Shown: piece after piece, positions 1 through 64,000 of the stretch
Layout: every line of letters starts with the position of its first letter
How positions within the stretch are numbered: the first letter of the stretch is position 1
Assembly: GCA_039621445.1 (NCBI GenBank)
Contig: CP154954.1
Span: forward strand, 23,138,954-23,202,953
Source: Euglena gracilis
Taxonomy: Eukaryota
DNA length: 64,000 nucleotides
Direction: 5' to 3'
Made by a program: the position numbers and the translations under genes
Notes under the pieces: generated by a model
Told to the model about the DNA's origin: nothing
The model's input: only the letters and a program-made list of their open reading frames with translations
The model's database searches: none

Positions 1-3000
1 TCTGTGGCTTGCCCAAGCAAAACTTGGAATTTTTCCACATCACAGAGCTTTGGTTTTGGAAACCCCCGAGCTGACATTTTGTTTGGTGTGCGTGATTTCA
101 GAAAACGGCGACACTCAAACACTTCAAAAAATTTGCCCCAAGAGGGGGGCACGGCCCATTTGCACAAATTCGGTTTCGAACTACCTTTGAGTGGGTTTGA
201 TCAAAGAAGTCGCTTTTTAGATGACCGAACCCTGAATTTTTTGCACAAAAATTTGAACGTGTCCGAAGCAACCCTCCAATCCATCCGACGGATGATAATT
301 GCAAGGGAGGGGGGGGATGCAAAAAATGAAGAGGAGGAAGATGAGGATGAAGGCAAGTTAAGGCTATTAAGGGAGGAAATTCAACAAAAGTATGAAGGAA
401 CGGTTTTTAGGTTAACGGTATACCCGGACCCACCCGTAAGGGGACCCTATGGGTATGCTTTTATACCTTTGAAGGAAGGAGCAACACCAACTTGACAAAA
501 ACCATTCTTCATGCACGGGGAGGGAAAAGAAGCTTTGGAAAAAATCACTCAAGATTGGATCGATATGAAATTCATAGAGCCAGCCACAACAAAAAATTCG
601 GAATGGCTCTCACAAACTTTCCCTGTGCCCAAAAAGTCTCCCGATTTTCCTTGGAGGGGGGTTGTTGACATGAGGGGACCCAATAGCCAAACCCGTAGGT
701 GCAACTACCCTCTTCCGAAAATTGAAGATATCCTGGTGAAGCATGGTGGCAACCAAATGTTCTCCATTTTGGACTTAAAACAAGCATTCCACCAACAACA
801 GCTTCACCCGGATAGCCGGCCAATAACTTGCTCCTTCACACCAAAGGGTCTCTACCAATGGAGGGTCAATGTAATGGGGTTAACTAACGCCTCACAACAA
901 TTTCAACAAATGATGGACGAGAGGCTAGCACCCGTAAGGGACATAGCAACCCCATACATAGATGATATTTTGGTAGGGACAACCGTTGGGGAGGGGGAAG
1001 ACCTCCTAGAGGCACACAAACGGGATTTGTGCCGAGTTTTGGATTTGTTGGCCAAATAATTTTTTGTGGTGGACCCCAAAAAAGCAAAATTGCTCATCAA
1101 AAAAGTGGAGTTTTGTGGCCAAATTTTGGGTCATGGTGCCCGATGGCCAGCACCGGGCAAACTTCGTGCCATTGAGAAATGGGAGGTTCCCACAACCATT
1201 ACCGCTTTAAGAGCTTTCCTTGGTTTTACCAACTACTACAACGCATACATCCATATGTATGCTCAAATTGCTACACCGTTGCAAGACAAATTGAAGGTGC
1301 CTAGGGATGTTGGTAAAAAGGGAAGCAAGAAAAGAGTTGAATTTGGGGAAGGGGATCTCCAAGCGTTTGAGGAGTTGCAGAAGCGTCTGTGTTCGGGCTT
1401 AATCACACAACGTGTAGACCCCGATAAACCCTTTGTATTAAGGGTAGATGCAAGTGAGTGCGCCGTGGGGGCTACACTAGAACAACTAAAGGAAGGAAAT
1501 GGTAAGCCCACACCCCAGGATGTGATGGATAAGAAAACGGTGCGTATTACCTTCATGTCCCGAAAACTTACCGTGGGGCCAAGGAAATGGACCCCTTGTG
1601 AGTTGGAGACTTATGCCATAATTTTGGCTCTCCAAAAATGGGAAAGTTAGATCGGTCTTCAACCCGTTTTGATGTTAACTGACCACCAAAGTTTGTGGGC
1701 ATGGTCAAAAGAGGTGCTCGATACCCCCAGTGGTCCGGTGGGTAGGAGGGCACGATGGCACCAGATTTTTTCAAAATATGATTTGACGGTGGGGTACATA
1801 CCGGGTAAAGAAAACACAATTGCCGACATTTTGAGTCGGTGGGCTTACCCGGCCTCACGAGCATTAAGGGACGTAAGCAAACACGGTTCAACCGAGTATA
1901 AGGAAGAAATGGAGGAACTCATAAGAGAGGAAAGGGAAGACGAAAGAAATTGTTTGTGGATTAGAGTGAAAAATCAGCCCAACAACCGTAACACGTGGGT
2001 TAGAGGGGTGATAACTGGTAGCGGCAAATTTGTGGAACCAAAAGATTCTATGGATAGCATGCAAGAGAAGGGAACCGAGGGTGTAGAAAATCCGGGAGGT
2101 ATAGACATTACCGTTGACACACACTCACAAGGGCTCAGGTCCAAGGGGAAAAAGGACAAAACGTTGAGAGTCACTTTTTGGGACGGAATGGATCCCGCGG
2201 GTAATTTGGTGACCGACCCAAAACTTTCATCCAATGAGTTACCGAGGGGGGGAACGTGCACGGGAGAAGGTGAGGCCACACCAACTCCAAGTGTAACCCC
2301 CAAGAAAACAAATTCGGGTTGGGAGCAAGATTGGGTCGTTGCATACACTTTGTGTCCCACGTGGAAAAAGATTTGGCAAGCGACACCAGAAAATGGTGAG
2401 TGGCCTAAGGGGGTGAAGGTGCACAAGAACCAAGTGTTTCAAGAGGAGAAGTTGTGCATTCCACTAAGTTTTCAAGAAATGATCATCCTTGAAAACCACA
2501 AATTTCTTGGACACGTTGGTCCGGAAAAGGTGTGGAGGCACGTCAATTTGAGGTATGCATGGGCTGATAAGAAGAAGGCAAAAGTTTTCACCGGCAGTTG
2601 TAGCAAAAATTGCACAACATGTCAAGCAAGCTCGAGGGTGGAGACATTGAAAGGACCCATTGACTCAACACCCATACCACCCGCACCCATGGTAAGTGTG
2701 GCTATCGATCTTTTCAAAATGCCAAAGGTGTTGTACGAGGGGGGGGAGTACAACACAATGGCCGTTTGCGTGGACCGACATTCCGGTTTGATTGTAGCCA
2801 TACCGTGTTTTGATAAGGGATTAACGGTGCAAAATTGGCCAAGGAAATGCTTAAAGCCCAATGGAAACCCTTTGGAGTCCCGTCAAAAATTTCAAGTGAC
2901 CAAGGGAGCCATTTTGTCAACACGTGGTGACAAACCATGTGTTCGCTCATGGGAATTCGACAGGATTTTCCCAAGATTACCACCACCAAGCAAATGGGAG

Positions 3001-3843
3001 GGTGGAGAGAGCCGGCCAACAAATTATGGAAATCCTCCGAAAGTTTTTTGTGGAGGAAAAAATGAATTGGGTGGAAGCACTTCCCTAAGTTTCGGATCGC
3101 ATTCATGACACCAAGGGGGAGACTGGTTTTAGTCCTTACGAAATTTTGTTTGGAAGGGATAGAACCATTGGGGGAATACCCTGTCAAACACCGAAGGAGT
3201 GTGAGGACGCTCAAAGTTTCTTTCGCCGAATAAAGGAGGTGGATGAGAAAGTTGCTAAGGTTCTCGAAATCTACGCACATTGGGTTCAAGCGAGTTGGGT
3301 CAACCAAGGGAGGAGGGAGTTGGTACCCTTAAAATTGGGAACCCAGTGTGGTACAGGAGACCCGAAGGATCCGGAGAAAAATTGGATTCCAGATGGATTG
3401 GACCTGGGATTATTAAAGCCCGGGAGGGGGAGAGGAGTTACATTACGGAAATTAAACACGGGATGGAAATGAAGGTTCATCGTAGTTTCCTTAAGGAGAA
3501 CAAAGAGCCTGAAATTTTTGGTGAGGGGGTGCCTTTGTTCTTTTTCAAGAGGACCGAAAAAGAAGAGGAAGCAATGCCTGATGAGTGGGAGGTGGAAAAA
3601 ATTCTGAACCACCGAAAGAAGAGGGGAACCTGGGAATTCCTCACGAAATGTGTTGGTTACAATGAGGGGGAGGAAACCTGGCAGTCGGTGATGAATTTCA
3701 TACACCGATTTAGTGAGGAGTTGATGAGGAATTGCACGAAGAAAAACCTAGGGGTCGATTTGTCGTCGGAATTGAAAAAAATCTTTGAAACCCTAGTGAG
3801 CCGAAAGTTGAAGGCTCGGTCCATTTTGTTTGTTTTTTTTTGA
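1..3843 (+). pseudogene. pol: Element A: Ty3/Gypsy pol (RT-RNaseH-integrase-chromodomain), 5' part outside the window, with stops and frameshifts
   Basis: RT: WRGVVDMR, LDLKQAFHQ, YIDD. RNaseH: LRVDAS, ETYAI, LTDHQSL. Integrase: H..GH...CTTCQ, VAIDLF, CVDRHSG. Chromodomain: WEVEKILNHR..FLTK..ETW. In-frame stops at ~493, 1057 and 1648. Confidence 0.95.
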
Positions 3844-4565
3844 TCGGGGAGGCCAAATGTTTGAGGCTCTTGTTTTGAGTTGTGCCAAGTGCTGTTTCGG
3901 CGAGTTATTTGTGTGCTTGTGCATTGCTTATGTGCATCATACCTTTTGTTTTTGACTCCGCAACTCTCATATGTTTTGATTTTTGAAGCATGTGATGAAT
4001 TTGATTTCTCTCTCTTCTTCTTCTGAATCGGTGTTGCTGGGGGAACTCCTTGGGGGGAACTCCTTGCCGACCCGAGAGTGTGTGCTTGTGGGGGAAGTGT
4101 GTTGTCAGTCGGTGTGGGCGCGTGTGTTGTCAGTCTGTGTTGCGGTGTCGCCCCAGGCTGGCAGGTGGGGCATCGTCAGGGGTGACGACGCTGCCAACCC
4201 TCGTCCCCGACCGCTCTTGTTTGTGTGGTGCAGACCGTTACAAATGAGCTCTGCGTCACCCTCCCGGGGGGTGGGGGAGGGGGGGGCTGAAAAAAACCGG
4301 CCCCAAAAACAAGGCAGCGCGGGACGGAAAAATGGTCCACTACCTACAGGGCACCCTCCGGGACAGCACCCTTTGGGGAGGGCGAGACAAGGCCCTTTCG
4401 GTGTGGAAAGAGGCAAAAATTGCCGAAAAATACGGACGGCACCCGAAGGCTTGGGGCGCGAGTACCCAAATTAAGCCGCCGGTCCTGGGGTCGCAGCACC
4501 AACCCCTGGGGGAGGGGGTGGCCTGAGCCGCCGGTTGCTCAGCAGAACTGCCGCGGGTTTAGCCC

Positions 4566-4570
<5 letters not shown>

Positions 4571-4636
<66 letters not shown>

Positions 4637-4644
4637 TCTCTCTC
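4571..4644. repeat. (CT)n microsatellite
   Basis: Uninterrupted TC dinucleotide run of ~60 bp plus a short imperfect tail. Confidence 0.99.
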
Positions 4645-5961
4645 CATGCATATTTTGTGCTTGCTCTTCTCTTTCGATTTGCTCCCACAGGTTTTGAGGA
4701 TTTGGAGGCTCCAAGCACACCCAAGGGAGCCCCAAGGGAAAAGTGCGAGAGGACCACCGCAGGAAGGAGGCGAGCATCCTACGCAAGCAAGGAGGCGAGA
4801 CAAGGAGACGAGACAGGGAGATGACATGAGGGGACGAGACAAGGAGATGAAACCTTTTGATCCAACCAACCGAATACACCACCACCCAACTTGTCCATAG
4901 CCCAGCCCCGTTGGGGCTTTCCTCTTTATAGACGGCCCCAACACCCGCAACCCGAGCCCCGAACCCCACTGCCTATATTTCTCACCCCAACCTGACCTCA
5001 ACTTCCCATACCGTGAATGGAAAGAGGGACCGAAGGATTTGGAATATTTTCCCTCAATGTCGAGCCATAGCCCCTGTAGGAGAGCTGCCCAAATCTTTGG
5101 AGTTTTGATGATTTACTTGGATCCCGAGTCATTGGTGAATGTTGCAAGGGTGAAGAAGCCTCACCTTCTCCGTGGATGTGGAGGGGGGGACTGAATTTCT
5201 CCGATTTTTGGGTGAGCTCCCTCCAAACGTGTTTCGGTCGAGAGCGGGGGGCGCCCATTCCCATGCCCGTGTCCAAAGGATTGTGGAATGGAGACCGCCT
5301 TATTTTTCAGTTGATGTATGATACACCACGCGACGACCTGTGAATGGTTATTTTTTAAGTGAGTTTCACCGGATTTCACTCATGGAGGGTTGGTTGCATT
5401 TCGGATGTCCACCAAGATTGTGTAGTGCAAGAGAATGTCCAATCCAAGAATTCGAGTTTTTTGGTGAGCCATGAGAAAGTAAGTCACAAGCACCGGGGGG
5501 GGGGGCTGTCCGAACTCTCCCCAAGCGGTCACGCCAAATGTTCGGGGGCGGGAGCCAAAATTTTCTCTCCAACATTTTCCCCCGGGGTGCAAAAAGTCAG
5601 AACTCTCCCCACGATTTTTCTTATTCGGGGGGGGGGGGCGCTAGCCCAGTTTTCATTTATATTTGGAATGACATTCACGGAGTTCATGGCACTTTTTCTC
5701 TTCGCGTTTTTATGCACCCAACCGGTGGGGAGGGGCTTCGATTTTTTAAGGGGATGTTTTCGCATTTTTTTTGTGGAGCCGCTAAGTGGTGCCGTGTGCC
5801 TTGTTTTTGTGACAAGGCAACACCAAGCGAGGGGCATAGGCGTTTCATCATTCTCTTTCTCAAGACATTGTGAATGATTCTCATTTGCTTTCGTTTCATT
5901 CTGAATTTTTTTCATTTCTTCGCTTTTTTATTCAATTTTCATTTTATGAGGGTCCGACTAA

Positions 5962-6003
5962 TGTCGCAAGGGTGTTGACTGTCGGGGGGCGTCCGACAGT
6001 CAA
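5962..6003 (+). other. Possible degenerate PPT / 3' LTR start of element A, with an 11-bp perfect hairpin
   Basis: GTCGCAAGGGTGT-TGAC resembles the element C junction GTCGCAAGGGGGGAG-TGAC. TTGACTGTCGG (5975-5985) pairs with CCGACAGTCAA (5993-6003). No partner LTR in the window. Confidence 0.3.
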
Positions 6004-6549
6004 AAATGGCAGGGCGGAAGCTTTTGAAAACACGCATTTTTTCATTCGGCGCAGAACGCGCGATCTATAGGAAAAGCCTAATTTGAGGTTCCAATTCAGC
6101 ACAATTTGCTTCGCAGACTTTTGTGGGTTTCTTTGTTGCATACAATTGAGAATGGAAGTCGTCCAGAATTATTTCATTGAAGAATTGTCATTTTTGAGAA
6201 TTTCAAGTTCAAAGGCCAGGTCCCACCTTTCCTCATTCACGGTGTGCCATTGTTGCTTTTTGACCACCAATTCAGTGAACAAAACACCACCATTACCCAT
6301 TCTCAATGTTTTGCATGCCGGAAGAAAGGGGGAGTGAAATGGCCTCATGGGGATCAAAGTTTGGAGAAACGTTTTCATTGGAGCGGAATTTTGATTTTGT
6401 ACAAGATTTCCACGAAAAAGCTAATTCGATCCTACGCACTCCCCTCTGGTCGGGGGGTGTACCAGTGGGCGAAACGGGGGGTGGCCTGAGCCCTCCACCA
6501 CCCGGAAAAACACTGGGCCCTGGCCGGGGAACGGCAGCCCCAGGGGTGA

Positions 6550-7400
6550 GTGATGGGCAGGAGTCAGCCGGCCAGGGGGCTGGGGTTTCTTTCCGACACC
6601 CGCAGGGCGGGGGCGCCCGGGGTAAACACACTGGAGAAGGCAGCACAACTCGCCCAGGAGGCTGTGGGTGAGGGGGAGCCGGTAACAGTCAGGGCACACC
6701 GGGACTCCTTCCTCATCAAGCTCTACAGCCCGCGGGCGCTGGAGAGGCTGATGACGAGGAACGGGGCCACGCTGCAGGGGGGGCAGTACAGTGAAAATCA
6801 CCCCCCACGAAACAAAACTGGCACCGGAGGTGGTCTTTCGACGTGCTGAAAATGAGCTGCGGTGCCAGGAACGGTCTGACAGCTATGGCCGTTCTTGGGG
6901 TGGACGGGTGGCCCCAGCACACCAGGAGGACCACTGGGCTGGGGGCCTCGACAATTTTTCAGTCTCCGAAGTAAAATCCCAGGAATCCAGGTCAGCCCAG
7001 CCCCAGAAAACCATTTCACCGACAGCTGAGGGAGGAGAAAAAGCGGGACCCCCCAAAGGACCTGATGGGCCACAGGACAGGCAATCACGGCACCGGGGCG
7101 GGTCACCTGGAAAGGGACGGGAGGGACGCAGGTCACCCAGCCCGGGGTAAAAGGGGAAGGGGTTCGGCAAGGGAGCTGGCAAGTGCGGCCAAGAGTTTCG
7201 CCCAGCCAGGTCCACAACCCCTCACCAAGCCACCGACAGGGAACAAACCTCCCCGAGGAGCCCCCGGAATGGCCCCTCGGTGGACCAGCCCTGCAGCCAG
7301 TGCGGGGCCACAGATCACTGGTCTCGGGAATGCCCTGGAAAACAATGTTATGTGTGTGGAAAACGGGACATCTGGCACGATATTGCTGGTGGAGAAAGGG
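6550..7400 (+). pseudogene. gag: Element B gag fragment: RRM-like segment and zinc knuckles
   Basis: CSQCGATDHWSREC followed by CYVCGKR (ORF 7280). FLIKLYSPRALERLMTRNGATLQG aligns by eye with CLIYFRSSEEALKLTAVNGRKLQG of element C. Confidence 0.75.
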
Positions 7401-8114
7401 AAAGGGGAAAGGGGCGTCCCCAACCTCACGGCTGGGGAGTGCCTGAAAAAGCGGGGGCCAGAAGGGAGGGGACGTGGGCCCAGGGTGCCCCCAGCTCGGC
7501 CCTCGGAAGGAAGGTAAGGAACAGGCTCACGGAGAGGGATGGGTTTTTGTCAAGGGAAGGTCCAAAGGCAGATCCGGACCTGAACCTGCACGGTCCCCCC
7601 AGCCCCCCCTGACTGAGACACGAGAAGGGGCTGGGGGGGGGGAACAGCAGGCCCTCTCATTTGACTCTGCCAACCCCTGGGCTGTGCTTTCCACCGGCGA
7701 GGGCAGGCCAGGGGGGGCTCGGGTCGGAGTTCAGATTCCGGACAAAGGGAGAAGGGACACAAGGGGGCTGGCCCTCCGCAGCAGGCAGCCCAGGGGTCTT
7801 CGGGTTCCAGAACACCCAGTCTACCGCAGATAACAACACCAGGAATGGAGGGAAAACAAAACAAAACAAAAAAATAAAAAATAAAAAGACAAAACGCTCT
7901 CACAGGCATCAATCAGGGAGGCAGCGAGGGAGGTCATCAACGTTCCCCAAACCACCAAGGGCACGGATGAAACAGCCCCCAGCACGGAGAGGGTTTCAGG
8001 TTTTTCGATTCGCCAGGTGAGGTGCGCCAGGACCGCACCTTCCACATCAACTCCCACACCTCGGCAAGCCCCAGCACCAGTCCCAGCCCGTTCCTCAGGG
8101 TTTGGGAGGTCTCC

Positions 8115-8520
8115 CTCCTGGTGGATTTCCCAGGACTACCACGTCCGGGAGGAGTACGTCAGGGACGTACTCCTCCGCCTGGGAGTCTACCCGGAGGTCG
8201 ACGCCTTTTCTGCCAAAGAAAACCGCAGGTTTGTCCGCTGGTGGGGGCCAGGGAGCAGGGAGGGAGAAGATGCCTTCAAACAGGACCGGGGCAGGGAGTT
8301 TTTGTGGATGAACCCACCTTATAAAAAAATACATGAGGTTCTCGAAAAAATCAGGAGGGATCAGGCTCATGCCATCCTGGTTTCTCCCCAGATGGCCGGG
8401 CCGGCATTGGTACATGGAGGCCAGGGGCTTGGCAATGCCCCAGGTCACGTTCCCTCAGGGAACACGTTTTTTTGGCAGAGGGGAGGAGCTGTGCCGGGGG
8501 ACAAAAGTGGCCCATCACAG
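8115..8520 (+). pseudogene. DNA N6-adenine methyltransferase domain (phage/DIRS Dam-like), frameshifted near its C-terminus
   Basis: VDAFSAKEN.RF..WW, EDAFKQD, LWMNPPY (NPPY at 8311-8322), VLEKIRRDQAHAILV, then in another frame PRWPGRHWY. This matches the D.FA..N / DAF..dW / NPPY / lvvP.W...W pattern. Confidence 0.9.
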
Positions 8521-8654
8521 CTTTTTTGCTGTGTGGGCACCCAGACCGGTGCACGCTCGAGGAGGTGACACGAAGGGGGAGGGAGAAAAAAACCAGGTTC
8601 GGGACACAGTTTCAGGGCCACCCCCAGGGACCGGGGGGAGAGCGGACCAGCCCA

Positions 8655-9205
8655 GGCGGATGCTGGACCTGTTCTGCGGGACAGGTTCAGTGGGGGACGT
8701 CTACCGCGACCTGGGTTACCAGGTTACGTCGGTGGACGTGGACCCCAGGTGGCGGCCAGACATTTGTGTTGACGTCTTAAAGTGGAATCTTGAAAAAAGT
8801 TCCAGCCTGGGGATTTTAAGGTGGTGGTGTGCGGGGTCCCCTGCACCGAGTTAAGCCTGGACCTGACCACTAGGGAACGGGTTTTTTTAAAGTGGCTGAT
8901 CGGCTGGTGCAGCGGGCCCTGGCCATCATCCGGTACCTCCACCCACAGCGGTGGTGGCTGCAAAACCCCCGGTACGGGTATCTGCGGACCCGCAGCTGGT
9001 ACATGGCTGGGATCCCACACGTGGACGTGGATCACTGCCAGTATGCAGACTGGGGCTACCGGAAGCCCACCAGGATATGGGGCAGCCCCCATGCCTTGGG
9101 TCTGGGGCCACGGGTGTGTGACGGCCGGACCTGCCCCAACCTGGAGAGCCTGGTACCTGAAGGGGGACGGAAGGGACGGCACAAAATTCGGCTCGGCAGC
9201 AAACA
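8655..9205 (+). pseudogene. DNA C5-cytosine methyltransferase domain of element B (frameshifted)
   Basis: Motif I MLDLFCGTGS (8660), VTSVD, motif IV GVPC (~8833-8844), motif VI WWLQNP, then DHCQYADWGYRKPTRIW. Confidence 0.9.
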
Positions 9206-9219
9206 GCAAAACCTGCCCC

Positions 9220-9560
9220 TTCATCAACGCCGTCTTTGACACAGGGGCAGAGGTGAACCTGATCCGAAGAGGCACGCTGCCCAGCACATACCTCCTGCCT
9301 GCCCCCAAACCCCTGTCCTTGGTGACGGCCAGTGGAGCCAAGATGGAAGGGGGGAACGGGAGGCAACGCTTGACCTGATCCTCCGGCGGGAGGGAGGCCT
9401 GGGTCAGGGGGAGGGGCCCCTGTGGACTGCCCCAGCCTCCTTCTATGAGGCCGACATCCAGGTGGAGGCCATCATCGGCTTCCCGTGGCTGGAGGAAAAC
9501 CAGCTCGGGGTGATCCCACACCTCCGGGCCTTGGCACTGAGGGGGGAGCAGGCGGTCGTC
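9220..9560 (+). pseudogene. Retroviral-type aspartic protease of element B
   Basis: AVFDTGAEVNLI (DTG at 9238-9246). A downstream frame gives FYEADIQVEAIIGFPWL. Confidence 0.9.
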
Positions 9561-9795
9561 CTTCGGGGGCATGACACGGAGGGTGAGCAAGTTCAGCCAG
9601 CAGCCCATAAAAAGGCTCAGAAGCGGGTGAGAACATGAAAGTGGTGGAACAAGTCAGAGGGCTGCGGCTTGCTTTGCCAGAGGCAGCCCTGGGGGAGGAC
9701 ACCGAGGAGCCTGAATGGGAGGAAAAAACCCTGCACGAGGATGAGGCGACCCAGGAAAAAGTAGCCAAGGAACTCCGGCGGGCAGCCCCCCGAAG

Positions 9796-10901
9796 TGTTT
9801 CACACCCGTGCTGCCATGTCCCACGGCAGCACTGGGGTGAAGCGGAATCCCCCGCCCCGGGCCAGTTTCCGGCGTAGGATCGTTTTTTGGCTCCTTCCAG
9901 CCGACTTGTGTCGGAAATTTTTCCCCGTTCTGCACCCCCCTGTGGCCGAAACTGGGCCATCATTTCCAAGGAGGAACTTCCCAGTGGACCCTCCCCGACC
10001 CCTGAGGGGGGTGTCACTGGGATCTCCAAGGGGGGTGCCTTTGGGGTTTCAACCCCTCCCTGCTCAGCTGAACCAGTGAGAGCCAACACCCCCCCCCCCC
10101 CTGGGTGTCATTTCTCACAGTTTCTGGGCCAAAAAGGGGGTTTTGGGGTGAAAATTGGCCTGTGGTTGCCTGAGTTGAGGAGTCCCACCCCCCTGCCCCT
10201 TTTCCCACAGATGAGGTGGGGGGAAGACAAACCTCACCTTCTTCAATTGAGCTTTCTTGCTTGATTTGTTGTCCTTCCATTTGCAATTCCAATTGTAAAT
10301 CCAAGTTAAATGATTGAATGTAATTGGTCGTAATTGACACAACAAATTCAATGGTGAAACAAGTGAAGAGGAAAACCCTGTGAAAAGAAAATGATTTTGA
10401 TGCCCCTGATGGGCAGTTAAATTTAGGATTGAGTGCGCTGATTCCTAAGCGCTCTCAAATCCCAAATCCTTGCCCATTGCATCAAAATCAACGAACCCAA
10501 ATCAAGGTTTCCCCACTTGATTTTGATAAATTATGCTGAATTCCATCATTATTGAGCTTTGCAAACCTCTGCAAAAACTCCAGGAACTCAGGCGCCAGTC
10601 TCTTAAGAATTCTGTTCCAAGCGCTTGCAAGCGCTCTCACCAAATCCAACATTTTCCCTTAAAACCAAATGAAAAATGCATAAAAAGCTTAACATTATGC
10701 TAAATAGACCCAAAATCACCATTTGGGAATACCTAACATCACTCGTTCTCTCTCCTTCAAAAACCAAACCATGGGCGCCCTAGGAGAGGGAATTTTAATG
10801 GAAATCTTTAGAAAGCCTGAAAATTAGAGCAGAACCGCCCTCAAAAGGCCTTCTAAAAGGAAAATCTCCGCCGCCCGGCGGTCGACCTCAAAAGGTCGTC
10901 A
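9796..10901 (-). repeat. Element C LTR 1 (3' LTR)
   Basis: Reads TGTTTCACACCC...GGTCGTCA on the + strand. Adjacent CTCCCCCCTT is the PPT on the minus strand. Confidence 0.96.
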
Positions 10902-10911
10902 CTCCCCCCTT
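10902..10911 (-). promoter_or_regulatory. Polypurine tract, unit 1
   Basis: AAGGGGGGAG immediately upstream of the 3' LTR on the minus strand. Confidence 0.9.
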
Positions 10912-11259
10912 GCGACGAAAGACGGGGGTTTCACCCCCCCTCCTTCTCGCTTTCCTTGGGATGGGAATGAAAGACACTTTGAATTTTTGTAACGCAATTG
11001 CGATAACATTGTTCGGCAACGTGAATAGGTTGTGGCGTAACGGTGAGGAGGAATCTATAACCCATAGATCCCGTTCCACCACACCGAGCCCCCCCCCCCT
11101 CCACGGTTCTCACCACCGTGAAAGGAAGTGGGGGTCCAACACCACAAAAAAATTCTTTTTGAGTGGATAAGAAGCACCCCCCCCCCCCACGGTATTCCCA
11201 ACCGTGAAGGGAATGGAGGGTCCATTATTACCAAAAATCCTTTCGGTGATAGATGAAAA

Positions 11260-11500
11260 TCAGCCCCCCCCCCCTAGGGGAAGGCCTTGGGGAAAAGCTT
11301 GCCCCCCCCCCCCCCCTGGCGAGAGGTGGGCTTGACTTGCCCCCCCCCCCCGAGGGGAAGGACTTGGGGAAAAGATTGCCCCCACCGGGGAAGAGTTGGG
11401 CTTGACTTGCCCCTCCCCCCCCGAGGGGAAAGCCTTGGGCAACCGCCCCCCCCCCCCGGCAAAGGGAGGGCTTGCCTTGGCCCCCCCCGGCGGGGAGGTT
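11260..11500. repeat. C-run-rich degenerate tandem repeat (~55 bp, about 4 copies) in the 3' UTR; second copy at ~23160-23410
   Basis: Recurrent CCCCC.GAGGGGAA.G.CTTGGG and GGGCTTG.CTTGCCCC units. Confidence 0.8.
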
Positions 11501-12700
11501 GAAGAAGACAACTAATCACCTCCTTTTTTTGAAGAAATAACATGCCCCCCCCCCCGATCAAGCCGACCGGGGTTTCGGGCCTCACTTGCACAAAGGTGGG
11601 GGTATGATAAAATAGCCAATCAAACCGATTGGAGAAAGGGGCCCCCCCCACGAGTGCCACCGACCCGTGAGAGGGGAGAAATGAAAAATCACAGATTCCT
11701 CTTTCGATGCAAACAATAAGTGTGTGGTGACGAGGTCAGGCCAGCGAGTGGCATGGGTAAAAGGGCTAAATTGTCAACTCCACGCGTTCACTCCGTGTGC
11801 TCCTCGTACACTGGTACCAGAAAGCAACTCCTTGAAATAGTTTGAACTCCGTCTTCAGTTCATCCAATTCAGAGTCCCAGCCTTCAAATTGATAATAGGT
11901 GAACGAAACGGATAGTGATGGTTGCCAGAGCCAAACGCCTCGTCGACGTTCGGGGTGTTGGGCTTCGGCGTCTTCCTTGGGTGCCGGTTTGCCTCCCCTT
12001 AGTGTGGTCGCAAACCATGCACACCGTTATGTGGGGGTTCCTTCCCCCACTTAAAAATTTGGCAATATGGCTTAGCCCAGCCAAACCGACAGGCAATCTC
12101 AAATCCACATTGCCAATTACCCCCCCCTCCAAAACTTGGAGGAGGCTGTCAAGAGAACAAACCCACGGTTGTGCTTCCGGTGGTTTGTCCTCTTTAAGAA
12201 ATTTTGGTGAAACTTCCAAACCGGAATCCACCCACAACAACATAAACAAAACGGGTGGCAATCATACACACATTCAACCTTTTGCTTTTTTTGTTGTTGG
12301 CCATATCCCTTCCCGTTCCGGGGTGGGATCCTTTGATTGGAAAACACCCACCCGTATAAAAAACAAGATGCCTGGCTAGTTTCCCCCTAGCCACGAGAAT
12401 CCTTCATTCACCCTTGAAATCCTTTCACGGGAGTTTAATGGAAAATGACAAAAAAATCAACAGGGGCAATGAAATGTCCTCGATTGCCCACACTAGCCTC
12501 ACCCAAACCAGGGTGTAGTGGTGAATGAAAGCTTCAGGGGAGAAATGAAAAATGAAACCAATGACGAGGAAACTCCCGTCATTTTACCCAGGGCCTCAGC
12601 CCTGTGATGGGGTCCACCTGCATCTGTGAAGGGGCATAGAATGGGACCCCCCCCCAGGCAACCTCCCCAGGCCCTTTTTCACCTCTCCTTTCCCCCTTTT

Positions 12701-15700
12701 TTAGGTTGCCGTTGCCTTTAAATCCTTAGAGACATCTAGCGGCAACCCTTTTACCAGGCAATACGCTATTACGTCGCTATTGTACTCCTGGAAAAAATGT
12801 TCCACCGGTTCCCAATTCGCCTCCTCAAACCCTTGCCACTTCGTTAAGAAAAACATTTTTCCCTTAACGAATTTGTGGTTTAGGATTTTATCCACTAACC
12901 AGGTATCTGGGGCACCTTCCGCCTTAGGTACCGTCCGCCGGTGGAAAAACAGGGAGATAGGCTTATCGGATGTTGGGTCCTCCACATATACCTTCAAAGC
13001 CTTCCGATGGGCCTTCATAATATGGCCCGGTTTGACCTCAATTAGGTAGGAATGAATTCCCTCCCTTGCGGTAACTTTGCAAGGGCACAACCAACGGGAA
13101 TCCAATTTTGTGCCCCTGGGGTCTCAGGTACCACACCAGATTCCCCACCTCCATTGGCTTCCAACCGTCTAAACCATGGTTGGCCCGAGCACATTGCTTG
13201 GCATGCAAATTATTCATTTTGCCAGCCACTACCAAAATCAATTTCTCTTTGCCGAGAGAAAAATGATCTGGCATCTTCACAATCCCTTAACGGTTCATAA
13301 GGTAAACCACCCAATGAACGGTGTCGACCGAACAAAATTTGAAATGGGCTTAGGCCACTCTCCCCAGGCGTATCATGGATACGGTCTAGTGCTTGGGGGA
13401 GGGCTTCAACCCAATTCAATTTGTCCTCAACCTGAGTCTTTTTGAGCCGTTCCATTATTTGTTGGCCAGCCCTCTCCGCCCTACCATTCGCCTAGTGATG
13501 GTAGACCTGGGAGTAGGCTTGCCTAATTCCCATCAAGGCACACATTGTCTGCCACCAACCGGCGACAAAGTGTGAGCCTAGATCGGAAGTAATAATGGAA
13601 GGGACACCAAAAGGTCTCCAAGCATGCAACAGCATTTGCTTGGCTGCCTTGGCCCCCGTAAATCCTTTTGCTAGGTGGGGGATCGCCACTATCCAACCGG
13701 AGTGACGATCCACACACACAAGTATGGAGTCGTAAGAATTGCCTTCCCACTCCACGAGAGACATGCTCAACATGTCAAGGGCCACCGAGTACATTACGGC
13801 TGGGGGTATGGGTGTAGATTCCACTAAACCCTTAATACTCGCCGGCCTTCGGCACGCTTGGCAAGTCCCACAAAGGCCCATGACTCCTTTAGCAAAATCT
13901 CGAGCGAGTGAGGAATCAGCCCAGTCATACCTAAGGGACATACATTCTCATAGCCTTGGGAATCCCACATGCCCTTGGTATGAGTGGTGATCCCGAATGA
14001 GATTTTCTTGGAGAGATTTGGGCACACAAAGCCTCTCCTCGAAAAACATTTTGTCACCAAAAACCTTGATATTTTCAGGCCACGGCACCTTTGAATCCTG
14101 GGTAGCCTGAAAAATTGGTGACCAACGGGGACATTTTAAATATTCCTCCTTCCACGGTAAATCCCACACAGAACCAGGGGGGATGGGTGAGGAATCGGTT
14201 GTAGAAGTGGCTTCCCCCCCCCTCACCACCCAAACCACCTGAAGACAACACAGGTGATTCTCGGTCTGCCCCAGGTACCTCAGTGGTAGCCGCGGCAGCA
14301 GGTGCAGGGGTTGGCATTGTTGGCGAAGCTGGTATAGAAGTGGGTGTCAATGGACAATGCTCCCCGCTTGGCCTCCTCCACCAGACTTGTCTCATTCCCA
14401 AACTCGTCAACCCGAGTTGAGAATGAAACATGTTTTCCTTTTTCTCCCTTGGAGGTGGAGGTTGAACCCAAAACCTGGGGTTTTGTTCCTCCAAGTGGTT
14501 CTGACTTCCTATCTCCCGGTCGTGTGCACCGTCCACCCGCGTCCCCGGACCCCGTGGTAGCACCACCCCGTGTGGTGACTCCACGAATGTATGTGTTGGC
14601 TGTGGTGGGTTGGTCCACCAACCGCAGCCACATACATTCTGCTTCTTCCAATTTTTCGGTTTGAGTGATTTCCCTCATTTCCTCGGTGTCAAGGGCTGAC
14701 CCATGCCATGAATGTCCTTCAAGGCTTGGGAGGCCGGGTAAGCCCATCTTGACAATAAATCGGCTATGGTATTCTCCCGCCCCGGGATATACCCAACCGA
14801 AAAGTCAAATTTTGATAATATTTGATGCCACCTAGCCCTTCTCCCAATGGGACCACTTGGCGTATCTAGAACCTCTCTAGCCCAAGATTCTAGAGCCTTG
14901 TGGTCCGTGAGAACCAGGACGGGCTGCAGCCCAATCCATGATTCCCACTTTTGTAAGGCTAGGATTATGGCATAAGTCTCCTGTTCCCTAGGTACCCAGT
15001 TTCTTTGGCTGCCCGTTAGCTTCCTACTCATGAAAGCGACAAGCACAGTACGCTTGGCCCGTACGTCTTCAGGAGTAGGAGCCCTATCCTCCCCAACCAA
15101 TTGTTCAAGGGTGGCACCAACCGCATACTGGCTGGCATCCACTCTTAAAACAAATGGTTTGTCTGGCTTAACGTTTTGCAGAATTAATTCACTGCACAAC
15201 AGTGATTTAATTTTCTCAAATGCCTCAATGTCGGATGGTTCCCAAGAAATCCTTTTCTTGGAACCCTTCTTGCCGTCCACTCGAGAAACTTTGAGCTTAT
15301 CTTGAAGGCAAGCAACAATGTGGGCGTAATCCATCACGTAGGAGCTGTAATAATTTGTGAACCCCAGAAAAGCACGTAAACCCGTGATTGTTTGGGGTAG
15401 CTCCCATTTTTCAATGGCCATTAGCTTTCCAGGGGATGGTTTTCTCACCCCACCACCCAGAACATGGCCACAAAACTCAACTTCTTTTACGAAAAGACGG
15501 CATTTTCTTTTGTCAGCCACAAATCTTTCTTTTCGTAAAACTTCAAGGACTCTTCGCAAATCCTTGTCATGTGCTACGAGTAAATCCTCACCAGGACCCA
15601 CTCGAGTTCCAATCAAAATGTCGTCGATGTAAGGATCAGCCACGTCCCCCACCGGGAAGAGGCGATCCTCCATCATTTGCTTAAACTGCTGGCTTGCTTT

Positions 15701-16960
15701 TGTTAGACCCATCACATCAACCCTCCACTGAAACAGACCGAGGGGGGTACTACAACATGTGATGGGCCGGCTTTCCGGGTCCAACGGCTGTTGGTGGAAA
15801 GCCTGCCGTAAATCCAAGATGGAAAACATCATGTTTCCGCCTTGTTTTACCAGGAGGTCTTCAATTACGGGAAGGGGGTAGGACACACGCCTAGTTTGAC
15901 TGTTAGGCCCCCGCATGTCTACCACTCCCCTCCATTCACCTCCTTTTTTCGGCACTACAAATGTTACGGACAGCCATTCCGAAACTGTTCCCTTGGGTAA
16001 TCGTTCAACAAAATTCTGGTCCCACCATTCCTGTGTGACCTTTTTGTGAGCTTCAAATCTTTCACCGTGTAAGACAAAAGGTTTTTGCCTTGTGGGTACA
16101 GTCCCCTCCTTCAGAGGAATCTGGGCGTAACCATAAGGTCCCCGAACGGGAGGGTCAGGGGGTACCTCCGTACCCAACACCTCCCCTTCAAAATCCTGAA
16201 AAACTTTATCCCGAAATGCTACCACCCTGGGGTCCTCCTTCTCACCCGAGTCGCGAGCCTGGATTATGGCATTCACTGCCTTGTCCTCGGCTGGCGATTC
16301 GGTGAGATGGTTAGATATGGTATGCAATTCCTTCTTACCAAGGAATTCGGGTTGCATATCAAAGCCTTGCAAGGGTAGGTGTAAATTCATTTTTTGCAGG
16401 TCCAACCACACTTTTTCATTTTCAAGGGACTCCGTGGTTGGTGCGTTTTCAAGGGATTCTCCGAAGTCAGAAACCACAACCCCAATTCTTTTTTTTTCTT
16501 TCTTTTTTTTTGTGTGGTTGTGAATTGTGTTTTTTCTTCCCATTATGGGATTTCCGTTTCTGATTTCTTGTATCCCACCCGTACAAGAAAGTCAGATTAG
16601 GATTGTCAAAAACCAAGGCCTTATGGTGTGGGAACACACCCAAACCATGTTCGGCTAACCATGGAAATGATAATATAGCATCTACCTCAATATCCGCGAG
16701 GTAGAATTCCCTCTTCTAGGTACAAGGCCTGGGCGCCCGCCTGCCCCGTACCCCTTCGTTGAAAACCCAACTCCAACTTAATACACTGGTCGCCCCCCAA
16801 AACGCATTGGCCGTTGGCAGCCACCAGCCGAATTGGCATTCGCGGTGACCTGGCCAAATGTTTTGGAACGATGGACTTTTTGACCAGGTTCACCTGGGCT
16901 CCCTTGTCAACAAAAACTCTGAGCTGCCTGGCACTCCTTTAGGGAGATACGTCTGTGATA
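12701..16960 (-). pseudogene. pol: Element C unit 1 pol: protease-RT-RNaseH-integrase-chromodomain
   Basis: ORFs 14675-16543 (YIDD, LRVDAS, LTDHK), 13492-13941 (CGTCQ, VALD, SDLG) and 12701-13105 (WLVDKILNHK..FLTKWQGF..NWEP). The protease DTG is mutated to DKG at ~16905. Confidence 0.95.
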
Positions 16961-17109
16961 GCATCAAAAGTTGCAGCTCGTTTTCAATGGGCAACACCTG
17001 ATTAACCTTCGAGGTGTTGGCCAAATGACAACAACGGTCTGGAATTTCCCAAATCCTCAAAGTCCTGGGAATTTTGGGAAATTTCTTTGGGCTGCCCCCC
17101 CAGAAAATG

Positions 17110-17725
17110 CCCAGCACTTAGGGGATAATCAATCACCAGGGGGGTATTCTTCCTTTTTGTCGGGGGGTGAACTTCATTTTTCTGCCCCCCAACAATTCAC
17201 GGTGCCGGAACTGCCATTGTCCCCCATCACCAGGTTAGGACACGATTCGCCATCGCACAACACCGACCGTAATTGTGAAATGGCTGGGCAGCACCAGAAA
17301 CGTGTGGGCTTTTTATAACCCCAATCCGAAAACTGACAATAATCAATGTCGATATAGGGCAGGTTTTTCACCACCTCCCTATTTCGCAAAAGACCAGTGC
17401 GGGGGTTCTCCAACCACCACAACTTTGGCTGAAAAAAAATTTATAATTTCCAGGGCTTTCTCCACCAGGGCATCCGCCTGGGAGAAATCCCTCGGCCTGG
17501 GGTTATAGGCTGTGGAATAAATATTACAGGGGGGACTAGCGGCAATAACCTCAAAAAATCCAACCGGGTATCGCCTGTAGTCCCAGGTCAAAGTGTCTGT
17601 GTGGGGGTGGAAGTCCGTCCAGGGGGCATTTTCAATTGACAAAACTTCATACCCCCGTTCTGCCAACCGCCTCCCTACTGAACCCGTGCCAGCGAATAAA
17701 TCTAATGCCTGAGGTCGCTGGACTG
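17110..17725 (-). pseudogene. C5-cytosine methyltransferase domain, element C unit 1 (frameshift in a homopolymer run)
   Basis: ALDLFAGTGS, ASPPC, then WWLENP and DYCQFSDWGYKKPTRFW in a second frame. Confidence 0.92.
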
Positions 17726-17964
17726 ATGGTAGGGGGTTGGGCTGTGGCAGGTTTGTGTGCAAAATGGGAACCCTTGAACATTTCCCTTCCCTCCAGGAGT
17801 ATTGGGTCCGATTCAAAAATCTGGGGGGCTGATCCAAAGAATGTTTCTCACCACACCCCGAATCAGCCATAAAATCCTGTACAGCCCAGTTTTTTGAATC
17901 AGAAATATTTACACCGTTTTCCTCACAGGGGGGAGAGACACGGCCATGGGCAGCCCCCCCCCTC

Positions 17965-20900
17965 TCAAACTGCCCCTGGCCCCCCTATTGGGCCCCAGGG
18001 GGAGAAGAGGTTGGCCCACCCCTTTGACCATGCACCCCCCTTGCCTGAGGAATTTCGCTGAGTGGCTGGCTGCCCTGTACCCTTGGGCTGCCCCTTCTCT
18101 TTTCCATTATTTTGCCAAAATTCCTTAGATTTAGCAGGGGCCTCACTCAGCGGTTTTTCACACTCATAAAAATAATGTCCACACTCCCCACAGTTGAAGC
18201 ACGGATATGGCGACCTGCCCCGACCCGATGCCTGCGGGGTCCAGGTCTGCCCCCCTTTGCCTTGCCGGGCTGGGGGAGTTGGACTTTGGGTCCGCGACCA
18301 TGAAGCTGCACCTGGCCGCGAAGCTGAAGATGGGGACCTGCCACGTGGGGCTGGCTGGGCTGCCCCCTTATCGCCCTTCGCAGCTGGCTGTGGGGCAGAT
18401 TTTGAGGTGTGACCCTGCCCTCCAGCCGCTGGTGTTGACACAGAGGTTGGGGACACCGGGGGGGTTTGGCCTTTTTCCAACACCTGTATTTTCCCTGAGC
18501 CTTTTGTTGTTGATTTGCTGAATAATCTGGGAAAATGGTGCTGATTCAAAGCCAAATCCTGCTTTTCCCGAGGAGCCAACCTGCCCTCGGCAAAAGCAAA
18601 CATTTCCTCAACGGTCATTAGTTGTTCCACCAATTCGGCGTTGAGGAAATTTTCCATGCCCTGCAATTTCCTTCCATTTACGGCTGTTAATTTCAGTGCC
18701 TCCTCCGAAGACCTGAAATAAATAAGGCAAATGGCACCAGGGTTTTTGAAAACCACTTTCCGTGGATCAATCCCCCCAGTGATCTGGCTCACACTCCTTT
18801 TATCCCCATCCACCGTGTGATTTGGTATCCCTGTGAGCCTGACAATGGGTTGTTTACGGGCTCGGTTATCCTCCTCTTCTATGCAAAACTTGCTTAAAAA
18901 AGGAGGAATTCTTTCCAAAAATAATCGCCGAGCCTCCCCGGCTGTGGCATCCTTAACATGGTGCCAGGCACTGCAAAATTTAATCCAAAATTCTTGCAGA
19001 TCAGCCCGGGTATTTTCCCTTCGTTAACCATGGTTACCTCCTGCCATATTTTCCGAGCCGTTAGCCCCTTACTCGAAGCATTACGACTCTGGAACTGGGC
19101 CAATATGGTGGGGTAACTTAATTTAGCTCCATTCAGCCGATAGAGCCTGATTTCCTCCCTTAACGTGGGTCCTAAACATGCCTCAAAAACCTGCAGCTTT
19201 TGCAAATCAGAATACGGTTTCCCTGATGTCAACCTGTCCCAGTAAAGATTCCAATCTACTTCAGAATCTTGCCAGGAAATGCTGCCCGATTCATCAAAAT
19301 AGGGCTTAGCACCTCCCTGCAAAATTTCAAAAGCTACTGGTTCACCAATAAAAGGAAAACCCAACCCGTTACCTGGGTTGGCTGCAGCCCCCCCTGTCCC
19401 GATAGGCCTAATCGAGAAAGCAGAGGCTGCAGAAACGTGTGGAGGGACACACAATGACACAGAAGAAACCACTGCTGTGTCTTGCGTGCCCTCCAAAACA
19501 AATCCCCCCTCAATAACTAAGGGAGGGGAAATGTTTGAACCTGCAGATTTATTTTGCAAAAAATTCTGATCTGAAAAAGCTGGGTCAGCACTGGGCACCG
19601 TGCTGGCCAGAGGGCTGGAAGGCTGCCCCAGGGGCTGCTGCTGTCCAGCCGACGGCAGGCCCAGCACCCTTGGCAGCCCGTGAGCAGGCAGCGCCTGGCC
19701 TGCTGGCTGGCCAGGCTGCTGGGCTAGCTGGACGACGGGCTGCTGGGCCAGCTGCTGCCCAGGCTGTGGCAGCCCAACTGGGTGCAGGGGCTGCTGGCTG
19801 CCCTGCCGCAGCCACCACATGTCAGAAATTTTCTGCAAAACTCCTCTCGGTTCTGCAGTTGGGTGTACGGGTCCATTTTGTTGTAAATCCTGCAACACTT
19901 TCTGCAACTCGAAAGTGTTCCCCCCAACTTTTGCAAGTCCCTCCCTTAATTCCTCCACCAGCCCACCAAATTTCTTCTCCTGGGAAAAAATCTGCTGATG
20001 AACACTCTGAAAATTCTGCTGACAATCCGTCAACAGTTTTTGCATTTCTGAGTGTCGTTTCCCTGCTTCATCTGAAATATTCTGGTGCAGTTTCTGAATA
20101 CCACCACCAAAACCATGGAGGGCCGTATTCGTTGCTGAATTTTGCTCACTCAGCTGGCGAACATAATCAGCGAACTGCTGGAGCTGCCGAGCCTGGCCCT
20201 GTACCGTACTACGCAGCGATACCAGGTCTGCCTGAACTTCAATGTTTTTGGCAGCGACAACGGCCAGCTCCTGGAGAGTTTCTGCTTCCCCCCTTGAGCT
20301 GGCTGGGCGGCTTTAAAATTCTCAGCGAACCGCTGAAAATTTTCAAGCCCGAGATCCTTAATTGGTAAGGCAGCCACCTAATTCTGCACTTGTTTCAAAA
20401 TTTCCTGTGGCAGGCTCTCCAAAATTCGTAAAAACTCCTGCCTCAGTGCGAAAAACTGATCACGGCTCGAAGAAAACTGTTGTGCCAGTTTTTCCTCAAA
20501 ACTTTTTTCCTGGCCGACAAAAAGTTCAAGTGCCTGTGCGTCAATTTTTTGCACAGAAATTTGCACCTGGGCCTCACATTTTTTCTCAAAAAGTTCAAAA
20601 ATATGGAGGCAGTCAGCCCTGGCCGTTTCTTCGATTCGTGCAGTCATGTGCTCCACCAGGTGGATGTCGACAGCAGGGGGTTGTTGCTGCTGCTGCTGCA
20701 GAACCCACTCTTTGTTGGCTTTTTCCAAAGCCAAAACCCGAAAATTCGGGTGCTGCACTGTCCACTGGAGGTCTCTGTTACTTTGTAAAAATTGCCCCCA
20801 GGGGTCTTCAAATCCCTGATTTTGTGAACCCCCCCCTGGGGGTGGCTTCAGAACTTTCATGGGCTGGGGGTTGGACCTCCTCCTCACCCCCCTCGATGAA

Positions 20901-22007
20901 AATATGAGGAGGCTGGGGGGTTGCAGCAGCAGCTGGCTGACCGTGATCAACCTCACGGTGCAGCCGTTTTTGCTGAAGTTCATGACTGCCTGGTGATGAA
21001 GCCGGTGTTCGGGGTCGTCGAGCAGAAGTAGAGCTGGGCTGGTCATTCGGGTTTTCCTCTGCCTGCTCGACTTCTGCTCTGACCCGTTCGCTGCTGTCCC
21101 AGTTATTATTATTGTTTAAGCCCAGCACATTGACCTGTGCTTGCTCTTCAAAGAAAACTGGGCTGGGGTTATCACCCCCCTGCCCTGCCGAGGCACTTGC
21201 CGTTTCCTTCACCAGCCCATCTACCTGGGATGGTTGGGAAAACTGCAAAAATGCCACCGGCTCTTGGGCTGGTGTTGAAGAAACTGGTTGAGCTGGAGGC
21301 AAAGGCAATGCAAAAGCGGGTAATGATGGCAGATTCCCTATATTTTGTACCCATGAAAAGTCAGGGAGAGGTTGCAACTCGGGCAGCACAAAACCGTACC
21401 CCATATTTTGCAAAGGCAAAACCCCCGAAAAAGGCTCTGGAAAACACGGTTGGTTGGAAATGACAACCTGGCCATCCCCACCCTGAAATTCCAACATCTG
21501 TCCCATATTTGTGGGGGCTCTGAGTTCAGCCAAACTGGTTTCGGGTCCCAACTCCCTGTTCCCCGAAACTCTAATCGTCAGATTTACCATCTGAGATTGG
21601 GCCATTGGCTGATTGTCAAAGAAAACATTCTGAGCAGGGAATTCCAACCCAAAATTTCTGACAGAAGGCTGAAGGATCAACCTCTGCTTACCATGTTTCA
21701 CACCCGTGGTGCCATGTCCCACGGCAGCACTGGGGTGAAGCGGAATCCCCCGCACTGGGCCAGTTTCCGGCGTAGGATCTTTTTTTGGCTCCTCGAGCCG
21801 ACTTGTGTCGGAAATTTTCCCCCATTCTGCACCCCCCTGTGGCCGAAACTGGGCCATCATTTCCAAGGAGGAACTTCCCAGTGGACCCTCCCCGACCCCT
21901 GAGGGGGGTGTCACTGGGATCTCCAAGGGGGGTGCCTTTGGGGTTTCAACCCCTCCCTGCTCAGCTGAACCAGTGAGAGCCAACACCCCCCCCCCCCTGG
22001 GTGTCAT
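17965..22007 (-). pseudogene. gag: Element C unit 1 gag (Q-rich/coiled-coil, capsid-like, RRM-like, CCHC knuckle), fragmented
   Basis: Consecutive minus-strand ORFs 20808-22007, 20378-21046, 18894-20045 and 17965-18918, ending with CFNCGECGHYFYEC. Confidence 0.85.
21681..21693 (-). promoter_or_regulatory. Primer-binding site, unit 1 (tRNA-iMet-like)
   Basis: TGGTAAGCAGAGG directly after the LTR end. It differs by one inserted base from TGGTAGCAGAGG, the complement of a typical initiator tRNA-Met 3' end. Confidence 0.8.
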
Positions 22008-22802
22008 TTCTCACAGTTTCTGGGCCAAAAAGGGGGTTTTGGGGTGAAAATTGGCCTGTGGTTGCCTGAGTTGCGGAGTCCCACCCCCCTGCCCCTTTTC
22101 CCACAGATGAGGTGGGGGGAAGACAAACCTCACCTTCTTCAATTGAGCTTTCTTGATTGATTTGTTGTCCTTCCATTTGCAATTCCAATTGTAAATCCAA
22201 GTTCAATGATTGAATGTAATTGGTTGTAATTGACACAACAAATTCAATGGTGAAACAAGTGAAGAGGAAGACCCTGTGAAAAGAAAATGATTTTGATGCC
22301 CCTGATGGGCAGTTAAATTTAGGATTGAGTGCGCTGATTCCTAAGCGCTCTCAAATCCCAAATCCTGGCCCATTGCATCAAAATCAACCAACCCAAGTCA
22401 AAATCAAGGTTTCCCCTCTTGATTTTGATAAATTGTGCTGAATTCCATCATTATTGAGCTTTGAAAACCCCTGCAAAAACTCCAGGAACTCAGGCGCCAA
22501 TCTCTTAAAATTCTGTTCCAAGCGCTTGCAAGCGCTCTCACCAAATCCAACATTTTCCCTTAAAACCAAAGGAAAAATGCATAAAAAGCTTAAAAATATG
22601 CTAAATAGACCCAAAATCACCATTTGGGAATACCTAACATCACTCATTCTCTCTTCTTCAACAACCAAACCATGGGCGCCCTAGGAGAGGGAATTTTAAT
22701 GGAAATCTTTAGAAAGCCTGAAAATTAGAGCAAAACCGCCCTCAAAAGGCCTTCTAAAAGGAAAATCTCCGCCGCCCGGCGGGTGACCTCAAACGGTCGT
22801 CA
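21694..22802 (-). repeat. Element C LTR 2 (shared central LTR)
   Basis: Flanked by a PBS on one side and a PPT (22803-22813) on the other. Confidence 0.96.
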
Positions 22803-24625
22803 CTCCCCCCCTTGCGACGAAAGACGGGGGTTTCATTCCCCCTCCTTCTCGCTTTCCTTGGGATGGGAATGAAAGACACTTTGAATTTTTGTAACGCAAT
22901 TGCGATAACATTGTTCGGCAACGTGAATAGGTGGTGGCGTAACGGTGAGGAGGAATCTATAACCCATAGATCCCGTTCCACAACACCGAGCCCCCCCCCC
23001 CTCCACGGTTCTCACCACCGTGAAAGTAAGTGGGGGTGCAACACCACAAAAAAATTCTTTTTGAGTGGATAAGAAGCAGCCCCCCCCCCCCACGGTATTC
23101 CCAACCGTGAAGGGAATGGAGGGTCCATTATCACCAAAAATACTTTCGGTGATTGATGAAAATCAGCCCCCCACCCCGAGGGGAAGGCCTTGGGGAAAAG
23201 CTTGCCCCCCCCCCCCGGCGAGAGGTGGGTTTTACTTGCCCCCCCCCCCCCCGAGGGGAAGGACTTGGGGAAAAGATTGCCCCCCCCCCCGGGGAAGAGG
23301 TGGGCTCGACTTGCCCCCCACCCCCCGAGGGGAAAGCCTTGGGCAACCCCCCCCCCCCCCCCCGGGCAAAGGGAGGGCTTGCCTTGCCCCCCACCCCCCG
23401 GCGGGGAGGTTGAAGAAGACAACTAATCACCTCCTTTTTTTGAAGAAATAACATGCCCCCCCCCCCCGATCAAGCCGACCGGGGTTTCGGGCCTCACTTG
23501 CACAAAGGTGGGGGTATGATAAAATAGCCAATCAAACCGATTGGAGAAAGTGGCCCCCCCCACGAGTGCCACCGACGCGTGAGAGGGGAGCTAATGAAAA
23601 ATCACAGATTCCTCTTTCGATGCAAACAATAAGTGTGTGGTGACGAGGTCAGGCCAGCGAGTGGCATGGGTAAAACGGCTAAATTGTCATCTCCACGCGT
23701 TCACTCCATGTGCTCCGCGTACACGGATACCAGAAAGCAACTCCTTGAAATAGTTTGAACTCCGTCTTCAGTTCATCCAATTCAGAGTCCCAGACTTCAA
23801 ATTTGTAATCCGTCCTGAGTAGGTGAACGAAACGGATAGTGATGGTTGCCAGAGCCAAACGCCTCGTCGACGTTCGGGGTGTTGGGCTTCGGCGTCTTCC
23901 TTGGGTGCCGGTTTGCCTCCCCTTAGTGTGGTCGCAAACCATGCACACCGTTATGTGGGGGTTCCTTCCCCCACTTGAAAATTTGGCAATATGGCTTAGC
24001 CCAGCCAAACCGACAGGGCAATCTCAAATCCACATTGCCAATTACCCCCCCCTCCAATACTTGGAGGAGGCTGTCAAGAGAACAAACCCACGGTTGTGCT
24101 TCCGGTGGTTTGTCATCTTTAAGACATTTTGGTGAAACTTCCAAACCGGAATACACCCACAACAACATAAACAAAACGGGTGGCAATCACACACTCATTC
24201 AACCTTTTGCTTTTGTTGTTGTTGGCAATATCCCTTCCCGTTCCGGGGTGGGATCCTTTGATTGGAAAAGACCCACCCGTATAAAAAACAAGATCCCTGG
24301 CTAGTTTCCCCCTAGCCACGAGAATCCTTCATTCACCCTTGAAATCATTTCACGGGAGTTTAATGGAAAATGAAAAAAAAATCAACAGGGGCAATGAAAT
24401 GTACTCGATTGCCCACACCAGCCTCACCCAAACCAGGGTGTAGTGGTGAATGAAAGCTTCAGGGGAGAAATGAAAAATGAAACCAATGACGAGGAAACTC
24501 CCGTCATTTTTCCCAGGGCCTCAGCCCTGTGATGGGGTCCACCTGCATCTGTGAAGGGGCATAGAATGGGACCCCCCCCCAGGCAACCACCCCAGGCCCT
24601 TTTTCAACTCTCCTTTCCCCCCTTT

Positions 24626-27600
24626 TTAGGTTGCCGTTGCCTTTAAATCCTTAGAGACATCTAGCGGCAACACTTTTCCCAGGCAATACGCTATTACGTC
24701 GCTATTGTACTCCTGGAAAAAATGTTCCACCGGTTCCCAATTCGCCTCCTCAAACCCTTGCCACTTAGTTAAGAAAAACATTTTTCCCTTAACGAATTTG
24801 TGGTTTAGGATTTTATCCACTAACCAGGTATCTGGGGCACCTTCCGCCTTAGGTACCGTCCGCCGGTGGAAAAACAGGGAGATAGGCTGGCTTATCGGAT
24901 GTGGGGTCCTCCACATATACCTTCAAAGCCTTCCGATGGGCCTTCATAATATGGCCCGGCTTGACCTCAATTAGGTAGGAATGAATTACCTCCCTTGCGG
25001 TAACTTTGCAAGGGCACAACCAACGGGAATCTAATTTTGTGCCACCATCGGGGGGTCTCAGGTACCACACCAGATTCCCCACCTCCAATGGCTCCCAACC
25101 GTCTAAACTATGGTTGGCCCGAGCACATTGCTTGGCATGCAAATTATTCACTTTGCCAGCCACTACCAAATCAATTTCTCTTTGCCGAGAGAAAAATGAT
25201 CTGGCATCTTCACAATCCCTTAACGGTTCATAAGGTAAACCACCCAATGAACGGTGTCGACCGAACAAAATTTGAAATGGGCTTAGGCCTCTCCCCAGGC
25301 CTCTCCCCAGGCGTATCATGGATAGGGTCTAGTGCTTGGGGGAGGGCTTCAACCCAATTCAATTTGTCCTCAACCTGAATCTTTTTGAGCCGTTCCATTA
25401 TTTGTTGGCCAGCCCTCTCCGCCCTACCATTCGCCTAGTGATGGTAGACCTGGGAGTAGGCTTGCCTAATTCCCATCAAGGCACACATTGTCTGCCACCA
25501 ACCGGGGACAAAGTGTGAGCCTAGATCGGAAGGAATAATGGAAGTGACACCAAAAGGTCTCCAAGCATGCAACAGCATTTGCTTGGCTGCCTTGGCCCCC
25601 GTAAATCCTTTTGCTAGGTGGGGGATCGCCACTATCCAACCGGAGTGACGATCCACACACACAAGTATGGAGTCGTAAGAATTGCCTTCCCACTCCACGA
25701 GAGGCATGCTAAACATGTCAAGGGCCACCGAATACATTACGGCTGGGGGTATGGGTGTAGATTCCACTAACCCCTTAATACTCGCCGGCCTTCGGCACGC
25801 TTGGCAAGTCCCACAAAGGCCCATGACTCCTTTAGCAAAATCTCGAGCGAGTGAGGAATCGGCCCAGTCATACCTAAGGGACATGCATTCTCATAGCCTT
25901 GGGAATCCCACATGCCCCTGGTATGAGTGGTGATCCCGAATGAGATTTTCTTGGAGAGATTTGGGCACACAAAGCCTCTCCTCGAAAAACATTTTGTCAC
26001 CAAAAACCTTGATATTTTCAGGCCACGGCACCTTTGAATCCTGGGTAGCCTGAAAAATTGGTGACCAACGGGGACATTTTAAATATTCCTCCTTCCACGG
26101 TAAATCCCACACAGAACCAGGGGGGATGGGTGAGGAATCGGTTGTAGAAGTGGCTTCCCCCCCCCTCACCACCCAAACCACCTGAAGACAACACAGGTGA
26201 TTCTCGGTCTGCCCCAGGTACCTCAGTGGTAGCCGCGGCAGCAGGTGCAGGGGTTGGCATTGTTGGCGAAGCTGGTATAGAAGTGGGTGTCAATGGAAAA
26301 TGCTCCCCGCTTGGCCTCCTCCACCAGACTTGTCTCATTCCCAAACTCGTCAACCCGAGTTGAGAATGAAACATGTTTTCCTTTTTCTCCCTTGGAGGTG
26401 GAGGTTGAACCCAAAACCTGGGGTTTTGTTCCTCCAAGTGGTTCTGACTTCCTATCCCCCGGTCGTGTGCACCGTCCACCCGCGTCCCCGGACCCCGTGG
26501 TAGCACCACCCCGTGTGGTGACTCCACGAATGTATGTGTTGGCTGTGGTGGGTTGGTCCACCAACCGCAGCCACATACATTCTGCTTCTTCCAATTTTTC
26601 GGTTTGAGTGATTTCCCTCATTTCCTCGGTGTCAAGGGCAGACCCATGCCATGAAGTGTCCTTCAAGGCTTGGGAGGCCGGGTAAGCCCATCTTGACAAT
26701 AAATCGGCTATGGTATTCTCCCGCCCCGGGATATACCCAACCGAAAAGTCAAATTTTGATAATATTTGATGCCACCTGGCCCTTCTCCCAATGGGACCAC
26801 TTGGCGTATCTAGAACCTCTCTAGCCCAAGATTCTAGAGCCTTGTGGTCCGTGAGAACCAGGACGGGCTGCAGCCCAATCCATGATTCCCACTTTTGTAA
26901 GGCTAGGATTATGGCATAAGTCTCCTGTTCCCTAGGTACCCAGTTTCTTTGGCTGCCCGTTAGCTTCCTACTCATGAAAGCGACAGGCACAGTACGCTTG
27001 GCCCGTACGTCTTCAAGAGTAGGAGCCCTATCCTCCCCAACCAATTGTTCAAGGGTGGCACCAACCGCATACTGGCTGGCATCCACTCTTAAAACAAATG
27101 GTTTGTCTGGCTTAACGTGTTGCAAAATTAATTCACTGCACAACAGTGATTTAATTTTCTCAAATGCCTCAATGTCGGATGGTTCCCAAGAAATACTTTT
27201 CTTGGAACCCTTCTTGCCGTCCACTCGAGAAACTTTGAGCTTATCTTGAAGGCAAGCAACAATGTGGGCGTAATCCTTCACGTAGGAGCTGTAATAATTT
27301 GTGAACCCCAGAAAAGCACGTAAACCCGTGATTGTTTGGGGTAGCTCCCGTTTTTCAATGGCCATTAGCTTTCCAGGGGATGGGTTTCTCACCCCACCAC
27401 CCAGAACATGGCCACAAAACTCAACTTCTTTTACGAAAAGACGGCATTTTCTTTTGTCAGCCACAAATCTTTCTTTTCGTAAAACTTCAAGGACTCTTCG
27501 CAAATCCTTGTCATGTGCTACGAGTAAATCCTCACCAGGAACCACCCGAGTTCCAATCAAAATGTCGTCGATGTAAGGATCAGCCACGTCCCCCACCAGG

Positions 27601-28880
27601 AAGAGGCGATCCTCCATCATTTGCTTAAACTGCTGGCTTGCTTTTGTTAGACCCATCACATCAACCCTCCACTGAAACAGACCGAGGGGGGTACTACAAC
27701 ATGTGATGGGCCGGCTTTCCGGGTCCAACGGCTGTTGGTGGAAAGCCTGCCGTAAATCCAAGATGGAAAACATCATGTTTCCGCCTTGTTTTACCAGGAG
27801 GTCTTCAATTACGGGAAGGGGGTAGGACACACGCCTAGTTTGACTGTTAGGCCCCCGCATGTCTACCACTCCCCTCCATTCACCTCCTTTTTTCGGCACT
27901 ACAAATGTTACGGACAGCCATTCCGAAACTGTTCCCTTGGGTAATCGTTCAACAAAATTCTGGTCCCACCATTCCTGTGTGACCTTTTTGTGAGCTTCAA
28001 ATCTTTCACCGTGTAGGACAAAAGGTTTTTGCCTTGTGGGTACAGCCCCCTCCTTCAGAGGAATCTGGGCGTAACCATAAGGTCCCCGAACTGGAGGGTC
28101 AGGGGGTACCTCCGTACCCAACACCTCCCCTTAAAAATCCTGAAAAACTTTATCCCGAAATGCTACCACCCTGGGGTCCTCCTTCTCACCCGAGTCGCGA
28201 GCCTGGATTATGGCATTCACTGCCTTGTCCTCGGCTGGCGATTCGGTGAGATGGTTAGATATGGTATGCAATTCCTTCTTACCAAGGAATTCGGGTTGCA
28301 TATCAAAGCCTTGCAAGGGTAGGTGTAAATTCATTTTTTGCAGGTCCAACCACACTTTTTCATTTTCAAGGGACTCCGTGGTTGGTGCGTTTTCAGGGTA
28401 TTCTCCGAAGTCAGAAACCACAACCCCAATTCTTTTTTGTGAATTGTGTTTTTTCTTCCCATTATGGGATTTCCGTTTCTGATTTCTTGTATCCCACCCG
28501 TACAAGAAAGTCAGATTAGGATTGTCAAAAACCAAGGCCTTATGGTGTGGGAACACACCCAAACCATGTTCGGCTAACCATGGAAATGATAATATAGCAT
28601 CTACCTCAATATCCGCGAGGTAGAATTCCCCTTCTAGGTACAAGGCCTGGGTGCCCCCCTGCCCCGTACCCCTTCGTTGAAAACCCAACTCCAACTTAAT
28701 ACGCTGGTCGCCCCCCAAAACGCATTGGCCGTTGGCAGCCACCAGCCGAATTGGCATTCGCGGTGACCTGGCCAAATGTTTTGGAACGATGGACTTTTTG
28801 ACCAGGTTCACCTGGGCTCCCGTGTCAACCAAAACTCTGAGCTGCCTGGCACTCCGTTAGGGAGATACGTCTGTGATAGC
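24626..28880 (-). pseudogene. pol: Element C unit 2 pol: protease-RT-RNaseH-integrase-chromodomain
   Basis: VDTGAQVNL (28832), ORF 26223-28124 with YIDD and RNaseH, integrase 25435-26181, chromodomain 24626-24916. Confidence 0.95.
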
Positions 28881-29029
28881 ATCAAAAGTTGCAGCTCGTT
28901 TTCAATGGGCAACACCTGATTAACCTTCGAGGTGTTGGCCAAATGACAACAACGGTCTGGAATTTCCCAAATCCTCAAAGTCCTGGGAATTTTGGGAAAT
29001 TTCTTTGGGCTGCCCCCCCAGAAAATCCC

Positions 29030-29787
29030 CAGCACTTAGGAGATAATCAATCACCAGGGGGGTATTCTTCCTTTTTGTCGGGGGGTGAACTTCATTTTTC
29101 TGCCCCCCAACAATTCACGGTGCCGGAACTGCCATTGTCCCCCATCACCAGGTTAGGACACGATTCGCCATCGCACAACACCGACCGTAATTGTGAAATG
29201 GCTGGGCAGCACCAGAAACGTGTGGGTTTTTTATAACCCCAATCCGAAAACTGACAATAATCAATGTCGATATAGGGCAGGTTTTTCACCACCTCCCTAT
29301 TTCGCAAAAGACCAGTGCGCGGGTTCTCCAACCACCACAACTTTGGCTGAAAATAATTTATAATTTCCAGGGCTTTCTCCACCAGGGCATCCGCCTGGGA
29401 GAAATCCCTCGGCCTGGGGTTATAGGCTGTGGAATAAATATTACAGGGGGGACTAGCGGCAATAACCTCAAAAAATCCAAAGGGGTATCGCCTGTAGTCC
29501 CAGGTCAAAATGTCTGTGTGGGGGTGGAAGTCCGTCCAGGGGGCATTTTCAATTGACAAAACTTCATACCCCCGTTCTGCCAACCGCCTCCCTACTGAAC
29601 CCGTGCCAGCGAATAAATCTAATGCCTGAGGTCGCTGGACTGATGGTAGGGGGTTGGGCTGTGGCAGGTTTGAATGCAAAACAGGAACCCTTGAACATTT
29701 CCCTTCCCTCCAGGAGTATCGGGTCCGATTCAAAAATCTGGGGGGCTGATCCAAAGAATGTTTCTCACCACACCCCGAATCAGCCAT
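29030..29787 (-). CDS. C5-cytosine methyltransferase domain, element C unit 2 (best-preserved copy)
   Basis: One frame holds LDLFAGTGS, EVLSIE, TDIL, ASPPC, WLENP and GYKKPTRFW. A C-terminal RIPP(L)VIDYLL is recoverable after two frameshifts. Confidence 0.93.
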
Positions 29788-29901
29788 AAAATCCTGTACA
29801 GCCCAGTTTTTTGAATCAAAAATATTTACACCGTTTTCCTCACAGGGGGGAGAGACACGGCCATGGGCAGCCCCCCCCTTCTCAAACTGCCCCTGGCCCC
29901 C

Positions 29902-32900
29902 CTATTGGGCCCCAGGGGGAGAAGAGGTTGGCCCACCCCTTTGACCATGCACCCCCCTTGCCTGGGGAATTTCGCTGAGTGGCTGGCTGCCCTGTACCCT
30001 TGGGCTGCATCCTTGCCTTTTCCATTTTTTTTGCCAAAATTCCTTAGATTTAGCAAGGGCCTCACTCAGCGGTTTTTCACACTCATAAAAATAATGTCCA
30101 CACTCCCCACAGTTGAAGCACGGATATGGCGACCTGCCCCGACCCGATGCCTGCGGGGTCCAGGTCTGCCCCCCTTTGCCTTGCCGGGCTGGGGGAGTTG
30201 GACTTTGGGTCCGCGACCATGAAGCTGCACCTGGCCGCGAAGCTGAAGATGGGGACCTGCCACGTGGGGCTGGCTGGGCTGCCCCCTTATCGCCCTTCGC
30301 AGCTGGCTGTGGGGCAGATTTTGAGGTGTGACCCTGCCCTCCAGCCGCTGGTGTTGACACAGAGGTTGGAGACACCGGGGGGGTTTGGCCTTTTTCCAAC
30401 ACCTGTATTTTCCATGAGCCTTTTGTTGTTGATTTGCTGAATAATCTGGGAAAATGGTGCTGATTCAAAGCCAAATCCTGCTTTTCCCGAGGAGCCAACC
30501 TGCCCTCGGCAAAAGCAAACATTTCCTCAACGGCCATTAGTTGTTCCACCAATTCGGCGTTGAGGAAATTTTCCATGCCCTGCAATTTCCTTCCATTTAC
30601 GGCTGTTAATTTTAGTGCCTCCTCCGAAGACCTGAAATAAATAAGGCAAATGGCACCAGGGTTTTTGTAACCACTTTCCGTGGATCAATCCCCCCAGTGA
30701 TCTGGCTCACACTCCTTTTAATCCCATCCACCGTGTGATTTGGTATCCCTGTGAGCCTGACAATGGGTTGTTTACGGGCTCGGTTATCCTCCTCTTCTAT
30801 GCAAAGCTTGCTTAAAAAAGGAGGAATTCTTTCCAAAAATAATCGCCGAGCCTCCCCGGCTGTGGCATCCTTAACATGGTGCCAGGCACTGCAAAACTTA
30901 ATCCAAAATTCTTGCAGATCAGCCCGGGTATTTTCCCTTCGTTAACCATGGTTACCTCCTGCCATATTTTCCGAGCCGTTAGCCCCTTACTCGAAGCATT
31001 ACGACTCTGGAACTGGGCCAATTTGGTGGGGTAACTTAATTTAGCTCCATTCAGCCGATAGAGCCTGATTTCCTCCCTTAACGTGGGTCCTAAACATGCC
31101 TCAAAAACCTGCAGCTTTTGCAAATCAGAATACGGTTTCCGTGATGTCAACCTGTCCCAGTAAAGATTCCAATCTACTTCAAAATCTTGCCAGGAAATGC
31201 TGCCCGATTCATCAAAATAGGGCTTAGCACCTCCCTGCAAAATTTCAAAAGCTACTGGTTCACCAATAAAAGGAAAACCCAACCCGTTACCTGGGTTGGC
31301 TGCAGCCACCTCTGTCCCGATAGGCCTAATCGAGAAAGCAGAGGCTGCAGAAACGTGTGGAGGGACACACAATGACACAGAAGAAACCACTGCTGTGTCT
31401 TGCGTGCCCTCCAAAACAAATCCCCCCTCAATAACTAAGGGAGGGGAAATGTTTGAACCTGCAGATTTATTTTGCAAAAAATTCTGATCTGAAAAAGCTG
31501 GGTCAGCACTGGGCACCGTGCTGGCCAGAGGGCTGGAAGGCTGCCCCAGGGGCTGCTGCTGTCCAGCCGACGGCAGGCCCAGCCCCCTTGGCATCCCGTG
31601 AGCAGGCTGCGGCTCTCCTGCTGGCTGGCCAGGCTGCTGGGCTAGCTGGCCGACGGGCTGCTGGGCCAGCTGCTGCCCAGGCTGTGGCAGCCCAACTGGG
31701 TGCAGGGGCTGCTGGCTGCCCTGCCGCAGCCACCACATGTCAGAAATTTTCTGCAAAACTCCTCTCGGTTCTGCAGTTGGGTGTACGGGTCCATTTTGTT
31801 GTATATCCTGCAACACTTTCTGCAACTCGAAAGTGTTCCCCCCAACTTTTGCAAGTCCCTGCCTTAATTCCTCCACCAGCCCACCAAATTTCTTCTCCTG
31901 GGAACAAATCTGCTGATGAACACTCTGAAAATTCTGCTGACAATCCGTCAACAGTTTTTGTATTTCTGAGTGTCGTTTCCCTGCTTCATCTGAAATATTC
32001 TGGTGCAGTTTCTGAATACCACCACCAAAACCATGGAGGGCCGTATTCGTTGCTGAATTTTGCACACTCAGCTGGCGAACATAATCAGCGAACTGCTGGA
32101 GCTGCCGAGCCTGGCCCTGTACCGTACTACGCAGCGATACCAGGTCAGCCTGAACTTCAATGATTTTGGCAGCGACAACGGCCAGCTCCTGGAGAGTTTC
32201 TGCCTCCCCCCCTTGAGCTGGCTTGGCGGCTTTAAAATTCTCAGCAAACCGCTGAAAATTTTCAAGCCCGAGATCCTTAATTGGTAAGGCAGCCACCTAA
32301 TTCTGCACTTGTTTCAAAATTTCCTGTGGCAGGCTCTCCAAAATTCGTAAAAACTCCTGCCTCAGTGCGAAAAACTGATCACGGCTCGAAGAAAACTGTT
32401 GGGCCAGTTTTTCCTCAAAACTTTTTTCCTGGCCGACAAAAAGTTCAAGTGCCTGTGCGTCAATTTTTTGCACAGAAATTTGCACCTGGGCCTCACATTT
32501 TTTCTCAAAAAGTTCAAAAATATGGAGGCAGTCAGCCCTGGCCGTTTCTTCGATTCGTGCAGTCATGTGCTCCACCAGGTGGATGTCGACAGCGGGGGGT
32601 TGTTGCTGCTGCTGCTGCAGAACCCACTCTTTGTTGGCTTTTTCCAAAGCCAAAACCCGAAAATTCGGGTGCTGCACTGTCCACTGGAGGTCTCTGTTAC
32701 TTTGTAAAAATTGCCCCCAGGGGTCTTCAAATCCCTGATTTTGTGAACCCCCCCCTGGGGGTGGGTTCAGAACTTTCATGGGCTGGGGGTTGGACCTCCT
32801 CCTCACCCCCCTCGATGAAAATATGAGGAGGCTGGGGGGTTGCAGCAGCAGCTGGCTGACCGTGATCAACCTCACGGTGCAGCCGTTTTTGCTGAAGTTC

Positions 32901-33758
32901 ATGACTGCCTGGTGATGAAGCCGGTGTTCGGGGTCGTCGAGCAGAAGTAGAGCTGGGCTGGTCCTTCGGGTTTTCCTCTGCCTGCTCGACTTCTGCTCTG
33001 ACCCGTTCGCTGCTGTCCCAGTTATTATTATTGTTTAAGCCCAGCACACTGACCTGTGCTTGCTTTTCAAAGAAAACTGGGCTGGGGTTATCACCCCCCT
33101 GCCCTGCCGAGGCACTTGCCGTTTCCTTCACCAGCCCATCTACCTGGGATGGTTGGGAATACTGCAAAAATGCCACCGGCTCTTGGGCTGGTGTTGAAGA
33201 AACTGGTTGAGCTGGAGGCAAAGGCAATGCAAAAGCGGGTAATGATGGCAGATTCCCTATATTTTGCACCCATGAAAAGTCAGGGAGAGGTTGCAACTCG
33301 GGCAGCACAAAACCGTACCCCATATTTTGCAAAGGCAAAACCCCCGAAAAAGGCTCTGGAAAACACGGTTGGTTGGAAATGACAACCTGGCCATCCCCAC
33401 CCTGAAATTCCAACATCTGTCCCATATTTGTGGGGGCTCTGAGTTCAGCCAAACTGGTTTCGGGTCCCAACTCCCTGTTCCCCGAAACTCTAATCGTCCG
33501 ATTTACCATCTGAGATTGGGCCATTGGCTGATTGTCAAAGAAAACATTCTGAGCAGGGAATTCCAACCCAAAATTTCCGACAGAAGGCTGAAGGATCAAC
33601 CTCTGCTTACCATGTTTCACACCCGTGCTGCCATGTCCCACGGCAGCACTGGGATGAAGCGGAAACCCCCGAACCGGGCCAGTTTCCAGCGTAGGATCGT
33701 TTTTTTGGCTCCTCGAGCCGACTTGTGTCGGAAATTTTCCCCCATTCTGCACCCCCAT
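29902..33758 (-). pseudogene. gag: Element C unit 2 gag
   Basis: ORFs 32727-33758, 32297-32902, 30812-32296, 30612-30836 and 29902-30585, the last with the CCHC knuckle. Confidence 0.85.
33600..33612 (-). promoter_or_regulatory. Primer-binding site, unit 2
   Basis: TGGTAAGCAGAGG adjacent to the 5' LTR. Confidence 0.8.
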
Positions 33759-34722
33759 GTGGCCGAAACTGGGCCATCATTTCCAAGGAGGAACTTCCCA
33801 GTGGACCCTCCCCGACCCCTGAGGGGGGTGTCACTGGGATCTCCAAGGGGGGTGCCTTTGGGGTTTCAACCCCTCCCTGCTCAGCTGAACCAGTGAGAGC
33901 CAACACCCCCCCCCCCCCTGGGTGTCATTTCTCACAGTTTCTGGGCCAAAAAGGGGGTTTTGGGGTGAAAATTGGCCTGTGGTTGCCTGAGTTGAGGAGT
34001 CCCACCCCCTGCCACTTTTCCCACAGATGAGGTGGGGGGAAGACAAACCTCACCTTCTTCAATTGAGCTTTCTTGATTGATTTGTTGTCCTTCCATTTGC
34101 AATTCCAATTGTAAATCCAAGTTCAATGATTGAATGTAATTGGTCGTAATTGACACAACAAATTCAATGGTGAAACAAGTGAAGAGGAAAACCCTGTGAA
34201 AAGAAAATGATTTTGATGCCCCTGATGGGCAGTTAAATTTAGGATTGAGTGCGCTGATTCCTAAGCGCTCTCAAATCCCAAATCCTGGCCCATTGCATCA
34301 AAATAAACCAATCCAAGTCAAAATCAAGGTTTCCCTCCTTGATTTTGATAAATTATGCTGAATTCCATCATTATTGAGCTTTGCAAACCCCTGCAAAAAC
34401 TACAGGAACTCAGGCGCCGATCTCTTAAAATTCTGTTCCAAGCGCTTGCAAGCGCTCCCACCAAATCCAACATTTTCCCTTAAAACCGAAGGAAAAATGC
34501 ATAAAAAGCTTAAAAATATGCTAAATAGACCCAAAATCACCATTTGGGAATACCTAGCATCACTCATTCTCTCTCCTTGCACAACCAAACCATGGGGGCC
34601 CTAGGAGAGGTAATTTTAATGGAAATCTTTAGAAAGCCTTACGGCTAGAGCAAAACCGCCCTCAAAAGGCCTTCTAAAAGGAAAATCTCCGCCGCCCGGC
34701 GGTCGACCTCAAACGGTCGTCA
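33613..34722 (-). repeat. Element C LTR 3 (5' LTR)
   Basis: TGTTTCACACCC...GGTCGTCA followed by the TSD GAAG. Confidence 0.96.
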
Positions 34723-37700
34723 GAAGTGGAGGCACGGGCAGCCCAAGGGTTCATCCTTGTTCCCGAAGGGGAACAGGTCACCAGCCAGCGGGCTGAGGAG
34801 CTTCGGGCAGCCCTCGGGAGGTACTCCGAGAGGGAGGTTCTCCGAGACAGGATTTGGGGAAAGTATCGTCCGGGGCCCCTGGGGGAAGGTAAAATCGACT
34901 TAAAACCGGGATCTGTAGCGAAAAAGAAGAGGCCCATCCGCCTGACGGGGGAGAGGCACAGGACATTGTGTGATCTGGTGGATGAGTGGGTTCGGGACAA
35001 GAAGGTGGAGGAGGGGGTGCCTAGTGCCTTGAGCAGCCCCACATTCGTGGTGGCCAAGAAACAAGGGAAGTGGCTTGGGTTTGTAGATTTCCGGGCATTG
35101 AACGAGGCCACAGTGACGGATGCATACCCCCTCCCCAGGATCCAGGACATCCTGGTGAACCAGGGACCAAGGTACCTGTTCTCCGTCCTTGATCTCAAGG
35201 ATGCCTTCCATCAGGTGCCCCTGCACGAAGACTCGCGCCCATACACCCGCTGCAGCACCCCGCGGGGGTCCAAGCAGTGGAGTGTGGCCGTGATGGGCCT
35301 GAAAAATGGAGTGGCCATTTTTCAGCGGGTGATCGACTACTCGCTGAGTGATGTGGCTGATGTCGCCAACCCATACGTTGACGACATGATTGTGGTCATT
35401 GTGCTCCGTCCCGTGGCACGTAGGAAGCTACCCTGGAGGCACACGACCAGGACATTAGACGAGCGTTGGTGGCACTGCGGGAACACCGCCTGGTCGTGGA
35501 CAAAAACAAGTGCTGCTTCTTCGTAAGAGGAGTTGAATTCTGTGGCCACATCCTGGGGGGAGGAAAACGGAGGCCAGCACCGGGCAAACTCATGGCGCTG
35601 GAGAAGTGGGAGGAGCCCCGCACGATCACATCCATCAGGGGCTTTCTGGGCTTCACCAACTACTACTCCAGCTACGTGACAGAGTACGCCCGGTATGTAG
35701 CCCCCCTGATGGAACTCCTCAAGGTGGGACGTGTGGAAGGGAAAAACGGCAGCAAAAAACCTGTTAAATTCGGCAAAGTGGAACGGGAGGCCCTCACCGC
35801 CCTGAATCAGGAGCTCCTCCGGTGACTGGAGCTCCGCACCATCAACCTGGACCAGCCTCTCATTCTCTGGGTTGATGCGAGCGACAACGTGGTGGGGGCA
35901 GCCCTTGAACAGTTTTTGGAGCCAACGAAGGAGATGGCCACAGCCGGGGAGGCCACCACACGGAAAACCGTGCCTGTGGCCTTCTGCTCCAGGAAGCTCA
36001 CGGCTGGGCAGGTGAAGAGCTGGTCTCCGCGAGAGAAGGAGACTTACGCCATCATCCTGGCCCTCCAAAAATGGGCCTCCTACATCGGCCTGCAGCCGGT
36101 GTTGGTCCTAACGGACCACAAGTCCCTGGAGGCCTGGGCCAAGGAGACCCTGGACACGCCCATCGGACCTGCCGGGAGGCGGGGATGCTGGCATGAAATG
36201 TTCTCTCTGTTTGACCTTAACGTGGTCTACATCCCGGGAAAGGAAAACGTGGTGGCAGATGCCCTGAGCATATGGGCATATCCTGCCTGCAAAGCTTTTG
36301 CCGACGTCAGCCTCCACGGGAGTGAGGAGGATGGTGAGACAATGAGGGCCATGATCGAGGAAGAACGGAGGGTAAAGCGAGAATGCGGGACACCGCACGG
36401 GGGGGAGGAACTCCACGTAGCGGTAACAACACGTAGTGGGAGAGACACATCAGCACAGCACAGACCTGGCCCGAGCCCCACAGAGGGGTAGGGGGCTGAG
36501 GATTCAGTGCCAGGGGGCCCTGGCCCTGACACCACAGGGGGGGAGGGGCCTGTGGACGCCCCCTCGGGAGATTCGGGTGACATCCTCACGGGAGGGGAGG
36601 GGCCTGGGGTACCTGGGTTGGACACGCGGGAGACACGAGGCTACCCGCGTGCCCATCTTTTCGTGGATGAATTCGTGAATGAACAGGCGGCAAGAAGGGG
36701 GGGACCTGAGGAACACCAACCAGGGCGAAGAGTTCTGAGTGAGGACCTGCAGCCAAACCCCCCCATCGATGATCACCCCCGGGGGGTTCTTGGGGAACCT
36801 GAGGGAACCTATTTCACTTTCTCCAGACACGGGGGTGCACACCCAGGAGGAGGTGGAGGAGGATCCCTCCATCCCAGTGATGGACAGGGATTGGTCACGG
36901 GCATATGGGAATTGCCCTGTGTGGGGGCCTGTTTTTGCAAGTGTGCAGGCCCCTGCGGGAGATTGAGATTGGGCTGAGGGAGTCCGTCTTTACGAGGACA
37001 AAATGTACACGGACGGGCTCCTCTGTGTGCCCACCAGCTTGATGGGGCTCGTGGTCCGGGCCCACCACGGGGACGCGGGCCACCCAGGAGCCTCCAGGCT
37101 ATGGCACCAGATGGGGCGGTGGTACAGGTTCGCGGATCCAAGGGGAGCTGAGAAAATCACCCAAGGCATCCAGCGGCAATGTGAAATCTGCCAAGCCTGT
37201 GACCCCTCTCGAGCACCTTCCAAGTGTGCTCTCGAAGCCACCCCTGTGCCACCGTTCCTCATGGACAGCGTGGCAGTGGACCTGTTCGCCATGCCTGAGG
37301 TGACCCACGAGGGCCAGGTGTATGATTACCTGGCCCTGTGCGTGGACCGTGAGAGTGGGTGGAAAGTGGCCACCCCCAACAAGTACAAGTGCCTGACATC
37401 TGAGGTGGTGGCAAAGGCCATGTTCTGCCACTGGGACATGTTCGGGGTACCCCCTGTGGTGACCTCGGACCGTGGCCCCCACTTTGTTTCGGCTTGGTGG
37501 CAAACAATGTGCGCCGCCATGAGGGTGAGGCGTGCCTACGGGCAGACCTACCACCACCAGGCCAACGGTCGGGCAGAGGTGGCAGGCCAACGGGTGATGA
37601 ACACCCTGACCAAGCTGATCGCCGACCTGTCGGAAAAGGAGGCCTCATGGGTGGTGCTGTTACCCAAGGCTCTCCGGCACCTTCACGATGTGCCTGGGGA

Positions 37701-38406
37701 GTTCGGCTTGTCGCCCTACGAGGTGGTCTTCGGGCGGCACAGACCACTACAAGGCCTGCCCCATCAGCCCCCACGAGAAGCCGAGGGGGCGGCTGATTTC
37801 ATGGCACGGATGCGGGCTATGGATGAGAAGGTGGCCTCCACCCTGAATGTCCTCCACACCAAGAGGCAGGCTTCCATCAACGCCAGGAGAAGGGACCCAC
37901 CTCCCCTGGAGGTCGGTGACAGGGTGTGGTACCGCCCCGAGACACAGCCGGGGACAGACAAGTTGGCCACCAAGTGGAAAAGGGGGACAGTGGTGGCTCG
38001 CAGGGGTGGCCACTCATATGTGGTGGAGCTGGCCCCGGGGGCCCGCAAAGAGGCTCACCGGAGCCAGCTCAAGCTCCACACGGAGGGTGAGTTCTCCTCA
38101 GACCCCCTCCCACTCTTCTATTTCAACGACAAGGCGGCCCCCCTGGAGGTGAGCCCCGATGAGTGGTTGGTGGAGGAGATTGTGGGCAGCCGGAACCACC
38201 CGGAAACGGGAGTCCCAGAATTTCAGGTGAGGTGGAAAAATTGGGATCCGACGGATCTCCAATGGCTGACATGGTCGGATTTCTTCCATCCTACGACGAG
38301 GATGTGGTGTATTATTGTGCAGCCAAGGGGATCCCGTTGGAGGTGGTGGGACTTCTCCGCCCCGGGAGGAGAGGGGCGGGGTCGAAGGCAACAGGGGAGG
38401 GTTTGA
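34723..38406 (+). pseudogene. pol: Element B, 3' half: RT-RNaseH-integrase-chromodomain
   Basis: VDFRALN, LDLKDAFHQ, YVDD; VDAS, KETYAI, LTDHKSL; HH..GHPG, CEICQ, VAVDLF, SDRG, QANGRAE; WLVEEIV..FQVRWKNW. Confidence 0.95.
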
Positions 38407-40429
38407 GGTGGAAGCGGGGGGAAGTTGGGTGAGGGGATTGTGGTGGTGGCGGAGCACCCCTACGTCCCTTGCCCTGATTCTGATTTCATTTGTGTCTTCG
38501 CAGGTTCAATTTTAACTTCAGATTTCAAACGCCCGTGTCCGCCCCTTGGCTACGGGCGTGGGGGCCCTGGCCAGAAGCCGGGGGCCTGGTGGCCCCTCTC
38601 CGGGAAACAGGATGCCCAGGCGAGGCGAGGAGGCCACACGAGTGCAGGGGGGGGCTCCCATTCCCAAGGGCCCCTGGAGGCGCCCCCCCCCCCCAGGGCT
38701 GGCCTCGCCCAACACCCGCGGCCACAGAGCGCCCACCCAGGGCGAGCGCCCCCCGGCGCCCACTCGCCGCACGTGGTCAGCCCCGCACGGTGCGGCACCC
38801 GGGCGCCGAGGAGGCCCACGAGGCCGCTAGGACCCAAGGGGGGGGCCTCGAGCCCCTGCATTCTTTCAGTTGTGCCCTTCACATCACTGGTTTGATTTCT
38901 TTTTCGAATTCAGTTTTGAATTTTGGAGGGGCCCCGCCAAGGCGGCGCCGGGGGTGGGGGGGCTGACGGCAGTCATCCACACCCCTCCTCGGCCCACCAT
39001 CCGTGGGAGGGGGGGGGCGCCTGCCCATCTTATACCCTCTTTAAAAAAATACACCCCGTCGGCCAGTTTTTGAAGTTAACCACGCCGGGGGGGGGCAAGC
39101 GCCAGCCCCACTCCACACCGGAGGGAGCGGGGGGGGGCAGCCCCCCTCTCAAGAGGACGGGCCCCGGCCAAGGTGGCCCAGCACACAACGCGGGGGGGGG
39201 GGGAGGGGCAGCCCCCACCCCCTCCACGGGGGGGGCAGACCCTCCTCCAAGGAACGGGCCAAACCGAAGGCGCCTGCCCGGCGCCCCCTCCCGCACGCAC
39301 CCCTGCCAAGCCCCCGGGGGCCTTTGGCCCCGGGGTACCGGGCAAGGCGGGGCGGCCCTGCTGGGTTGGTCAAATGTTTCCTTCCCAACATGCAGAAGCT
39401 TTCCACCCCGGGCCAAGGGGGCCTGGGAGGAATCACAATTATACATTGGCATCGAGTGTTTCGGGGGGGGGCAGTCCGCCCCTACCCATGGGCCAAGAAG
39501 GCTCACGGGACCGAAGGGGGAGCGGAGGGGGCCCCAGGCGGTGCCTCCCCTGGTCACGGGCCCGGAGGCGCCCGTCCCCATTCTCGCCCCTCCCCCGTAC
39601 TCCCCCCCGGACAGCACGTGCCGCACACGGCACGTGGCGCCACCGCTTGTGCGTTTCAACAAGAAAAAAATACAAGTTTTTTCAGAGGCGGGAAAGCAAA
39701 AGGGGGGGGGGGCGGCACCTCGGACCGGCAAAGGAGTCGAAATTAAATTGAACGGCAATTTTTTTGAGGAGGGGAGTGAGCGCGGTCCGAGGGTGCCCGC
39801 CCCAAGGGGGGGTCCCAAGGCGGCCAAAGGAGACACGAAGGGCCGCAAGGGGGCTCCAAGGCCCCCCAGGGCCTATCGAGGCCCCACTGGCCCCCAAGGG
39901 GGCCCCACAGCCCACCTTGACCAAGCCAAGGGAAGGTAAACGAGGGGGCAGGTTGAGGGGGCCATCAGGCAAGCCCCAAGGGGATGCACAAGCCCTGCTG
40001 GGCTTTGAACAAGCATGCGCACCCCCTTGGTGGGCGCTTGGGATGGCACAATTCATTAAGAATTGCGCAGAGGATACCAAGTAGCCCCCCCAGCTGTAGC
40101 CCTCCTCCAATTGTACAACTTTCTGTTCACGGCGCTCTGTTCACATACTGTTCTTTGTTTGGCATTCAATTGTGTTTTTGCATTTGCAACAATCAAACAA
40201 GTTCAAGCAAACAAGTTCAAGTCATTGATTATTATTTGATTATTCATTCAAATTCACTTGATTGGACCTCAAAAGTATGCCATATCCCCATTTTTCCACA
40301 TCGTCATCCTCACCAACACAAACACCTACCCCACTTTTTCACCAAGGGGAAAACCTCCATACTGGCACCAGATCAAAGTCACCACGAGAATACTCTTGAT
40401 AGTACTACCACTGGCGGATGGTGTAAAAT

Positions 40430-42270
40430 TCGGCATTTCGCTCAAAAACGCTTTTTTTGATGTTGTGAAGTGAAAAAAGTCTTTTTGAGCGAAAAATAAA
40501 ATTTAAATTTTTGGGTCCCGACCGGCCTCCCTCCCGACACCTCCTCGGCTAGCCGTACTCGAACCCCTCTTTTCGACCGCCAGCATCCTATTTTTAGGCC
40601 GCCAAATCATTGACTCTGGGTCGTAACTGGGCGAAAAAAGTCGAACGGGTCGAAAGAAGTTTGCCAAAAAAGATCTTTTTTGGCCTCTCTGACCCAGAAA
40701 AACTGTTTTTGAGCCGTTTTTTTGGGGTTCCCATGGCCTGGATGTGCGACTTTGGGCCAGTTTTGGGTATTCGGGGACCCCTGCGACTCACATTTTGGCT
40801 CGACCACACCATTGATAGGTCCGGGAGGCCAAAATACATCGTTTTTGGCAAAAAAAAATCCATTTTCGACTTGTTCGCCCCCGACGTAACCCAAAGTCAA
40901 TGAGTTGGCGGCCCAAAACGCGGCGCAAGCAGGTCGAAAAACGCTCTTTTTTGGCTCGAGAACAATTTTTCCGGTCTGGAAGGCCAAAAAACATGGATTT
41001 GGGCAAAAAAAGTTTAACCTTTTTTTTAACCAAAAAATGGCTAAGTCCACCGGCCAGGAGGGGGGTCATGGGTGGCCGGGCGGGAAATTTTTTTTCGCTC
41101 AAAAACAGTTTATTTGATGTTCTGAAGTGAAAAAAAAATTTTTTTTGTGCGAAAAAATCTTTTTCAAAATTTTAATTCCCCACCTGCCTCCCGCCCCGAC
41201 CCCCCGTCGGGCAGCCGCCCTCGAAGCCCCAACAGGGTCCCCGAACAAGCAAAACTGTCCCAAAATCGCGCAACAAGGCACCGAAAACACCCCCCAAAAA
41301 ACGACTAAAAAGCAGTTTTTTTTGGAGGACAAAAAATCGTCATGGGCAAAAATTTTTTTCGACTTTTTCGCCGCTTTTGGCCCAGTTACGACAAACGTCA
41401 ATGAGCTGGCGCGCTGGCGGTCGAAAAACGCTCGTTTTTGTCTCGACAAACATTTTGATGGGTCCGGGAGGCCAAAAAAAAAACATGGATTTGAGCAAAA
41501 GTAGCCTTTTCTGAAAGGCCCGGGTCCGAATTTTTTTTCGCTCAAAAAACACTTTTTTTGGTGTTCTGAAATAAAAAAAGTGTTTTTGAGCCAAAAAAAA
41601 TCAAAATTCTGGGTCCCGAACTGCCTCCCTCCCGACCACTCCTCGGCCAACCGTCCTCGAACCCCTCGCAGGGTGCCCGAATATCCAAAACTGGCCCAAA
41701 AACCACAACCAGGCCCCGGGAACCCCCCAAAAAACGGCACAAAAACACTTTTTTGGAGGCCAAAAAATTGTTTTAGGCAAATTTTATTTTTCGACGTTTT
41801 CGACTTTTTTTGGCCCAGTATTGAGTTGGCGGCCAACGTCAATGAGTTGGAGGAAAACGTAAGGCGCTGGCGGTCGAAAAGTGCTCATTTTTGGCTCAAA
41901 AGCACTTTTGATGGGGTCGGGAGGCCAAAATACATGGTTTTGGGCAAAAAAGTGTTCGATTTTTTCATACTTTTTTTGGCCCGGATTTGGCCCAAAGCCA
42001 ATGCGTTGGCGGTCCAAAACGGGGCGCAGGCAGGTCGAAAAATGCTCATTTTTGGCTCGAAAACAATTTTTCGCTCAACAACTCCTTTTTCAGTGTTCTG
42101 AACTGAAAAAAAGTGTTTTTGAGTGGAAAAAATACAACATTTTTGGTCCCGACCTGCCTCCCGACCCCCCCTCAGCCAGCCGGCCTCGAACCCCCGCAGG
42201 GGTCCCCAAATACCCAAAAAATGGCCCAGAAACACACCACCAGGCCAGGGGAACCCCCAAAAAAGTCAAA
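40430..42270. repeat. Degenerate satellite-like tandem repeat, about 4 units of ~440-660 bp
   Basis: Anchor CGCTCAAAAA..TGTTCTGAA..GGTCCCGA..CTCGAACCC recurs at ~40439, 41097, 41539 and 42072. Sub-motifs CGTCAATGAG(T)TGGCG and GGTCGAAAA. Confidence 0.85.
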
Positions 42271-42330
42271 ACCTCCCCTAAACCTATGATTGATCCCATG
42301 GTTTGGGTCCCAACAACCCCACTGTGCCAT

Positions 42331-42692
42331 TGAAACATGTCCCTACCTTTCAGATAAATTAGGACTGAGCGCGCGCGCTGCACACTGCAAATTCTGTTTT
42401 TTCTGTTCAGTCGAACCTCATGAGTTGATTGCTGGGCCGTTGGGTCGTGGCCCCCTGGCATACACCTGTACCATGGGACTGACTGGGGATTTGGAGATTT
42501 GAGTTTTGTGCTGTGGCGGAAGTTGGAAAAATGGAAGTGGAAGTTGCCTGCCAATGGGTAAGAAAGCAAAGCCCAAGGCAAAGGCAAAACACAAGGCGAA
42601 GCCGAAGCCAGCCAAACAGGGGGCCCGGAATCGGGCAGCAGAAAAGGTGTGGATTGCGAAGAGAGCCCCACCCCGGTGCCGCCCCTGTTACA
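42331..42692 (+). repeat. ~360-bp direct repeat, copy 1 (LTR-like)
   Basis: ACATGTCCCTACCTTTCAGATAAATTAGG...GCCCCTGTT matches 45181-45537. Confidence 0.92.
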
Positions 42693-43795
42693 CAATCCAC
42701 TCATTTGTGACGACCAGTCAGATGACACAGTGGAGCATGCTGGACTGATGCATGCAACAGTGAGACATTCTGGTGCTGGAAATGGTCAAAATGTTCAAAA
42801 TGTACATTCTGGTCATTTGGGCCATCAGATGCACATGTGGTGCATGCTGCAGGTGTCGCATATGCACATGGGGTGCATGCTGCAGATTCCTCAGGTGCAC
42901 ATGGGGTGCAGGCTGCAGATGGCCCACATGGACATGGGGTGCAGCATGGGGTTGGCCTGGCTGGAGATGCAGATGACAGAGGTGTGCATGCAGTGGCGGC
43001 CAGGTCAGGGCAGAGGGTGGATGCCCTGGCCCGGCATGCTGAAGTTGGGCATGAGGGAGGCACGAACCGGCCCTGTACAACCGCTCAGGGTTTGGCCACT
43101 CAGAAAGCCGGCTGTGCTTCGGCCGCCGAGAAAGGGTCCCCCAGCAGAGCTTCGGCCGCTGTGGGTACATGCAGCATTGAGCGTGAAGGCATTGCGCATT
43201 ACGACATTGGGCATTCCGACATCGAGGATGACGGCATTGGGATTGTCGACATCGAGGATGACGGCATGGGACATGCAGCTGCAGACCCCAACAGTGCTCC
43301 GGCCGTTGGGGCGATGGAGATCCAAACCGCCAGCCGCGCTGCGGCCGCTGGGGTCCCTGAGTTCTCCAATGTGGGCGATGGTGATGTACCGATGGAGATC
43401 CAAACCCCCAGCTGTGCTTCGGCCGCGGGGGTCCCTGAGTTCTCCGTCTTGGCGGTGATTGGGATCCCGCCTGGAGAAGGACGGAAGTGTGATGGATTTT
43501 TGCTGGGCTGATCTTGGATGCCACTGTGGGATGAGTGGCGCCCAGCCCGATCTGGGAGACCAAGACATCTCCGAAGGAACAGCTTGAAGTAGTGCATCGT
43601 CGCCGAGGGCGGAGGCTCCGCCGGCAGCAGTGGACGAGTCCATAGCGGAGTCTCGACGACTGGCCGTCCGGTACGAGCGAGAAGCCCGAGTTCGACACTG
43701 GGATGCGCTGTCGGAGATGAGGCCGCTGACGGAGACGGAGAAGCGAAAGAGGCGGAAGGACCGCCTGCTCCACCACCAGGGACGGTGGGAGTGAG
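42649..43795 (+). other. Degenerate low-complexity ORF region with internal peptide repeats; product unknown
   Basis: ORF 42837-43511 has HGV(H/Q)AAD, DIEDDG and MEIQT..AAGVPEFS repeats. Confidence 0.35.
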
Positions 43796-43892
43796 GAGGA
43801 GTGGCCGAACCGAAGAGGCGCCCCGGGTAACGGGCGAAGAGTCGGCCCCGCCAGCCCTCCTGTTTAGAGTTGGCCTGCATTTTGGGTTCCCC

Positions 43893-44443
43893 TCCTGGTG
43901 GGTTACGACCCCAGGTTGGGGGTGACGCCGGTTTTGGGGATTTACGAGTGACAAATGGCCCATCTGGAGCGTTTCGACCCCAGGTGTGGGGGGTAGATAT
44001 ATATCGTTTTCTGACTGAGATGACCCATCTGGTGTGTTTCGACCCCAGGTGGGGGGGTACATATTTCGTATGTTGAATGTGATAAATGACCCATCTGGTG
44101 TGTTTCGACACAGGTGGGGGGCACATTACTGTTTCCGGCATGAGATGAGATGACCCATCTGGTGTGTTTCGCCCCCAGGTGGGGGGGTACATTACAGTTT
44201 TCGGAATGAGATGAGATGAACCATCTGGTGTGTTTCGACCCCAGGTTGGGGGGCACATTACCGTTTTCGGAGTGAGATGAGATGAGATGACCCATCAGGT
44301 GTGTTTCGACCCCAGGTGGGGGGTACATTACCGTTTTGGGAAGGTGCTGAAATGACCCATCTGGTGTGTTTCGACCCCAGGTGGGGGGGTACATTACCGT
44401 TTTTTGACCCCTGTTTGACCCCTGGTGAGTTACGACCCCAAGG
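43893..44443. repeat. Minisatellite, 7 units of ~63-71 bp with core TGACCCATCTGGTGTGTTTCGACCCCAGGTGGGGG
   Basis: Cores at ~43956, 44021, 44088, 44151, 44217, 44288 and 44353, flanked by two GTTACGACCCCA variants. Confidence 0.93.
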
Positions 44444-45177
44444 GACGCCTGGCCCGGTGACATTGTTGGTTTGATGGTCGATGGTGTCCCGTCCTCACCC
44501 TCGGCTGTAATGCCCTGGAGGGAATTGAGGCCTGCCCTGGGAGTGGTGGGTTTGCTTTGACTGTTCACGTTTCGACATTGGACATTTCCATATTTTGACG
44601 TCAGACCACGATCGTTGCCTTATCGCCTTTGTTTTTCAGCCTGGATCCAGTGCGTCTCGACCCTGGGGGTGGAAAGCTTTGAGTTTCGGAGAGAGTGCGG
44701 GAGTTTTTTTGTGGGTTAATGGCTCCAGGCCCCTCACCCGCCGAGTTTCGACCGCGGGGGGGGAGGGTATTTCCAGTTTTGAGTTTTTTTTCAGAGAATT
44801 CCGACCCGGACCCCTCACCCGCCGAGGTTCGACCGCGGGGGGTGGGCAGCCTTCTTTTTGATGATGCTCGGTTTGGAGTTTTTTATTCTAATTCCATTCA
44901 TGGAGGGTTTTGGGCTTGAGCCCCCACCCGCTGAGTTTCGACCGCGGGGGGGGGGGGGTCGTTTTCAGTTTTGGGAGGTGCAAGGCCCTGGGGCCCACGC
45001 CCGCCGGTTTCGACGGCGGGGGGGGGAGCAGATTTATGGTTACGGTGTGCTTCGGCCCCGGAGGCCCCCCCGTTGAGTTTCGACCACGGGGTGGAGGGGG
45101 TGGAGGAGGACATGTCCAACGACCAAGGGAGTCGAGTATGGAGACTGGGTGTCCTTTTGGTAAGGGGAGTGTGGCTT

Positions 45178-45537
45178 TGGACATGTCCCTACCTTTCAGA
45201 TAAATTAGGACTGAGCGCGCGCGCTGCACACTGTAAATTCTTTTTTTTGTTCAGTCAAATCTCATGAGTTGATTGCTGGGCCGTTGGGTCGTGGCCCCCT
45301 GGCATATACCTGTACCATGGGACTGACTGGGTTTTTGGAGATTTGAGTTTTGTGCTGTGGCGGAAGTTGGAAAAATTGAAGTGGAAGTTGCCTGCCAATG
45401 GGTAGGAAAGCAAAGCCCAAGGCAAAGGCAAAACCCAAGGCGAAGCCGAAGCCAGCCAAACAGGGGGCCCGGGGTTGGGCGGCAGAAAAGGTGTGGATTG
45501 CGAAGAGAGCCCGCACCCCGGCGCCGCCCCTGTTTCA
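45178..45537 (+). repeat. ~360-bp direct repeat, copy 2
   Basis: Matches 42331-42692. Confidence 0.92.
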
Positions 45538-47061
45538 GATTGGGGATGTTCTAATGGGGATTGGTCACCAACGTGAGCAGTATCTCGAGTCCCTCTTAAG
45601 CAACAACCATTGGGCTGAAGAGCCCCAGGTAGTCTTGAGATATCACATGCTCGGCATTAGGATTAACGTATTTTTGGAAGGAGTTGATCATTGGCGACTC
45701 CTCCGGCCACACTCCAGCGTCACGCGGAACAAGAAACCCGGCGGGCGCTGCAGAAGTTAATGGGAGCGGTGGGTGTCGCTTTCGGACTTTGCACCGTCTC
45801 CGGAAGGAGCAGGGAACGAACTGCGGCACGCTCGCCATCCTCGGCGTCCCGCGCAATGTGGCCGCCTGCTGGCTGCGGGGAAGTGGCTGTGGCTTTGTTT
45901 TCGTGAGGCCGTTCTTCACGAAGGACAGCAGCCAGGAGTTTGTGCGCCACAAGTCCAACCTGGTACTGCCTCCCACAGGCTCCCTTGTTTCAATGGATGA
46001 AATCTCAATTGTGCGTTAGAGTTGCAACATTCAAGTGCAACCGTTCAACCTCAATCAATGACAAAGAAGTCAAAGAATACAAGGAAAACTGCCCAAAGTG
46101 AAAGCAAATATCAAAGACATCAAAGAAAACTCAAGGAATTGGCTTGCCACGAGCGCAAGAAGGCAAATTCAAAGGTAACAGCTGAATTAGCCGGGGTAAG
46201 TCGCTATCAGGGGGGGAAGCCCCCCCTGAAAGCTCCTAGAATCCAGATTTTACGCCATCCCTCTGCCCCCCTCAATTTCCTCCCTCTATGCGAGGGCCAA
46301 CGATAAGCGGCTCCGCAGGCCCCCAGAGGCATCGCAGGAGGCATCCCCTCCACTCCGCCGCCAGGAACAATCAAAAATGGATTCCAACCCCTTCCAGGCA
46401 CACTCGGAGCTGTCCAGGGCCTCCGTGGAGGCCTAGCCCACCCGCGAAACCCCGCTCGCCGGATGCAGCGCGACCGGGAACCCCGCCTGGGAAACTGGTT
46501 GCGGAGGCGTACCATCCTACACCACGCTGCAACCCATTCATCACGACCAACTCCGAGGTGAACCAGCAGATCAGCGGCCGAGGCCGAGCACTCGGCTGCC
46601 ATATCCCAGCGGTGCACGCAATCCTGTACGGCGGCCTCCTGTCAAATATCCGTGATAACCACCACGGGTATGCCCAGTGCACTGCCCTAGCCCTGCTGTC
46701 CCCAAGTACAAATGATTTTGGTCTCAGCAGCCCTTGGGATTGAACCCGCACTCCTCGGAAAGGAAAGCCAACCGGGAATCCCTTTATGTCCCCGTTCCCA
46801 CCGCTCGATGAAGCATCAGTGCTGCCTCTGCCCTTCTCCCCACAGACTCCGAACCAAACGATGCCTCCATCTTCTCCATCTGTCCCCCACCCTGCTCCTC
46901 CTACGCCAAGCAACCCCCATTCTTCAGCCCTGATCACCCATTCTGTTCCTCCCTGACTTCCGACGTCCCGAACCCAACCGATAGACCGCAGCCCGCTCCC
47001 CCCCAAAGGGAGCCGAGACACATAGCTACGGACCGCGTTCTCCTCTTGGGCCACTACTTGG

Positions 47062-50000
47062 TGTTGGGGGATAGGGACCATCGACTCCCGGGGGGGCTGC
47101 TTTCGCTGGGTCCGCAACCACCGTTTTCCGGTTCTGCTCGGCTCAGGCCATGGCCTTTGTGAAATTGGGCCCCGTTTTCAAGCGTGCCAGCCAGCGGCAA
47201 TGGCGGTGAGGTGTGCCCCCCCGACTCGAGGTCCCCAGTTGCCCCGCGTAGAATCTTTTTTTCCCTCAACTGTTGGGTTTTCCCCATTTTCCAACTTTGA
47301 ACTTTCAGGTGAATCCACAAAGACAAATCAACCCACCTACTTAGGTGAACAAATGAACGGCACAAAACAAACCTTGCTGAGAGGATAGGCAAGTACCTTG
47401 AGTTCACCTGATGTGCAGGTGAACTCAAGAAGTTGAAAAGCAATGCCTTGTTTTTTTGGATATTTTGAATTCTCCTTTTGAGTTTTCTATTCTCAATTGA
47501 TTTTTCTACTTCTGTGATTCTCAAGTGACCTTTCTCAACTCAATTAGCTTGGGTTCCAATTCCACTCGCGTGGCGGTTGACTTGCTTTTGTTATTCGTAT
47601 TGGGGGTTTTTGGGAATTTTCTGGGAAAATTTTGGCTGCAGACGCCAGCGGTAGCCGACACCCCCTCCATTGCGACGTTACTCGGACCAGTTTTCGGCCC
47701 CCCCCTCCCCGAGCAAAAACGGGGAGAGAGAATTTTTTTTGTGGGATGCGAACGTTCCGTTTTTTTTTTTTTTTTAGAACGGGTCCTGTCGGATTTTATT
47801 TTTGGAAAATGCGTGTTACGAGTCTGACCCCCCCGCCGTAATATAGGGCAGCTTGGGGGACTCTGAAAAATCAGGTCCTCTGGTTGAAGCCCCTCAACCC
47901 CTTTCCTCCGAAAAGCATGTGGAACGGGTCTTTGAACATAAAAACTGAGCAAAACCAAATGGGCACTCTACCCCAAGGCCTAAGTCCCACGCTGCCCACC
48001 TTGATCAAAATTGTTTGTTCATTTTTTTCGCAGCTTTCGTTTTGCGAGACTTCATTCAGTTTCGTTTTTTTTTAAAAAAACAAATCAGGGGCTTTGGCCA
48101 ATAGTGCCGCAGAAAACAAACTGTGAAAAAAAGGAAAAACAGAAACCAGGTCATTTCTTTCCGATTCTGGGCAGAAAAGGTAAAACGGTGAGGGTAGGAA
48201 AAAGTAAACGGTGAGGCGCAAAGGTAGGATGGTTAATTGGGGGAATAGTGTACAGATGGGTGTATGGGTTCGTGTGCGGTTGTGTGTTCTGTGTATGTGC
48301 ACGCTCACTTCCTTGTCATGCATTCCAACTTAAAATGACTGGGTCGTTTTTTTTTGAACGCAAAGAGCACAGGGCTTCACACTGGCCCTCAGCCACTATA
48401 TCAAAAGGCTTTAGTGCCCACGTGGCTGGGATGTTTTTTGATTTGCCGACACCAGGGCCTATGGACGGGGGAGGGGTCATCTCCAATCCACGGTCCCCCC
48501 CCGAGTTTGGAGGCCTCCAAGCTGTGTTCCATGAAAAAAAAGCCTTTCACAAATAGTCACAATCGAAACCGCATCAAAAAACCTGAGTTCTAAAATGCAT
48601 CTCGTTTTCTCGTCAAAATCCCAGATTCTTCAAACTCTTTGAATAAAAATCCTCCAGCAACAAAAAATAATCAAAAAAATCAAAAAGAGTTTGGGCCCAA
48701 CCCACAAATCCAATGCCTACAAAAGCCCTCAGCAAAATCCAATCGAGAATTCTAACCTGCCACATATAAAAAACTAAGTCCAACCGAGAGCAACCAACCC
48801 AACAAAAGCAACCTCCAGCAGCATACCGAGGGGTCACGCCAATCAAGCCCAACCTTGGGTCCAACCCACTCACTGGAGCTGTAAAACCAACACATTTGGC
48901 TTGCCAATTAAAATTCACTGCCTCCCCCAGTCACACGTGGCAATGGGGGTCAAATAAAATGGCCAAATCAAAAATACTGAAAATTCATATCCAATTTTCT
49001 CAGCCAAGGCGATTTTTCGCTGCCCCCCCCCCCTAGCAAAGGTAGGGAGGGGGCTTCAAACAAAAAAAATCATAAACCTGTGCCGTAATGTCCCAACCGG
49101 CTGACATCAAACTTAAATTCACCACCTGTGAAACGATGGGTCTTCGCAATGCCCCTCTCCCACCGTCAACCAATTCGGGGAGGGCCACGTGTTTAAAATT
49201 ATTGGCTCTAAAACCGGAATCCCCATTTTACAAAAAGAAAATGTAAAAATGGAAATTTCATCAAACCCCGACACATCTGCGGTATGACAGAAACAATCAC
49301 GGTCACAATATGATGCATTCCTGTCCCCACCCAAACGTCTCACAGGGGTATCCAAAATTCTGTGTTGCCAAAAATTCCAACCGTGTGGTGCCAGTGGTGA
49401 ATTTGTGCGTGTGCGCGACCTCGTCATGCAGGGTTTCGAAGGATCAAAGCAGTTAATTATCGGGGACGTTGGTTGACTTCAAAAATTTCAACATGACTCC
49501 AAAGAATGGAGATGACATTTCAATGAGCTGGAGATCAGATTCCAATGACATCAATGGAACCAAGCAAATGAACCAAACTGCCATTGCGTTGCAAACTATG
49601 GTGGATTTATTTGTTTTACTCAAGCGCTTGCAGTGGCAATTAAGGCTGACCTCTCCGAACCTGGGACTTTGGGCCCGATGCATGGCCAAAGCACAGGATC
49701 ATCAGTCTGGTTGGCAGCTCCCGTGGTGCCAGGGGTTGAGATTCAATTTGCTTGCTTCCGAGATTGCACTTGGTTTATTCCTCCCCCCTCGTGCAGCTGG
49801 GGGGGTGTGTGTGTGTTGCCGAGGGCAGGTCTCTAAATTTCCTCAACTCTCAACTCTGAACCAAAAACGGCAATTAAAATCTGATCTTTATCCATCAAAT
49901 GGGTGACAAGAAAATTGTGTAAGCAGCGCCAAACCGTAAAAAATGGCCTCAGGAATTTTGCATTGTGAGGCGTCCCCCACTTCTGTGGTTCGCTCCCTCA

Positions 50001-52296
50001 AGCAAACTACACAGCCGAAAAAATGCAACAGATGGTGTTACCCACAGATCAATAGATATTTCACTAAAAAAATGAAGTGAATGATGATGATGCCACTACT
50101 GGGCCCAAAAATGAATATTCCTCAGGTGTTTCTTTTGCTCCGGGGTTAATCCCCCTTGGCTCCCACTTGGACTGAAAACTGAAAACTGTTTCCTGAGCCT
50201 TTAGATGGTTGGCCACAGGGGTCTTTCTTCCTGGCCTGGGTCTAGCCCCACCCTCGGATCCCCTCTTTGCGTGCTTTCCAAAAAAACGTTTGGGGTACGA
50301 GTGGTCCAACATGGGTCTCTACCTTACATAAGGATTTGTAAAAAACCCAGAAAAAATCTCCACAGACTGAAAAATCCTAAAAACTGTGCCGATTCTCCAA
50401 CATATGTCCCTGTCCGGGGGTAAAGTCTCTCTCTGGAAAAACTGTCCAGTGTCAAAAACGACCAGTAAAAACACAAACAAAAATCCCACCTGAGATGTCT
50501 GGTTTGTCCCCATCAGAGATGGTGACACATGTCGAGGCCGTGCCCCACCCCAAATGACATTTGGGACAACCGAAAACTGAAAACTCTGAAGCTGAAAATC
50601 ATTGATCTGGCTGCCTGAACACTAGCAGAAAAATCCAAGCATCGTGGCTGGGTGTCTCCATTTAAGTGGAAAGCAATTGGGGAAGAGCATGCACCCCAGA
50701 AACCAGTTTCAAAATGTTTGACTTGGCTGTTTTTTCATAGCCAAACTCTGTGAACTCAAAATCCAGATATAAACTTATGCTTGAATGCACATCTGCCTCC
50801 AACACCAAATCACCATGAAAAGCGTGTGAAACAACAACAATCACAGACACGGACCACTGAAACGTACTTGACACCTTAAATGCTGTGCTGTGCCAGTCAG
50901 TGGTTAGACCTGTGCTGAAAGAAAAACCACCACCACCACTGATGTGGTGGATACCATCCCCAGTTGTTCCAGGGATTTAAATGACAGTCCGAACCCCACC
51001 AATCTTGAAACCAACCTGGACTTAAAAATTGAAAGTAATTCCAACTGTTTTTTGCAGGTCTCGGAATTTTTTTGCCTGTCTGAATTTCCTTGGCTGTGCG
51101 GCAAAATGTGAGAAATATTTTTCAGAAGACACTGAAGACGGCTGCAAATTTGTGACATGTCCAGAATTCAGGTTCACAGCCACAGGATTTTTGGGACGTG
51201 GTAATCTTTCACTGGGCTGCAACTTTTCAGTGATTTGATGTTCCAATTTTTTTCTCGCTCCGCCAACCTTCCCATTTTTTCATTTGCCACGCTTAATAAA
51301 CATTGAACGTCAACCAGCTGTTTTGTCAAACCTCGTATCTCTCAGACAGGGACAGGAAATAATTCTCAGAACGGACTGAAAGTTCATAACATCAACCTCG
51401 GACAGTTTTGTCCATTCGTTCGATTCGTCGTTCAATTCTTCGACAAAAATCAGCCAGATCAAGTCCCTCAGAATAACTGGGCTCACGCTTGTTGGATCCT
51501 TCCTCAAAATTTTCACAGTGATAAGCCTCAAAAACAAAACAATTGACTTCTGTTTCAGTTTCACCTTTCAGGGATAAAGAACCACCACCTTCAGGATCTG
51601 AACAGATTCTGCTGGCAGAGCCAGCAGAACCAACCCGTCTGCTAACCGTGTTGCGGGGAACTGATTTGTCATCAATAGAATAAAAAAAATTCTTCACTGA
51701 CAGAGTCAGTGAAGCCACCTCTGCGTACCATGTTGGGGGATAGGGACCCTCGCCTCCCGGGGGGGGCTGCTTTCGCCGGGGCCGCAACCACCGGTTTCCG
51801 GCCCTGGTGGGCTCAGGCCAGGGCCTTCGTGAAATTCGGCCCCGTTTTCAAACGTGCCAACCGGCGGTAATGGGGGTGAGGTGTGCCCCCTCGACCCGAG
51901 GTCCCCAGTTGCCCCGCCTAGGATCTGTTGGGTTTTCCCCATTTTCAAACTTTGTACTTTCAGGGTGAATCCACAAAGACAAACAAACCCACCTACTTAG
52001 GTGAACAAATCAACAGCACAAAACAAAAATTGCTGAGAGGATATGCAAGCACCCTGAGTTCACCTGCTGTGTAGGTGGGAAAACAAATTGGAAAGCAATG
52101 GTTTGGTTTTTTTGGATAATTTGAATTTTCCTTTTGATTTCTCAATTCTGTGGTGCCCAGCTGATCTTTCTGAACTCAATTAGCTGGAGTTCCAATTCCA
52201 CTCGCGTGGCGGTTGACTTGCTTTGGTCATTCCTACTGGGGTTTTTTGGCTATTTTCTTGGAATTTTTTGGCTGCCGACGCCAGCGGCAGCCGACA
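47062..52296 (-). mobile_element. Element D: non-autonomous LTR element (LARD-like)
   Basis: LTRs at 47062-47660 and 51731-52296 (TGTTGG...CCGACA). PPT GGAGGGGG at 47661-47668. PBS TGGTACGCAGAGG at 51718-51730. No RT or integrase motifs seen in the 4-kb interior. Flanks TTGG/TTTG could be a TSD with one mismatch. Confidence 0.9.
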
Positions 52297-52472
52297 TTTG
52301 CCCCAGAATGTCCCGATACTCTCCCCGTTGGAAGGCGGAGCAGAGTAGACAGAGGAGCAGCAGCAGTGGGAGGAACGATGGTCGGAACCTTAGGCGTCTG
52401 AATGTGGACAGTAACCTCCTGGAGGTGACTACAAGCGGGACAAGGTGTTCACCGACATCAACGCGACCGCAG

Positions 52473-52809
<337 letters not shown>

Positions 52810-52849
52810 GACATCCAGACAGCCAAACGACATTTCACCGCAACGACAT

Positions 52850-55800
52850 TTCACTGAGGCGTCATCATCATCTTCCAGTGGTGCAGCCATCGACACCGCG
52901 ACAATACACACAATCAGCAACCACGATGTGCCAATCACCGTCGTCCACAGCGAGTTCCAGTTGGTGCAGGAGCAGATCAAGATGGAAACGGTGACGCGAA
53001 ACAGCGACATCCGGGCGGTAGTACAAATGATGCGGCGCGAACACGAGCATCAAGCAGAAAACGCTGACGGAATACACAACAACCTGTACAGAACCCAGAG
53101 ATGCAGGTGGCAATGAACTGAATGACAGTGCATGTCCAAGAAATTGAACAATTGAAAGATCCACTGAAATGGGCAACAGTGGAGGACGTGACCGCCATTA
53201 AGAAGGTGGTGGAGGCGATAAAACAAGCAGATACAGGTGGCGATAATGACGAAGTTGATCCCAGAGATGAAGCAAAAACAACACACAACGCAACTCCAAC
53301 AACGGACCACACAAGACACCCTCATCCAGGAATTTGTATTCATTGTTCAGGCCCTCGAGCAGAACAACCAGCAGTTCAAGCGCGAGGCGACGGAGTACAT
53401 CCGGGAGCTCGAGATCCAGGTGAGATACCTCCAGCACCTTGGGGGTACAAGCTCTGGAAACCTCCATGGACAGCTCCAACGATGAGAAGGACAGAGACCT
53501 TCTCTGACTGAGCAAGAAGATCGAGGCGTCAGACGAGGCACTTGCAACGGCTATGGAGCGGGGGAACAACAAGATGCACGAGGGGATCAAACGACTTCAA
53601 CTCCAAAAACAACCACCACAATCAACGGATGAGGTTAAGGACGGCATCAAACAGTTGCGGGAGAGAGTGCTCCATGGGGAGGGAGCGTTCTCCATGGCCA
53701 TCAAGAAAGCAAGGACACAGCTCAGGGAGACACAGAGGGACATCAAGCTAATCCGGCGAAAATCAGCAACATCAAGAGAGGTGAACAGATGGAGCTAGAA
53801 GTGCAGGATCTGGCGAGAGACAAGTCGCACGGTTACTGCTCAGCACAGGAACGCCCATCAGAGACTGCACATTTCCGTGAAGAAGTCCGTCAAGGTGCTG
53901 AGGTCCACACATTCACGTCCCAACCGTACCCAGAAACACAAGCACGACGAACAATCTTCGTTGCGGTGCTACCGGGGCAAGGGTTGTCGACAAAGGGCAC
54001 GCGATCAGTGGTGCAGGGTGAAGCAGTGACACCAATTCCAGTTCAATCAGTGATGCCAATGACACAAGTGACAGAGCCACGCATGAGCACAACAGGAACG
54101 GCCGAGCGGGAGATGGAAGCGACCATCGCCACCGTGCAAGCACACACCGTTTGTGCATAACCGCAACTCCTACCCACGAAACTCCTGGAGACGGTCAGTG
54201 GCAGACATCCCGGAATGCTCAGTAGGAGTGCAGAGACTGTCCAATGTGGAGAAGAAAGTGGACTCATTTTCTGCGATAGACGGAAGAACTGATGCAGGCA
54301 ATGACCGATGCACAGCGATTCGTGTTTCTGCGTGAACTCGATGAGGAAGAAACGGTGCATGACTTGTCCACGAGTTTGGATAAAATGTCCACGCAGGTAC
54401 CGGTAAGCGCCGCGGTTGGTATTCCAAATGTCCCGGAATTGCGTTCTCAAACTACTGTTTCTGGAGTAGGAAGCCCTACATCCACCGCGAATCTGGTACA
54501 ACCACCCGCAAAAACGCGAATTGTACCACCTTTGCTTTTGCCCACACCACAAACCCACCTTTCACAGGACATTTCCGATGAGAAAATTGATCCACCGCTC
54601 GACTATTACAGTCTCCACCAAGAAATTCAACGTTCCAACCTTGTACGAGGAATGAGCCAACACCCCACACCCGGTATTGGTCGTGTGTCGCACTCGCGAT
54701 CAGACTAACCACCAACGGGTTGTGGAATACTAGATCACCCGTCGGGTTTTCGGCGGGAAACTCGGCTCACCGGGAGAATTTCACCACATTTTTCGAAATT
54801 CCCGCAGGAAAATCCTGCTACCCCTACATTTGGTGCAGAAAATCCTGCGCGGGGTACAAATGGAGCGGAAAATCCGCGAAACGTGTTTGGTGCTAAGAGT
54901 TACCCGGACCCTGGAATACAACCGAAGGTCAGCGGGTTACTCAGAGAGACTTCAAGGGCACCATCACAATCGCGAACAAGGTGAAACCCCAATGGGACGG
55001 GGATCGAACCACATGGAGACAATTTTTTCGGGACTGGGAGTACTACTGGGCACTCAAGGGACCCACCCAAGACCTGAATCAAGAGCGCGCACGCAACTTG
55101 GTGATACGCAATGGCGTATCACTTGATGACCTGGTTGAGCAATACGCTTCAACCAACTCGAGTGTGGTAACCAGGATTACCATGGAGAAGAAATGGGGAC
55201 AATGCGCGCCACCGGATCGCAAATGGAAATCTTTGGTATGCCAAATGGTTAGCACTTGCTTCAGAAGTTGATGAACTTAGCGAGAGGCAAATGCGCGAAC
55301 AATTCGATGCAGTGTTGTTGCATTTCACACCATCCCTCGTGAAGGATATCCATCGCGAGGAGTTGGCAGGGCATGAGATGACCCTTGCTCAACGTTGGAA
55401 TTATTTTTCAAAGCAACTCAAGCTCACACAAGTTTTGGGACAATTACAGTCCGCTTTCCAAACGCGTCCCACCGCGTGAATCCCTGCGAGGGCGGTCAAT
55501 GCGTTGCAAAAATAACCCATGTCACCAAGATCACCCACCACGGGACCGAAAACGTGGAATCAGCGTTCTTTGGACCAAGACATGGACAAACTGTGTTTTT
55601 TGTGTAAGAAAACTGGTCACATGTCTCCGGAATGCCCGAATCCCGGTGCGCGAAAGCGTATTGGAAGCCCAAGGGGCTCGACCTCCTCACGGGGATCGGG
55701 TTCCTCGACGTTTTCACAACAATCAGGAGTTTCACGTTCTTCGGAGAACCGCTTTAGCGGTGGTAGGCCCAAGTCCCCATCGCGTGATGGTCGGGAAACC

Positions 55801-56900
55801 CGTCCTTCTCGCGGTCGGTCACCTGGACCCCCTACCCGAAAACGGGATTTCAATCACGACTCTTCACGATCTTGTTCGCGAAGTGGATCATCTTCTTCGC
55901 GGGAGTCACCGGGGAAACCCCGGTACACCGGTCATGGTCGACGGGAAACCCGTTCGCCACGACGGTTCGACGGAAGAACGGAATACCGTTCCCCCCGGTA
56001 TGCGGAATCCCTTCTCGAATCCCGTTGTTCACTTTGTGGTTCCAAAGACCATCACTCATCCAAATGTGCCAGATCTCGTCCCCCTTGGCCCGGCTACGGA
56101 ATCGCGGTAAGCGCTGCGAGGACCGTGGTAACTCCTCCAACCGGGAAAAAAGCCGGTTTCAAAATATATTGTTTGGAGGAGGACACAGCGGCTTCAGGAA
56201 GGGAGGGGGATGAGACCTCGGACGGGGAATTTAATGAGGCCCGAATGGCGGTGCGCTCATTGAATTCCATCTATTCCACCAAAAGTCCGTTGCCGGCTAT
56301 GCGGCCGGTTCGGACTTGGAGTAGGGGGGCCCGAGGTCCGAGGGCACGGACCTCTGGGCTGATGAACAGATGGAGGTAAGACCTGATCAACCTTACCCCC
56401 CCTGCCCATCCGCCTTCACGGTCGGTACCCGGAATTATTTCGGGTCCCTACCTCCCAGTCATTTTTTCCGCTCGAAATGTTGAGCAAAGTAGGAAAGGGT
56501 TCATGGGAAAGTTGGCATGCAAATGTATTTCCGCCATACCCTTCACTTTGCGTACCACCAATGGAATTTCTCGTCCAAGCGGACATCCGCATTCAGAATT
56601 TCTCCACCAAAGTTAAAATTTTAATTGACACTGGTTATCACATTGTACTGCTTTTTCGGTTGGGGTTGATACCGACCCCGCTCTTGGTAAGCGCCAAGAA
56701 ACCGAATAAAATTACAACCCGCGGATAAAACCCCCATGTGCGGTGGTCATTTGGGATGTGTGCTCCAGATACTCTTGCCCATCATTCCAAAGCATCACTC
56801 ACCCCCCCCCCCCCGCAATTACAACATTTCACCAATATTTGGGGTTACGAGTCCGGAATTCATGGGTCTGACGTAATCTTGGGATACCCATTTTACGCCA
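52850..56900 (+). pseudogene. gag: Element E gag-protease, heavily decayed
   Basis: Coiled-coil-like fragments. KPQWDGDRTTWRQFFRDWEYYW is capsid-like. Knuckles CFLCKKTGHMSPEC and CSLCGSKDHHSSKC. Protease VKILIDTG and DVILGYPF. Confidence 0.82.
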
Positions 56901-57679
56901 GTACCGATTGGTTGTGGATTGCCACTCCCACGGTTTGCGCACAGCACCCACCACTTCAATGCCACCCAAACCACCATCACCGTTGGAATTCACTATGATG
57001 ACCACCAGTTTTCCAACACCGTTACCCACAATTGCAACACCATTATCCACCACACCAACAACCGTTTTCCACACCCGGGGTACGGAGAAAGCCTCCCCCC
57101 TGCCCAATGACACACCTACGTGCGTTCCACACGAGGTAGGGCAAGCGAGTAGCGTACCCCCGCCGTTACACTGGGTTCCAAGGCGAAAGCCCAAAGGCCT
57201 GCAGTGGTCACGGTGTCGAGTAGTCGCCCAGCGACACCAGCAACTCCGTTTCCCACCAGTCATGCCGAATCCAGGCACACCAGTACAAGACTCACCGGCT
57301 AATGCCATCGACACCTACTTACACGCACACCCGTCACACCATCACACTTCCTTCCAATGTGTGCACTGCAGGAGAATTTCCACCCAATCGGACTTCGATT
57401 GTGGATGTTTAGTTCAAAATCCAACACTAATCGCAATTCCGAAAACGGAATCCACACACAAGGCTACACTTGGTTGTACCCCGCAATGCGCGGAGATACA
57501 CCGAGTACTCCAACAACGCGGATTAGCCTCGTTGTTTGGAAACACGAAAAGCATCATTCCTAATCACCTTCCCGAGTACACTTGGTACGAGTTTGATGCG
57601 GAATGGGGAACGCCCCAGCCTGTCCAAACTCCCCTGGGATTAACCCTTGAGCGTCGACGTGCATCGCCGCGGGCGGATT

Positions 57680-58900
57680 TTACGACCTAGGAGAGCGGCG
57701 CTGTGGCTGCGGCGTCAGATTGTCTGGGCCGCGGTCACGTTTGCCGGCGGCAGAGCATGTGGGTTGTGCCGATGGCGCTTCCGCCACAGGAACATCCCGC
57801 TGTCGCGCTGGTTGACTTGATCGTGATGAAGCTGGCACTCCGGTCAGAGCCGATACAGCAGCGTCATACTGCTGGCACGCTTCCATCGTCATTTTCGCCC
57901 GGGCAGGATATTCTTGGCCAGTGGAAACAGGGGGCGACGTGCGAATTGCCTTAGGATTGTCACGGCATATTCATACTGTTGATGCTCCTCCTCGGACTCG
58001 AACGGCCGGCCAGTCCACGGGTTAACGGGTTCATCCCGTACCGGAGGGACTGGTGCCGCACAAGGCGCTGCCGCGGCTTCCCGCGGACGAGCGCTTCGGG
58101 CAGTATCAGACGTCGGGGGAGGGTTTCCCTCCACAGGACGTCGTGGCAAAGGGTCAGGAATGGTTGGGTGGGGTTGAGGTGGATACACGTACTGATCCGG
58201 TGGCATTGGTGCCTCCTGGGCGTAATCCCCAGATACGGTGTACTGAGACACAATCTCCTGCGCAGGATAATCCCGCCCGGGCACGTGCTCAGGGGATCAA
58301 AAAATTCTTTCTTTCACACGTGGGTGTTCACTCCGGACAGGTGCTTTTCCTGTCTCTTCCTCGGGAAATCCTGCGGAGTGAGCACGAAAGTGGGCGGTGT
58401 AAGTAACAACTGGTGGTACCTGTCGTGCTACCTGTGGCGGGACTTCCACGCCCTGGTCACGCAATGTCCGCCGCGAATCCCCACGTGTCCGGGTCGGTGT
58501 TATACACCAAACCGGTCATCTTCGCCTGGAAGCACATACACCACAGCGCTGGAGGGGTATTCGCGATGGTCAAAATTTTACGGCAGTGGTCATCCCACAA
58601 TGCCTGGGTGAGGTGGTCTGGTGCCGCGTTTGCGCTCATATGCATAACCCGGTTCATCGTCTCCGCCGTGCGGTGGATCATCACACCCGCATACGGTGGG
58701 AGGCGACGAGAGCCTGACGGCTGAGATGGCCGCGCTTCCGCGGACATCGGGGTCATCCTGCTACTGCTGCGGGCTTCAGGGGTTCTCTGAGCCGCAGTCC
58801 GTGCAGGTAGCTGCGTACCGTATCGGTACGCATACTGGTCATGTGGAGGGTGAGTGGTGGGGTGGTAAGGCGGTCCTCCGCCTGGCTCCTTTCCACCGGG
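57680..58900 (-). other. Fragmented ORF(s) of unknown function downstream of element E pol
   Basis: Successive same-strand ORFs 58457-59161, 57889-58284 and 57680-57892 with protein-like composition. Confidence 0.4.
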
Positions 58901-59199
58901 CAGCATGATACCGCCCGGTGTCGGTACGGTGGGATGGTTGTGTGGTCGGTTGTGTTGGCAATGGTAACCGCTTGAGTATGATTTGCTAAAAAGTCTGCGG
59001 AAGGAAAGAATGATAACAATCAATGAAAGAAGGAAGAGAGGGATGGTTGGGTTGTTGGTTGTAAGTTGGTAAAGGTAACCGTTTGAGTATTGCTTGGCAA
59101 AAAAAATTTGCGAAAAGAAAAAATGATAAGAATCAATGATAAAAAGGGGAGAAACCAACATGAGTTTCCCACGCGTTCTTAAAAACTTGTCATGGAAAC

Positions 59200-62100
59200 A
59201 GCAATGTTATGCTTCTTGTTCCACAGCTTCCAGTCTTGCTGGAAAGACACAAAAAAACTGGTTGCTGGCTCCCAAGTGTCCTCCTCGGGCCCATACCCTT
59301 TCCAGCGGACCTTCCAAAGGTGCATACCTTTGTCGATTTTGTGAATAATAATTTTACCGACTACAAAGTCGTCCGTCTCAGGTGATCTGGAACGGGGCTG
59401 GAAGTGCAGACACGGGATGGGTTTCCCATCCGGTGGCTACAGGTATGGTTTGAAGTCGTCCATATGAACGTCCTCAACACCATTCAGTAATGCGGCCTTG
59501 TAACGCCCGCTGGTACCTAGTCTTTCTGGGATTTCACAGGGGCCGAGCCAGATGGGGTCCAGCTTCTAAGACTGCATGCGAGTACGGCTATTCCGAACCC
59601 ACACGCGGTCACCGGGACTATACACAGGTGACTTGAAATTCTGCAAAAAAGATTTCCGTTTAGTTGCATGAATTTCAGTGACTCGCTTCTGGATTGCAGA
59701 ACGTAGATTTTCTACTTCCGCAAACCAGGTCTCGAAACTGACACTCGTTCGGGCGGGTGTCTCCGAAAGGATATCCCCTATGGCCGGAGGGTCCCGTCCG
59801 AAAACTAATTTATAGGGGGAGTGAGGTAAAATTAACCCTGGTAGGGTATTGATAAAACAAGGACCATTATAGCACTGACATCCAGTTGCTGCGCGAGTCA
59901 GCCAGAGAAAGGCGAAGAAATAAAATGGTCTTGATCACTCACAGTCTCATTCGGTAAACCCATTAAGCAAATTCATTTCTCCAAAAATATAGTTGCCAAA
60001 CTTTGGGCAGTCAACCCTGACTTCAGGCATGGAATGGCTATAATGCACCCACTCAGCCTGCAGACGACAACAAAAAGGTAATCGTAAATTTTGTCGTCCG
60101 TTCCTGTGCACGGTTCCAATTCCAGAAAATACATGTAGAGGAATGTAAAAATGTCAGGGGGTACGGGGAAAAAGTACATCGTACCAGGGGGGGTACCTCT
60201 GCGGGGTTTTACCGCTTGATAAATTTGACACCGTTGCGCTATGCGCAAAAAGCGTGAGTACAGCTCTTTCTCGCTCAGGGCTTTGCAGTACCAGCGGCCC
60301 ACCAACGAAATAAGTTTGGGGGCCCCAGGGTGACCGTGGTTGTGATAGCACAAAATCACATCATCAACCAGGTCCTTTGGGGATACAATATTTATAACCC
60401 GGTTCATTGCGAAAAAAACAACCGTAAAGGTGAAAGAGTGTAATTCTCCAGCACTTCGCCATTACGAACTCTGGTGACCATGGTGTCATACACCGGATCA
60501 CGACTATAATCTCATTCTCGAAAGAACAGTGGGGAAGGGGACTCTGTGTGCGTAATACGCCCAGGTCCGGACGTGCTTCCACGTCGACGCCTTCCACGCA
60601 CTGATGCGACTAGGAATAGTTGTGAAACCGGGAAAAGCATCCAAAAGATTGTCCGCAGCGTCGTTTCGACGTGCGTATTCGTCAGCTTCCTGACTTCCAT
60701 GAAAAGTCGCGTCTCCCTCGTCCGGGTTCCCAGGGTAATACAAAGGGGCCCGACTCAGCGGATCCGCTACTTTTTGTGTGTGACCAGGGGTATAAATAAC
60801 CACAAGGTTGAATTGACACAAGAACTCATGCCACCTGCATCGCCTTCCGACCGATGACATGGCCTTGTTTAAATCCTCGTTGTACCAGTGTTGAAGACTC
60901 TCATGGTCGGTCTTGACGAGGATCTGGACGAGGCTGCTGGCTACCCAGATTCGGAATTTCTGGAGTATAAGCACGATTGCTTAGGTTTCCTTCTTCACTT
61001 GACTTGACCTTTACCGTCGTCGCCCTGTAGCTTTCTCCTGAAGAAAGCCACAGGTCGAAGTTCATTCGCTGCGTCTTGCTGGCTAAGAACTCTGCCAACA
61101 GCGTAATCGCTGCTGTCTACTTCCAGCACGTATGGTTTGAATGGGTCCGCGATTTCGAGGACAACATTCTACAAAAGCAAAACCCTAATTTTCTCAAGGG
61201 CTTCGCACATTTGGTCATCCCAAATGATTTTGGTGTTGTCAACAGCCTGGATTTTGAGCGTTTGGTGAGGGGCACCGCGATTTTCGCGAGTTCCTTCATA
61301 TATATCGCATAATATTGGGATAATCCCAAAAATCCTTTGAGGTGAGTAATTGTTTTGATTACCTCAGGGGTCCATTTCTCAATGGCTTCTAGTTTGCTCG
61401 CAGCGGCTTTCCGGTGTCCATTGCTGAGGACGTGAGCGCAAAATTTTATAAGTTCGCGAAACAAATGCATTTTCGTGCCTTTCGCGAAAAGCACATGTTT
61501 TTGGAAGGCGGTTAGTAGTGTGTGACCAGGATATCCTCGCTCGATTTTGCGGATGGTAGTGGTGTTCCCACCAGCACATCATCAATGTACACAATAGCAA
61601 ACAGTAAGTCACATAAAACGCATTGAATCATGCGTTGAGACATGGCTTGACCATTCTTAATGCCCATGGGGAGTACCGTTCATTGGTACACACCCTTGGA
61701 TGTCACGAATGCCGTGTGTGGTTGGGAGTCAGGGTGCAAGTGCATTTGGTGAAAACCGTCCTCCAGATCGAAAATTGACCACAACCGGTTTTCTGATTGT
61801 TTGGTGATAAAGTCCTCGTTCAGTGGGAGCGGGAAGGGATCATCCCTTGTTTGGGAGTTCAGGTACCGGTAATACAGCACCAGTCTCCATTTCTTCAGAC
61901 CTGAGGGATCTGGGGGTTCAGGAACAACAAATGCCTGGGATGTCCACTCGGTTTTCGAGGGTACAATCCACTTGCGCTGAATAAGGTTCTCAATCATTTC
62001 ATTGAGAGCTTGTTCGCGTTCTCCCGAACATCGAGAAAAATTTTGGTGCATTTTTTGGCTCCTTCCTTCAGCTCGATCTTACAGAACGGACCGCATATCG

Positions 62101-62200
62101 CGGGGTCGATGTCGCACGCGTATACTGCATTTTCCAGCACACCGTGAAATTCGCGGGTGATCCGCGAACAGAATTCGGCTGACTTGGACGCTGACCTGCA
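59200..62200 (-). pseudogene. pol: Element E pol (RT-RNaseH-integrase-chromodomain), heavily decayed
   Basis: KWRLV..RYLN, FDLEDGFHQ, VYIDDV (~61590); LKGFLGL, KTDHESL; YHNHGHPG, CQIYQ, VVVCRLSG. Manual translation of ~59250-59375 gives FVVGKIIIHK..LWKVRWKGYGPEEDTWEP. Confidence 0.92.
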
Positions 62201-62682
62201 CCCTCGATGACTGCGGAAACCACCAGGGTATCCCCTGGGGCTACCGAGTTTCCTCGGCACCGCGAAATCGGACATTCTGAATGCATCGAAGAAACATACG
62301 CGAAAAATGATTTCTTGCAAGGGTGGTAATATTTTACCACAAAAATCGGTACATTAGTGGGCAAATCCCACGAACGAAAACACAGATACGATAGTTGGGT
62401 GAACCATTCCGCTTCTGGAATGATGGGTATGAGAATAACAAGGCATTCCATATGTGTTTCGCGTATTCATGCACCGGATTTCCGGGTTTAAGGGAATAAA
62501 CACAATGAATGGATCCACAAACACGCGGGCTGTCTTCCACTGCTGAGGAGGAAGCCCCGTCAGCGCCAGACGTGACGGCAGAACGGGCACGTCGGGAAAC
62601 CCGACCACCCCCGGTCGCGCCGGTTTAGTCGAATCGTGGTGACGCTGAGCAGGAATTTGCTCGAACGCCCAGCACGGAATCC

Positions 62683-63699
62683 GTGACTTACCCTGTGATT
62701 ATACCAGAAGACCCAGAGTACCCGGATTACTGGGCAACATTCGAATGGCTGTCGGGCACAAAGGGTAAGGGCAAAGGAAAGGGCAAGGGTAAGGGGCAAG
62801 GAAAAGGCCAGGAGAAAGGTGGGAACGCGCCACCTGGCAAAGGCGGAAAAGCCGCTTGGCCAGCTCCGTGCAAGGGCGGAAAATCTGCCGGACCCCCAGC
62901 AGGAAAAGGCGGAAAAGCCGCTGACCCTTCGAAAACGAAGGACTATGACGTTGCCTCGATGTTCAAGTACCTTGAGGAGATCTGGCCGAACATCGATGAA
63001 GATCTCCAAAAGTTCACAAAAGCAGCCAACGTGATCCACCGACCACCGGATCCGGTGCTCGAAGTGGTGCAGAATCGTATGAGAGATCACTGCAAACTTT
63101 TATTCTACAGTTCCGAACCTCATGCTGTTGAGGGATACCCTCATTCGAATGAAGTTGTCCTGGAGCGGATGCCCGCTTCTTGGGAGCTGTGGTTCTGGTT
63201 GGGATACCCCTGTCAGAATTTCAGCATTTTTACAAACCGAAACGGTCTGACGTATGTCGATTTTATGACTACTTGTGAAGACGACGAAACGCTCGTCGCA
63301 CAGCTGAAGGAAATCTTCACGCACATGTATTCCGTGGGAGCACTGGGAATCTAGTGGAAATATTACGCCCTGCCGGGGAAACTCCAGGCGCAGGCCGCGG
63401 TAATGTTCACGTGCAATCTCCCAGTATACTTGGACAGCATATATGTTAAACTTTTCAAGGCACTGGACGTCGACCTCGCGTACCCCCAGCGGGACAAACT
63501 GGAATGCCAGTTTTGCAAGGAAGTTCATATTGCTGACTTCTGGGGTTTCGGAGAACGCGGAAAACCGCCTCCGACTGCCGAGAATGCCGGCAGGCAGCCG
63601 ACCAGGAGATTCCAGTGTACGTCTGATCTTCCCTTTTCCCCAAAAAGCCTCGCTTTCGCCTTGGTGCGGACCTACTTAGGGAAGAGAAAATCAGAGTAA
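62683..63699 (+). CDS. Hypothetical protein(s) with a GK repeat, probably an accessory ORF of element E
   Basis: A 223-aa ORF followed, after a stop, by an in-frame 98-aa ORF with a CQFC..H motif. No family recognised. Confidence 0.5.
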
Positions 63700-64000
63700 C
63701 GAAAAACCCTTTTCCCAACTTCCCGAGAAGCAAAGCACAGAGAGAGGATGGGAAAGGATAACGGACTATAATAAGTCCGAGGAAGAAAGGGGAAAATAAA
63801 TAATATAAAGAATACCACCTGTGGAGAGAGAAGGGGCACCCATTAGGAGATCCTAATAGGATCTGCTTCCATCCTAACTTCCTCAACGGAAGTGGACAGA
63901 AGCGTACGCCTGGTACACATCCCCCTCCCAGGGCTATGCCCGATTTCCCCTTTGGACCAGGCATTCTGGCCACAGGGATTTCGGACACAGACCTGGTCTG

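What the first reader, a model, noticed from the sequence alone, without database searches (positions are those of the whole stretch)
29030..29787. A second, divergent Gypsy family has the homologous C5 MTase at the same position, with intact catalytic motifs
Seen: both units of C (also 17110-17725) encode LDLFAGTGS / SPPC / ENP / YKKPT between the knuckle and protease. This is homologous to B (AD.LV..AL.II.Y..P..WWL.NPR.G.LR.R, D.CQ..DWGY.KPTR.W, CDG..CPNL), although the B and C RTs are quite diverged. I found no Dam domain in C when reading the frames between knuckle and DNMT. Inference: the DNMT is an old, retained component of this clade and the Dam module is gained or lost. The compact ~200-aa form looks more like phage or giant-virus MTases than DNMT1/3. 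The conserved Cys cluster may bind metal.
Basis: partly seen in the sequence, partly recalled or inferred. Interest (0 to 1): 0.88.

Follow-up and report, generated by a model that had tools for sequence, protein, structure and literature searches.

The report
Gypsy retrotransposon carrying a compact cytosine methyltransferase
A jumping gene of the Gypsy type carries, just ahead of its protease, a very small DNA cytosine methyltransferase whose nearest relatives are stand-alone enzymes of giant viruses and phages; mobile elements with such enzymes are already described, so this is a new variant, not a new kind.

Summary
Window 9796-34722 (minus strand) is one chromovirus-type Ty3/Gypsy insertion in LTR-internal-LTR-internal-LTR form. 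Both 11.9-kb units encode a C5-cytosine-methyltransferase-like domain of about 200 aa between the Gag CCHC knuckle and the aspartic protease. Motifs I (LDLFAGTGS), IV (SPPC), VI (ENP) and KPTR and a Cys cluster are present. Homology rests on 2678 database relatives, a profile match to DNMT1/DNMT2/M.HhaI, and a confident model (pLDDT 92) whose best solved matches are DNMT3, M.HaeIII and DNMT1. Family C has no Dam domain. The interrupted family B (Dam-DNMT-protease) carries the same domain, and its divergence from C (42%) matches that of RT/RH/IN (44-50%). All 27 retroelement-context relatives form one clade (support 98-99), apart from all sampled viral contigs. The window copies are dead: the domain's C-terminal tail is frame-broken in both units, at places where many other copies in public runs differ in length. 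A 2026 preprint already describes DAM+DNMT+chromodomain "EpiLTRs", and a 2018 paper other DNMT retrotransposons. New here are a Dam-less variant, the viral kinship and a minimal domain with a conserved Cys3-His cluster. Catalysis and target are inferred.

The parts
9796..34722 (-). Whole family-C insertion: LTR-internal-LTR-internal-LTR, two units of about 11.9 kb that are 97.5% identical, flanked by the 4-bp repeat CTTC
   Evidence: Self-blastn and boundary sequences
33613..34722 (-). 5' LTR (about 1.1 kb, TG...ACA), followed by a primer-binding-site-like TGGTAAGCAG
21694..22802 (-). Shared middle LTR, preceded by the polypurine tract GCAAGGGGGGGAG
9796..10901 (-). 3' LTR, preceded by a polypurine tract
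30812..33776 (-). Unit 2: long upstream ORFs (349, 245 and 494 aa) with no Pfam family, presumed N-terminal Gag region
30079..30120 (-). Unit 2: Gag CCHC zinc knuckle CFNCGECGHYFYEC, inside the ORF 29902-30684
29902..29904 (-). In-frame TAG between the knuckle ORF and the methyltransferase ORF, shared by both units
29035..29622 (-). Unit 2: compact C5-cytosine-methyltransferase-like domain. Motifs I to VIII and the Cys cluster lie in one frame (29622-29135). The C-terminal tail lies in two other frames
28134..28856 (-). Unit 2: aspartic protease (DTGA at 28826-28815). No Pfam family at E<=0.01 for this ORF, which is named by motif and position
26226..28130 (-). Unit 2: reverse transcriptase and RNase H (PF00078, PF17917, PF17919)
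24852..25890 (-). Unit 2: integrase (rve core at 25438-25890, C-terminal part in another frame)
24629..24922 (-). Unit 2: chromodomain (PF00385, E 3.7e-5, 24.0 bits, cut-off 25.1)
17117..17732 (-). Unit 1: the same methyltransferase domain, with one extra frame change near 17403-17437 and the same broken tail
8071..8632 (+). Family B: Dam-like N6-adenine methyltransferase (NPPY). Pfam Dam is weak (E 0.008). tblastn with a Dam-bearing relative gives E 1e-41
8657..9143 (+). Family B: homologous compact C5 methyltransferase domain, split over three frames, with QNP in place of ENP
9223..9629 (+). Family B: protease (DTGA). B is then interrupted by the C insertion at 9796
34873..38345 (+). Family B continued after the C insertion: RT, RNase H, integrase, chromodomain

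Best explanation
Family C is a chromovirus-type Ty3/Gypsy LTR retrotransposon. Its Pol region begins with a compact, SAM-dependent C5-cytosine methyltransferase domain of about 200 aa, placed between the Gag zinc knuckle and the aspartic protease.

Shown here: the element's anatomy; the homology and fold of the domain; conservation of the catalytic Cys (PC motif), the motif VI Glu and the SAM-binding FxGxG across retroelement and viral relatives; absence of Dam in C; a retroelement-borne clade that holds both C and the Dam-bearing family B.

Inferred: the domain is translated with Pol downstream of the in-frame TAG that ends Gag (other lineages fuse it in one ORF). The element's protease then releases it. 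It methylates cytosines in the element's own DNA, either the new cDNA or the fresh insertion, so that the copy matches a heavily CpG-methylated host genome.

The usual target-recognition domain is replaced by a short loop held by a conserved Cys3-His cluster, probably a zinc site. This suggests low sequence specificity.

The two copies in this window are dead descendants of a very abundant family in which many copies do not share the window copy's breaks.
For: Anatomy. Three LTR copies of 1.1 kb have TG...ACA ends, and a PBS-like TGG, a polypurine tract and a 4-bp flanking repeat are present. The order is knuckle, methyltransferase, protease, RT, RNase H, integrase, chromodomain.

Homology. 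There are 2678 representatives at E<=1e-3. The profile of 44 sequences hits DNMT1 (1.7e-5), DNMT2 (0.007-0.012), M.HhaI (0.09) and M.HaeIII (0.1) over motifs I-VI.

Fold. The model of the window ORF has pLDDT 92.1 and pTM 0.87. The top Foldseek PDB hits are DNMT3B/3A/3C, M.HaeIII and DNMT1, from E 5.5e-8, TM 0.55-0.64. The complete domain of relative P0010 aligns end to end with DNMT3B 571-845 (Z 14.1, rmsd 4.9, 196 aligned) and M.HhaI 11-327 (Z 13.6, rmsd 4.4, 194 aligned).

Constraint. In 27 retroelement-context rows, the catalytic Cys is kept in 27, the motif VI Glu in 26, K141 and T143 in 27 each, C132 in 27, and C159 and C164 in 26 each. B-C identity of the domain is 42%, against 44-50% for RT, RNase H and integrase.

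Part of Pol. Relative P0024 (2513 aa) is one ORF with DNMT, protease, RT, RNase H, integrase and chromodomain.

Other copies. I padded the four places where copies in the runs differ in length (29131, 29056, 28971, 28851). Unit 2 then reads 1227 codons from the methyltransferase to the end of RNase H with one stop. That stop is at 28131-28133, where nearly all other copies read another letter (X1: 101833 of 101898 depth).

Host context. CpG observed/expected is 0.52 in the internal part of C and 0.40 in the LTR, with TG excess.
Against: No enzymatic activity, substrate or target motif is shown for any member of this clade in what I read. The 2026 preprint tested the DAM domains, not this DNMT (passages read).

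The window ORF is below Pfam's cut-off (19.4 against 22 bits).

Both window copies have the tail out of frame. B has Q for the motif VI Glu.

Motifs VIII and X are non-canonical (KPTR, and R-I-P instead of GNAV). A normal target-recognition domain is missing, so DNA recognition is unexplained.

Transcription is not shown. The runs laid were contigs, and their 'RNA?' label is a guess.

The RT-versus-DNMT congruence test on 15 pairs showed no correlation (Spearman -0.02), because all identities lie in a narrow 37-60% band.

CpG depletion is also seen in the rest of the window (0.63 overall), so it is not specific to these elements.
Confidence: 0.72

Rival explanations
1. The domain methylates RNA, not DNA. 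Targets could be the element's genomic RNA or its tRNA primer. It would work like DNMT2, a C5 methyltransferase with the DNA-enzyme fold that acts on tRNA.
For: No conventional target-recognition domain is present. DNMT2/tRNA (cytosine-38) methyltransferase chains are among the profile's sequence hits (E 0.007-0.012). The domain sits in a polyprotein that handles RNA and a tRNA primer.
Against: The best fold matches are DNA enzymes: DNMT3, M.HaeIII, M.HhaI and DNMT1. The sister group is stand-alone genes on double-stranded DNA virus contigs, next to N6/N4 DNA methyltransferase genes in both loci examined (L020 and L056). In family B and 12 database relatives the domain travels with a Dam-type DNA adenine methyltransferase.
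Confidence: 0.12
2. The domain is a catalytically dead relic or a structural or binding module. It would be kept for another reason (for example DNA or SAM binding) or simply not yet lost.
For: Both window copies are frame-broken in the tail. B has Q for the catalytic Glu. Motifs VIII-X deviate from the canonical forms. No activity data exist.
Against: The catalytic Cys is kept in 27 of 27 and the Glu in 26 of 27 retroelement-context rows. Both are kept in 75 of 75 viral rows. This holds despite 40-50% divergence, equal to that of RT. The window copies' breaks are absent from a large share of other copies.
Confidence: 0.1
3. The enzyme is active on DNA but acts in trans on host chromatin rather than on the element's own cDNA. 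For example, with the integrase chromodomain it could mark or spread heterochromatin at insertion sites, or disturb host methylation.
For: It co-occurs with an integrase chromodomain in C, B and P0024. De Mendoza et al. 2018 raise non-specific activity of retrotransposon DNMTs on the host methylome (PMC5890265, section 7 read).
Against: Nothing here separates cis from trans action. The position upstream of the protease suggests a freely released protein that could be packaged with Pol. That would favour action on cDNA, but this is an inference.
Confidence: 0.2
4. The methyltransferase is not part of the Gypsy element but a nested insertion or an assembly chimera.
For: The 2026 preprint warns of nested insertions and assembly artefacts among Euglena elements (section 7 read). 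The window is itself a nest of elements (C lies inside B).
Against: The domain has the same place and frame in both units. No repeats flank it. Database polyproteins show continuous ORFs: P0024, P0036, P0066 and P0120. In other copies one frame runs from the domain into protease and RT.
Confidence: 0.02

Closest known systems
EpiLTRs of Euglena gracilis and Cymbomonas tetramitiformis (Fernandez-Moreno et al., bioRxiv 10.64898/2026.05.21.726589; abstract, section 7 and searched passages from other sections, including section 8, read)
   Same: Both are Ty3/Gypsy or chromovirus-like LTR elements that carry a cytosine methyltransferase and a chromodomain. Family B in this window has the full set: Dam, DNMT and chromodomain.
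   Different: Family C has no Dam domain, so it does not meet the EpiLTR definition. The preprint's screen started from DAM proteins, so Dam-less relatives were outside its scope in the text I read. The preprint places the DNMT as sister to DNMT4 in a tree of eukaryotic families (its Supplementary Fig. 2D, which I did not see). Here the nearest relatives by far are compact viral enzymes. I could not confirm that the preprint's sequences are the same clade.
KnitGypsy-Dnmt3, SymbioDIRS-Dnmt3 and SymbioLINE-Dnmt (de Mendoza et al. 2018, PMC5890265; sections 6 and 7 and passages of section 9 read)
   Same: These are retrotransposons that carry a C5 methyltransferase with conserved catalytic residues inside their coding region. 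KnitGypsy is also a Gypsy element with the domain in Pol.
   Different: Those domains are DNMT3-family or a Symbiodinium-specific lineage of normal size. This one is a roughly 200-aa form with a minimal recognition loop, it sits upstream of the protease, and it has a viral sister group.
Compact stand-alone viral methyltransferases: Tetraselmis virus 1 putative cytosine DNA methyltransferase (218 aa), Bacillus phage JBP901 gp140 (221 aa), Haloferax tailed virus 1 gp60 (218 aa)
   Same: They share the size, motif order (FxGxG, PC, ENP, KxT), Cys/His cluster and C-terminal R-I-P tail. TetV-1: Foldseek E 1.3e-16, TM 0.76, rmsd 2.0, 35% identity. Phage records: 64 hits at under 60% identity, with 27-36% among the 25 listed. 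IMG/VR: 232 of 243 candidates at 37-47% identity.
   Different: They are free-standing genes of double-stranded DNA viruses, not part of a retroelement polyprotein. They form a separate clade from all 27 retroelement-context rows.
DNMT3A/3B catalytic domain and M.HhaI
   Same: The fold is the same from motif I to the C-terminal helix (Z 13-14, about 195-200 aligned residues). The catalytic Cys and Glu are in place.
   Different: Sequence identity in the fold alignments is about 11-20%. The domain is about 70-120 residues shorter, and the recognition domain is replaced by a Cys3-His loop. There are no PWWP or ADD partner domains.

Membership tests
C5-cytosine methyltransferase superfamily (Pfam PF00145) | Motif I FxGxG (SAM binding) | tested here: met
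   LDLFAGTGS at 29622-29596. F13 is kept in 26 of 27 and G15 in 25 of 27 retroelement-context rows.
C5-cytosine methyltransferase superfamily (Pfam PF00145) | Motif IV Pro-Cys with the catalytic cysteine | tested here: met
   SPPC at 29454-29443. The Cys is kept in 27 of 27 retroelement-context, 75 of 75 viral and 160 of 163 other rows.
C5-cytosine methyltransferase superfamily (Pfam PF00145) | Motif VI Glu (ENV) | tested here: met
   ENP at 29328-29320. The Glu is kept in 26 of 27 retroelement-context rows. The exception is the window's B copy, which reads Q.
C5-cytosine methyltransferase superfamily (Pfam PF00145) | Motifs VIII to X and a target-recognition domain | tested here: inconclusive
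   KPTR stands where QxRxR is expected, and R-I-P where GNAV is expected (the canonical forms are recalled). The tail of a complete relative aligns with the C-terminal end of DNMT3 and M.HhaI. The recognition domain is reduced to a Cys3-His loop. In the window copies the tail is out of frame.
C5-cytosine methyltransferase superfamily (Pfam PF00145) | Score at or above Pfam's gathering cut-off | tested here: not met
   The window ORF scores 19.4 bits against a cut-off of 22. Ten of 20 relatives scanned reach it, always over profile positions up to about 136 of 324 only.
C5-cytosine methyltransferase superfamily (Pfam PF00145) | Rossmann-type C5 methyltransferase fold | tested here: met
   pLDDT 92.1. 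Foldseek probability 1.00 to DNMT3, M.HaeIII and DNMT1. VIA Z 13-14.
C5-cytosine methyltransferase superfamily (Pfam PF00145) | SAM-dependent methyl transfer to cytosine C5 | not testable with these tools
   This needs an enzyme assay or a methylome.
Ty3/Gypsy chromovirus | LTRs with TG..CA ends, primer-binding site, polypurine tract and target-site duplication | tested here: met
Ty3/Gypsy chromovirus | Pol order protease, RT, RNase H, integrase | tested here: met
Ty3/Gypsy chromovirus | Chromodomain at the integrase C-terminus | tested here: met
   PF00385, E 3.7e-5, 24.0 bits, just under the cut-off of 25.1. It aligns with the chromodomains of B and P0024.
EpiLTR (DAM + DNMT + chromodomain LTR element) | Dam-type adenine methyltransferase domain | tested here: not met
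   For family C: no Dam by tblastn with three queries or by Pfam. Family B meets this feature (8071-8632).
EpiLTR (DAM + DNMT + chromodomain LTR element) | Cytosine methyltransferase and chromodomain in the same element | tested here: met
DNMT3 family (as in KnitGypsy-Dnmt3 and SymbioDIRS-Dnmt3) | Sequence groups with DNMT3 rather than with other C5 methyltransferases | tested here: inconclusive
   DNMT3 chains top the fold lists. None is among the 60 best of 69 sequence matches of the profile, where DNMT1 leads. Compact viral enzymes are far closer. No joint tree with DNMT3 was built.
DNMT4 (the sister group claimed for EpiLTR DNMTs in the preprint) | Phylogenetic sister relation to DNMT4 | not tested

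The most novel reading that the evidence does not exclude
The retroelement-borne domain and the stand-alone enzymes of giant viruses share a recent common origin, so the module moved between a large DNA virus and a Gypsy-type element. It is a minimal, zinc-stabilised C5 DNA methyltransferase without a conventional recognition domain. Whole clades of LTR elements, with or without Dam, use it to write 5mC on their own new DNA. It would be the smallest DNA cytosine methyltransferase known in a eukaryotic genome and a modular epigenetic cassette, shuffled around the protease in at least six arrangements.
Probability: 0.35. Interest if true: 0.7.

Novelty: new variant of a known kind. Interest (0 to 1): 0.5.

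Why it matters
Retrotransposons that carry their own DNA methyltransferase reverse the usual picture of methylation as a host weapon against mobile elements. This window shows three things. The compact DNMT module is not tied to the Dam module. It is as conserved as reverse transcriptase between diverged families. Its nearest kin are viral enzymes rather than the host-type DNMT1/3 families. That gives a concrete route (virus to retroelement, or the reverse) for the spread of epigenetic writers. It also gives a small, probably low-specificity cytosine methyltransferase that can be tested directly. Since the element class is already in a 2018 paper and a 2026 preprint, the gain is refinement rather than discovery of a new kind.

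Tried and rejected
1. Variant genetic code for the in-frame stops: rejected. TAG, TGA and TAA all occur and frames also shift, so these are decayed copies.

2. A read-through signal after the TAG at 29902-29904: the 111-nt fold is no better than shuffles (z -0.43; 65 of 200 shuffles fold as well).

3. RT-versus-DNMT congruence from six elements that hold both domains: no correlation over 15 pairs and too narrow a range of identities, so uninformative.

4. The metagenome scan for close relatives with flanking DNA gave only 5 short loci (1.3-5.2 kb) out of 350 pattern matches. No dN/dS or architecture survey from DNA was possible.

5. Whole genome: none is held.

6. Transcription: five runs labelled 'RNA?' hold 21-30% of the sampled words, and two were laid. 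They are contigs and the label is a guess, so expression is not shown.

A crude script count of the His after the Cys pair failed, because the window tail is misaligned, and was dropped.

8. Viral context: of the 17 ORFs scanned in two viral loci (the two methyltransferase ORFs included), 14 had no Pfam family. One N6/N4 methyltransferase lay in each locus, plus one sugar transferase. Two of the 80 kept contig names carry a giant-virus MAG label. No hallmark virus gene was checked.

9. Dam as a single gain or loss on the tree: not decidable, since absence of Dam in fragmentary proteins is not evidence.

10. Supplementary files of both key papers were not seen. They may hold the DNMT tree and element sequences that bear on whether family C or its clade is already listed.
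Full report
**What is at the coordinates**

The finding lies inside a minus-strand LTR retrotransposon that fills window 9796-34722. Self-comparison shows that 9796-22802 matches 21694-34722 at 97.5% identity over 13 kb. A 1.1-kb segment is present three times, at 9796-10901, 21694-22802 and 33613-34722.

Read on the minus strand, each of these copies starts with TG and ends with ACA. The two copies that have internal sequence downstream (21694-22802 and 33613-34722) are followed by TGGTAAGCAG, like a primer-binding site. The two that have internal sequence upstream (9796-10901 and 21694-22802) are preceded by the purine run GCAAGGGGGGGAG. The whole array is flanked on both sides by CTTC.

So this is one insertion in LTR-internal-LTR-internal-LTR form, the usual product of recombination between copies. 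It sits inside another element, family B, on the plus strand.

**Gene order of family C**

In unit 2 the minus strand reads as follows:
- three long ORFs without any Pfam family (30812-33776);
- an ORF with the CCHC knuckle CFNCGECGHYFYEC (30120-30079);
- an in-frame TAG (29904-29902);
- the 269-aa ORF of the finding (29901-29092);
- a protease with DTGA (28826-28815);
- RT and RNase H (28130-26226; PF00078, PF17917, PF17919);
- the integrase core (25890-25438);
- a chromodomain (24922-24629; 24.0 bits against a cut-off of 25.1).

The stops that interrupt the frames are a mix of TAG, TGA and TAA, and there are frame changes. The copies are therefore decayed, and no unusual genetic code is needed.

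**The observation**

| Motif | Coordinates |
|---|---|
| LDLFAGTGS | 29622-29596 |
| SPPC | 29454-29443 |
| ENP | 29328-29320 |
| DYC | 29262-29254 |
| YKKPT | 29235-29221 |
| CDGESC | 29175-29158 |

Unit 1 has the same domain at 17177-17732, with one extra frame change. Family B has it at 8657-9143 in three frames, directly after a Dam-like domain with NPPY (8071-8632) and before its protease (9223-9629).

First, comparison with relatives shows that the domain continues past the Cys cluster with a conserved His, an LGG and a K..R-I-P..L tail. In both window units this tail lies in two other frames (about 29135-29035), so the domain is not whole. Second, the B copy reads QNP where 26 of 27 retroelement-context relatives have the Glu.

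**Is it really a cytosine methyltransferase domain?**

Pfam alone is marginal: PF00145, E 7.9e-4, 19.4 bits against a cut-off of 22, covering profile positions 5-116 of 324. The wider evidence is strong.
- phmmer against 1.84 billion representatives finds 2678 proteins at E<=1e-3, of which 1224 at <=1e-10 and 161 at <=1e-30.
- Of 20 of these scanned with Pfam, 13 hit PF00145 at E<=1e-3 and 10 reach its cut-off.
- A profile of 44 members (A1) matches only C5 methyltransferases at the top of the solved-structure list: DNMT1 1.7e-5, DNMT2 0.007-0.012, M.HhaI 0.09, M.HaeIII 0.1.
- The AlphaFold model of the window ORF has pLDDT 92.1 and pTM 0.87.
- Its best solved matches are DNMT3B/3A/3C, M.HaeIII and DNMT1: Foldseek from E 5.5e-8, probability 1.00, TM 0.55-0.64.
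- A model of a complete relative (P0010; block means 85 or more from residue 71 to 280) aligns end to end with the catalytic domains of DNMT3B (571-845; Z 14.1, rmsd 4.9, 196 aligned) and M.HhaI (11-327; Z 13.6, rmsd 4.4, 194 aligned).

So the roughly 210-residue domain spans the whole catalytic core from motif I to the C-terminal helix. What is missing is the usual target-recognition domain. In its place is a short segment with C132, C159, C164 and a following His. C132 and C164 are invariant in A1, C164 also in A3, and the rest are at least 90% conserved. That is a plausible zinc site, but its geometry could not be checked.

**Constraint**

In 27 rows with retroelement context the key residues are kept as follows:

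| Residue | Kept (of 27) |
|---|---|
| Catalytic Cys | 27 |
| Motif VI Glu | 26 (the exception is the window's B copy) |
| P110 | 27 |
| C132 | 27 |
| K141 | 27 |
| T143 | 27 |
| C159 | 26 |
| C164 | 26 |

All 75 viral rows keep the Cys and the Glu.

Between B and C the methyltransferase is 42% identical, with X at B's breaks. RT is 46%, RNase H 50%, and integrase 49% and 44%. A domain drifting neutrally over that distance would not be recognisable.

**No Dam in C**

tblastn with the B Dam domain and two Dam-bearing relatives finds Dam only at 8071-8632. The only hit inside C at E<1 is one of E 0.47 at 19310-19675. Pfam finds no Dam in the 17 ORFs of unit 2 that were scanned. Only about 135 residues lie between the knuckle and motif I, and they hold no NPPY.

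**Relatives and origin**

Among the 268 proteins fetched, 30 show retroelement context by local phmmer with the window's own domains. They have varied orders:
- DNMT, protease, RT (and RNase H, integrase, chromodomain), as in C. This includes one 2513-aa single ORF, P0024.
- DAM, DNMT, protease, as in B.
- DAM, protease, DNMT, RT.
- Protease, DNMT, DAM.
- DNMT, protease, DAM.
- DNMT, DAM.

At lower identity (35-47%) there are many stand-alone proteins of 195-240 aa. In IMG/VR, 232 of 243 candidate viral contigs encode one, and two of the 80 kept contig names carry a giant-virus MAG label. In two such loci the neighbours are mostly ORFs without a family, plus an N6/N4 DNA methyltransferase.

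The best match in the viral structure library is the 218-aa putative cytosine methyltransferase of Tetraselmis virus 1 (E 1.3e-16, TM 0.76, rmsd 2.0, 35% identity). In GenBank phages, 64 records match. Among them are 221-aa and 218-aa genes of Bacillus phage JBP901 and Haloferax tailed virus 1. The protein-language-model atlas likewise returns compact clusters of 188-217 aa, three of the four shown viral and one archaeal.

A FastTree of 267 rows puts all 27 retroelement-context rows, with 81 context-less metagenome rows, in one clade (SH-like 98) that holds none of the 75 viral rows. I then built an IQ-TREE from 90 rows. These were all 27 retroelement-context rows, 28 of the 75 viral rows and 30 of the 163 metagenome rows drawn at random, 3 added near relatives and 2 phage outgroups. 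This tree gives the same split. The retroelement clade has SH-aLRT 99. The viral group has 86, and the two join at 87.

B (with P0037 and P0045) and C (with P0151 and P0152) sit in different parts of the retroelement clade. Dam-bearing rows are scattered within it. Absence of Dam cannot be trusted in fragments, so the direction of gain or loss stays open.

**State of the family in its host**

Runs of one coded organism, from 14 studies, hold 21-46% of the sampled words of 28100-30700. Four runs were laid, all as contigs. A very large number of pieces matched (1927 and 954 in the two DNA runs), so the family is highly repeated.

The copies differ in length by one letter at 29131 (58% and 33% of depth in the two DNA runs, and all of it in the two small runs) and at 29056 (20%, 24%, all and 40%). 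These are exactly the two places where the window copy's tail changes frame. Further length differences lie at 28971 and 28851.

I padded these four places so that only the frame is followed. Unit 2 then reads 1227 codons from the start of the methyltransferase ORF to the end of RNase H with a single stop. That stop is at 28131-28133, a place where nearly all other copies read another letter.

So in many copies the domain is in one frame with protease and RT. Whether any copy is transcribed is not shown, because the 'RNA?' label of the small runs is a guess.

CpG is depleted in C (observed/expected 0.52 internal, 0.40 in the LTR), with TG excess. The window as a whole is also depleted (0.63), so this is only consistent with, not specific evidence for, methylation of these elements.

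**Mechanism**

Shown: the domain is part of the element's coding region, has the C5 methyltransferase fold and catalytic residues, and is conserved like RT.

Inferred:
- It is made with Pol, downstream of the TAG that ends Gag. No special read-through structure was detected (z -0.43). Other lineages fuse it in one ORF.
- The protease cuts it out.
- It methylates cytosines of the element's own DNA with little sequence selectivity.
- This lets a new copy resemble a heavily methylated host genome. In family B this would be combined with adenine methylation.

The main rivals are an RNA target as for DNMT2, a dead relic, and action in trans on host chromatin. A nested-insertion or assembly artefact is very unlikely.

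**What is already known**

De Mendoza et al. 2018 (PMC5890265; sections 6 and 7 and passages of section 9 read) described DNMT-bearing LINE and DIRS elements in Symbiodinium. They also described a Gypsy element with DNMT3 in Klebsormidium, with conserved residues, Ka/Ks below 0.2 and de novo CG methylation.

Fernandez-Moreno et al. (bioRxiv 10.64898/2026.05.21.726589; abstract, section 7 and searched passages from other sections, including section 8, read) describe 'EpiLTRs'. These are LTR elements with DAM, DNMT and a chromodomain in Euglena gracilis and Cymbomonas tetramitiformis. They place the DNMT as sister to DNMT4 in a supplementary tree that I could not see.

Family B fits that description. 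Family C lacks Dam and so falls outside it. My four literature searches found no text on a Dam-less LTR family with this compact DNMT, on its kinship with compact viral enzymes, or on its Cys3-His loop. Supplements were closed and may hold more.

The host of the window was not identified. A euglenid or green-algal host is only a guess from the preprint.

**Verdict**

This is a new variant of a known kind of element, with a useful refinement on the origin and minimal architecture of the methyltransferase module. The window copies themselves are inactive.

Noticed in passing
9796-34722: Family C is present as LTR-internal-LTR-internal-LTR with one 4-bp flanking repeat (CTTC). It is a recombination product of one insertion, nested inside family B between B's protease and RT.
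   Followed up: yes
8886-9143 (+): The B copy reads QNP where the motif VI Glu is otherwise kept (26 of 27 retroelement-context rows). Its methyltransferase domain is also split over three frames, so this B copy is dead as well.
   Followed up: partly
5-3777 (+): A third chromovirus copy (protease, RT, RNase H, integrase, chromodomain) has an RT 65% identical to C, closer than B is. It is cut by the window start, so whether it carries the methyltransferase cannot be seen.
   Followed up: no
59233-62024 (-): A further Gypsy-like element (RT 36-37%, RNase H 40-47% identical to C, plus a chromodomain-like match). tblastn at E<=10 finds no methyltransferase match in the 2 kb upstream of its RT (62025-64000). 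It is possibly a chromovirus without the methyltransferase in the same genome.
   Followed up: partly
29902-29904 and 29935: The Gag/Pol border is an in-frame TAG shared by both units. Some copies in the runs carry two extra letters behind 29935 (about 23-32% of depth in the DNA runs), so the frame relation of Gag and Pol may differ between copies. The RNA fold downstream of the TAG is not better than shuffles.
   Followed up: partly
30812-33776 (-), also 18894-22010: About 1000 residues of ORF upstream of the knuckle have no Pfam family. There are only weak coiled-coil-type hits such as Orbi_VP5 at E 8e-4. This is an unusually long N-terminal Gag region.
   Followed up: no
database relatives (P0005, P0037, P0040, P0061, P0062, P0093): Dam, protease and the cytosine methyltransferase occur in at least six different orders among relatives, so the two methyltransferase modules have been shuffled around the protease. 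P0040 is filed under the plant Genlisea aurea (partial, 2.5-kb contig). This may be contamination from trapped microbes.
   Followed up: partly
whole window: CpG observed/expected is 0.63 overall, 0.40-0.52 in family C and 0.92 in 56001-64000. CC and GG are over-represented (1.3-1.5), with many G or C runs of 6-8.
   Followed up: no
36000-40000 and 42000-45000: These are GC-rich stretches (0.58-0.66) with long overlapping ORFs on both strands and internal repeats of about 65-200 bp period (43948-44403). Several of their long ORFs gave no Pfam family; the repeats were not examined.
   Followed up: no
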